Positions 1-64,000 of a stretch of 64,000 nt of DNA are shown here, in pieces (the stretch's first letter is position 1; each line of letters begins with the position of its first letter). The stretch spans positions 15,934,001 to 15,998,000 of the forward strand of contig JBHGNT010000007.1 of assembly GCA_043228905.1 (NCBI GenBank). The letters run 5' to 3'. Made by a program: the position numbers and the translations under genes. This DNA comes from Azolla caroliniana (lineage: Eukaryota; Plantae; Polypodiophyta). The notes under the pieces are model-generated. The model had not been told where the DNA came from. It saw only the letters and a list, made by a program, of their open reading frames with translations, and searched no databases.

Positions 1-955
1 GAGGACGAGAGCTGCATGGGCAAGCCCAAAACGGTCCCTCGTCACAAGACGGCCAAACGTACAAGGAAGACACGAACAAAGAAAGAAGGAAAGAAAGAAA
101 CACGAATGATATCGGCCAAAGAAATAAATACATGTTTGATTCCAACACAAGATGACCCTTTATAAAATAGGGTTTGATTACAATGGCAACTTATAGTTAA
201 CCACAAGCTCAATCAAAACATAAATACTAAATGCCCTTAGAGACAAGAGGAAATCCGAACACGGCGAAGATGAACACACGAGCACCACCAAAATGCCAAT
301 CCCAACGAACCACGACCACCCGAACGGCGAGCACACGGGCTCGCAACGACGAACGGGGCGGAGTAATGTCGAACCAACGAAGCTTGGGCTCATGAACACT
401 TTGAGTGCCGATGCAAAGAAGACGAGCACATGGCGGCGGGGGGATGAAGGGGTATGAGATGAAGAGAAGTTGTGAATAAGGAGATGAAGAGCTCCGAAGG
501 AAAAATGGCGATAGTCTCCTCCTCCCAAAATGTCCTCCCCGAATGAGCCCCCCTCGACCTCCTTTTTTAGGAAAAAAGGAAGGGGAGGTCGCCAATTTTG
601 TCTTTAATGAAAAAAAGGAATAAAATTCCTTAAATCACACTACATTGTAAGACTAGATTTGAACCTTGCACCTCTAATTAGAAATCAATGTGACTATCCA
701 CTAGCTCATTAACTCTCTTGTATATAATGTATGATTCTACCTCTATAAATTCATAGCATGTCTCCCCTCTACCTTTTATCTCTCCTCTCTCTTACTTTTT
801 GCACGAGCTTCTATAACTCCTTTCCACCCTTTCTTTTCCCTTTTATTTTGCATATGCACAATTAATCGTCTTTGTGTGTACACACATTGCACATACACAT
901 TTTGACCCCCCCTTTCGCCGGTTTTTCCCACTCTCGAGCACGCCACATCACGACA
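1..955 (-). repeat. 3' LTR of Gypsy element G1 (truncated by window start)
   Basis: Near-identical to about 37064-38018. Ends in CACGACA at 955 and is followed by TCCACCCCCGCC, a minus-strand polypurine tract. Confidence 0.9.
648..717 (-). other. Degenerate tRNA-like (Arg-UCU-like) module within the G1 LTR
   Basis: Minus strand reads TGAGCTAGTGGATAG...TTGATTTCTAATTAGAGGTGCAAGGTTCAAATC: A-box-like motif, anticodon-arm-like TTCTAAT and B-box GGTTCAAATC. A second copy lies at about 37710-37780. Confidence 0.5.
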
Positions 956-1111
956 TCCACCCCCGCCAAACGGCACATCCTCTGGTATGTGCCAAGAATG
1001 GCGGGCTAAGGGTGGTCAATAGTTCATTTCCTCCTCCTCATTAACCCCATGGCTTGTTGTTTGCTCACCTTTATCTTCGTCAAGGTCATCGAGGTTTGGC
1101 TCCTAGTCGTG

Positions 1112-4100
1112 TCACTTTTTGAAGATTTTGACCTGCTTCCTGGCTATTGGTACAGCCACCTTAGTCCCATCGAGTTCAGCAAGATGGTAGGTAGCATTAT
1201 CGTTTGCAGTCGTTACCATGTACGGCCCGAACCATCGCTTTGCGAATTTACGCATCGAGCTATGTTGATTGTCGAGACTACTATCATATACAATCACCCA
1301 GTCTCCTTCTGCGACCTTCCGAGGGCATAGTCGGTGTGTCTTGTCGAACCGGGCTTTGTTACTTAACCTAGCCACTGCTAACCTCTCCTTTGCCAACTCC
1401 AAGTCTTTGGGTCTTCCCTCAAGTTGCCTTATCCTTGTTGCGAGAAGCTCTTCTCAACTCATCTCATCTTCCCACGTCATCGCTACCCATGACGCGACCA
1501 TGTCTTCAATGGGCATCACCGGCTGTTGTCCGTACATGAGTTCAGCTGGCATGAAACCTGTAATTGAGCTATGAGTTGTTCTGTGCGCCCACAAGGAATA
1601 AGGTAGTAACTAAGTCCAATTCCCGACTCGCCCATCGTAAGCTCTTACAATGGTTTTTACGATGGGCCCGTGTTCGCGTTCTATCTTTCCATTAGCCTCC
1701 GGGTTATAAGCAGTCGTGAGAGAGAGCTTCACTCCAATTCGTTCAAAGAGCTCTGTAGCTTTGTGAGCATTCAACTCTCATCTGTCGGCCACTATCTTTG
1801 CCACACATCCGTACCGGCAGATGACATCCTCGAGTAAGAATTTACACACCCCCGTCGTCGTTTTGTTTGCCAAGGCTCATCCTTCTACTTGGTTTGTTAG
1901 GTCTTTCTTCTCTTGCTAGCACCAAATATTTCATTTGGCCCACTCCCATCGTCATCGAAACCAAATCCACCATCCATTTGAAGTGTTTGGTGAGTGGGTA
2001 GGTCGGGTGCAACTCGTCCCTATGGCGTATGTTGGAGTGTATCTGGCAGCTTTCACACATCCCCACGAAATGGGTGACATCCTTGTACATTCCCGGCCAC
2101 CAATACTTCTCCTTTAACTTCTCGAATGTTGCCCACGTTCCTCTATGGCCTGCCCAAGAACTCTCGTGGAACTCAGACACCAATGTTGTCTGGTCTTCTT
2201 CCTTTATGACCACTCGTTGTGGCGTCCCCGTCCTTCTCTTCGGGTGCCTCCAGAAGAATCCCCCTCATAGGAAGTACTTGTACGCTTTCTTTCGGACTCT
2301 CTGTGCTTCCTCCTTCGACCATGAACTATCCACCGTCATTGTGCTTAAGAACTTGCCAATGTGTAGCCACTCCCCTTCGTATTCACTTTCGTTGAAGGCG
2401 TGGAGTACTCGCACATCTCGATCATCTATAGACGCTTGGGCCGTCTTAAAGAAGTCAAGAGCGACATCCTCATCTTCAGACACCATGCCGCTTTCACCCT
2501 CGAATCTTGCCCTCGATAGCATATCTACCATGGCATTGTTCTTCCCTGAAATGTGGTGAATATCCAGGCTCATTGATTTGATGTAAGCAATCCACCTTGG
2601 CATAGCTAGGTCAGGTGTTGCACATCCTAAAACCATCCCTAGGATTGGAAGGCAATCCGTCTCTATTACCACCTCGGACCTGATTAGGTAATCTTTATCC
2701 GCCTTTACTACAGACACAATACCCCAAAGCTCACGTTTTACTTGGGCCTATCCTCGTTGCCGCTCGCTTAAGACCTTGGCTCCGAACCGGATGGCGTAGT
2801 GTGTACCATCCTCTCCTTCTTGGTTTATGACCCATCCGATTCCGTCACGTAGATGGGCACCCCTTCCTTGTATACGGCTTTTCGTAAAGTTGGTGCCGCT
2901 ACCAACATTCCTTTGAGCCTCTTCATTGCCTCTGTGTGCTCTTCCTCCCACTTGAACTTCCGCCCCTTCTTGAGTAGCCCATACAAGGGCTCGGCTAAGG
3001 TGAGCATAGTGCGGGATCCAGATGTGGTAGAATGCACAAGCACCAAGAAATCACCTCACCTCTGTTTGTGATTTACATTCTTCCCTCATTTCTGTGATGG
3101 CATCCACCTTTGCTGGGGACGGCTTCCGTCTGTACGCCCCGCACAAGTGTCCCACCACAAGGATCTCCGATTGGCCGAATGCCGATTTCTCACCTGAGAA
3201 GGTCAAGCGTGCATCTTCGAGTCTTTGTAGAACCTTCTCGCAATCAAAGATGTGATATGCCACAAAACATCTGCACCCATCCTCGTCCAAGGTTTCATCT
3301 TTCTCCGCTTCAGAGCACCCTTTTATGGGGATGTCACCGAGGAATGGCATGGTGATGTCAGGGATGCAATCTCTCAATACCTTGTTCATTGCATTTACCA
3401 TGTGGGCTATAGAGTTAATGCCTCCTTGTGGCAAGGTACACATTCGCACTAGGCCGATAGGGGTCCGCATCGTCGTGATGTCCCTACTCTCCCTAGCTAG
3501 TTGGAATTGATAATACCCCGAGTATAGATCACCGATCGAATAAATAGACCTTCCAACGAAGGCCTCAGTGAATTCAACAACACTCAGTCCAACCCCTGCA
3601 TTTCGAATTGTCACTTCATTAACAAGTTGTAGGTCCTGGATGAAACGTAAGGTGCCATTCTTCTTTGGCACAGTGAACCACCGATTCGAGTATGGGGCGC
3701 TTGATGGCTCGAGGATACCCATCTCGATCTTTTCCTTGAGTAGCTCAATCAACTTCGGGATGTGAGCTCTCGGAACCGAGATTGGCTATATGTTCCACGG
3801 TACATGCGGCACCGTAAAGATCACCATTGGCTACACGATCTTAGGGTTTACACACCCTATCTCACCCGACGAGAAGGCAAAAGCCCTTCCGTGGCTTTCG
3901 ATCATCCTTCTAAATCTTTCCTCCTCCCTAGGCAATAGGAAGCCACCCCCACCAATCCGGAGCTTCTGTCGTGTCTCGTCGGTGAACCAGTGCCCTATGC
4001 CTTGTGGGTCCCGCAAGCTAGGATCAACCGCTACCCCCTTTATCCAATCCCAACTATCGTTAGGCAATGGGGCAGCCACAAGCTTCACCTTCTTGTCCAC

Positions 4101-6651
4101 GTTCTTGTACTTTGTTTGCACCTTGACCGTCCCCTCGCTTCCTCAATCAACCGCCCAACCTCTTCGATGGCGGTGTACATGTGAACTGAGTTGACTGGAA
4201 TTACCTTGACTTCATTGAGGCCTGAAACGACTACCCTCTCCATCTCTCAGAGAGTGTCGTCGAACGACACCGTCTCCATGGCGCTGCTTATGGTGTCATC
4301 TTCCCCCAATAAATTACATTGTTTGAGATACCTTTCGTATCTCTTGGCCCTAGACTTATCTCTATCACTTAAACTAGTAATTTTACAAGCTCCATTTTCG
4401 GAGAACCAAAATTGTTTCCTATTACATTTAATAGTTTTACAAGGGTTTAGGGTCTTAGTTTGCCTCGGGCTATTGTGGCCCCACTCTTTAATAGCCCGAA
4501 TCAAAAATCCTCTCGGCTCTCCCCTTTGAGGGAGGCTCGATTACACTCATGGTTGGGTCTCACCGTAAGGAATAGGACCAAATACTTCCCATCTTGGCTC
4601 TTGACCCTGGCATATGCCGACCCGTTGTCTAACACCTTCGTCTCCATGCGAGCCGCCGTGATGTATGGTTCACCCAAGATGACCGGGTGCGAGGACGTCT
4701 CTTGAACAAAGAAATGCTGATCTATTTCTACGTCCCTCACCTTCACACGTACATTCGGGCAAGCCCCGTATAGCTCCTTGGTTGCTCGGGTCGCCACTCT
4801 AATCTTCCACCCGTGCTTCGTGTTGATCGGCCACTTTCCCTTTTTATAAAAGTCCATGGACATAAGGTTGATCTCAGAGCCATGGTCGATCATTGCTACA
4901 ACCGGCTCTTTTACATCTCCAACCCGTACCGGTGTCTCCGTTGTCGATCTCGCCCAATGCGGCCTCGTGTAGTGACTATCCGCATAGTCTTCATCTTCCT
5001 CGGGAACCTCAGTTGACAATGCATTTACAATCGTGGGCTTTGCCACTTCTTGCTCTGTTAAGAGCCGCTTCCTCTTCATTAGGTCGATGGTGAGCTCATG
5101 GAATTCTTTCTTGGCAATTCGGAGGACCTCTCACAAAGTAAACTCTACACGACTATTGAGGATCCTTTCCTCCACTACCTTCTTCAAGTCCGTTGATTGT
5201 TCGATCTCCGAGCAAAGCTTGAAGTTGGGGGGGTTCCCCTTCTCTTTCCATCTTTCGTCGCATGCTCTTCCCTTCTTCGTGCAGCTTGAGCATCGTATTT
5301 CCTTGATGGACCGGCTCCCTCGTCATTTCCTACCTTCTTCTCTTCTACCATTACTTCGTAGTTTTGGCAAGTGGCTTCCACTAAGCCTGTCTTTTCATCC
5401 ACCGGATCCTTCCACCTAGTTGCTTCTTGGACCTTTCTTTCCGCTTCGTCCGTGTCTTCTCTTTTGAACTTCCCCTTAGAGAGGCTTCCAAGGATTGACG
5501 CCCAAAAGTCAAACTCTTTCTCCTCTTGCCCCCTCACCTCTTTCCCCACTCGGATCCCAATCGACGCCGAGTAGTGGACGGCTTCAACATGTCGTGCTTC
5601 AGCCCCTTCCATTAGCCTTCTCATGCCCCCTCGGCCTTGATTCAATCCCAAGGGGCACCTTGTCTCCGTCGAATAGACCCTATTGTTCCAAAGATAGACA
5701 ATATCCTTTCTTAGGGCCTCTTGAAAGTCTCCACACTCCCTTCATAGGTGGTCGGGGTTGTCGCACCACATACATCTTTGCGCGAACGGGGGACGTCGAT
5801 CTTGAGGGCCACCACTCTCTCTCCTAGCTTGCGCTATTTGGAGATCTCGCACCATCTTTGTGAGCTCGTCTATTGCCGACCCTCCCGACGGTGCTTCAAC
5901 CATGTTTCTCTTGGGGAAGAACCTTGCATTTGCTTTCTCTCTTTCTTGAGGTATTCTACCACCCTTGGGTTCGTGTGTCTCACTAATGGAGCTTGTGGAT
6001 GTTTGGACGCTCGACGAAGACCCGCGGTTCCATTCCCTTCGCTTATCGAAGCGGCTACAAACCCGTTTTACCATAGCCCAATCTGTCGTGAGCCCATCAT
6101 CAGTTTCGAGGAGGGACCCCACTTCTCGGTCTCGTGCATCAACAATCTTTATGAATAGTAGGACCTTGCTTGTGTCAAGCACCATCCTATCGAGAGCCAA
6201 GAGTCGCACGAAGCGCTTCTCCAATTCTTGTAAAAGTACCATAGTATTTCTCCCTTACCGGGAAGCTCAACCCACTCCATTAGATCCCTTTTTGAAATTC
6301 TAAGTGAGTCATCGAGGTCGTACTTCTCGAGGAGTCTTTCTTCGAACTCCACCCAATTGCAACAGTCCGCTTGGAACTCGAGTACCTCTGCATGGACACT
6401 TGGCATTACCACTCTAGCGAATCCGGTTAGACGCCTATCTTCGTGGACGTTTCACATAAGCATTTCGGCCTTATACGCACCCACGTGATATCTCTTCCAT
6501 TGAACCGACCCGTTGTGCTGACCACCGTCTCTATGTCCCGGTCTAGGCCAGTGATACCTTCTCGGGCATTTACCAAGCGGTCCACCACTGCCGCCATCAC
6601 TTCAGCGAGTTCTCCTCCTCGCATCTTGGTTCTCCCTTGCCACCCTTTCAT
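1112..6651 (-). pseudogene. G1 gag-pro-pol, disrupted by frameshifts and stops
   Basis: ORF fragments give a gag Cys/His motif (CMWCDNPDH), protease (IDHGSEIN), RT (LRFIQDLQ, DLYSGY, TLPQG, PFLGD), RNase H and integrase (FHESSWAGH...CESC, WFGPY). No chromodomain. Confidence 0.92.
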
Positions 6652-6664
6652 GTCGGGTTCACCA
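6648..6664 (-). promoter_or_regulatory. Primer-binding site of G1, tRNA-Trp type
   Basis: Minus strand TGGTGAACCCGACATGA, 5 nt from the LTR end. Matches the complement of the plant tRNA-Trp 3' end as recalled (TCACGTCGGGTTCACCA). The same PBS occurs at 16062-16078 (perfect) and 20679-20695. Confidence 0.8.
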
Positions 6665-9600
6665 ATTTATGTCGCGAAGTTTCACGCGCGTGTGTTACTT
6701 GGGCGGGACCACGGGGGTCTTGGACTCGAGAGTACTCAAGGGATAGAGAAGACCCGAGGTTTTCTTTACAACAATACTACTTCCCGACGCCTTCCCGAGC
6801 AAGGTCTCGTTGCCCTTTGTTTTGTGAGGCTGGTGGCTCTCGTTGATCACGACTCGTCGACCTTTCGGGATCATCACACGAGCAAAGTGTGTTGTCCGCC
6901 GAAATAGTAACCGACGGACAAGAGCGCAATAATATGGAGTATAATACTATTATAACGCATGTAACGGTTCACGCGGGAAGCGTGAACGGCTAAAAGACCC
7001 TGCGTATATAAAGGGCAGAAAACCTCTTATAGAGGTAGCGTGTAATTTGGAATGTAAAAGGCGTATCTTAATAGAGTTCTATCTTCTCTGATATCTGTGC
7101 GTATTTGTGGTTAATCTAATGTGTGTCTGTAATCCTTAAGAGCGTAGGTGTGAGAAAGGTGTGTGCTAGCCCACTGTCTAAGGAGCTCGGTTGTAGCCGT
7201 CTCCCTTATACGGTGCTAGGTACGGGAGGTATCCCACTAAGTATTACGCACAGACGCTACCATTCATTGTCACACAGTCACTTTGAGGTCTAGGTCGAAG
7301 GACTGACCATAGACCGTTGTCGCGTTGTTACGCGCGTGCGTGGAGAACGAGGCGGGACCACGGGGGCCTCGGACCGAGGAATAACCGAATGAGGAGAGGG
7401 GAAGGAACTACCGATGTAATTCACATGCGCACAGACACGCACAGACATACAGAACGCGAGGTGGAGACAGAACGAACGTTTATGTATATATAAATCAAGG
7501 TGTTACAACCGGCAAGCCGGCAAGTGGTAGGCTCTGACGCCTGCACACACACACACGCACAGACAGAACGCGATATGGAGACTCTGCCGGAAGCACTCGG
7601 GCGTTCTGCGGAGTAGAGTCAGCCTCCCGAAACCTACAGAGAACGACTATGGAGAAGACAAAAGAGCTCGGTTCCGGTCCGACGGCACTTCGTCCTCCCA
7701 AAAACACGATATATCTCTTTTTTTACATTACCTCTCCCTCTCTTTTATAGTCCAAGGAGGGAGGTCGTTATCACCCGTTACATCATGTTTATTCCCTATC
7801 CTTTCGGACAAGGATACGCCTTGATCTTCTCCCTAACGAATGCGCGCTACCTAGGATTCCCCCTCCGCCGATTTGTACCTACCTACGCAATATACAACAA
7901 AACTTGTGCCCACGTGTAAGGGCCGGTTTATGCACGTTATACCTGATTTCCGCTTAGGGACGGTTTTCTCCACGACATCCGCCCCCACCTAACCATGCAT
8001 CCACCTATATGCGCCAAAATTAGATGCTTTCCGGAGAAGACCGGCCCACGCTTATCCTTCGTCTCCCGAATCGTCATCCGTTCCAAGCCGGTCGTTGTCG
8101 CTATCCAGGTCGTCTGGATCTGGTTCGGCCTCATGCCGCTTTTTGAATGCTTTGGTCCTTTTTCCCACCACCGGTACCGCCATCTTTGTCCCGTCGAGCT
8201 CCGCGAGATGATAGGTCCCATTGTCGTTGGCGTTTGTCACCACATAAGGCCCGAACCACCTTCTTGCAAACTTCCGCATTGCCTGGTGCTGGTTGTCGAG
8301 GTTGCTGTCATACACTAGAACCCAGTCGCCTTCCTCAATCTTCTTCAATCTCAGTCGGTGAGTCTGGTCGAACCGTCCTTTGTTCTTTGCCCTTGCTACC
8401 CGTAGCTTCTCCGCGGCCCGGTCCACGTCCTCCAGTCTCCGCTCGAACTGCCGAATCTGTGCCGCTAACAGCTCCTCCGGGATCATCTCGTTTTTCCAGT
8501 CCACTGTGGCCCATGAGGAGATTGTCTGCTCCGTTGGCATGATCGGCTTCTGCCCGTACATTAGCTTTGCTGGCATGAACCCAGTTACTGGACTGTGCAT
8601 AGTTCGGTTCACCCACAATGCATAGGGTAAGAGCCACCGCCAGTTCCCGACTTGGCCTCCACACGCCCGTTGTCGCGTCGTTACGCGCGTGCGTGGAGAA
8701 CAAGGCGGGACCACTGGGGTCTTGAACCGAGGAATAGGTGAGAAAAGGCAGAGCGAGAGAGAGACGCTCACACACGTATAGACAAAGAAGCGCACGGGGA
8801 CGTGGCCTAACAACACAGGAGACACGAGTTGAGCAAGAGATAGAGTATAAGAACACTAGTGTATGTATTTGTATGTATGCAGATGACTCGAACGGTTACA
8901 GCCGATCAGGTCGGCGAGATGGACGCCGACGCCTGATCACCCACGCACACAGGGGGGAGCAAGATGGAGATTCTGCCGGAAGCACACGGGCGTTCCACGG
9001 AGCAGAATCAGCCTCTCGAGAACCTACGCAAAAGAAAGCTATGGAGAACGACCGAGAACAAGAGCTCGGTCCCAGTCCCCCTCTCTTTTATAGCTCAAGG
9101 AGGGAGGCCGTTTCACCCGTTTACATCACATTAATTCTCTGTCCTTTCGGACAGAGATACTCCTCGATTCTCCCTATAGAATATTGCTACCTAGGATTCG
9201 ACTTTTGTGCCTACCTATCTACTATGCAACAAGGGGCGTGCCCACGTGTAAGGGTTGGTTCACACACGCTATGCACGGTTTGCGCCTGGGGGCGGTTTTC
9301 TTCACGACACCCGCCCCCACCTAACCGTGCATCCACCGGTATGCGCCAAAAATTGGGTTCCTACTGGAGAAAACCGGTCCTTGCTTTTATTCCTCGTTTA
9401 CCGGTTCGTCCTCCGCCTCGGGCTGCTCGTTGTTGCTGTCCATGCCCCCTAGCTCCGGCTCACCGTCGTGTCGTTTCTTGAATGCTTTGATCCTCTTCCC
9501 CGCTACCGGTATCGCCATTCTCGTACCGTCGAGCTCCGCGAGATGGTACGTCCCATTGTCGTTGGTGCCTGCTACTACGTAAAGCCCGAACCACCTCCTC

Positions 9601-11586
9601 GCAAACTTCCGCGTGGCCCTGTGCTGATTGTCGAGGCTGCTGTCCTAGACTAGGACCCAGTCGCCTTCCTCAATCTTCCTTGGCCGGAGCCGGTGTGTTC
9701 GGTCGAACCGGGCTTTGTTCCTTATCCTCGCTACCCAAAGTTTCTCCGCGGCTCGCTCTACGTCCTCCGGCCTCCGCTCGAGCTGTCGAATCCGCGCCGC
9801 CAACAGTTCCTCCCGGCTCATCTCATCCCTCCAGTCCATCGTGGCCCACGAGGAGATCGTTCGCATTGTTGGCATGATCGGCTTCTATCTGAACATAAGC
9901 TCTGTCGGCATGAACCCCGTTACCGAACTGTGCGTAGTCCAGTCCGCCCAAAAGGCATATGGTAGCAGTCGTGGCCAGTTCCCGACTTGGCCTCCGCACG
10001 CCCGTACTAGCGCTTTGACAATCGGCCCGTGTTTGCGCTCTACCTTCCCGTTCGCCTCCGGATTGTACGATGTGGTGAGCGAAAGTTTAACTCCTAGCCG
10101 GTCGAACAGCTCTTCGTCCTCTTCTGCGTCCAACTCACCACGGTCAGCCACGATCTTCCCTACGCACCCGTATCGGCATCCCACGTCCTCAATCAAAAAC
10201 CGGCACACGGCTGTAGTCATCTTGTTCTGCAGGGCTCGGCCTTCAACCTGGTTCGTTAGATCCTCCCGAGCCAGCACCAGATACCGCATCTGTACTACCC
10301 CCATTGGCATCGTCACCAAATCCACCATCCACTTGAAGTGGACGGTCGGGGGGTAGGTCGGGTGAAGCTCGTCCCGGTGTCAGATCATGGAGTGCACCTG
10401 ACAGCTTACGCAAGTCGTCATGAACCGATGCACGTCCCGGTATAGTCCCGGCCCCCAGTACTTCCCCCTTCGCTTTTCGAACGTGGCCCACGTTCCACGG
10501 TGTCCAGCCCAAGGACTATCGTGGTACGCCACCAACAAATCCTCATGTTCCTCCTTCTTCGCCACCACTCGGAGCGAGATGTCATTCCTCTTCTTCGGGT
10601 GCTTCCATATGTACCCGTCCCGGAGAAAGAATCGGTACGCTTTCTTCCAAATCCGGTTGGCCTCATCCTTTGTCCATGCTGCGTCCGGTGTCATTGTTTT
10701 CAGGAACCCGCCGATCTGCAGCCACTCCCCGTTGTACTTGCTCTCGTCGAAATCGTTAAGCGTTGGAGTGCATTCCCTGCCAGTTGTTACGTAAGCCGCC
10801 TCGAAGAAGTCCACGCCGACTTCCTCGTCCTCCGAAACCATGCCGCCCTCGTTTTCGAACCTCGCCCTTGAAAGCATGTCGGCCATGGCATTGTCTTTCC
10901 CGGAAATGTATCGTACTTCCGGATTCAGGGACTTGATGTACGCTATCCACCTGAGCAGTGCCAGGTCCGGCGTCGCGCATCCGGAAACCATGCCAAGAAT
11001 TGGCAGGCAGTCCGTCTCGATAATTACCTCTGTCCTGATCAGGTAGTCGTTATCGGCCTTTACCGCCGAAACGATACCCCAGACCTCCGCTTAACCTGGG
11101 CGTATCCTCGCTGTCGCTCACTGAGGACCTTCGCGCCGAATCGGATCGGGAAACGCATGCCGCCCTCATCCTCTTGGTTGACGACCCATTCGATCCCGGT
11201 CGGACTCGTGTCTACCGTTACGTAAATTGGAGTCTCCTTTCTGTAGACAGCCTTTCGGAGCGCCGGAGCTGCGGCAAGTGCTTCCTTCATCTTTCGGACA
11301 GACTCCGTATGCTCGTTTCTCCACTCGAATTTTCACCCCTTTTTCAGCAACCCGTACAACGGCTCCGCGACGTGGGCATATTGCGGGATCCATATGTGGT
11401 AGAACGTTGTCGAGGTAGTTGTGGTTTGTGCGGCGAAGTCGCGGGGACTAAGGTTAAGGGGAGTTGAAGAAACTTAACTTTTAATAAGGCTTGTATGGTG
11501 ATGATAGAATGGTTAAGGATAGTAAGAAGAAGAGTTACGAGTAATGTGTGTGTGTGAGAGAGAGAGAGAGAAAGAGACGAGCATAG

Positions 11587-11710
11587 ATAAAAGATAGAGA
11601 CAATGTATGATTCAAGAAAGAAGATTGAGACAAAGTATGATTCTAGAAAGAAGATTGAGACAAAGTATGATTCTAGAAAGAAGATTGAGACAAAGTATGA
11701 TTCAAGGAAC
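11587..11710. repeat. Tandem repeat of about 30 bp, about 4 copies
   Basis: Unit AAAGAAGATTGAGACAAAGTATGATTCTAG, inside the solo LTR. Confidence 0.9.
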
Positions 11711-11848
11711 AAGAGTATATGATATAAACATTCAATGTATATTAAAAGTATAATTTTTTACCAACTTTACAATCCTTGATCGCAAACTGAACACATTCTC
11801 TATCGACCCTTGATTTGAACCCACGACCTCAACTTCGAAACGAGAGGT

Positions 11849-12038
11849 TCGATTCTGATGGGGGGATAGAATGTCCATCCCAATAACAAAGAAACCTGAC
11901 CTAAATGATCCTGTTTTGAGAGCGAAATTAGCTAAGGGTACGGGACACAACTATTACGGAGAACCCGCTTGGCCCAACGATCTTTTACATATATTTCCTG
12001 TCGTAATCTTAGGAACAATTGCTTGTACCGTGGGTTTG
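11849..12038 (+). pseudogene. petD: Nuclear plastid DNA (NUPT): 3' end of the petD group II intron plus the start of petD exon 2 (cytochrome b6/f subunit IV)
   Basis: [51 protein letters not shown] from 11885, preceded by a domain-VI-like hairpin ending CCATCCCAAT. Truncated after about 51 codons. Confidence 0.93.
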
Positions 12039-15000
12039 ATTGTATTATTTTCTCACTCTCTCTTGATTGATCCCCTGTTTTCCCTTGATTCATCCCTTAA
12101 TTCCTTACCTCTCTTTATAGGTTCTCTCATGCATATGATGATATGGGGGTGTGTGGCATGCATGTAAGGCATGTGATGCATGATCGCCATTTGGCGCACA
12201 TGCTTTACATGTGATGCATGATAGCCATCATGCTCATCTAAGCTCTAATGTATGAAGATACACATGTCATAAGTATGGTGATAAAAGCACAATTATAGAA
12301 AATAACTTATCTTAATGGTATATGTTTCGTCCTTGGTGTGTGAGGTTACGGGTTCAAGTCTCTCAAATGTTACTTAATACAATATTCAAGTTTATTTTTA
12401 TATCGTGAAGCAAATCCTTCACGACAACGCGCATGCTCCCAAGAACCTCCGAACCTCCGTGACCGAGCTACAGTCGTGCTTCATCGCGGAGATGGCTTCT
12501 ACCTTAGACGGAGATGGTTTCCGGCCGTACGACCCACATAGGTGTCCGACGACCATGATCTCTGATTGCCCGAAGGCCGATTTTCCCCCGGAGAAGGTGA
12601 GCCTCGCGCCCTCTAACCTCTGCAGCACCTTCTCGCAGTCATCGATGTGCGTCGCCACGAATTTCCGGCACCCGTCCGGTCCGATTGTCTCGTCCTTTTC
12701 CTCCACGGGCATCCCTTGATCGGGATGTCGTCCAAGAACGGCATGGTGATGTCTGGGATGCAGTCCCTGAGCACTTTGTTCATCGCGTTCACCATGTGAA
12801 CCACTGAGTTCGTCCCTCCTTGTGGCAGGGTACACATCCGCACTAGGCCGAGAGGAGTCCGCATCGTCGTAATGTCTCTGCTCTCCATGGCTAGTTGGAA
12901 CTGATCGTACCCCGAGTACAGACCACCGACAGAATAGATTGACCTTCCAGCGAAGGCCTCCGCGAACTCGTCTATGGTCGGTCCGATCCCCGCATTACGG
13001 ATGGTCACCTTATTGACCGGTTGTAGTTCCTGGATGAAGCGCAGCGTGCCGTTCTTCGGCACCGTAAACCCCCGATTCGAATATGGGGCACTCGACGGTT
13101 CCAGGATGCCCATCTCCACCTTTTGCTTCAGGAGCTCCATCAACTTCGGGATGTGAGCTCTTGGCACCGGAAACGGCTTGAGATTCCACGGTACATGCGG
13201 TACCGTGAAGATCACCATCGGTTCGACAATTGTCGGGTCCTCACACCCAATCACCTCCGGTGAGAATGCAAAAGCCTTCCCGTGCCTTCCGAGCATTCTC
13301 CGAAACCGGTCCTCCTCCGCCAGCAGTAGGAAGATGCCCCCACCGACCTTGAGCTCCCGTAGCGTTATGTCGGTGAACCGGTGCCCTATGCCAGCCGGAT
13401 TCCGTAAACTTGGGTCCGACGCAACCCCTTTTATCCGCTCCTAGCTGCCCTCTAGCAAGGGTGTCACGACTAGCCTCACCTTCCGGTCCACAGTCTTGTA
13501 TTTCGTATCCACGCGCGCCGTCCGATCCGACCCGATCCTTTCCCCGAAGTCCGCGATGACTTCGTACATTCCCATCGATCCTACCGGAACGGTCCGGTCT
13601 TCTCTAAGGTCTTCATCGATCACCTTTTGTAGTTCGCCCAAGGTGTCGTCAAAAGAGACCGCCTCCACGGCGCCGCTGATGTCTTCGTCGGGGAAGAGGA
13701 CTCCGCATCCCTTGAGCCGCTCCTCCGCTTGCTTCCTCTCCCGGCCGCTAATGCCAGTTATAGTACAACCTCCGATGTCGGAGAACCAAAACTTCCTACC
13801 CATGGTACAAGTCTTCTTCCGTACTGTACATTTGTGGGGTTGTTCTCGGGAGTCCGGACTATCGCGGCCCCATGCCTTGATAGCCCTCTCTAAAAATCCC
13901 CTCGCGGTTACGCTGCCAAGAGCCTCGCGGTTACGCTGCCGAGGGCCTCGCGGTTACGTTCATGGTTTGGTCTTACCGTCAGTAACTGGACCGAGTGGCG
14001 CCCGTCCTGGCTTTTGACTCTTGCATAGGCTGAACCGTTCTCCAACACCTTGGTCTCCATCCGTGCCGCCGTGATATATGGCTCTCCTAGTATAACCGGA
14101 TGCGAGGACGTCTCCTGCACGAAGAAGTGTTGGTCGATCTCGACATCGCCGATTTTCACCCGTACGTTCGGATAGGCCCCATGTAGTTCTTCCGTGGCGC
14201 GCGTCGCTGCCCGTATCTTCCAGCCATGCTTGGTGTTGATCGGCCATTTCCCCTTTCTGTAGAAGTCCATGGACATCAAATTGATTTCTGAACCGTGGTC
14301 CACCAACGCCACCACCGGTTCATGAACATCTCCGATCTTCACGGGGGTCTCTGTGGTCGCTCTGGCCCAGTGCGGCCATGAATAGTGGCTCTCCGCCAAC
14401 TCATCTTCCAGTGCCATGTCCTCTATGTGCGTCGTCCGCACCTCCACCGGCTTCTCCGGTTCTGCCTCAGTCGACACCCTCTTCCTCTTCACCAAGTTTA
14501 CGATGGAGTCGTGGAACTCTTTCTTGGCGATCCCGAGCACTTCCCTCAGCGACAGTTCCACCTTGCTATCGAGGATTCGTTCTTCCAAGACCTTTCGCAG
14601 GTCCGTGGATCTTTCGATTTCTGTGCCCAACCGGTACCCGCCCCTCTTGGGATTATCCTAGGCGCCGGTTACACCAGCCTCATTCCGCCTTTGCCCGAAT
14701 CGAGTTTCATATCGTTGCGAGGGTCCGGCCCCCCCGGTTTTTCCTACCCGCTTGTCCTCCACTAGAGCCTCGTAGTTTTGACAAGCGGCTTCGACGAAGC
14801 CCGTCTTTTCTTCCACCGGGTCACTCCACCCGGTTACCTCCCAGACCCGTTTTTCCGCACGGTCCGCCTCTTCTTTCCTTAGTCGTGCCCCGGTGAAGCC
14901 TTCTAGCATCGTCGGCCAGAACCCGTCTTTGTTCGTCTTCGGGGCCTCGCCACCTCCGACCCGAATACCAGCTGACGCCGAGTAGTGGACGGTCTCCGCG

Positions 15001-16725
15001 TGACGAGCCGCCGCCTCCTCCATCAGCCTTTTCATACCCCCTCGCCCGACGTTCAGGTCCAGGGCCCTTCGGGTCTCGCTGGCATGCACCCGACCATTCC
15101 ACAAGTACACCACGTTGCTTCTCATCGCCTCGGCGAAGTCCCCGCAGTCCTTCCGGATGTGGCCAACCACGTCACACCACATGCACCTGTTTTCAACTAG
15201 AGATCGTCGGTCACAGGCCTGTTCGCCACCATTCCTCCGTGCCTGGGTGATCTGGAGATCCTTTACCATCTCCGTCAGTTCCTCCAGAGTTGCTCCCCCG
15301 GACGAGCCCTTGACCATGCAGGTCGACGCCGATCCGGTCTCGAGCCAATCTTGGGTCTCTTCCCTTCGCGTTGGTGGTGTTGGCTCGAGCTTCCTTGCTG
15401 CGACAGAGCCCGCCCCTGTCGATCCTTTGTCAACCCATTCCCGTCGTTTGTTGAAACAGCCACAGACCCTCTTCACCATGGTCCAGTCAGCCGTGAGCCC
15501 GTCATCAGTCTCCAATAGGAGGCCTACTTGCTCCCGATCCCGCTCGTCAATTGACTTAACAAACAATAGGACACGACTTGTGTCCAGAATGGTCCGGTCA
15601 AGCACCGAGAGGCGCGCGAAGCGTTCCTCAAACTCCCGGAGGAGCACCGACGCGTTCCTTCCTTTATCGGGGGTCTCCACCCACTCCATGAAGTCCCGCT
15701 TCGAAAGTCGAAGTGCATCTTCAAGCCCGTATTTTCCGAGGAACCGACCTTCGAACTCCTCCCAGGTCCGGCTCTTGGCCCGTACCTCGAGCACCTCCGT
15801 ATGGATGCCCGGCATCGTCACTCGAGGGAATCCGGCTAGACGCCTCTCTTCCGGAATGTCCCTCATTACCATCTTAGCCCGGTAGGACGCCAAGTAGCTC
15901 GTGGCATCCTTCACACTAAACTAGCCGATCGTACCGACAACCGCCTCGATAGCCCTATCAAGGGCGTCGGTGCCTTCACGCGCACTCACTATACGGTTCA
16001 CAGCCAAAGCCATGGCTTCTGCGAGGTCCGACCCCTCATCTTCTACTCCTCTGCCGCCTGTTCACGTCGGGTTCACCAAAGATGTCGTGTTGTTACGCAC
16101 GTGCGTGGAGAACAAGGCGGGACCACTGGGGTCTTGGACCGAGGAATAAGTGAGAAAAGGGAGAGCGAGAGAGAGACACTCACACACGTATAGACAAAGA
16201 AGCGCACGGGGACGCGGCCTAACAACACAGGAGACACGAGTTGAGTAGGAGATAGAGTATAAGAACACTAGTGTATGTATTTGTATGTATGCAGACGACT
16301 CGAACGGTTACAGTCGATTAGGTCAGCGAGATGGAAGCCGACGCTTGATCACCCACGCACACAGGGAGGAGCAAGATGGAGATTCTGCCGGAAGCACAGG
16401 GGCGTTCCACGGAGCAGAATCAGCCTCTTGAGAACCTGCACAAAAGAAAGCTATGGAGAACGACCGAGAACAAGAGCTCGGTCCCAATCCCCCTCTCTTT
16501 TATAGCTCAAGGAGGGAGGTCGTTTCACCCGTTTACATCACATTAATTCTCTGTCCTTTCGGACAGAGATACTCCTCAATTCTCCCTATAGAATATTTCT
16601 ACCTAGGATTCGACTTTTATGCCTACCTATCTACTATGCAACAAGGGGCGTGCCCACGTGTAAGGGCCGGTTCACACACGCTATGCACGGTTTGCGCCTG
16701 GGGGCGGTTTTCTTCACGACACCGT

Positions 16726-19700
16726 ACTAACGCTTTGACGATCGGCCCGTGTCCACGCTCCACCTTCCCATTAGCCTCCGAATTGTACGCCGTGGTGAGC
16801 GAGAGTTTAATCCCTAGCCGGTCAAACAACTCTTCTGCCTCTTACGCGTCCAATTCCCCGCGGTCGGCCATGATCTTACCTACGCACCCGTACCAGCATA
16901 CCACTTCTTCGATCAGAAATTGGCACACGTCCGCGGTCATTTTGTTCCGCAACGCTCGGCCTTCCACCTGGTTTGTCAGGTCCTCCCAAGCCAGCACCAG
17001 ATACCGCATCTGCCCTACCCCCATCGGCATCGTCACCAGATCCACCATCCACTTGAAGTGGACGGTCGGTGGGTAGGTCAGGTGAAGCTCGTTCCAATGT
17101 CGGACTATGGAGTGCACCTGACAGCTTTCGCAGGTCGTCACGAACCGATGCACGTCCCGATATAGTCCCGGCCCCCAGTACTTCCTCTTTAGCTTCTCGA
17201 ATGTGGCCCACGTCCCGCGATGTCCGGCCCAGGGACTCTCGTGGTACGTCGTCAGCAATTCTTCGTGTTCCTCTTTCTTCGCCACTACTCAGAGCGGGAT
17301 GCCATTTCTCTTCTTCGGGTGCTTCCATCTGCTCCTGTCCCGTAGGAAGAATCGGTACGCTTTCTTCCGAATCCAGTTGGTCTCTTCCCTTGTCTACGCC
17401 GCATCCAGAGTCATTGTTTTCAGGATCCCGCCGATCTGGAGCCACTCCCCGACGTATTTGCTCTCGTCGAATTCGTTAAGCGCCAGAGTGCTCCCCTTTC
17501 TTGTTGTTACGTTAGTTGACCCGAAGAAGTCCTCGCCGACTTCTTCGTTATCCGAAACCATGTCGTCCTCGTCGCTGAACCGCGCCCTTGAAAGCATATT
17601 GACCATGGCGTTATCCTTTCCGAAGATTTGCCGTATCTCTGGGTTCAAGGACTTGATGTACGCGATCCACCTGAGCATCGCCAAGTCCAGAGTCACGCAT
17701 CCAGAGACCATACCCAGAATCGGTAGGCAGTCCGCCTCGATGATCACTTTCGTCCCGATCAAATAGTCATTGTCGGCCTTGACTGCCGAAGCGATACCCC
17801 ATAGCTCGCGCTTGACTTGGGCATATCCTCGCTGCCGCTTGCTCAATACCTTTTCCCTGAACCGGATCGGGAACCGTACACCGTCTTCATCTTCCTGATT
17901 GATCGCTCACCCGATCCCGGTGGGGCTCATGTCCACCATCACATAAATGAGGACTTCCTTGCCATAAACCGCTTTTCGGAGAGCCGGTGCCACGGCGAGC
18001 GCCTCCTTCAATCTCCGAACCCACTCCGCATGCTCTGTCCTCCATTCGAACCGGTGCCCTTTCTTTAATAACCCGTAAAGCGGCTCCCTGACATGTGCGT
18101 ACTGCAGGATCCAAATGTGATAGAATGCACACGCCCCAAGGATCCTTCGGACCTCCGTGACCGACCTGCAATCGTCCTTCATCGTGGAGATGGCTTCTAC
18201 CTTCGCCGGGGACGGCTTCCACCAAAGTTCGAGGATGCCCATCTCCACCTTCTATTTCAGCAGCTCCATCAGCTTCGGGATGTGAGCTCTGGGTACCGGA
18301 ATCGGTTTGAGATTCCACAGCACATGCGGTACCGTGAAGATCACCATTGGTTCCACAACCTTCGGGTCTAAGCACCCGTTCTCCTCCGGTGAGAATGCGA
18401 AAGCCTTCCCGTGCCTCCTGAGTCTCCGAAACCGGTCCTCTTCCGTCGGCAGTAGAAAACCACCCCCACCGATCTTGAGCTCCCGTAGCATTATGTTGGT
18501 GGACGTGTGTCCTATGCTGACCGGATCTCATAAACTTGGGCCCGACGCGACCCCCTTTATCCGTAACTCGCTGCCCTCCGGCAAGGGTGCCGCAACTGGC
18601 CTCACCTTCCGGTCCACAATCTTGTACTTTGTATCCACTCGGGCCGTCCGATCCGACTCGAGTTCACTACCGAAGTTGGCAATGACTTCGTACATCTTTT
18701 CTGAACATACCGGAATCGTCCAGTCCTCATTAAGGCCTTCTCCGAACACCTCCCGTAACTTCCCCAAGGTGTCTTCGAAAGAGACCGCCTCCACGGCTCC
18801 ATTGATTTCCTCTTCAGGGCCGAGGACTCTGCATGCCCGAAGTCGCTACTCCGCCCACTTCTTTTCCCGGCCAACTACGTTGGCTATCATACAACCACCC
18901 CTATCGGAGAACCAAAATTTCCTACCTATGGTACAACTATTTTTGCCTATAGTACATCTATGGGGTTTTCCGGGGTGTCCGGACTATCGCGGCCCCACGC
19001 CTTGATAACCCTTTCTAAAAATCCCCTCGGGTTTCGGCACCGAGGGTCTCGCGGTTACGCTCATGGTTCGGTCGCACCGTCAAGAACTGGACCAAGTGAC
19101 ACCCATCCTGGCTCTTGACTCGTGCATATGCCGAACCATTGTCTAGCACCTTTGTCTCCATGCGCGCCGCCATGATGTACAAATCTCCGAGTATCACAAG
19201 ATGCGAGGACGTCTCCTGCACGAAGAAGTGTTGATCAATCTCGACATCGCCAATTTTCACTTATACATTTGGGCAAGCTCCGTGTAGCTCCTCCATGGCG
19301 CGCATTGTTTCTCGTATCTTCCACCCGTGCTTGGTGTTGATCGGCCACTTTCCCTTCTTGTAGAAGTCCATGGACATCAAGTTGATCTCTGAACCGTGGT
19401 CTACCAACGCCACCACCTGCTCCTGGACGTCCCCAATCCGAACAGGGGTTTCCGTAGTGGCCCTGGCCCAATGTAGCCTCGAGTAGTGGCTTTCCACCAA
19501 TTCGTCCTCCAGGGCCATGTCTTCTAGGTGCGTCGTTCGCACCTCCACCGGCTTCTCCGTCTCCGGCTCCGGCTCCATCGAAAGCCTTTTCCACTTCACC
19601 AAGTCCACGATGGAGCCGTGGAACTCCTTGGCAATTCCGAGCACTTCCCTCAGTGATAGCTCCACTTTGTTGTCCAGGGCCCTCCGGGTCTCACTAGCGT

Positions 19701-20682
19701 GCACCCGACCGTTCCATAGGTACATCACATTAGCTCTCATTGCTTTGGCAAAGTCCCCGCAATCCTTTCGGGCGTGGCCAACCGCGTCGCACCACAAGCA
19801 TCCGTTCCCAGCCGGAGGCCTCCGGTCACGGACTTGTTCGTTGTCGTCCCTCCGTGCTTGTGCAATCTGGAGGTCCCTCACCATCTGAGTCAGCTCCTCT
19901 AGAGCCACTCCTCCAGACAAGCCTTTGACCATGCCGGACGAAGTCGAGCCGGTCTCAAGCCAGTCTCGAGTCTCTTCCCTTCCCGCCGGTGGGGGTACCT
20001 CGACCTTCCTTGTCGCAACAAAACCCACCCCCGTCAAGCCTTTATAGACCCACTCACGCCATTTGTCAAAACGGCCATAGACTCTCTTTACCACGACCCA
20101 GTCGGTTGTTAGGCCGTCATCGGTCTCCAGCAAGAAGCCCACTTGCTCCCGATCCCTTGCGTCCACCGATTTAACGAACAATAGGACACGACTCGTGTCC
20201 AGTACAGTCCGGTCCAACGCCGAAAGTCGAGCGAAAGGTTCTTCAAACTCCCGAAGGAGCACCGACGCGTTTCTCCCCTTTTCGGGGGTCTCCACCCATT
20301 CCATGAAGTCCAGCTTCGATAGCCGAAACGCACCATCAAGCCCGTATTTTTCAAGGAGCCGACCTTCAAACTCTTCCTAGGTTCGACTCTCAGCCCGTAC
20401 CTAAAGCATCTCCGCGTGGATGCCCGGCATCGCCACCCGTGGGAATTCGGCCAGTCGCCTGTCCTCCAGGATGTCCCTCATCACCATTTCGGCTCGGTAA
20501 GCCTCCAAATAGCTCGTGGCGTCCTTCCCACCGAACCGGCCTATCGTACTGACGACTGCCTCAATAGCCCTATCCGGGGCGCTTGTGCCTTCGCACGCAG
20601 TCACTATCCCATCCACAGCCGAAGCCATAGCTTCTGCAAGATCCGACCCTCTCATCTTTCTATTCCTATGCCGCCTGTTCAT
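16726..20682 (-). pseudogene. G3 gag-pro-(RT deleted)-RH-INT, degenerate; the integrase end lies at 8052-8670
   Basis: ORFs 19261-20304, 19015-19260, 17907-18248, 17394-17846 and 16842-17285 are homologous to G4. Internal deletions at about 19673 and about 18225. Confidence 0.88.
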
Positions 20683-21392
20683 GTCGGTTTCACCAAATAT
20701 GTCGCGTTGTTATGCGCATGCGTGGAGAACGAGGCGGGACCACGGGGGCCTCGGACCGAGGAATAACCGAATGAGGAGAGGGGAAGGAACTACCGATGTA
20801 ATTCACTCACGCACAAACACACACAGATAGACAGAACGCGAGGTGGAAACAGAACGAACGTTTATGTATATATAAATCAAGGTGTTACAACCGGCAAGCC
20901 GGCGAGTGGTAGGCTCTGACGCCTGCACACACACACACACACACACACAAAGAACGCGAGATGGAGTCTCTGCCGGAAGCACTCGGGCGTTCCCCGGAGT
21001 AGAGTCAGCCTCCCGAAACCTGCACAGAACGACTATGGAGAAGACAGAGGAGAAGAGCTGGGTTCCGGTCCGGTAGCACTCATCCTCCCAAAAACACGAT
21101 ATATCTCTTTTTTTACATTACCTCTCCCTCTCTTTTATAGTCCAAGGAGGGAGGCCGTTATCACCCATTACATCATGTTTATTCCCTATCCTTTCGGACA
21201 GGGATACGCCTCGATCTTCTCCCGAACGAATGTGCACTACCTAGGATTCCCCCTCCGCCAATTTGTACCTACCTACGCAATATACAACAAAACTTGTGCC
21301 CACATGTAAGGGCCGGTTTACGCACGTTATACCCAGTTTCCGCTTAAGGACGGTTTTCTCCACGACACCGTGTTCCTAATCGGTAACACTTT

Positions 21393-21407
21393 TGGCATGC
21401 CTCGTGA
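21393..21407 (+). promoter_or_regulatory. Putative primer-binding site of G2 (tRNA-Arg-like)
   Basis: TGGCATGCCTCGTGA, 4 nt after the LTR end at 21388. Resembles TGGCACGCCCGGTGGGA, the recalled complement of plant tRNA-Arg(UCU). Confidence 0.55.
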
Positions 21408-23743
21408 TCTGTGTCTTCTCATAGACGAACAACGACGAATGGATGTTTAGCCGCAAACACCCCAGAGAACCAACATGACAAGACCGGCCAATCACAAGGT
21501 CCATCACACGCCAGGCAGAGGAACACGCACGGCAAAAGCCTCACCTCAGTGACCTCAGTACTATCTATCGGGACCACAAAGACGATTTCTCGCTCTCCAA
21601 ATACCTCGGGAATACGTGGGAAGCGCGCTCACCACAAAAGCACTGTGGTCTTTCCCTGCCCGCCGTAGCATCCAACATGGCCTTTGAATATCCCCGCTTC
21701 AACAGGGAAACCCACGCCGCAACCCACATCTGTCTGTTCCTCAATGTCTAGAATGCAAACCACATGGCACAGAGCCTTTCCGAGGCAGTAGTGCACCAGT
21801 CCAAAATGACAGAGTTCGGATTAACCTTGGATGGGAGAGCGGCGTTTTGGCATTCGCAGATGGATCTGCCAGCAATCACGACCTTCGACCAACTACAGTC
21901 AGCCTTTCTGCGGTTTTTTCATCGGAGGGTGCCGCAACGCTAAATCCTCGGACAATTCTACACAATTAATCAATTGCCGATCGAGACGGTCGTGGATTTC
22001 AGCTTACGTTTCCAAAATCTACGGTGGAAATTAGAACAAGGCCCGACGGAGGACGAGGCTATGGAGACATTTCTGGCAGCATTACGCCGACCCATACAGA
22101 CAACGCTCAACAACAATAGCGTGAAAGGGGAAACGGTTGATATGGTCATAGAAAGAGCACTACAGTTCGAGATGGACGAAGAAGAGGAAAGGTTTTCCAT
22201 GTCCTCATTACGACAAGCGTTACCTCAGGACGAGGAACGACATTTTCGTCTAGCGATCCAGTGCACGATTTGCTTCAATTCGGGGCATTCCGTAGTTAAA
22301 TGCAACATGCGAATCCACTGTCCAATTTGTCACTCGAAAGCTCACACAGTTGAGCAGTACGAGTACAATATGTTGAACAGAGCCACGCCCACAGTACGCA
22401 GCGTGGACACACAGCATCCCCCACGCCGTAATGAACAAAGGCGGCAGGAAGACCGACCACGATATATGGATCGCAATCCACACAATGACTGGCACTACCA
22501 GCATCGCCGGAATCACAATGATTCCGAGGAAGACGAGCATCGGCAATATCGAGACCACTGGCAGAATGACAAAAGTTCGGACGATGACCAGCACCAGGAA
22601 CCACGTCGGGACCAACAACAACCACCGCATATGCTCCGACGAACAAATCGAACCGGGAGGAGCAAGTCACACCTGGGGATCGGCACACACCACCAAGGGC
22701 CGAGAAGGGCGAATCTAGCATCCATTGTTTTGTTTGTCAATAGCCCGGACATTATGCCACACATTGCCCAATACGCAAGGGCAAGGGGCCCGCCTTCAAT
22801 ACGATTATGGCAGAAGTACAGCAAGTCACGACACGTCAGCAAACAAAAACTGTTGATTGGGCCGCGCAAGATGAGATATGGCGGACAAATACGGAACACA
22901 TGCAGAAGGAGTCCGCAAACACGGTGGAGCTATTGGAGGACAAGGGACCATCCCCGGACCCCATTTGGCAAGCACTGACAGGCTGCGAGATAACGTTAAC
23001 CATGGAGAAGCTGCTGCAACTAATCCCACGATTCCGCCAAGCCGTGGAAGAGCGGGTGACAGGCAGACCTAGGGTAACCGTCGCCGCGAATTTTACGAAC
23101 ATTAGCGACAGACCGACAGTAGTGGATCACCACAACCCGACTATTAAGTTGATATTACACAGTCAGGAAATCCCAGGATGTGTAATCGATGGCGGCTCGA
23201 GCGTTAATGTAATTAGCGCGAAGACATGCGAACAATTGGGAATTTCAGAATCGGAAGCTTGCCCGTTCTGGCTCCGCATGGCGGACTTCACCGCTCAGTA
23301 CGACCATTGGGGTTGATACGCAAGGTAGACATTATCGTGGGAGGACATCGCTTCGACATCTTGGCAGTAGTCCTCACCCTTGACGCCCCAAGGGCGTATC
23401 CTATGTTGTTGGGCAAACCGTGGCTTCGTTCAGCGAATATCAAGCAGAGCTGGCAACACAAGTGTATCAGCTTTTGACGCGGACTCACCAAGGTCCGCGT
23501 ACCAACCGAGGAAATGGCGACACAACCCAAGGTCATAACACCATTGTACGCAACGGATATAAATATGCTGGCTAGGGTGGATGATACAAAATTAGAAACA
23601 TACCTAGACGAGCACCCTCGGATTATTCCGTTGTTCGAAATCAACGTCATCGAAACTGCGGCGGAATATTCCATGCCCACTCAAGGTTGTTAGGTACGTT
23701 AGGTACAGTACGGATACCATATGTATTTAACGTATTAATACCC

Positions 23744-26700
23744 TGTTAAGAATCAAGCTCAACTTGGTCTAGTGTGTGAACTCACCGTGATAGTGAATAG
23801 ACACTCCAACGGTCAAGAGTCACCATTGTATTGTAGCATTTAGTATGAGTCATAGAATCATATTCTATGACACATAACTTATGAGCTTTCACATTCCCCA
23901 TGCTTCATGAGTCTTGTAGTTAATGAAGAGAGAGGGTAACTATATAAAGCACCCTCCTCCCACCTCATATTGTGTTGAAGTCTTTCTCCTTTGTTAGTAT
24001 ATTGTGTCTTATTCCTTGTCTCTCTCACTCACTCTCTCTCTCTCATAAACACACATAACTCATATCTCTTCCGCTTCACAAAAATCCATCTCTTGATTCT
24101 TTACATGGTATCAAAGCGATTTGGTAGCTCGATCTAGCCCATTCGCCTCATCATGATAGTGTGTTGTGCTCCACGCCGACGACCAAGAACCGGCTCATCG
24201 CTATCGTAGCTTCGCTACATAGCTCGCATTCGAAGAGAGGAGAAGAAGTAGAAGAATCGACACAATGAATACTCAAATGGGGAGCGCTCCCCCTACCGAG
24301 AAGTTGTATCGAAACAACTTCGCATCTTGGGAGTACAAGATGCACCAATACCTTGTCGGACAAGGCTATTAGAGCTACATCAAAGGAGCGCATGAAGATC
24401 GACCCGCCGAAGCGGCTCCCGGATACGCGACATGGGAGCAAGCCGCAAGCCGCGTGATGTATTGCTTGGCGACATGTGTTCACGATCACATGCTCGGCTA
24501 CATTCGCGAAGCCAAGATGCCAAAGGAGGCATGGGAAAATCTACGAAAGATTTTCGCGGCGAACACAACCGCAAGAAGGCTTCAACTCCGCCAAGAGTTG
24601 AACAACATTCAACAAAGGGACATGTCCATCACGACATACACCTCGAAGATCAAGGAGCTTTGCGATTCGCTCGGCTCAATAAGCGTAAATATTGATGATG
24701 ATGATGAGATGGTTCAAATATGCCTCGGCGGCCTCGCACCATGGTTCGGCGCAATGCGAACCGCCGTTCTAGCACAGGAGAAATCTCCCTCCTTCTTTGA
24801 GCTCCGACCAATGCTATTGGTCAAAGAAAACCACGAGCGTACAAGGAGCAATGAGTCAGAAGGCCACATGCTCTACATGCGCTCAAACGGAGGAAGAGGA
24901 CGCGGACGGTCGAGAGGCTGATTCGGCCAAGGACAAGGCGGACGAGGTCCGACCTACGATAACAACTCCCAATTTTGGCCACAAAATGGAAGCCAACGAG
25001 GAACCTTTGCAAGAAGGGGGAGTTTCCACTCCGGCCTAAGCCGTCAAAACGCAACCGAATGCGGATATTGCGAAAAGCTCGGCCACTACGAAGAAGAGTG
25101 CCAAAAGAAGATGCGTGAATAGGCTTCCACAAGCTGACAACTCACGAATTACGCGCACAATTCCGACTACGAAGAATATAGCGGAATGTACGAGAACAAC
25201 TCCGACTATGAAGATCGTGGCGGAATGTATGCACGCAACTCCGACCGTGGCGGAATGTTCCTGATGAAACATAGAGCAAACTCTATCTCGTCCTCTACCT
25301 CAACTAGTGCCTCCTGTCCGGAAGACGTAGGTTCGTTGATTCTGGTGCCTCGAACCATATGACATCGCATCAAGAATGGTTCTGAGAACTTCGAGAGCCG
25401 GACCGACCCGGCTATGTCGAAACCGGAAACACTACGCACCTGATTCAGCACATCAGCAATGTTCCGTTCGGAAAAGAAGGTAAGCAAAATTACATTAAAA
25501 ATGTCTTGCATGTACCGACCATTAAGAAGAATTTGGTCTCCGTCAGCCAAATTGTAGAGCAAGGGATGCAAGTTTGATTTAATCAAGGCGGTTGCTTCAT
25601 CGAAAAAGAGGGCCGACTCATCGCACGCGGACGAAGAGAGGGTCGAATGTTCATTCTCGACTCACACGAGATGAAATTGGCCAAGTTCGCAAAGGGCATG
25701 AAAGCCGATTCCGACATAGAGTTATGGCACAAGCAGATTGACCATATAAATCTCCAAAAGCTCAAAGCAATGAAATCGAAAGGAGTCGTCATCGGACTCC
25801 CGACATTCAAAGAGAAGGAGATTGAAGGTGTATGCGAAGCGTGCCAATTCGGCAAGCAACACCGACACCCATTCCCGAAAGAGCGGAACGTGAGCAAAGG
25901 TCTACTCGACGTAGTCCATTCCGACGTATGGGGACCGGCACAGACGGGTACATTCGGCAGATGCCGATATTACGTGCTCTTCATCGATATATTCTCTAGG
26001 CACACTTGGATCTACCCGATGCGGCAAAAGAGCAAAGTGTTCGGACACTTCCAAACATTCAAGAATGAAGTCGAGAAAGCTACGGGCCGACATGTACGAT
26101 GTCTTCGATCGGATGGTGGCAAGGATTACTTCTTGGATGATTTCACGGCGTATCTCCGAAAGGAAGGAATTCGGCGAGAATTCACTTGCCGACACACTCC
26201 GCAACAAAACGGTGTAGCCGAGCGCAAAAATCAACACATCCTCGAAGTAGCGCAGGCCATGATGAACGAGAAGCATATGCCCAAGTCATATTGGGCCAAA
26301 GTTGCAAATACGGCCATCTACCTAATGAACCGGTGCACAATATCCGGCGTGCACGAGGTCACTCTGCACAAAAAATACTTCGGAAAGAAGTCGGACTTAT
26401 CGCACATCCGAATATTCGGCGCGATAGCGTACGTGCACATCCCCGACGAAAAATATCAAAAGCTTGATCCGAAGTCGGAGAAATGTATCCTCGTAGGATA
26501 CTCACTGGAGCAAAAGGGGTACAAGTGCTACAACCCCCAACTCGAAAATCTCGAGTAAGTCGATACGTCATGTTTGACGAGTCCGCATCCTGGTACGCAC
26601 CAGAGACAACTTCAACTCCGACTCTGACTCCGCCGAACAAGAGCTAGAGGATGAAGATCGCCTTACGCACATTTCGAAGAAAGTCCAATCACGACCCGAC

Positions 26701-29196
26701 TGAGCAAACCACAAGAGCCTTTGAGCGATCAAAGCACATCATGGCCTAGCCCGAAGATGGACAAAGGCAAGGTGAAAATGGCGGAATACGAAGACGATCA
26801 CTTCGACGACGATGAGTCGACACACTCACTTGACAGTGAGTTCGGCGGCTTCGATGTACCAATCGGACCTAAGAAAGCCTTCATCTCTGCAAATGAAAAG
26901 CTCCGCCGATCCACTTGTGAAAATAACCCCGTAACCCGATTCGGTTACAACGATTATATGGCGTACCATTACGCCTTTATGATGAATGTAGCAACAGTAC
27001 GGGAGCCAGAAACCTTTTCCGAAGCAGCCAAGGATCCGCGATGGATCGACGCAATGAATGAGGAGATGCAGGCACTACGCAAGAATGAGACGTGGGATCT
27101 CGTTCCCACCTCACCACACAAAAAGGCGATCGGATGCAGATGGATTTACAAAGTGACGTACAACGCCGACGGTTCCATCAACTACTACAAAGCGCGACTC
27201 GTAGCGAAAGGTTACGCCCAAACTCACAGAGTTGACTACGAGGAGACCTTTGCCCCAGTGGCAAAGATGACGATGGTACAAACTGTAATTGCACTTGTTG
27301 CGGCTAAAGGGTGGCACCTCCATCAAATGGACGTCAAGAATGCCTTTCTACAAGGCGAATTAGAATAAGAGGTGGACATGATACAACCACCCGGCTTCAA
27401 CTCGAGCACCCATCCGAAAGCTGTATGCTGACTCAAGAAGCCACTCTATGGCCTCAAGCAAGCACCGCATGCTTGGCATTCGAAGATAACGCAATATCTT
27501 CATCAAATCGGCTTCCGTATGTCAAAATCGGACAACTCCCTCTACATACGAAGCGATTCCGCAAGTCCAATCGTCCTAGTCATTGGAGGTGAGCATCTCG
27601 TCGAAATCAATAAGGTCAAATCCCTCCTTTCCGACAAATTCGAGATGACGAACATGAAGGAGCTCCACTACTTCCTCGGCATTGAGGTAATTCGGACTCA
27701 GGCCGAAATCATGATCTCTCAATGGCACTACATCCTCAACTTGTTATACAAGTTCGGAATGGCTAAGTGCAGATCCGCGACAACCCCGCTCAATCGCAAT
27801 CTCAAACTAGATGCGAACTCCGGCACCAAAGTGTGTGAGCCGACTCAGTATCGGCAACTCATCGGGAGTCTCATCTACCTCACGATCACACGACCCGATC
27901 TCAGTTATCCGGTCGGTCTCCTTAGCCAATTCATGCAAACACCGCGTGATACTCACTTGGATTGCGCTAAGCGAGTTCTACGATACGTGAGCGGCACAAT
28001 GGATTGCAGCATCCTCTACAAGACCGCGATGCCAATACGCCTCGAGGGGTACACAGACGCCGATTGGGCCGGCTACAAAGCCGATAGAAGATCAACCTCC
28101 GGATTTGTTTTCTCCCTCGGCAGCGGAGCAATATCTTGGAGTAGCAAGAAGCAGCCTACCGTCGTTCTTTCGAGTACGGAGGCGGAATACAGGGGCGCAG
28201 TCGTAGCTGCGTGTGAAGCCGTATGGCTCAAGAGGATTTTGAAGGATCTGGGCGTACCCATCAAGGATCCAACTTCCCTTTACTACGACAACATGAGCAG
28301 TATCTATCTGGGTCGGAACCCGATGTTCCACGCGCGAACAAAGCACATCGAAGTGCACTATCACTTCATCTGAAGGCGCGTTCTAGCTGGCGACATCGAC
28401 CTACAACACATTAGCACAAATCTTCAAATGGCCGACATCTTCACTAAAGCCTTAAGAGCCGACAAGCTATGGCAATTCATGACCGATCTCGGATTGACGA
28501 TCCCTGACCTACCAAGCTTGAGGAGGAGTATTGAAGACATTACACAATAACGCGTGGATTCCGCAAACCGCGCACACTATGCAAGAACGCGTGGATTACG
28601 CAACCACGCAACGAAGCCACGAAGAGCCAATCTACCGCGCAAAGCCGCGAAGAAAAACGCAAGCCGAAGCACAGACTTCGCAACTACGCACAACGCAAGC
28701 TGGAGCATGGATTCCGCAACTCCGCAAAAATGTGAGTCGACGCGGACTCCGGAACGCGAGTCGAAGCGGATTTCGGATACCGTGTGAAACCGACCCGACT
28801 TGAGCTTGAGGAGGCATGTTGAGAATTAAGCTCAACTTGGTCTAGTGTGTGAACTCACCATGACAGTGAATAGACACTCCAATGGTCAAGAGTCACCATT
28901 GTATTCTAGCATTTAGTATGAGTCATAGAATCATATTCTATGACACATAACTTATGAGCTTTCACATTCCCCATGCTTCATGAGTCTTGTATTTAATGAA
29001 GAGAGAGGGTGACTATATAAAGCACCCTCCTCCCACCTTGTATTGTGTTGAAGTCTTTCTCCTTTGTTAATATACTTAACCTTGCATATTCTCTGTGTCT
29101 TATTCCTTGTCTCTCTCACTCACTCTCTCTCTCTCATACACACACATAACTCATATCTCTTCCGCTTCACAAGAATCCATCTCTTGATTCTTTACA
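23744..29196 (+). mobile_element. Ty1/Copia LTR retrotransposon, full length
   Basis: LTRs 23744-24105 and 28817-29196. 5-bp TSD TACCC at 23739-23743 and 29197-29201. tRNA-iMet PBS TGGTATCAAAGC at 24106; PPT TTGAGGAGGCA before 28817. Confidence 0.96.
24265..28540 (+). pseudogene. Copia gag-pol with stops and frameshifts
   Basis: Gag (UBN2-like, CGYCEKLGH), protease (DSGASNHM), integrase (CEACQFGK, HSDVWGP, TPQQNGVAERKN), RT (KARLVAKG, QMDVKNAFL) and RNase H (YTDADWAG, SSTEAEY, HARTKHIEVHYHF), in INT-RT-RH order. Confidence 0.93.
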
Positions 29197-32100
29197 TACC
29201 CATATAGTATCTCCCAATTTAAAAATACGTTAAATATGTTTTTTAATATGTTAAATACTTATAAAATACGTATTTTACATATAGTACGTTAAATACTTCT
29301 AGAATTTGAAAATTATTTACCTTTCTAAAAAATATCTATAATATTGTAAAAAACATCTATGTTTACACAATTTTGTGATGTACAATATAGTTCTACATCC
29401 TAAAATGCATATAAGACATTTGAACATTTCACATCCTAAAATACTTGTAGTAATATGGATGTCGACATTCCCTTATTCTATAAATCAATGTAAGTGTGTA
29501 TCATGATGTTCTACTTCAAATTGTAATTATTTACAATTATGCCTTCATAGATTGAGGAATCGTCTACGATTATCACACTCATGATAGGTTTCTCTTTTCT
29601 TCGTTTTCTTCTTCTTCTTCTTCTATCTACTGCGATTATCACACTCAGGACAGGTTTATGTCTTCTTTTCTCTCTTCTTCTTCTTCTTCTTCATCTTCTT
29701 CATCGTCATCTCTTCTATTCTTCTCTCTTCCTTCCTTTAGCTTCTTTTTCACTAATTTTTTTTCTCTTTTGCTTTTTGTTAGGGTTTTACTTACATTTCC
29801 TTTATAAATACGTATTATACCTGTTTTTTTATAAATACGTTAAATACCGTATTGGACAAATGTACATGATATTTCACTAAACAACATTGAGGTATAGTAC
29901 ATACTATACAAATGATGAGGTACTATACGTATTTAAACGTTAAATACGGATACGTAAACAACCATGCGCCCACTACACTCCATGATGAGGCTTATGAAAC
30001 AAACCCGGAGTCAATATTAGAACTAAGCAGAGCACGGGCAGCGTTCAAGAGGGAAATGGAAATTTCACGGCGAGTCACCGCCTCAACCCTGAAAGAAGTA
30101 AACGTGGGTACGAAGTCAGAACCCCGTTTCCTCTCCATCGCAAAAGAATTAAGGCCGGACTAGAGAGACGCGATGATAGCACTACTCAAGAAGTATAAAG
30201 ATGTGTTCGCCTAGGCCCACGAAGACATGAAGGGGTTAGATCCGAAGTTCTATCAACATAAGATCAATTTAGCAACTAACGTGAAACCGGTCCAACAACG
30301 TCGATATCGCATTAACCCAAACTACACGGCCGCGTAAAAGAAGAAATTGACAAACTCCTCAAGGCGGGATTCATATGGCCAGTTAAACAAGCTACATGGT
30401 TAAGCCCGATCGTAGTCTTACCAAAGAAAAATGGCAAAATACGGGTATGCGTGGACTACCGAAAATTAAACGTCGTAACCATTACGGACACATTCCCTTT
30501 ACCCTTCACTGATAGCGTACTGGACGTCGTCGCGGGGCATGACATGTACAATTTTTTAGATGGCTTCAGTGGGTATAACCAAGTACACATGCACCCCGAT
30601 GACCAAGAGAAGACGGCGTTTGTCACGGACTGGGGAGTCTATGTTGCAGTCGTCATGATGTTTGGACTAAAGACGGCACCGGCGACATTTCAACAGACAA
30701 TCACGGAGTTTTTTAGATGATTTTGCGGTATATGGGAGAACAACCGACCATTTTACGCATCTGCAACTGTGCCTGAAACATTGCCGCACCACAAGCTTAA
30801 GCCTGAATCCCGCCAAATGTGCCTTCGGCGTTACCAGCGGGGCTGTCCTCAGCCATATAGTCAACAAGGAAGGGATAGTGGTTGATCCGAATAAAATCTC
30901 CGCCATTACCCAAGCGAAAACGCCGACAAACGCGAAATCATTCAGTCGTTTTTTAAGACAAATACGATGGCACAGTTGGATGATCCGCTATTCGGCGGAC
31001 TTCGCCACGCCGTTACACGCCGCCATTCATCGGACTCCCTTCCAATGGACAGCGACGAAAGAAAAGGCATATGATGCGCTAAAGGTAATGCTAATGCAGG
31101 CACCTGTCGTACAACCACCAATTTGGGCAAAACCATTCCATGTGTTCGTAGATGCTTCGGACATAGCAATAGGAAGTGCGCTAATGCAGCTCACGGAGCC
31201 AAATTGGTACCGGTCGGTGTACTACGCTAGTCGGAAATTATCAACGGCGGAGCGTAACTATTCCACAACGGAACGTGAGGCGTTGGGGATGATCTACAAC
31301 ATCAATAAGTTTCAGCATTATCTGCTACGGCGGAAATTCACGTTTCACGTGGATCATTCGGCACTGTTGTATTTGGTGGAGAAACAAGCGTTGACGGGGA
31401 AATTGGCGAGATGGATGCTGCTGCTTCAAGAATTCGACTTTGTAATTCAGCACCGCTCGTGTACGCAACACGTAGTGGCAGATTTTTTGAGCAGACTCGA
31501 TAATGGAGAAACGGTGCAGAGGGATGACGATGACTTTCCGGATGCAGACATTTTGCGGGTAGCAGCACTAGCAGAACGAACGGAAAAGACCTTCCCGGAC
31601 CGGTGGCTCATGGAAATGACCTACTTCCTGACCATGGGGTTACCACCACCCCAATTACGGACGAATGAGAAAAAACAATTGGCCGTTCGGAGTCGAAATT
31701 TCTGTTTAGTGGAAAATATACTATACCACAAGGGCAATGACGGCATCTGGAAGCGCAAAATACGGCAGGATGAGAAGGTTGCGGTTCTACGCGAAGCCCA
31801 TTGTGGTACGGCGGGAGGACATTACGCGGGTGATGTTATGGCCCAGAAATTTTGGCAAGCAGGACTGTGGTGGCCGACGACGCAAAAGGATGCGTATGAA
31901 TATTGCAGGCAATGCGATTTATGCCAACGACTGGGCCAGCCCACAGAAGTCACAAGAATGCCACATCAACTAGTGTTTCCACTAGATCCTTTCCAAAAGT
32001 GGGGGTTAGATTTTGTGGGACCTTTTACCCCAGCGGCCGCTGGAACAGGCAATAAGTACATCCTGGTGGCTACAGATTACTGCATGAAGTGGGTAGAAGC

Positions 32101-33263
32101 AAAACCACTACGCGAGAATACCGCGGCAGTCACGGCGAAATTCCTGTACGAACACATCTGGTGTCGTTTCGATTGCCCTATCAAGCTCATTAATGACCAA
32201 GGGAGTCACTTTCTGAATACGGTCATCAACGAACTGACCCAACATTACGCGGTGGTGCACAAGAAAAGTACATCGTATTACCCACAGGCAAATGGCTTGG
32301 CGAAATCCACGAACAAAACCCTCCAAATTATCGTCAAAAAGATAGTCAATGAGAACAGGACAGATTGGGACACCAAGTTGCATAGCGTGTTATCGGCATA
32401 CCATACCAGCTATAAGAACAGCATACAGTCAACACCGTTCAGGCTGGCATTTGGTTTGGAGGCCGTGATGCCAGTTGAATTCCAGGTACCCAGTCTACGG
32501 ATCCAAATACGAGCCCGGCTACCAGAGGGCAAATCCGCACAAATATGGCTACAAAGACTACTAGAGCTAGGAGAAACAAGGGTACGTAGTATGGTCATAT
32601 TAGAGCAGGAATGGTGGCGGCGCAAAGCATTCGTTGATCGACTCCGGCATGCGCGTGAAAAAGATTTTACGGTTGGAAAAGTGGTATTAGTTTTCCAAAC
32701 CTGCATGGGGCATATGCCAGGAAATTACGATTCCGCTAGACAGGCCCGTACTAGATAGTAGGAGCAGAACAAGGCACGTTTCAACTGGGCACGCTGGTCG
32801 GGGAAGTGTTACAATAGAAAGTGAATGGGTTTCGCCTTAAACCTTATCTGGGACCTACGCCACCTAACCCGTTCCCCGCCAAACAGGACAAAGCCGGAGA
32901 ATCCGCGGAGTAAGTAGACGGCCCCACTTGTATTATAGTGTAAAAATAGTCTTGTATGTACCCGTTACAAAGAAAAGAAAAAAAAAAAGAAAAAAGAGAA
33001 GATAGCGACGATCTTTGAAGGACTTAAGGCATGCACAGAATTCTAGACCAAGAACACGTGGCACCACGATGACTCACCGACCAATGAACCCTAGGCCACA
33101 AAAAGAAGGAAATAGAAGGTTTTCTGCACAATACAGAAATCAACCTTCGAACTCTAAGCACTCTCATCGCTCCCCTTCCTCACCTTCTTCTCCATCCTAT
33201 CACAAACCTCAAGCCCACCGCAACCAACAGTCTTCACCCCCTAGCCACGAGCCTATTCCGACT

Positions 33264-36045
33264 ATGCCGATATTCATCTCTACCGCCTTGCATCGATGGC
33301 TCGTAGAGAAACACTTGGATGGCTACATCAGGGTTGCGGAGGCACCTCCACACCCTGATGCATTGGACATCGCTAGAAAGCTCAACATCGACACGGTCAC
33401 CAACTCATCCATCCCGAAAAAGTTGGACCTGTCATCACTGGGTGAAAGGTATTTCGAAATCTCTCCTACGGAGTGCCTGCAGAGATATTTCAGGCCATAT
33501 TCGTCATCCGCCAAGGCATATAGAACGAAGGAGATCCCGGATCCCTTTTTCCGCGAAATCGCCAAGTTCCTATTGGAGGTCGGATGCGTACATGTAAACG
33601 CATATTGGATGCCCAAGTAGAAGGCAGGTATCATCATTGATACCTTTGAAGGGCGTACGGTCGATTGGGGGGTCATCACGGGGTCGGCGATAAGGGAAGG
33701 CATGCACGCGTATCAAGGAGGCAAAAAGCTCAAGCCTATCATACAACAGTACTTGACGGTACTATTCCCACCCCGAGGCCTGCCGACACCGCAGCCCAGC
33801 AAGCCCACGTCGTTGCCTCAATCTGTTAAGCGAAGGTTAGCGGAGTTAGTCACCACAGAGTGGGAGGATGAACCCCAACCCGCCCGGCCGAACACGCAAA
33901 CAACACAGGAAGAGCTGGCTACGCGCACCGAGGAAGCGGCAATGGAGCCGGAAGCCGAACCACGACAGGAAAGCCCAAGGCCGAAAAGGCGGAGACTGGA
34001 CAGAAAAGATGGGCGAGGGTTAATTAAAGACGCACTCGTGGCTACGGAGACAACGATCGTGGGAGACAGCTCCGTAGCTACGGAGCCCAACAACACCTTC
34101 GAAGTAATCTGGGAACCACGGCCGATCATTACGGCCCAGTCACTACGAGGGAAAGCCGTACTGACGGCAGAAAGCGAGGTCCTGACGTATCCAGACATTC
34201 CAGACACAACCCATGAGTTCGGCGCACTATTACAGTTCGGAACCTGTTTTGAACTCATGGAATTCTTGGCAACGCAACAGATAAAAGTCTCACAACGAAT
34301 GGCCAAGGAGCACGCGGAGCGCCAAATGATTGAGCGCGCATTAACACAAACGGTGGAAAGCGACGATGAGGATCAATTAGCCAGAGTCGGCAGGCAGAGG
34401 AACGCCGGTATACGCTGATGGGGATGGAACTACCCCCATTAAACGCGGCCCTTGTCGAAGTTCATAGGGAACTGGCGAAGGTCAATATGGGCACCAAGGA
34501 TATGGCGATTAAAAATAAAAATGTCTAGAAAAAGGTTAAACTGATCCAAGCCGAGCTACAAAAGGCCAATGAACGCATCACGGAATTGGAAAATAACGCG
34601 ACTACGGCGCAACAGGCAGCTCCACCAACAACCAACGCCCTCGAAGCCCTGAGGGAAGAGATTGAGGCTCAGACCACCATTACCTCAAAAGCAAAACGGG
34701 CCGTACAACTAGCGGAATCAGAGATGGACCGCCTCCGCGCTGAACTTCGTCAATCCTCGGACAAAGAAAAGGACATCCGGGCCAACGGCCGAAAGGCAGT
34801 GAAGACCCTTGAAGAGAAACTCACAACGGAGACAGCACAGCACACCCGGACAAAAGAAGAAAATGCCCAATTACGGGAGGAAGCGAAAAAAACAGAAGCA
34901 GCAATCGCGGGACTCTGGGCCTTATTAGAGAAGAAGAAAGCATGGTTCGACGAGCAGTTGGTGGGAGAATAGGAGAGAAGGCATCAGCTCGAAATCTGCC
35001 TGAACAATGAAATGGGAAAACTAGAAGAACTACATGCGAAGGAATCCCAACTTTGGGCAGGAATGAGGAGCACGTATGAGGAAGCAACGGCAGTTAATCA
35101 GCAAGAAATTGCAAACCTCAAGAAATTTGTCGAAGAAGCACGCAACCGTTACCAAGCCATAACAGACAACGTGCGTATCCTTCTGCAAACGAATCGGGAG
35201 AGGTTTATGTCGCAATTAAAAACAGCGCTAGACAAAGGATGGATTGTCCGAGTGACTCTTAGTTGTTGAGTTACTGAGTAGTTATTCGACCTACTTGATT
35301 AGGACTAAACTTCCTGATCTGTTTTTTAAATTCCTCACAAAAAAAAAGGATTTTGGGTCTGCGGGCAAGCAAACATTCCCCCGCATGCGTGGGCTGCACA
35401 AGTGGCAAAATTGCATACGTATCAAGCGGACTGGGAGAACCGGAGGAAAGACAGTCGAGGGTTCTATAAACTCAATGAGGAAAGCATTGTGGTAGTACAC
35501 GAGGACCTAGCACAGGACTATCGCATGCTAGCGGACCAACATTCCGAGGAACTCGTGCAGCTACTAGATGATTTTGGCAAAAGTCAGGAGGACCTGTTTC
35601 ACTAGATCACACAAGCCGGCAGCATGCGAACAAACAAGGAACCCATCGCGACACCAATTCCGGGATACTCCTGAACAAGAGGAACCTTAGGCCATGTCAC
35701 CAGAAATTACCATTACGGCTGACCGCACGGAGAACGTTCCGGACCAAGAGGAACCGCAACCCCACTCCCCAGAGTGTACAACGAACGGCCGACATCACGG
35801 AGGAAGTGACGGACGAAACAGAGCCGCGACCTACCGCAAGCCCGCGGACGGTTGAACCAAACCCCCTAGCCCAAGAAGAGCCCGCAAAACCCAGACCGCC
35901 CACACAGGGCGACCGCCACACCATGAGAAGCCCTCCCGACCAAGCAGGGAAACCACACAACGACACGCCTACGAGCCCTACGTTGTCCCCGGATACCGAC
36001 ACCGTAGTAGAACCAAACATAAGGGCCATTTTGGAGGAAGATTAA
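33264..36045 (+). pseudogene. Extra sense ORF(s) of G2 downstream of integrase: globular N-terminal part followed by a long coiled-coil-like region
   Basis: Successive plus-strand ORF fragments 33015-33620, 33702-34418, 34586-34972, 35012-35269, 35295-35605 and 35806-36045. The first two are in the same frame, separated by one TAG. The middle is rich in E/K/A/L heptad-like sequence. Confidence 0.65.
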
Positions 36046-36611
36046 AGGGATGGGTCCGACATGCCATGGCACTGTCCCACAAGCGTGCCAGGTGTTGTCC
36101 GCCAGAATAGTAACCGACCAACAAGAGCGCAGTAATATGGAATAGAATACTATTTTAACGCATGTAACGGTTCACGTAGGAAGTGTGAACGGCTAAAAGA
36201 CCCTACGTATATAAAGGACAGAAAACCTCTGATAGAGGTAGCGTGTAATTTGGAATGTAAAAGGCGTATCTTAATAGAGTTCTATCTTCTCTGATATCTG
36301 TGCGTATTTGTGGTTAATCTAATGTGTGTCTGTAATCCTTAAGAGCGTAGGTGTGAGTAAGGTGTGTGTGCTAGCCATCTGTCTAAGGAGCTCAGTTGTA
36401 GCCGTCTCCCTTATACGCTACTAGGTACGGGAGGTATCCCACTAAGTATTACGCATAGACGTTACCATTCGTTGTCACACGGTCACTTTGAGGTCTAGGT
36501 CGAAGGACTGACCATAAATCGTGTTCCTAATCGGTAACAAAGTGATCAAACGGGTACAAGCAAGATGAGCACGCAAGCTGAATGCATAAGATGAACGCAC
36601 AAGGGGACGAT

Positions 36612-37135
36612 AACACAAACACGAATGCTCATACGTCTTTATGAGGAGGAGAGGTGCATGGGCACGCCCGAACGCTCCCTCGTCACAAGACATCGAACGT
36701 ACGAGGAAGACACAAAACACACGCACAAATGCTCGTACGCCTTTATGAGGAGGAGAGGTGCATTGGCATGCCTGAAACGCTCCCTCGTCACAAGACGACC
36801 GAGCGTACAAGGAAGACACAAACACACACACAAAATGCTCGTACGCCTTTATGAGGAGGAGAAGTGCATGGGCAAGCCTGAACGCTCCCTCGTCACGAGA
36901 CGACCGAACGTACAAGGAAGACACAAACACACACACGAAATGCTCATACACCTTTATGAGGAGGAGAGGTGCATGGGCAAGCTCGAGACGGTCCCTCTTC
37001 ACAAGACGACCGAACGTACAAGGAAGACACAAACACACGCACAAAATGCTCGTACGCCTTTATAAGGAGGAGAGGTGCATGGGCAAGCCCGAAACGGTCC
37101 CTCATCACAAGACGGCCGAACGTACAAGGAAGACA
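36612..37135. repeat. Tandem array of about 105 bp, 5 units, inside the G1 LTR
   Basis: The anchor AT(G/A)AGGAGGAGA recurs at 36641, 36745, 36851, 36956 and 37062. The last unit is also seen at 1-70. Confidence 0.92.
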
Positions 37136-38018
37136 TGAACAAAGAAAGAAAGAAAGAAAGAAACACGAATGATATCGGCCAAAGAAATAAATACGTGTTT
37201 GATTCCAACGCAAGAGGACCCTTTATAAAATAGGGTTTGATTACAATGGCAACTTATAGTTAACCACAAGCTTAATCAAAACATAAATACTAAATGACCT
37301 TAGAGACAAGAGCAAATCCGAACACGGCGAAGATGAACACACGAGCACCACCAAAATACTAATCCCAACGAACCACAACCACCCGAACGGCGAGCACACG
37401 GGCTCGCAACGATGAACGGGGCGGAGCAACGTCGAACCAGCGAAGCTTGGGCTCACAAGCACTTCGAGTGCCGACGCGAAGAAGACGAGCACATGGCGGT
37501 GGGGGGATGAAGGGGTATGCGATAAAGAGAAGTGGTGAATAAGAAGATGAAGAGCTCCGAAGGAAAATTGGTGATAGTCTCCTCCTCCCAAAACGTCCTC
37601 CTCGAATGAGCCCCCCTCGACCTCCTTTTTTAGGAAAAAAGGAAGGGGAGGTCGCCAATTTTGTCTTTAATGCAAAAAAGGAATAAAATTCCTTAAATCA
37701 CACTACACTGTAAGATTAGATTAGAACCTTACACCTCTGGCTAGAAATCAATGTGACTATCCACTAGCTCATTAACTCTCTCTTATATAATGTGTGATTC
37801 TACCTCTATAAATTCATAGTATGTCTCCCCTCTACCTTTTATCTCTCCTCTCTCTTACTTTTTACACGAGCTTCTATACCTCCTTTCCACCCTTTCTTTT
37901 CCCTTTTATTTTGCATATGCACAATTAATCGCCTTTGTGTGCACACACATTGCACATACACATTTTGACCCCCCCTTTCGCCAGTTTTTCCCACTCTCAA
38001 GCACGCCACATCACGACA

Positions 38019-38300
38019 TCCACCCCCGCCAAACGGCACATCCTCTGGTATGTGCCAAGAATGGCGGGCTAAGGGTGGTCAATAGTTCATTTCCTCCTCC
38101 TCATTGACCCCGTGGCTTGTTGTTTGCTCGCCTTTATCTTCGTCAAGGTCATCGAGGGTTGGCTCCTTGTCGTGTCACTTTTTGAAGATTTTAACCCGCT
38201 TCTTGGCTATTGGTATAGCCAGCTTAGTCCCATCGAGTTCAGCGAGATGGTAGGTAGCATTATTGTTTGCACTCGTTACCAAGTACGGCCCGAACCATCG
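38019..38300 (-). mobile_element. Second copy of the G1 PPT and integrase 3' end, abutting the shared LTR
   Basis: Matches 956-1237 and stops abruptly at CGAACCATCG. Confidence 0.88.
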
Positions 38301-39004
38301 TACAGGGGTGCGGTAGTCGCTGCATGGCTCAAGCATATACTGAAGGATCTGGGCGTACTTATCAAAGATCTGATTCGCCTATACTGCGATAACATGAGCA
38401 ACATCTACTTAGCGCGGAACCCCCGTATTTCACGCGCATACTAAGCATATCGAAGTGCACTGCCACTTCATCCGCGAGCACGTACAAGCCGGAGAAATCA
38501 ATCTACAACATATCAGTATGCACCTCTAGGTTGGTGATAGTTTTACGAAGGCCTTAGGAGTCGATAAGCTTGGGCTATTCGCATCGGACCTTGGTCTCAC
38601 GACATCCACATTGTCAAGCTTGAGGGGGAGTACTACAGGCGACATGGACGTAACACAGAACGATACGTGAGTACGCAACACGTAGTTAATTGAATCGAGC
38701 ACAAACCCGAAAAGCCGGACAATCCAGTTCGAGGATTACGAATGCCAGAAGCCGGATTCCGAAGACCGAACCGAAACAACTTTTCGACAGATGGAAGTTG
38801 TGTTCGAAGGGACGTGTTGAGAGTCGAACTCAACTTCCCATAGTAATAGGTTTCACACTAGCTCATGGACATACTAGGCTAGTTTTGTAAATAGTAGAAA
38901 GGGCACTTACCCTAGTTTAGTTGGTATTTAAACCAACCCCTTGTAACTTAGTTACTGCTGGAAGTATTTTGATTAATGTAATATACAGTCTTTTATCTCT
39001 GTCT

Positions 39005-39045
<41 letters not shown>

Positions 39046-39128
39046 GCCTTACGTGCATACAGACACTCACTCACTCACTCCCTCAATTATCTTCCACTGC
39101 ATTACACCACCAGGTCCATTTATTTACA
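38301..39128 (+). mobile_element. Copia 3' remnant (RNase H end, 3' UTR, LTR 38815-39128)
   Basis: YRGAVVAA-WLKHILKDLG...YCDNMS...TKHIEVHCHF is homologous to 28188-28500. The LTR runs TGTTGAGAG...TTTACA and contains a (CT)n tract. Confidence 0.82.
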
Positions 39129-39393
39129 TATATTAATAAGCATCAAGTTACAAAAATACTCATGATGAGGTATATATAGATCTCATGTGCAAGGGTGCAC
39201 ATGTGTGAGGAGAATATAGGTACAAGGATGTAAGTCCTATATTAAATGAACTTGGTAGTGGAGGATCTAGGATGTATCCCCACTTACGTACAAGTACAAG
39301 ATCCTCAACACACTAACTAGATTATATCTAGGTAATTACTAAGTTACACGGTTAACTAAAGGACTAAACATAGTTGAGCTTGATATCTCGACA
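39129..39393 (-). mobile_element. Partial Copia-type LTR
   Basis: Minus strand begins TGTCGAGATATCAAGCTCAACTATGTTTAG, similar to the Copia LTR start TGTTAAGAATCAAGCTCAACTTGGTCTAG. Confidence 0.5.
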
Positions 39394-40392
39394 AATGTAT
39401 TAACAAAAAGAATAAGGTTACAATAATATGTTGAAGACTTGCAATGAACTCGAATGGTTCATTAACATTCAACAGCATGTATATAGTATGGTTTGGACAC
39501 ATGCATGCTATCTACCTTGCATGCATGCAAAAATGCCACTTGGGATGTTAGAAGCATGAGTTTTGGAATTGTGCATAGTGATATTTCAATTATATTATAA
39601 TTTACCTTAATGGTTAAGGTTACATGTATGTTTTGAGGTTATGGGTTCAAATTTTGCCATGTTTTTAGACTTGTGGTACATGTTCATAACATTATTCCTT
39701 ACAAGATACACAAGTCACAATGCATGAACATGACTCAGCTTATTCGGGGATATTGATGATGAAATTCATCGACAAGTTATGTGCCATTAGTGAGATTCTT
39801 AGGAGACTCTCTTGTTCAATCAGCAAGTGTATAACCTAACCAACCAACAGAAGAATATAATTCGCTGCCCACAATTTTTTAGTTCAAAATGGTTTCCACC
39901 TCATATTATGGACCTTCATCAAGCTCAATAGGAGGTGAAGGAGGAGCAACATGAGGTTCCATAAGTATTGACAAATACAATTAATATGGAGTGACCTTAG
40001 ATAACCAAGATCTAGAATAAGAGGGGGGTTAGGGTTTAAAGGCTTTACAGAATACATTTGGAAATAGCCTTTCAAAATCAGAAGATTCCCCCCTCTCAAG
40101 TCAATGTTAAGGTTCAAGAAAGCCTTCTAGTTTTGTCAAATGAATGTCTCGGCTACTTTTAGTTGCATTCAAATAACAATCCAAGGTAAGCAATCACACT
40201 TCAATCTTGGTTCATTTCTATGGATCATCTCACAGCAATGATCTTCCCATTCTTGAGGAACAAATCTTCATCTCTGATGATGACCCAGTGGTGGTATGGG
40301 TACCTTGGAAGTTGCAGATGAGCTCCTCTTTTGTTTGGAGCTTCCATGGACATTGAAGATGATGCTTACAAGGCCTTTCACCCTCTGCCAAC

Positions 40393-43038
40393 ATGCGAAG
40401 AACTCAGGGAGAAACGAAGAAACGCCTCCATGTTTTTGAACAGACAATGCAAGAAGGGATTCTTCCAGAGAAGCTTGCTTTTCTTGATGTCGTCTCTGCG
40501 TGCGCAATCCATGGAGACATTAGAAGTGGTAAACAGAAGCGTGGACATGATGTTCTTGGAAAATACCCGACGGACCATAGGGTCTTTACTCGCATTGCGA
40601 AACAGGTACACACACAAATTCTTGCCACCAAGTATGCTTTTGATGATGTGGTGAATACAGCCCTTCTAAATATGAATGGAAAGCTTAACATGTTGGATAG
40701 TGCCTCGGTAACCTTCGATATGATGTCCATCCGGGATGTCGTGGCTTGGACAGCCATTATCTCAGTCTATGCTCAACAAGGGAAGTGTATGAAGGCCCTT
40801 CAGCTTCATTTCCAAATGATGGAGGAGTGTGTGTTTGCAGATGAAATTTCCTTTGTTGGCATTCTTGTTGCATGTGCTTCTGCAGCTTCTGAGAGAGAAT
40901 GCCGAAGGATCCATGTCGGTGTTCTGACTGTTAATCATGAAAAGAATGTCACAATTGGAACTGCTCTAGTTAACATGTATGGTAAATTGGGCCTCCTAGA
41001 CATGGCTTTAGAGGTATTTGATACAATACTTGCACGGAATGTTTTAACTTGGAGTGCTTTGATCGGCATTCATGTTCAGCATGACCAAAGGAAGAAAGCT
41101 CTTCAGACCTTCAATAATATGAGAGAGCAAGGAGTTTTGCCAAATGGTATTAGCTTTATCAATGTCGTGGGTGCATGTATCGATGAAGAAGATATATGCA
41201 GGGGAAAGCAGATTCATGTCCACACACTGTCCAGTGGATACGAGATGAACATTTCCCTTGGCAATAGTCTTGTCAATATGTATAGTAAATGTGGCTCATT
41301 CAAGGATGCGTGTAGTTTATTCGAGGAACTCTCTGACAAGGATATTGTATCATTTACCACAATGATTGCAGCATCTGTGTCCCATAAGAAGGTTGAAAAA
41401 GCCTTTGAGATTATTACTCAAATACTAATGAGTGGAAATACACCTGATCCCATTGCGTTTGCCTCCATTCTTGAAACTTGCACTAATCTTTCTACGTGTT
41501 CTGAGGGTAGAGTTACTCATGCATTTGTTATTGAATGTGGATATGATTTAGGCGTGGTATTATCAAATATTCTGGTCAATCTATATGGAAAATATCAGAA
41601 ATTTGAAGAAGCACAAAACTTGTTTGAAAGAATGCCACTGCGAGATAGAATTTCATGGAACTGCATCATCGGCATGTATGCCCAACAAGGGTGGGTTTGG
41701 GAAGTTCTTCAGGTGTTCCGAAGGATGCACCAGGAAGAAATCCCTGACAAAATCACGTACATTAGCATTATGAGTGCTTTCACAGGCGATATAGCCCTGG
41801 CTTACGGTAAACAGATTCATGTACAGATTTTATGTGCCCAATCTGAGATAATTGATGCAAGCGTCGAAACAGCTCTTATCAGTATGTATGGAAGATGTGG
41901 TAACATCGAGTATGCTGAGAGGGTGTTTAGTGAGGTTCAAGCTCGAGATTTAGTGGTATGGACTGCTTTTTCTGCGATATATGCCCATTACAAGATGGGT
42001 CACGTGGCCCTACAACTGTTTAATAGGATGCTTCTGGAATGCTTTATTCCAGATCAGGGTTGTTGTGTAAGCTTCCTGTCGGCATTTTCTATTTCCAAAG
42101 GTAAGCAGATGCATGCTTGTCTTTTGTATACCGCACTTGCGGCAGACATTACTGTTAACAATGCTCTCTTGAACATGTATGGTAAGTGTGGTGGTGTTGA
42201 AGATGCTGAAAGAATGTTCGACAACATGAGCGAGTGTGACTCGGTTTCATGGAATGTGTTACTTTCAGTTTACAATCTTCATGGTCGAACCACTCAGTTA
42301 GTGAATAAAATGCTAAGCAGAGGTTGCATGCCTGATATCATCACTTGGACAAGTTGGCTTACATCATGTGCGGAGGAATCAGACCTCATTGAAGGAAAGA
42401 AGGTGCATACCAGTGTTATTAACAGTGGACACACAATAGACACTGTTGTAACAATAGCTCTTATTTCCTTATACGGAAGATGTGGTGATTTAGAAACTGC
42501 GAGAAAGATGTTTCATAGTCTCGAAACTCGGACTCCAGTTTCATGGAATGCCATGATTGCAGTGTATGCACAGCACGGGCTAGGGCAAGAGGCATTAAAC
42601 GCTTTCAAACAAATGCTAATTGAAAATGTAAAGCCAGATGAAATCACATTCACTAGTGTCCTAGCTGCATGTAGTCACGATGGACTCCTTCTTGAGGGTT
42701 GTCTCATTTTTTCATTGATCATTGGTAATAATGCTACATCACCATCTGCCGATCATTTCTCATGCATAATCGATCTTCTTGGTAGAATAGGAAGATTGGA
42801 TGAAGCAGAGAATCTAATCAATGCTTTACCAATAGAGGATGTCACACCCTTATATTTCCTTGCATTACTTGGCTCATGTAGGTACCAAAGTGACGTGGAG
42901 CGAGGAGAGCGTGCTGCACAACAAGCCTTTGAATTGGATTCAGAAATTCCTGCCTCATATGTTCTTTTATCAAACCTATATGTTCATGCCAACTATGATA
43001 CCACCATACCAAATATCGGTATTGAATGTACACATTAA
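40393..43038 (+). CDS. PLS-class pentatricopeptide repeat protein with E domain and no DYW (organellar RNA-editing-factor type); start codon uncertain
   Basis: 881-aa intronless ORF with repeated P-L-S triplets (ALVNMYGK/KCG...A..VF, D.VSWNA.I..Y, PD.ITF..VL.AC). Ends in E motifs DHFSCIIDLLGRIGRLDEA...LLGSC...YVLLSNLY. Confidence 0.93.
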   Translation: MRRTQGETKKRLHVFEQTMQEGILPEKLAFLDVVSACAIHGDIRSGKQKRGHDVLGKYPTDHRVFTRIAKQVHTQILATKYAFDDVVNTALLNMNGKLNMLDSASVTFDMMSIRDVVAWTAIISVYAQQGKCMKALQLHFQMMEECVFADEISFVGILVACASAASERECRRIHVGVLTVNHEKNVTIGTALVNMYGKLGLLDMALEVFDTILARNVLTWSALIGIHVQHDQRKKALQTFNNMREQGVLPNGISFINVVGACIDEEDICRGKQIHVHTLSSGYEMNISLGNSLVNMYSKCGSFKDACSLFEELSDKDIVSFTTMIAASVSHKKVEKAFEIITQILMSGNTPDPIAFASILETCTNLSTCSEGRVTHAFVIECGYDLGVVLSNILVNLYGKYQKFEEAQNLFERMPLRDRISWNCIIGMYAQQGWVWEVLQVFRRMHQEEIPDKITYISIMSAFTGDIALAYGKQIHVQILCAQSEIIDASVETALISMYGRCGNIEYAERVFSEVQARDLVVWTAFSAIYAHYKMGHVALQLFNRMLLECFIPDQGCCVSFLSAFSISKGKQMHACLLYTALAADITVNNALLNMYGKCGGVEDAERMFDNMSECDSVSWNVLLSVYNLHGRTTQLVNKMLSRGCMPDIITWTSWLTSCAEESDLIEGKKVHTSVINSGHTIDTVVTIALISLYGRCGDLETARKMFHSLETRTPVSWNAMIAVYAQHGLGQEALNAFKQMLIENVKPDEITFTSVLAACSHDGLLLEGCLIFSLIIGNNATSPSADHFSCIIDLLGRIGRLDEAENLINALPIEDVTPLYFLALLGSCRYQSDVERGERAAQQAFELDSEIPASYVLLSNLYVHANYDTTIPNIGIECTH

Positions 43039-45366
43039 CTTTCACCAATCAAAGATGAGTCATCTAGTGATACATATTATTATCCTTCAACTCAAGGTAG
43101 ATCCAGAACAATGCAACCAACCTTTTATCTCTAATTCTCTAACTGTAAGATACACTTCTGAAAGTGGTGTATGTTTTAACTTACGAGTAATTAGGAGTTA
43201 ATGAAGGATAGTGTAGGTCTACTAGATATTGGACAATTGTAGTTTGAACATAGACATTAGCATTCACATGTATATATACTATAAAGAGGTGGCTACCTTT
43301 TTGAATGGTACCCTCGGGCATTATTCTTTATTATCTAATCATGTCCTCCGTATTGTATGTCATTACATGCCCTTGTGTGTGATATGAGATGTCTTTGCAC
43401 CTCTAGCATGGCTTGTATATAATGAAATCAAGGCCTTTTCAAGCTTATACATTGACTGTGTGTAAAACTCAAATGTCGTTAACATAATTGTGTTGTAAAA
43501 CTTGTGTATGTGAAATAAAACTTGTGGGTTAAATCTCAACAATAGGTTTGATATTGTGCTCACATCCTAAAACCTCTATAGTTGAGATCATGCACACACT
43601 TTTTGCTAATAATACATTCAAGTTCACATCCATTCAAATTAAACACATGTTTCACAACAAAATAGTTGACAGAAACAATAAAAGTGACATAAAATAAGGT
43701 ATGTGGAGATTTGTTTTGTAGGAGAGAGAGAGTGCGTGTGTGCTCTATGTAAATCAGATAGTATAGAGTAATTTAGTTTTAAGAGTTAATGTCCAGCATA
43801 TTGACCATCATAGTTAAGACTTGGAACAATCTTGAAACAATCTTGAAAAGAAAAAGGTGTTGGACATGCACATGTTTTGCAAAGCAGCTATGGCCTAGGA
43901 AAAACAAGGTCAACTATTGGTTCCACCATCACTAAATTTTATTATTTTGGGAGCTATGAAACATAGTTCCAATTTTGTAATGTACATACAATAGAAGTAT
44001 TTGTGTTATAGGAGAGAAAGTGGTCTCGTGATTGTGAAGACATGGATGATCTTACCTTGAAATTGTGTATGCTCTAATTGCGGCATTTATGTTTGCATTT
44101 CAAAGGTTCATTTGGTCAAGATTGTGCTTGTATATCTGCTCTAGAAGTAAGATTAGGGTGAAGCTTGCATCATGCATGGACACAATTGTGGTATCATATA
44201 TATTAACATGTACACCCCCTTGTACATGCATTCAAGTGCTAACCTAGGCCCACAATGTGCATGATCATGCCATGTCCATATATTTGACTATTAATGTCCT
44301 CACAATGCCTTTCATGGTACCTAACATTTCACACTAGTTTTAGTTCTAAGATGGTAATGCGCTTTCGTGTTTTGTATGTTTCACATCCTTCACTAAAACG
44401 GATAAATCCGTGTTTTTGTGAATCTTGGAAAGTGTAAATGGCAATGTGTCAATATAAAACTCTTCCAAAGTTCTCAACACATGGACCTAAAACACCAAAC
44501 TCGTTGCAGAGTGATGCTTTTGGCTTTCTTCATTGTGAAATGATTATGTAGGACATGGGCCTAGAAGATAGAATTAACTTCATAAACATTTCTTCTTTAT
44601 TTTAGTTACATTATTGCCTTGATTTTGTGTTGAGAAAACAAACCTTAATTGTATTATTTTGTATGTTGATATTGTGGAAATGATAGTATTGTCATTTTCA
44701 AAATTGTCGATCGCGTGGCAATAAATAATATAACCAATTGTATATTATATCTCAAAAAGGAAGTGATGATGTCACACTTAATAAGGTAAACTAAGAGTGA
44801 AACTGTCAATTCTAATTTTTTTTACCCAAAACACAAACACCTATTAATTCACCATCATGCAAGAATTTGATTTACGTCACTTGAATAATATCCCAACTTT
44901 GTATTTGGATTGGTTTTTGCACGTAATAGATTAGGGTGTTGCATGTATTCCATGGCATCAAATATTACTTTTCTATTCCAAATGGAGATTTCAATAAGAT
45001 GGCAAGTTTTTTTGGAAAAAAAAAAAGAAAAAGAAAAAAAGAAAGATGGCAAGTTGACATTCGGTTTACTAAAATATGGCATTACACGCAAAGCACAATT
45101 TCATGCATTTCCCTAATACTTGACCTTATAATAATGACTTTGGGTAGAGGTAAGATTTACTATTGAGATAGAAAGTAGGGTACCCTTTAGATATTGGAAA
45201 TACTATAAAAATGGTGGACCTTGATAACCTTAATAATCTTTAGCTTAGATTTATGTCGTAATCTTTTCTTTTTTCTTTTCTTTTGGGGGGCCGGGGGTGG
45301 GTGGGGTAGGGGGAGACAAGAAACAAGTGGTCTAACCAAGGCTATTAAATGCAAAATTTAATAGCC

Positions 45367-45534
45367 TGTTTTGTTCGTATCAAGATGCCTAGAGTCATAA
45401 TGGGTAAATAATTCGAGAACGTCTGAGTTCAACGTTCCAATGCTCGATGCTTGTTTTGTTCGTATCAAGATGCCTAGAGTCATAATGGGTAAATAATTCG
45501 AGAACGTCTGAGTTCAACGTTCCAATGCTCGATG
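45367..45534. repeat. Tandem duplication, 83 bp x2 (period 85)
   Basis: 45367-45449 appears identical to 45452-45534. Confidence 0.92.
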
Positions 45535-46227
45535 AGACATGGCTCATATTGTTAGCAATTCTTGGTTCTAGTCATGAATAGATTGATGTAAAGGTTTTGC
45601 ATAATCTTGACTAGGCAATTCATTTTCTTAAAGACTAAAAGAAATTGCACTCAAAGAAACCCAAGCAACCACATGTCACATAGAACTTGTCAAAAATATC
45701 ACGAAATTGTGTACATATGAAAAAAAGTGATTGATTTTTTTGAGGCTTGCTTCTTTGAAATCAAGGTTCTAGATGTCATACAATGTTGTTGGTCTTGTGG
45801 TTGAATAGTGATCTAATAGATATTTAATATATCTTATATTTTGTTGGAATAGTAGGCTCTTTTAGGAACATATTTAAGGCTTCCCTTGTCTTTGTGTGTG
45901 ACTAGAGTTCGTAGGTGGGTTGGGTGTGTGTTTGTGTTGTAAGTCTCCATAAATGTGGAACTAAGGGTGAAAGGTAATAGTAGGTGTGAAGTCTAGAATC
46001 ATGATCGAACCTAGGCTTGGATAGTTAATGCCAAATAGCTATGGTTGTCACTATTGCTACATAGGCACAACAACCCCAAGGGTTTTGCAAGTTCAATGCC
46101 CACTTCCACGGAACACCACTACGCCTTTGCTTGGTGACCCCCCTTTCAACTTCCGATCATGAGTATGAGGTTGCAGCAAGTTTGGACTCCAATTTCAAGC
46201 ATAACAAACTAGATGATGTGATAGAAT

Positions 46228-46752
46228 GGTTAGTACGCGAGAGAGCCCACCAAGAATGTGCGGAATAGTGCTCGGCCACAACCGAGTCTTACTCACTCAA
46301 TGAAGAAAATAGAAAATAGAAATGAGACAACACAGGATGTTAACGTGGAAAACCCTAAAGGGGAAAACCACGGGAGCCCACAGTTCCTACTATCACTATA
46401 AGAGGAATGACACAATGGGAGACTCGAAGGCAATGACCCCGAGCTCTGTCTTCACCAACTGGCGGTTACAACAAAAAAAACTTTCTGTATCTCTCTCTCT
46501 CCTCTCTGTGTCTATATAACAATATCTCTACATGCATCATCATAGATGTGATTGCCCTAAGTCATATTTATACTTATATGATTTTAGGACTATTTACAAA
46601 TATGGCCATGATAGGCACACTAGGAACATATTTACAGATATGTTCCTGGATCTAGTTCACACTAGATCCATTTGGATACCTTCCGGTTCCTTCCTTCGGC
46701 TCGCTCGATCCGGCTCCTCCGGATCCCATTAGGAGGGACCGAATTCCCAACA
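46228..46752 (-). mobile_element. Solo LTR, Copia-like
   Basis: 5-bp TSD AGAAT at 46223-46227 and 46753-46757. Ends (G)GTT...AACA. Contains AACGTGGAAAACCC...GGGAAAACCACGG, a motif common in plant Copia LTRs. Confidence 0.7.
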
Positions 46753-48350
46753 AGAATCTTGCTAATGCCACAACTATTTATGAAAATTTTCATTATGGAT
46801 GGCATTCCAATAAGTTTTCTTGGGGCTTGTGGAACTATACCTAATTGTTGCCATTGTATCATGTCACACAATAAACATGCATGATTGCCAAGTGCCACAC
46901 GCTAACACATTGTAGGCAATTGGCAATCACATGTGCAAGCTAGGTGACGAGCATGCATGAGTTCAACATTATTATACACAAATTTTATTTTTGGGGTTTG
47001 ATCATTGCAGTTCAATGTCGATCTCTGGCACATTCTTGTAAATCTTGTCCCTTTGCACATTATCCAAATTCCATATTTAGCTTTGTACTCACTTTCTTTT
47101 TCTTCTTAGTTTCAACCTTGTCAAATTGCATATCGTGTTTACAATTCAATAATTGGGTCTCAATCGAATTTTCACCATGACATATGTCAAATCTATTCAC
47201 GTCAACATAATTTTAACAATATTCTTCTTAGGAACGTATTAATACTTCAAAGGAAATGCTAGAAACCTAGAGCAAACGACAAAGACAATATAAGAAGAAC
47301 GAAAAAGTCTAAATGCAAATCATGTTGAATAAATATTAAGGACAAATATAAATGGTTTTCTTCGATGCGAGTCATGCACACAATACAAAAAAGATCAACA
47401 ATTAGAAGTTGACGATGTTACAAGGAAACATTTATGTATCAATCAATGGTTGAGAAATAGATTGCTCCACACTTTGAATTGAGCAAGTGCCCAATATATA
47501 GTATATTAAAAGAAAGTCAATAGATCATTTATTGATAGATGGCCATGGACATGTACCTAAATGTAGTCCACTCCGTCCAACCTTTAAATGCATATGTGTA
47601 TTGCCAAAGCACCAAACATTACACATCCAAGTGGGGTACTTCCTATCTTAGAAATGTCAAATCAAATTTTTATAATCTTTGTAGTAACATCAAAGGGTAT
47701 CAAGTGTGTCATAATATATGCCAGCAACGACTTGCTCTTTCATAGTTCATTATAGGGATTATTCCATAACAATCGCCCAATAAATCATCAAGACTTGCTT
47801 ACCCCTCGCTTGCGGGCGATATACGGGGGACACAACATTTTTGAAGCACAAGTCAACAACGGGTAGCCACTGGCACAAAAAGGTTGCGAGTCATGGAGTG
47901 GGTCAAATTGGGTGTGCATCATGTTGTGCATCGACGAATTGACGACTATTATTCAGGTTCGGGTGAAGAATGGTCAAGTTTTTGGTGAAAGTTCCAACTT
48001 TGCCGCATCACCAAGGCATCGCCTACGATAAAAGACAACATCGTGTTCTCGTGTTGATGCGAGTTGCTTTGAGGTTCTTTCATATGTTGGTAGCCGAACT
48101 TCGTTACTCCCTCGAACAGTCCCAACACACTATGGGCTCGATGATGGTGACGGCGAACCTCCAAAGAACAAGAGAAGAGGTCAAAGGAGAGGTATTTTGT
48201 ATGATATACATATAATATGGTTGCTCCATCCCCCATCTCTTTTATCTATGTTCTGGCTTGCCACATCACGACTGTTAGTTCTATTATTATTTCTCCCTCG
48301 GCTGCTATTTGATGAGGCTAGTTGTATTTCCCCTAGAGTATAGTCTCCCA

Positions 48351-48510
48351 TCTATATACACTCGATGAGACCATATTGGCGTTCCATTCCATTTTCTACA
48401 CTCTCACATCTATATGTACACTCGGGAGACCAATATCGGCGTTCCATTCCATTTTCTTTACTCTCACATCTATATACACTCGGGAAGACCATATCGGCGT
48501 TCCATTCCAT
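48351..48510. repeat. Tandem repeat of about 58 bp, about 3 copies
   Basis: Unit TCTATATACACTCG...GACCATAT(C/T)GGCGTTCCATTCCAT. Confidence 0.85.
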
Positions 48511-48621
48511 GTTCTTGCTTGAAGTGAATCGGACGAATAGATGATGCCATGTAGTTAGTTGACACATATAGAGGACCACAAAGAGGGACATTATGTAGTG
48601 TGACTTCTGAATGGGGAGGGA

Positions 48622-48700
48622 AGGTCCGGGTCTGGGTCCGGGTCCTGGTCCGGGTTCGGGTTCGGGTTCGGGGTCGGGTTCGGGTTCGGGTTCGGGTCCG
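48622..48700 (+). repeat. (GGGTYC)n hexamer array
   Basis: About 13 units of GGGTTC/GGGTCC just upstream of the pyrimidine-rich LPP leader. Confidence 0.9.
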
Positions 48701-49501
48701 TGCAAAGTCAATGGGTGGTCCATGGGGTCCGACCAACATTAGCTGCCAAAAAAACATACAAAATGTAGTCTGCAGGACTCTTGGGCGATGGTGACCTGCA
48801 CGTGTTTTGCTTTGATTCCCCATTTCCTCATCATATCCCTCGTCAACGACCATGATTTTGAAAGGAAGGACTCGTTCTTCCTTCCATTATCCATATCTAC
48901 ACATCAATCCATTCCCCCGCCTCTTCCTTCTTCTTCCTTCTTCTTCTTCAATTTCCCCCCTCCTTTGATTTCTCTGAATCCCATCATCACATTGTTCGTC
49001 TGATCCACCTGCGTCTCAGATAAGAATCAGGAAAACTCCATACATATTCTTCACCCAATTTAGGTAAGAGTGAATAAGTTTTGTCAAAGTATTGCTTTTG
49101 ATCCTCTGTTAACTATGGATCAAGGAGAGGTGGAAGAGGAGATAATGAGAAGCGACTTCCCCCCCCCCCCCCCCCCTAGGGGCATCTGTGGAAATAAGAA
49201 AAAACCTGGGGTGGGGTGGGTATTTTGGGGAGATTTCCATCTCCAAAACAGATGTGATGGGTGTCATGTATCTCTTTGTGGTTGACTGGAACCGCATGAC
49301 AGTCTGTTCTGTAATTTGTCACATAGAATCATTCGATAATGCTGATACCAACATGTGTATATTGATTGATCCTTAATGTAGCCTCGTCCTTTGATCAAGT
49401 ATTATTTTCTTACATTGCAAAACATGAATGGCTTTTCTCCCGCGATCTGTAGAGAATATGAACATGCCTTTTTTTTTGGTTTTTTTTTTCTTCCAGCTTC
49501 T

Positions 49502-52500
49502 ATGGAACCAAATAACTTGCAATCCGAGGCAGTACCACATGATAATGGGAAATTGAAGCTGTCATCTGCAACGTACAAAATCGCCAGATTTCATATATAC
49601 GATTGGATAGCCCTATTTGGTCTTATTATACTTTATGGTGTATTGAACCTTATTGATCCCTTTTATCGCTTCATCGGGGAAACAATGATAGGAGACTACA
49701 TGTACCCACTGAAATCAAACACAATCCCCTTTCAAGTAGTACCTGTAAGTTTATTCCCAACATGTGTCTAATCATCTCTTAGATATGCCAATGCGAGAAT
49801 CTTCGAATCAAGTGAAATGTGACATCTACAGGTCATCGCTGGAATAATTCCTATTCTGGTTTTTGTGATATACTTCCTCTACAGAAAAGATATCACCGAT
49901 TTACATCATGCTATCCTTGGTATTATTTCGTGTGCTAAATATCTTAGTTCGAGGTTGAAAACTTTCAACAAAATTCTAAGATGCATTTACGGTTTTAGGC
50001 CTTATCTTTGCAATCGTGATCACGGGGATCATCACAGATACCATCAAGCTGGCTGTGGGTCGTCCTCGTCCAAATTTCTTCTGGCGTTGCTTTCCTGATG
50101 GACACGCTGTAAGAAGGGGGAGAGCAGCAACTATACTACTGAAGTGAAACTGTGTTTTTGCATAAATTGTGATCATGATTTATAATTATTACTTTGGGTT
50201 ATTTATAAGCCAAAGGAGGAGTTTCTGTGGGGATAATTTTCTTTTTGTACAGGTTTTCAGTAATGTCACCGGAGACGTTGTGTGCAATGGTGATGCGGCA
50301 GTTATCAAAGAAGGCCATAAAAGCTTCCCAAGTGGCCACACATCATGTATGTATTAACAAGAAGATTATATTAGCAAATGATTGATTGATATATATCGGT
50401 GCAAATCTTGGGAAAGCACCATGCATGCATGCTTTTTAACCACAAAAGCATACCTCCTCAGAGCATGAGCATTTCTAACTAGGTGGATATCAGATCCCAG
50501 TAACTAGAAACCTTTGTATTACATCAGAAGATAAGCATTGAGTAATTTATTGAAATGAGGTGTTTGCTTGTTCCTCAGATGTCTTTGTGGGCTCTTTCCA
50601 TATAATACCTTACATCTCCAAGCTCTGAACCATCTCTTCTTCCCTTAGTCATCACATCCTCCACTTTCTTTTCTCTGTTTCTTTGAAGACATTTTGCAAT
50701 GATATTCTCTATTGATCGTTCGACCATCTAGTAAACATCTCAAACCATGAATTATATCTTCGTTTACATTGTATAAAGCCTTGTTATTTCCGTTGAGCCA
50801 TGTTGCCCCTAAATAGTTCAGTCTTAGGTATCTGCTCAATATGGGAGGGATATCCTTAGCCTCATCTAGAAGGATCTCTTTCCCAGTGGAATACCGGCCA
50901 TGGCAGCATGGACATACCATGGATTGAATTCTTGAAGCCTTTCTATTCTTTGGGTAGGTGAGGAACCGATGGAGAAGAGTTTCTACCTCTGTCTCACATC
51001 TAGAATGTATCCCAGATTTTCCAACCTGCTGATCCTCGCTTCATATACTATTGAACAAAATGAGCCATGCGAGTACTAGTGATTCTTGGGGCCTTATTGA
51101 ACTCCAAATTTCTTCAGTCTATAATACCAGTGATGAATGAATAAATTTGTACTCCAAATCTGGTTAAGCCTAGTATAGGGGAAATAAACATCTTAGCTTG
51201 ATAAAGGATGGACTATATTCCCCTCATAGCCGATTTCTACTTCTTGTGAGTTCTCATCTTTGTTTGCCTGAATTCCATCCAACCGTTTCCAGCTGATGGG
51301 TTGCAGAACTACATGGCTAAGTTTGGAAACCTCTATGATTTAGTCTGGAAGCTTGTCTCCCCCTACCTTGTTCTACATCTGCTACATTACAGTAGGAAAC
51401 CAGATAGTCCTTGTGAGCAAGTATGGATCCGTCGTTACTGTACTTTTGACACAATGATGTGTGCAACCTATGTTGATTCCAGGCTTCCCACATATGCTTG
51501 AGAAAGACTCGATCCCTTGGGAACAATTTTCTGTTACGAGCAACAAGAAATGGAAAAGAGGGATTTTCTCAAAACTGCTAATACCTTGGATGTTAAAGAT
51601 TGGACAATCATGTAAAATTAATTGGGCCAAATCCTCTGGGGGGGCTTCTCACAACACTTAAGGATCCATATTAGGTGGCATCAATGGAAACAAACTTTTA
51701 GGATGCATACAAGCAATTGAATGGCCCTAGTGGGAAAGCCAACTTAAGATAAATGGATAAGCATGCATGACTTTCAGTCCCAAGGCCACTTAACACTGTG
51801 ACATCCAGGGATGAGCACCCTTTCATGAGGACTTCATGGCAATCCATGTGAAAGGCATGGCCAACTGGTGCAGCGTGCAGACCATTCAAATAAAGCAATG
51901 ACATCGCGGTCACGAGAGCCCGGCTAAAAGGAAAGCTATACACAACCAACAAGGCAAGATGGTGAAGGATTTTGGGATTGGGTCGATAATGCGAGAAGAG
52001 ATGCCAAAACATGGTAAATCAATAAGGAAACATTAATAGAGATTAAGAGCAAGGTTTAGTAGTGAAGTCTATGGCATAATGTAATGAATGGAATGTTGTT
52101 AGCTGGTGGAAGGTTTCTTCATCATCATCTTTCTTGTTTGGGTGTTGCTGCCTATGCTTGTCATTTTGCTAAAGGATACTTAGTAGGTTGTCATTGTTTC
52201 GGTCGTCCTCCAGTTGTTAGCTTGAAGATTGGCTTTGATCAAGCAATTCCTGGCTATACCCCCTATGTATTTAATGCACAAATGGCTTATCAGTTGCATC
52301 CCAATTCTTTCTTCTTGATTCTAATATAAAGTCATTATTTGCTTTCTTTTGGCAGGGTCTTTTGCAGGGATGGCATATCTATCTCTATATTTGGCTGGAA
52401 AACTCCAACTTTTCAACGGACGAGCGCATGTGTCTAGAGTTATCATAGTTCTGGCTCCACTTATGATTGCACTATTAGTAGGTCTTTCCCGAGTCGATGA

Positions 52501-52914
52501 CTACTGGCATCATTGGCAAGATGTCTTTGCAGGGGCCCTCATAGGTATGCCACCATGGTCACTACTATAAGTTTCATTGTTTCAGCATAAGTTTCATACT
52601 CCACACACACTCACATTGTCTTTTTGCAGGGTCAGTAATGGCAACTGTGTGTTACCATCACTTCTTTCCTTCAACCTTCCATGCAACGGGTAAGCAAATA
52701 TGAACTCAATGTTGGCGAGTAGTATATAATGTTTTATGATCTTATGTTCTGTGTATGTTTTTTATTTATAGGTAGCAAATCATATAACCACCTTAAAGTA
52801 GAAACTGACTTCAACTTACCGTATTTCGGCCGAGGAAGAGCCTCAGAAACCAAAAATGACCGTTCAAATATTGAAATGAGGCCGGCAAAAGATGATGAAA
52901 ACAGTGAGGTCTGA
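49502..52914 (+). CDS. LPP: Lipid phosphate phosphatase (PAP2 family), 7 coding exons, 308 aa
   Basis: Exons 49502-49744, 49832-49919, 49999-50108, 50253-50346, 52356-52544, 52630-52689 and 52772-52914, all with GT-AG introns; total 927 nt in frame. All three PAP2 motifs are present: [13 protein letters not shown] and [12 protein letters not shown]. Probable 5' UTR intron 49063-49496. Confidence 0.94.
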
Positions 52915-54802
52915 AGATTAGGTTAATAATTTCTTTAAACATCAGGGACCTTCCGACATCAAGGAGCATTGCTATTTATTTTATTTAGCCTCAATTCTTT
53001 ACACATTCGAAAGGTCAAGTTAATAATCCGTTTTCCAAACATCAACATATGTACAAAATCTGCATTAAAAATTCTATACCTTGGTGTTACTTGCATTTGT
53101 AACTCTATCAATATTAAAACAATCATTATCGTCTTTGTCTTGTACATTAGGGTGATCTATGAGAATCCAAAATGATGGATTGTTCTAAAAAGATGTCCAT
53201 CATAATATTAACATCTAAGTAATTCATGGATGTGTTTCATCCACCAGGTATGTCTAACCATGAACCACTTATAGAAGAATAAGGAACTTTTAAAGAAAAT
53301 TTAACAACCGAGTCAATATGATTAAGAACTTGTGGATAAGACAACAAATGAAGCAATCTTTCTGAGACCATGTCCATGAATTTTGACACTTGAATCTCAC
53401 AAGTGTCACAACTCTCCAAACCCAGTGTTATTGTAGTTAGTTCCTTTCATCTAATTGTAATAACAAAACGAGGTTTACTAATAGTAATAAATGGATTCAT
53501 TGCATGTAGCAATGAGCTTCTTCAACTAAAAGAGTTGACCATTCATGAGCATAATGGCGATTAGAAAAGATGACATACCAAGGTCATATGTTAACATGTA
53601 CACAAATTAAGTCATAACAATTGTCATTGTCACTAATGCGATAAATGAAATTCAACTTAGAAATTTAAATTAGTTTAGAATTAAAAATAAAAATAAAGCT
53701 TATTGATTATATCCAAAAACCAAGAAGTTTTCATAAAGTAAGTTAAAATAGTAATAAAGGTAGGGGTTTTTGTCATGCATCTAGTTGAAAAGTAATCTCT
53801 TTATGTCTACAAAAAAGTAATAGTGACGTTGTACGCCATTTCATTTAAAAAGTGATCAACACATTTACGGGGTGCACACCATAGATTAGGACATTTCCAC
53901 CTTAAAGGCAATTGATCTATTATGACATATGACAACGAGTTAGGTAGCGAGTCATCAAATCATGTCAAGTCTAATGAAAAAGGGGGTATAAAACTCCTTT
54001 TCGTGGATTTATATAGAGAAGTGCATTAGTAAAAGCATTTGTTCAAATAGGGATGCATACACATATACAAACATACATAAATGTATTGGTACATTGGTTT
54101 ACACACCAACACGGTCTTTGTCGAAAAGGTGTTTCTAAACCATTGCATCCCAGGTTTTATAATGCGATACATCCTTATACCTTTGTATAAAACTAAGACA
54201 ACCACCTAAGCCAACCATAACAATATATTTATAAATGATCCTTGGATATTATAGACCAACAAGATTATTGTCACCTTTGGCGCAACAAAGAAAGACTTGC
54301 AGAATTTTGTGATTCGAAATGCAAAGTTTGAGAACAATGAAAAGCTATGAGACATAAGTTGATGAGATATATGAGGTTGATGTTAATGTCATGTATGTAT
54401 ATGAAGTACATCACCATTCTCTCCTCACTCAATTTACATTGGATTAAGTTATTCATTGTATTAAATAGTTTACCACAATGCACAATAACCAAGATTGCAA
54501 TTCCAGTTATGTGTGGATTCAACTACATTTCTCCCATTAGACACAAGAAAAATGTATAATAAAAAGAAATATATATATACATATGTCTCTGTGCACAAAG
54601 TGGAAACCTAGGTTGAATAGAGGCTTGAGGATTCACAGGTTTGTGATGTCCATATGAAATACAAGAATGATGCAAATGTGGGATATAAATTATTTTTGGC
54701 AATGGAAATATGTAGGGTTAATAGAATATACCTTTATTTATGAAGGGAAACTTGTATCTTATAATAACAAAACTATAAGATGAAGAAATATCAAATTTGG
54801 GA

Positions 54803-54856
54803 GAGAGAGCATAGGGGGGGAGAGAAACAAAGTAGAGAGAGAGAGATAAAGAAAGC

Positions 54857-54902
<46 letters not shown>

Positions 54903-57900
54903 TATTAACGTCTTCTAAGGCCAAAATTGGCTCATGAGAGAGAGAGAGAGAGAGGGTGTAGTGCAACTGAGTGTTTTGTTCATATCTTTCGGCATGTATA
55001 TTAGAATCACGTGTGTAGATAATCGTTGGAAAGCCCTTTTGGAGACCTTTCCAACGAGCTATAGCGTGTTGCGAAACATATTTCGGAGCGTGAAACAGTG
55101 GTCACATTACTATTGCGGGCTTTGAGGGATGCCGGTCGAGATAGAGTTCATCCTCTCTTGGGGGCCTTCCTACTAAGATTGAGCCGATTCTATGGTGGTC
55201 TACACTTGATGGCTATGGCAAACAATATAAATCTTGGTATGTCTTTATTAGTGCCTACTTTTGATACATGTACGTCAATGTCAATGGATGTACAACAAGA
55301 GACGTCAAAACCAATGGTTCCACAGATTACTAATAAAGATGTAGGCAAGGAAATGAAAAGACCCAAACGTGTGGAAGACGAGGATAACACGTCATATGCT
55401 GATGCTATGCGTAGTGATGTTAACATTAAAGACGATGCACACTGAGAATATTTGAGATGCATGGCTAATGCTTTGATGGAGGATTGCATGAAAGAAATGC
55501 TAAAATTGCTTCAGAGTTTGATGAGGAAGATATTTTCAAGGTTGAGGTGGATACAAAAGAGTATTTATCATCTTTTTCAACATTTTATGATAGAGGAGTG
55601 ATACTTTTTTTTACTGGCAAAATACATGCCCTTCATTGGGTCAAACAATGGCCACGTGGTGTCTTGCATGCAAATTGTGTAGAGGATGTGTATGTTGGCC
55701 CACATGGTTTCTATGAGGTGGTCTTAAATTCAAGTGAGAATAAAGAAACATTACTTGCTAGGTTGCCAATTTTCTATGGTAGGAGTTTGGTTCATGTTGT
55801 TCCTTGGAGACCATTGACTGAGTACTCGGATATATTGAAACAAGATTGTCCGGTATGGGTGGAGGTAGAATGTAAGCATTCCATTATGTGGCCACTTTTG
55901 CATTCAACAATAGAGAAATTGGGGAAAATTTTGGTGCCTCCTAATGCTAATGCAATGAATTGATATCAAATGTGTATTCTTTGGAATACTGTTATAAAAA
56001 GACCAGGTTGTCTACGAATAGATTGTATTGGTATGCTAACAAAGTATTTCAAACTTAAATGGGGTACATTTGCAGGCCATTGTTTCCATTGTGGAGAATT
56101 AGGGCATTTTATGGCAGAGTGTCCTCATACTGGTAAAACTTTAGAGAAACTTGAGGTGGTGGAGGATTTTCAAGAGAAATTACAATAGGATAAGGACCCT
56201 GATTTGTCTATGTGTGAGAATATTGAGGAACAAGGAGTTGTGATTAAGAAAGGGCCAAAGTCGTCAGATAGGGAGGGTCCATGGTCGGTAGTTTCTGGAA
56301 GAATGAATAGGTTTGGAAAGGGTGCTTGGAATAAATCCAATGAGGGTATGAAGTTACCATTAAAACAAGGCTCTTTTGGGTGTAGTAAAAATTCGGGTCA
56401 TCAAGCTGATTTTCCTAAAAAATTATCATTTGATAGTAAAGGGAATTTGCATAACCCTTGGAATAAGCATACTCAAGTACAATGTAACAAAGGGAATAGA
56501 TAAAGTGTGACAGGATTCCCTTCCCATCAAAATTTGTTTGGAATCTAAGGAGATTTTTTTCAGATTTAGCAGATACATCGACTGAGAGGGAGAAACAGGT
56601 TCCCTCATCGAAAGGAAAAGCTAAAGTATGAAGGTGACAACGTGGAATGTAAGAGGGATTTGTTCCCGATTTAAGATGCATGAGGTGTGGAGTGCTTTGT
56701 TACACAATCAGTGGGATGTTTTATGTGCCGTGGAGCATAAAGAACATAAAAATGCAGGTTTAATGGTTAACACTAAGGGTTATATGCTATGTTATTCAGG
56801 AAAAGTGAAAGGTGATTATTCAAGAGTTGTTATGTTTATAAGAAATTTGTTTTGTCCTCAAGTTATCTTTAGTGATGATTTTGGTTGATTTTTGGTTGTA
56901 CAAATCTCTTATGAAGGGAAAATTTTGTGGTTGGTTGGTGTATATGCTTCAAATCTATCTCAAACATGAAAGTTGTTGTGGCAAAATTTGGCTTCGCTTC
57001 TTAAGCAAGGTCAAGCAGGAATAATGATGGGGGACTTTAATGTTTGTTGTGAGGAAGCACAATCAACTTCTATGCATTCTATAATGAAAGGATCTGAAAC
57101 TCAATCTTGGGAACAATTACAAATGGATGTTCTACATTGTGATGTGTGGCCTTGGATTCATGGTGATGAGTCAAGTTATACTTTTTGATCAATGCAATAC
57201 ACATCGACTTGGAGTAGGTTAGATCGTATGTATATTATGCGTACTGATTCTTTCTTGCCAAAGATTTTGGATATTTCCATTTCTTATGATTTGGTTCTTT
57301 CAGATAATTTTCCATTAGTGTTTGAGTTTGCACATCAATCAGTTGACCAATTTAAATATTTCTTAAGACGACCTCCTCTTCGTTTTAATTCATCTTTTTT
57401 AGAACATGAAGTATTTCATGGTTACATGTGTCAATTGATTGAGAAATTCAATTTACATGTTCAAGATGTTGGGTTCGAGGTTTGTGATGTATTTGTTGTA
57501 AATGTGCAAAAGCTATCCAGATTTTATGGAATGTATAATGCCTTTAAGAGAAGGAGAAAAATAAAGGCTTTGGCTACATTGTTGGGACGATGTAATGCGT
57601 TACTAAGTTATTGGCAAATGGATGAGCAATTATTGGATATTCACAAAATATTATCAACCTCTTAATATGATATGAAAGTTAAGAGTTATCAATAAGCTAG
57701 ACTACATAAGTTGAGACAAGAAGTGGATGATTGTAATTGTCAATCACACAATTTCTTTCATGCCCTTCATGAATCACATGCGAGGTATAATGTGGTGCGA
57801 TTTCAGGAAAATGAGAGGATGATTATGGATCCTCATATGATTGTGACAAAATGTGTGGATTATCATAATCAATTGTTAGATTTAGAAACTCATGTTGACG

Positions 57901-60591
57901 AAACTGTTAATTTTGCTCGAGAGGTGTTCTTGAAGGAAGTTACAAATCATGTATCAATTGAGGTTTCTAATGTTTTGGACGCAGATATATCAGAGGCTGA
58001 GGTAGAAAACATGATTTCTCATCTTGTGAATGGTAAGAGTCCTAGTTGGGATGGTTTAACAAATGAAATCTTCAAGAAATATAATACAAACTTGAAGAGG
58101 TCCTTTGCAATTCTATTCCAGAATGCTTGGTCCACAGGGCACATGCCACAATCTTGGAAGATTGGTTTAATAAAACTGTTACCTAAAGTGCCATCTCAAG
58201 TGTCTTTTGCTCAATGGAGGCCTATATCTTTGATGGGAGGATATTATAAGATTTTCACAAATATTTTGGCTAATAGATTACATACAGTATTGCCAACTAT
58301 TATCCATTATGCTCAATATGATTTTTTGGCCAAAAGAGATATTTTGCATAATATTTTAAATGTTTAGATGACAACAAATTTTGCTGTGGAAACTAAACAA
58401 GAGATTGTGATGTTGCAATTGGATCTAGAGAAGGCATATGATCATGTTAATTTGTCTTTTTTATGTCAGGTGATGCATCAAATGGGGTTTGGTGATCGTA
58501 TGTCAAATTTGATATATACATTGGGGGATGATTCAATGTCACATGTCATGCTTAATGGAGGAGTAACACAACCTACTTCGGTTCGAAGGTCAGTTAGACA
58601 AGGGTGCCCTCTTAGTCCACTTTTGTTTACTATTGTCACTCATTCTATACTTGTTAAGCTACATAATATGGCAGATCTGGGAGACAGTGTATTGCTCAAG
58701 TGCTAGTAGATGATCATTTTATGTTTTTGGGAGCTACATGTAATAATGTTACAAAGGCTACAAAGGTGTGGGAATTGTTTTCTCTTGCATCAGGATTAAA
58801 GATTAATATGCATAAATAAGTTCTTATTTCATGTACTGAGCAAAATATATTGGAGCTTGGGTGGCCAGGAAAGATTGTTAATCGTGGAATTTTTTTTCGA
58901 CACTTGGGTTACCCTATTGGAGTAGAAGTTTCACATGTTAAACTAATTGATTTGGCGTCGAAAAAGATTGAAATTAAGTTCATCTATTGGAGATCTTAGT
59001 CATGGCCATTTCATATAAGGGTTTAAGTTGTGCAATCCATTATGATACCCATGGTTTCTTATTATCGTCCATTGTTTCCATGGTCTAAGAAGGATGTTGA
59101 AAAGGTTACCCAATCAATGCGTTCATTATTATGGGAGAAAAAAGGGAAACATGGCATTTCTTGGTTGGCATGGGATCATATTTGTACTCCAAAACGGCTT
59201 GGTGGAGCAACATTATTGAGTGTATATGAGCATATGGTAGCTCAGAGGTTTTCATTACTCATTTCTATGTTTGCAAACACACAACCATGGATAGAAATGG
59301 TGATTTTCTTTATTGAGAAAATTGGCATAAAGTTTGGAAAAGTAAGAGTAGAAACACATTGGTGGAATGTAGTCAATTCCAAAAGGCAAGTGAAGTGTTC
59401 AATGTCTTGGTTTGTTGATCAATTATTATCATCTTGGTAGAATGTGTTAGAATTTGTCAAGTGGGATCCCCCATCACATAGAGAGCATGCAAATTCCCTA
59501 CAGCTAGAGATTTTGGCAACATCAAGGTTGTTGGATTGGGAAAGTAAGCAATCCTTGTAACATCAATTTAATCGAATGGCTCGATTAGGATTGGTATCAC
59601 TAAAAGATGCAATTTTGTCTTCTCAAAGAAGGTTGATGGGTTTTCGTACTGCTAGGTCAACATTTGGAATTCCACGCAATTATCGACACATTTGGGATAC
59701 ATTACAAGGATTATCAGTGTTGTAAGGGTGTGTGCCACATTTAAATGAAGATTCTCTATATCTTGATTGGACATTTGTAGGGGGGAACGACTTAAGTATG
59801 GTTTCAACGAATGCAGTTTATCATACAATTATTGGGAAACATATGTGGTTAGAAAAAAGGGTAATTAAGGTATGGTCTTTTCATAGGCCAACAATTTGGT
59901 GGAGAAATGTACTCCGGAAGGGTTGGTGTTCACATTTGTAATTTAGAGTCAATGTGTTTATTTGGAGGGTTATGGTTGGTGGATTACCATTCGGTGATGC
60001 TTTATGCAAAAGAAAAATAGCTAGTGGCATCTGTTTCTTTTGTACGTTGGAAGTAGAGCACAATCGACATCGATTTATTTCATGTCTTGTTACAAAGATG
60101 GTTTGGAGATTTATTAATGCAGTATGGATGTCCTTGATAGGAGTGATAAAATCTCCTTTCAAATGGGTTTTTGCACAAGTGGAATTAGGAGGTCTTTCAC
60201 CTTCTTTTCAGATTAGTTTGGATTATTTGACGTATTATGGGCTTTGGTTTATTTGGCATATGCGAAATGCTTTTATATTTGATGAACAAAGGGGAGTACA
60301 CTATTATGTGTAGAGATTGAAAGGGTTCCTTTTATGGCAATTTTCATTGTTGGAGATGTCATGTATATTCAATCATGAAGAGAGACAAGTATGTAAGTTA
60401 GTTGGGCATCACATTCGTCATTTGGTTTGATAAGAAAGGTTATGGGATGTTGAGAGACATATTCATGGTTTGTAATGATATGAATATGTATCTCTCTATG
60501 TAGATATGTAAAGATGACTTACAAGTTGTAATAGTGTGTTTTTTTACATGCAATTAATATAATTGTGTGATTTTACCAACAAAAAAAAAAA
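54803..60591 (+). mobile_element. L1-type LINE retrotransposon, near full length, decayed
   Basis: ORF1 fragments with CCHC knuckle CFHCGELGHFMAEC. ORF2 from 56628: endonuclease TWNVRG/GDFN/SRLDR, RT WRPISL/LDLEKAYD/RQGCPLSPLLF and C-terminal CFFC...H. Poly(A) at 60581-60591. Candidate TSD CAAATTTGGGA at 54792-54802 and 60592-60602; the 5' end is less certain. Confidence 0.88.
54857..54900. repeat. (GAAA)n microsatellite
   Basis: Direct reading of the sequence. Confidence 0.9.
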
Positions 60592-61308
60592 CAAATTTGG
60601 GATGGTCTATAGACATAAATTTTGTATACAAAATGATATTGTATGCATATTTTTGCAGCGATTTGTTTATTTCGAAGAAGATAAATGTATTTGTATTTGT
60701 AACAAATCAAACAAATGTGATCACTTCATGAATACAACTCAATACAAATGCCATCTTTGTTGTTACCAATGAAGAGTGGAAGGTAGTAAGGTTATGCGAG
60801 CATGTAGATTACAAGGTTTTATTGTAAACATTAGAATAATGTTGTAGATTCTTGACAAGTGTACGAATGTAAATTGTAAGAGGCTAAATGCATTATGATG
60901 TTGCAAATCTCAACATACATAAGTTGGGGACTTCTTCCCTGATTGAATTTGTCTCATAATGATGTTGCAATATAGTTCAAGTTTCAACAAGTTAATGAAG
61001 AGAAAACCATACTTAGTATAATCTATTATTCTATTAACCATGGAGATAATGGTAATCCAAGTAATAGTGCAACGACTAAGAGTAAAGCACATCACTTTGA
61101 TCATGTGTAGAAGAGAGAAAAAACACTCTAGTGTAGAGTTAGGAACCCTGAAGCACCCTTGGAAAGAACTTCGCCTTCCTCATTACAATTTAAGTGCACT
61201 TTTGTTTGTCCTTTTCACATTATGAAAACACAAGATGATTATATAGGTTTTAAAAATTCACTTTCTTTTATCTTATGTCAATGCCAATGTTTAGAAAGTG
61301 TAAGTTGT

Positions 61309-61680
61309 TGTTGAGAATCAAGCTCAACCTAGTCTAGTGTGTGAACACACCTTTTTAGAATGTATGAGCATTCAAAGGCCAAAAGTCACCACTACTTTCT
61401 ACACATTAACTATGTGTCATAGAATCATATTCTATGACACATAACTAATGAGTTTCCACATTCCCCATGACCCATGAGCTTCTATAGTTCTAGAGAGAGA
61501 GTGGGTGTTTTAGTGAGTTAATGAAGAGAGACGATGACTCTTACTTTATAAAGAGTCGGTTATTCTCCCTTGTAATGCTACATTTTTGTACTTGATATTC
61601 TCCTTGTTAATATACATCTTCTTGAGTACTTCATTTCTTTTATCTATCTTGTGTTTCAATCCTCTCATCTCCTCTTTCCA

Positions 61681-61745
<65 letters not shown>

Positions 61746-62035
61746 CACACATCTCTTTCGCTACACAGAATCATATCCAATTCTTTACATGGTATCATAG
61801 CGATTTGGTAGCTCGATCTAGCCCATTCGCGTGTGTTGTGTCCTACGCCAACGTTCAAGAAGAATCAGCTCATCGCTATCGTAGTGCCACTACATAGCTC
61901 ATGCTCGAGAGAGAAGGAAAAGAAGAAGTAAATCTACATCGACATAATGAATACTCAAATAAGGAGGGCTCTCCCTAGCGAGAAGTTGGATAGAAACAAC
62001 TTTGCATCTTGGGAGTACAAGATGCACCAATACCC
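61309..62035 (+). mobile_element. Copia 5' LTR (61309-61789), PBS and gag start; related to the 23744 element
   Basis: TGTTGAGAATCAAGCTC...TTTACA, PBS TGGTATCATAGC and MNTQIRRALPSEKLDRNNFASWEYKMHQY. Long (CA)n at about 61685-61743. Confidence 0.88.
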
Positions 62036-63599
62036 TGGGAGCATGGGATAAATCGAGGTATGTCTATAGAAGTCGTCGATGAATGTTATGTGGTACCGAC
62101 AACCACCGAATGTTGATGTCTGGGTTGGTCCCCATACATCTGAATGTATTACATCCAGGATCCCTTTGCTTACGTTCCTTTTCTTTGGGAATGGTTGTCG
62201 GTGCTATTTACTGAATTGGCAAGCTTCGCACACGCTTGCAATCTCCTTTTCAGTAAAGGTCGGGAGTTCGGTGATGACTCCTTTTGACTGTATTCCTTTT
62301 AGCTTTTGGAGATTGATGTGGCCAATCCTTTTGTGCCACTGCTCTATGTCAGTGTTGGCTCTATGACCCTAGGCATACATTGTCGATTTCATCTCATGTG
62401 AATCGAGGATGAACATCCGACCTTTTCTTCGACCGCCGACAACAAGTCAGCCTTCTTTTTCGATAAAGCATCCTCTATCGTTGAATCGAACTTGCATGCC
62501 TTGTTCCATAATCAGGCCAACCGCGACTAGGTTCTTCGTTGTTGTTGGAACATGCAAGAAGTTCTTGATGTAGGTTTGGTTGCCTTCTTCTCCAAATGGG
62601 ACATTACCGACATGCTGAATGGGGTTAATTGTGTCATCCTCAGTTTCCACATATCCGGGTTGTTCGGGCTTTCGTAGATCTCAGAACCAATCCTCATGAG
62701 ACGTCATGTGGTTGGATGCGTCCGAGTCGACAAACCATACATCTTTTGAGTTGGAGGTGTTGGTCAGGTTGGAGGCTGTCATAGAGTTCGCTCTATGCCT
62801 CATTACAAACATTCTGCCACAATCGTCGTAATCGGAGTTCGAGGCGTAGTTGGTGAGTTGTTGACTTGTGGAGGCCGACTCACTCTTCTTTTTGCGACAC
62901 TTTGCCTCATTATGGCTAAGATTGCCACGGTATCCGCACTAGGCGGGGTTATTCTGTCGGCTTGGTCCGACATGATAGGTCCCCCCTTCTACCTAACGCT
63001 CTGCCTCGCGCATTTGCAACGTCTTGTCAGTGTTTGAAGTTTTGTTCCCGGGGTTTCCTTTGGTTTTACCAACCTTGATCTGGTTGGCCCCTTCTTCCAC
63101 GACCTTGTCCTCTTCCTTCATCCAAGTTTGTGTAAAGCATCTGTCCGTCAGATGCGTTGCCTCTTGTTCGGACGTGATTTTCTTCCACCAGTAACATCGA
63201 CTAGAGATCAAAGCAGGAGGGAGACTTATCCCTTGTGAGGATGGCCGACGAAATGGTGTTGAAACGTGGTGCGAAGCCGCTGAGGAATATCTGCACCATT
63301 TCTTCGTCGTCAATGTTGACATTGATTGACCCTAGGGAGTCGCACAACTCCTTGGTCTTCAAGGTGTAGCTGGCGATGGACATATCCCTCTGTTGAATAA
63401 TGTTCAACTCTTGATGGAGATGAAGCTTTCGTGTGGTTGTGTTTGCCGCTAATATCTTCTTGAGGTTGCCCCACGTCTCTTTTGCCGTTTTGGCCTCTTA
63501 GATGTAGCCAAGCATGTGATCATGGACGCACGATGCAAGGTAGTACAACACCCGACTCGCTGCTTGCTCCCAAGCTGGATGGTCAACATGTTGGGAATA
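62036..63599 (-). pseudogene. Inverted Copia gag-protease-integrase fragment
   Basis: The minus strand is homologous to about 24420-26020 (QQRDMSIASY, VDSDASNHM, HSDVWGP, FIDD...IYPM). Confidence 0.88.
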
Positions 63600-64000
63600 T
63601 GTCCCTCTAGTGGGAGGAGCCGACTGATTTGGGCCAAGAAGTGCCAATAGTTAAAAGACAAGGAGGAGCCAACTGTTCGGACCGAATGCCGATAGTTGAA
63701 GAGTCGACTATGAGAAAGTTGACTATGAAAATTGACTGGGTGAGTCAACAGGAAGGAGATCTAGGTCGAAGACATGACCGACTAGTCGGGCCGACCGGAT
63801 GCTCAATGACCTGGCCGACTAGACAGTCGACACTAGAGTCGAATGATGGCTATTTATTATTATAGATAATAATAGTAGTGATGTGTAGTAGGGGCTACAC
63901 TTGTAAATAGCCCATATGATGTATGAGTATAAATACATCTAGGGCAAATGTTGAGTATAGAGCGTGAGTAGAACAAAATAGTGTGTGCCTCTGTTTTGGT
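63600..64000. mobile_element. Probable start of another LTR interrupting the Copia gag
   Basis: Copia homology stops at a TG (TGTCCCTCTAG), followed by repeated CCGAC/GTCGAC motifs and TATAAATA at about 63928. The other end is outside the window. Confidence 0.4.

Follow-up and report, generated by a model that had tools for sequence, protein, structure and literature searches.

A conserved tRNA-like element stands in for the polypurine tract in a lineage of plant Gypsy retrotransposons

The G2 element and its surroundings

The window (the whole 64-kb stretch of DNA analysed here) contains a Ty3/Gypsy LTR retrotransposon, G2, which spans 6890-36539 and is bounded by two AAGTG target-site copies. 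Its LTRs, target-site duplication (TSD) and domain order of reverse transcriptase, RNase H and integrase (RT-RH-INT) are those of the Ty3/Gypsy group. The features of the element are as follows.

6885..6889, plus strand: left TSD, AAGTG, directly before the 5′ LTR
6890..7317, plus strand: left piece of the 5′ LTR of G2, 93.5% identical to 36092-36522
7318..21367, minus strand: nested Gypsy block within the 5′ LTR, with a 4-bp CCGT duplication; Phygy-like
21368..21388, plus strand: right piece of the 5′ LTR of G2, with the end ACA, equal to the 3′ LTR end at 36539
21393..21406, plus strand: 5′ primer binding site (PBS) of tRNA-Arg type, after a 4-nt CTTT spacer from the LTR
21944..23680, plus strand: gag and protease region, broken, with homology to the intact gag-pol of the relative L064
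30316..32758, plus strand: RT, RNase H and integrase in a broken frame (Pfam)
33006..36045, plus strand: extra ORF between integrase and 3′ LTR, broken; acidic tail ILEED at its end, 47 nt from the LTR
36033..36053, plus strand: purine-rich run, overlapping the last codons and the stop of the extra ORF
36050..36059, plus strand: sense copy of tRNA positions 49-58 (5′ strand of the T-stem and T-loop), position 55 variable
36061..36072, no strand assigned: 4-bp hairpin between tRNA positions 58 and 59, with compensatory changes across families
36074..36090, plus strand: sense copy of tRNA-Arg positions 59-76 minus one C (65/66), ending in CCA; the minus strand reads as a second PBS
36091..36092, plus strand: two-base spacer from CCA to LTR (GG here), first base free
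36093..36539, plus strand: 3′ LTR of G2, starting with TG
36540..36544, plus strand: right TSD, AAGTG, directly after the 3′ LTR

This copy of G2 is old, broken and nested. Its LTRs share 93.5% identity across 431 nt, and the 5′ LTR has been cut in two by the nested block of ~14 kb. The plus orientation is fixed by gag-pol, the extra ORF, the TSD and the PBS, the last of which departs from the family majority at 21398, 21401 and 21403. No match to a chromodomain or a second RNase H was found in the G2 pol with Pfam.

In the protein of the extra ORF (33006-36045), a part resembling a coiled coil is accompanied by a conserved block, W..Q..ELH...EN..K.G.GFYKL, and the acidic tail reads ILEE(D/E). 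The protein has 298 cluster representatives and no convincing Pfam family. An insert of ~140 nt (~35243-35386) interrupts the conserved block in this copy. The TAG at 33618-33620 is private to this copy and no readthrough signal, because a sense codon stands there in 12 of the 12 relatives checked. At the other end of the element, the word CTGTG occurs 2-5 nt after the 5′ PBS (21407-21416 in the window) in G2 and in both clades of its relatives, L008, L059 and L063 included; the relatives that have it are 11 of the 12 with a full PBS flank. It lies beside a short palindrome and may be a dimer or structure signal.

Several further repeats surround or interrupt G2. In the block at 7318-21367, several Gypsy elements are nested on the minus strand; the duplication is 4 bp long and of the NCGN type, G-rich runs lie at the 3′ LTRs, and the PBS is presumably of the tRNA-Trp type. 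These Phygy-like features occur in a host that is seemingly not a moss. A Copia element (23744-29197, with a 5-bp duplication) sits within an AT-rich insert of ~800 nt (~23689-29950) inside G2, between protease and RT. Right after G2, five tandem units of ~105 nt each (36593-37141) run into a 1.2-kb stretch (37065-38300) that is 94.6% identical to window positions 2-1237 and is probably the repeat of an older element entered by G2. Further downstream, an intact 891-aa PPR frame with an E motif, a kind linked to organelle RNA editing, occupies 40363-43038; among its named matches, the highest near-full-length identity (43%) is to a fern protein, which loosely suggests a fern-type plant as the host.

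A tRNA end at the 3′ junction of G2

Priming of the plus strand from a polypurine tract (PPT) is treated as a common rule of retroviruses and LTR retrotransposons. The 3′ junction of G2 has no PPT; its place is taken by the end of a tRNA-Arg(UCU) in sense orientation, which two bases separate from the TG of the LTR. The sequence GTCCCACAAGCGTGCCA, which we take to match the 3′ end of plant tRNA-Arg(UCU), lies at 36074-36090 and is followed by GG at 36091-36092 and the 3′ LTR's TG at 36093. A preliminary description of this DNA had reported both the missing purine tract beside the 3′ LTR and the tRNA 3′-end copy with its GG spacer, and both observations are borne out. Of the 15 nt that immediately precede the LTR only 9 are purines, and one has to go back to 36033-36050 to find a purine-rich 15-mer (13 of 15). 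By contrast, purine- or G-rich runs adjoin the 3′ LTRs of the copia and Phygy-like elements nested in the window.

The motif had been drawn at 36062..36094. The tRNA end within these limits stands, but the start does not, as the T-arm part had been missed: the conserved unit begins at 36050 and reaches 36092, and consists of tRNA positions 49-58, the 4-bp hairpin and positions 59-76 minus one base. The 17-mer itself corresponds to tRNA positions 59-65 and 67-76, with one C missing, and of the two bases that flank the hairpin the C (36060) is conserved and the T (36073) invariant. The spacer of 2 nt between motif and LTR is shorter than the LTR-PBS spacer of 4-5 nt (21389-21392 here, and likewise in L008 and L059), so the overhangs of the cDNA ends would differ in length.

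On both strands of the 64-kb window, this motif is the sole match within three edits of the 18-nt tRNA-Arg end. Since 30 shuffled windows gave 0.33 such matches per 64 kb, one copy anywhere would be unremarkable, and the case rests on position and conservation. No tRNA genes were found in the window with ARAGORN.

Relatives found through the extra ORF

Relatives were sought among metagenome contigs with a protein alignment of the C-terminal domain of the extra ORF, not with the motif. The survey covers the best 80 of 144 relatives; their contigs all belong to a single accession series, and the host plants behind them may be few. The unit of tRNA end, two bases and LTR start is present in 48 of these best 80 of 144, at 499-861 nt downstream of the ORF anchor (47 by pattern and one at a contig end). 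The LTR-start pattern was written after matches had been seen and carries no independent junction call; loci without a hit were inspected directly. Among the best 80, 36 relatives have at least 880 nt downstream, and 32 of them have the motif, while other elements interrupt the remaining four. Of the 32 other relatives, 24 end less than 680 nt past the anchor. Among the eight that reach further, five are broken up by other elements or by a duplication ahead of the ORF end, and three have a cut or deleted motif. L017, in which the motif is partly deleted, is counted in the 48 and excluded from the alignment (A5) used below.

No PPT was found at the 3′ junction of the relatives, the last 15 nt holding 7-10 purines in 49 of 49 sequences. 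The preliminary description had raised the matter of a canonical PPT next to the 3′ LTR in other family members; none is present there, and the motif is conserved across diverged families. The spacer reads GG in 28, AG in 14, TG in four, GA in one and CG in one of the 48 loci, all with a 2-nt length that was part of the search pattern. In one relative, L064, an intact gag-pol of 1701 aa shares its strand with the extra ORF, the motif and the start of the LTR; L018, L032 and L063 show the order motif, LTR, PBS and gag. The distance from the stop of the extra ORF to the LTR is 47 nt in the G2-like clade and 98-134 nt in the second clade (clade B).

Viral contigs yielded no relatives and no tRNA with the inferred end. 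Two motif matches in viral contigs proved unrelated, one of them being a prokaryote-type tRNA-Arg gene.

Family alleles in four sequencing runs

Contigs of four public runs were aligned to the 3′ junction and the 5′ PBS, and the G2 family proved abundant (308-2010 contigs per run on 451 nt). At positions where this copy departs from the tRNA-Arg end, the family mostly agrees with the tRNA. Two alleles in the motif are among the 40 best-supported differences: G at 36082 (82-99% of depth), which matches the tRNA, and G at 36061 (90-95% of depth), which completes the hairpin stem. In the PBS, C at 21398 (89-90% of depth), T at 21401 (66-85%) and G at 21403 (97-99%) give most copies a 14-nt Arg-type PBS with one wobble. 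Summed contig depth, which is not a copy number, peaks over the motif.

The motif could be a one-off of this copy, whether a chance likeness, the PBS of an inverted element or an aberrant reverse-transcription product; the rate of three-edit matches in shuffled windows and the age, breakage and nesting of the copy speak for such an origin. We find it scarcely credible, given that the family alleles in all four runs are nearer to the tRNA than this copy is, that the motif recurs in families whose pol is 70-82% identical to that of G2 where measurable, and that gag-pol, the extra ORF, the TSD and the PBS all place it in plus orientation.

A displaced PPT is also very improbable; the run of purines 40-60 nt upstream would be that PPT, and the motif would be trimmed or incidental. 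This copy does have 13 of 15 purines within 36033-36050, and the G2-like clade has 14-18 of 21 purines at -60 to -40. The run, however, coincides in part with the stretch that encodes the acidic end and the stop of the extra ORF, and only 9 of 49 sequences have a 13-of-15 window in their last 100 nt. A PPT at this place would also put the motif in both LTRs, yet the 5′ LTR begins with TG right after the TSD. The corresponding interval in clade B is T-rich with 5-11 of 21 purines, by which this explanation is largely refuted. An inverted element, a displaced PPT and chance were all rejected.

Conservation and covariation of the unit

The tRNA numbering used here follows a tRNA-Arg(TCT) gene from a bacterial genome (L083), a stand-in that may differ from the tRNA of the host. 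It was found with a pattern of PBS and T-loop from which the anticodon was left out, one of three matches being called Arg, and it carries the inferred 28-nt 3′ arm. Positions 63-76 of the tRNA are supplied by the PBSs of the relatives and the G2 family themselves.

Across 14 distinct contigs with coverage of at least 5, 23 of the 27 tRNA-matched positions are invariant; positions 55, 56, 67 and 68 vary, 55 being the most variable of the T-arm. Conservation drops from 83% to 29% at the tRNA 48/49 boundary (42 distinct rows). The extra C of the tRNA is present in 0 of the 48 rows of A5, so the rows bear no sign that a primer was copied. T55 to C and G68 to A, the main two fixed departures from the tRNA, both give wobble pairs on the minus strand. 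Position 67 is G in both PBS and motif in clade B and A at both in the G2 family and L032, while one subclade combines a motif G67 with an A67-type PBS. The covariation of motif and 5′ PBS that had been proposed earlier therefore holds at this position in clade B, G2 and L032 and fails in that one subclade.

Pairing in the inserted hairpin holds for 87.5% of cells; one of its positions shows three pair types and the following position two. Two-sided changes affect 31 cells, compared with 0 of 500 shuffles, and represent at least three events on the ORF tree, whereas the T-stem-like pairs show no two-sided change. That the hairpin covaries while these pairs do not fits an invariant partner outside the element. 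RNAalifold predicted no consensus pairs from the 48 rows. Under DNA parameters both strands form the hairpin equally well, and it is the dominant DNA fold in 11 of 13 well-covered rows on either strand; as plus-strand RNA it is preferred in 4 of 42 rows and in 0 of the 13 well-covered ones. The different fold noted at the outset (TGGCAC...GTGCCA) does exist in this copy, which alone folds no better than shuffles (z = -1.06), but it is not conserved: there are 0 two-sided changes, and 16 of 42 rows are broken at one pair.

In cofolding, the tRNA-Arg(TCT) and the minus strand form a three-way junction with a mean of -20.7 kcal/mol over 49 sequences, as computed with the bacterial tRNA and with RNA:RNA energies for RNA:DNA, and the T-arm piece is paired in 42 of the 49 cofolds. 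In the eight cases tested, docking of tRNA-Arg gave -19 to -29 kcal/mol on the minus strand versus -1 to -9 on the plus strand. Phe and Pro tRNAs reached -0.5 to -2.6 kcal/mol on the minus strand.

The two ends of the element might alternatively meet as RNA. The motif would then pair with the PBS in a panhandle that joins the ends for strand transfer or gates priming, or act as a tRNA-like packaging signal, and another RNA remnant would prime the plus strand. For the 12 relatives in which both are present, PBS-motif pairing is predicted at -20 to -28 kcal/mol, and for the decayed G2 copy at -15.7 kcal/mol; in clade B it comes close to that of the tRNA on the PBS (-28.3 versus -29.0 kcal/mol). 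The agreement of the two ends at position 67 in clade B and G2 would suit such pairing, and Ty3 is described as joining its own two ends via a bipartite PBS (PMC5371799). However, the panhandle is less stable than the tRNA on the PBS in 13 of 13 pairs. The PBS matches only 13-14 nt, so that tRNA positions 49-62 are partnerless there and yet nearly invariant, and the fixed G68-to-A of one subclade makes a C.A mismatch in the panhandle and a G.T wobble in a tRNA:DNA duplex. Plus-strand priming and the fixed 2-nt spacer are also left unexplained. We consider a role as RNA distinctly unlikely; the panhandle, which the preliminary description had offered as its alternative, emerges as the weaker of its two proposals, with the T-arm half of the unit unaccounted for.

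A proposed model of tRNA-primed plus-strand synthesis

The first of those proposals, priming of the plus strand by the same tRNA, is the best-fitting model, although the primer itself is only inferred. In this model, to which we give a little better than an even chance, a Gypsy lineage without a PPT would have a second host tRNA-Arg(UCU) dock on its minus-strand DNA and prime the plus strand. Only minus-strand DNA can bind the tRNA, because the element RNA carries the tRNA's own sequence. A second tRNA-Arg is favoured because of the cofolding, the preference for the hairpin as DNA, the free position 55, the minus-strand wobbles and position 67.

Replication would begin with tRNA-Arg on the 5′ PBS, where the sequence of such a site is plain to see; a tRNA at this site is the established primer of the minus strand. 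After strand transfer, RT would copy the 3′ motif and RNase H would clear the RNA. The freed minus-strand DNA is predicted to form the hairpin and to leave the 10 nt complementary to tRNA positions 67-76 mostly open. Pairing of the tRNA is then predicted to extend from position 49 to 76, one C bulging out and the hairpin being extruded at 58/59. RT would extend from the CCA, and the geometry suggests that the spacer bases are the usual dinucleotide outside TG that integrase trims. It may be speculated that bulge and hairpin shorten the RNA:DNA segments and so spare the primer from RNase H.

Pseudouridine can pair with A, G, U or C (PMC3950712), and the freedom of position 55 could fit a pseudouridine partner in the tRNA. 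Some observations limit the model. Among the 14 well-covered rows, 8 have a mismatch type at position 55, and the wobble and isodecoder signals amount to two or three events. Of the 42 rows, 40 retain A58, even though m1A58 forms no Watson-Crick pair (PMC13191261). Both A58 and the non-tRNA C at 36060 fit a stem in cis, GAC/GTC, better than they fit a tRNA duplex.

A stem of this kind suits a further possibility, not raised in the preliminary description, in which the element's own RNA would be the plus-strand primer. The motif, once copied into DNA, would present RNase H with the hybrid that it encounters on removing the tRNA primer. RNase H would cut after the CCA as it does with a spent tRNA primer, the hairpin would pause RT as m1A58 does, and a tRNA-like, non-purine primer would remain. 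The position of the hairpin, 17-18 nt from the CCA end, is precisely the 58/59 step, at which HIV-1 plus-strand copying of the tRNA is described as stopping (PMC13191261). With the own RNA as primer, no extra account is required of the missing C, of A58 or of the conserved C at 36060, since a longer cis stem can form; no second tRNA is necessary, and the geometry equals that of the favoured model. Against it, a cis stem should be able to covary, yet two-sided changes are absent from the T-stem-like pairs, whose outer pairs are unpaired in 7 and 9 of 42 rows. The hairpin that does covary is, as given above, seldom preferred as plus-strand RNA, and the tracking of the PBS by position 67 in clade B is left unexplained. 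Moreover, RNase H normally degrades the tRNA-end hybrid. We regard priming by the element's own RNA as unlikely, if less so than a panhandle. Docking of a second tRNA-Arg and cleavage of the element's own RNA agree in one respect that we consider quite probable, namely that the plus-strand primer is no PPT and ends in CCA.

Comparison with known elements

G2 is best described as an Athila-like non-chromovirus Gypsy, and we do not call it Athila. Like elements of that group, the G2 lineage lacks a chromodomain and the extra RNase H of archaeal type (Pfam on the L064 gag-pol, P0142 and the window pol), and G2 has a 5-bp TSD and the extra ORF. Athila is described with these features, with the extra ORF 3′ of integrase and with an LTR-PBS spacer of 4-5 nt (PMC6317226; 10.64898/2026.03.20.713144). 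The two differ in the PBS, which in Athila is mainly of the tRNA-Asp, Asn or Ala type (PMC6317226) and in G2 of the Arg type. A conserved PPT junction is given for 97% of Brassicaceae ATHILA in the ATHILAfinder preprint (10.64898/2026.03.20.713144); the G2 lineage has none. In a tree that included no labelled REXdb references, the G2 lineage forms a clade with liverwort, conifer and metagenome proteins that is separate from the angiosperm one. Ogre and TatIII are listed with an Arg PBS in common with G2 (PMC6317226), but the hallmark of Tat/Ogre/Retand, the extra archaeal-type RNase H, is absent from the G2 lineage. Phygy elements are characterised by a 4-bp NCGN TSD and a tRNA-Trp PBS (PMC6317226), in contrast to the 5-bp TSD and Arg PBS of G2.

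With canonical Ty3/Gypsy elements and retroviruses, as these are presented in PMC5371799, PMC12789967 and PMC10085805, G2 has in common TG...CA LTR ends, a tRNA-type 5′ PBS, the order gag-PR-RT-RH-INT and a conserved signal before the 3′ LTR. The signal itself differs: it has 7-10 of 15 purines and is a sense copy of a tRNA 3′ arm, and its primer would likely be a tRNA or tRNA-like RNA and not an RNase H-resistant PPT (PMC5371799; PMC12789967; PMC10085805). With no tract abutting the 3′ LTR, the G2 lineage falls outside the canonical PPT-primed elements.

The bipartite PBS of Ty1 and Ty3 also involves separated segments that bind the acceptor stem and T-arm of a tRNA, one of them at the RNA 3′ end in Ty3 (PMC5371799). 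According to the same source, however, those segments are complementary to the tRNA on genomic RNA and serve the minus strand. The RNA of G2 carries the tRNA's own sequence, in tRNA sense, and docking is predicted on the minus strand only. In Tf1/sushi and Tcn1, another RNA source likewise replaces the textbook primer (PMC10085805; PMC6317226). As described there, it is the minus-strand tRNA primer that is replaced and the PPT that is kept, while G2 keeps its tRNA PBS and has its PPT replaced. No description of a tRNA end in place of a PPT was found in the literature searched, whose coverage leaves out most subscription journals.

Implications

A real, conserved and structured element stands in for the PPT in this plant Gypsy lineage. 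We lean slightly towards the reading that the whole lineage gave up its PPT and that both of its DNA strands would be primed by host tRNA-Arg. If true, it is an exception to the textbook rule of PPT plus-strand priming, and RT and RNase H can use a tRNA or tRNA-like RNA on a DNA template for the second strand. Annotation that scores PPTs may miss such elements or misorient them, since each internal end looks like a PBS. A naturally abundant lineage lacking a PPT offers a new setting in which to test how primers are selected and how specific RNase H is.
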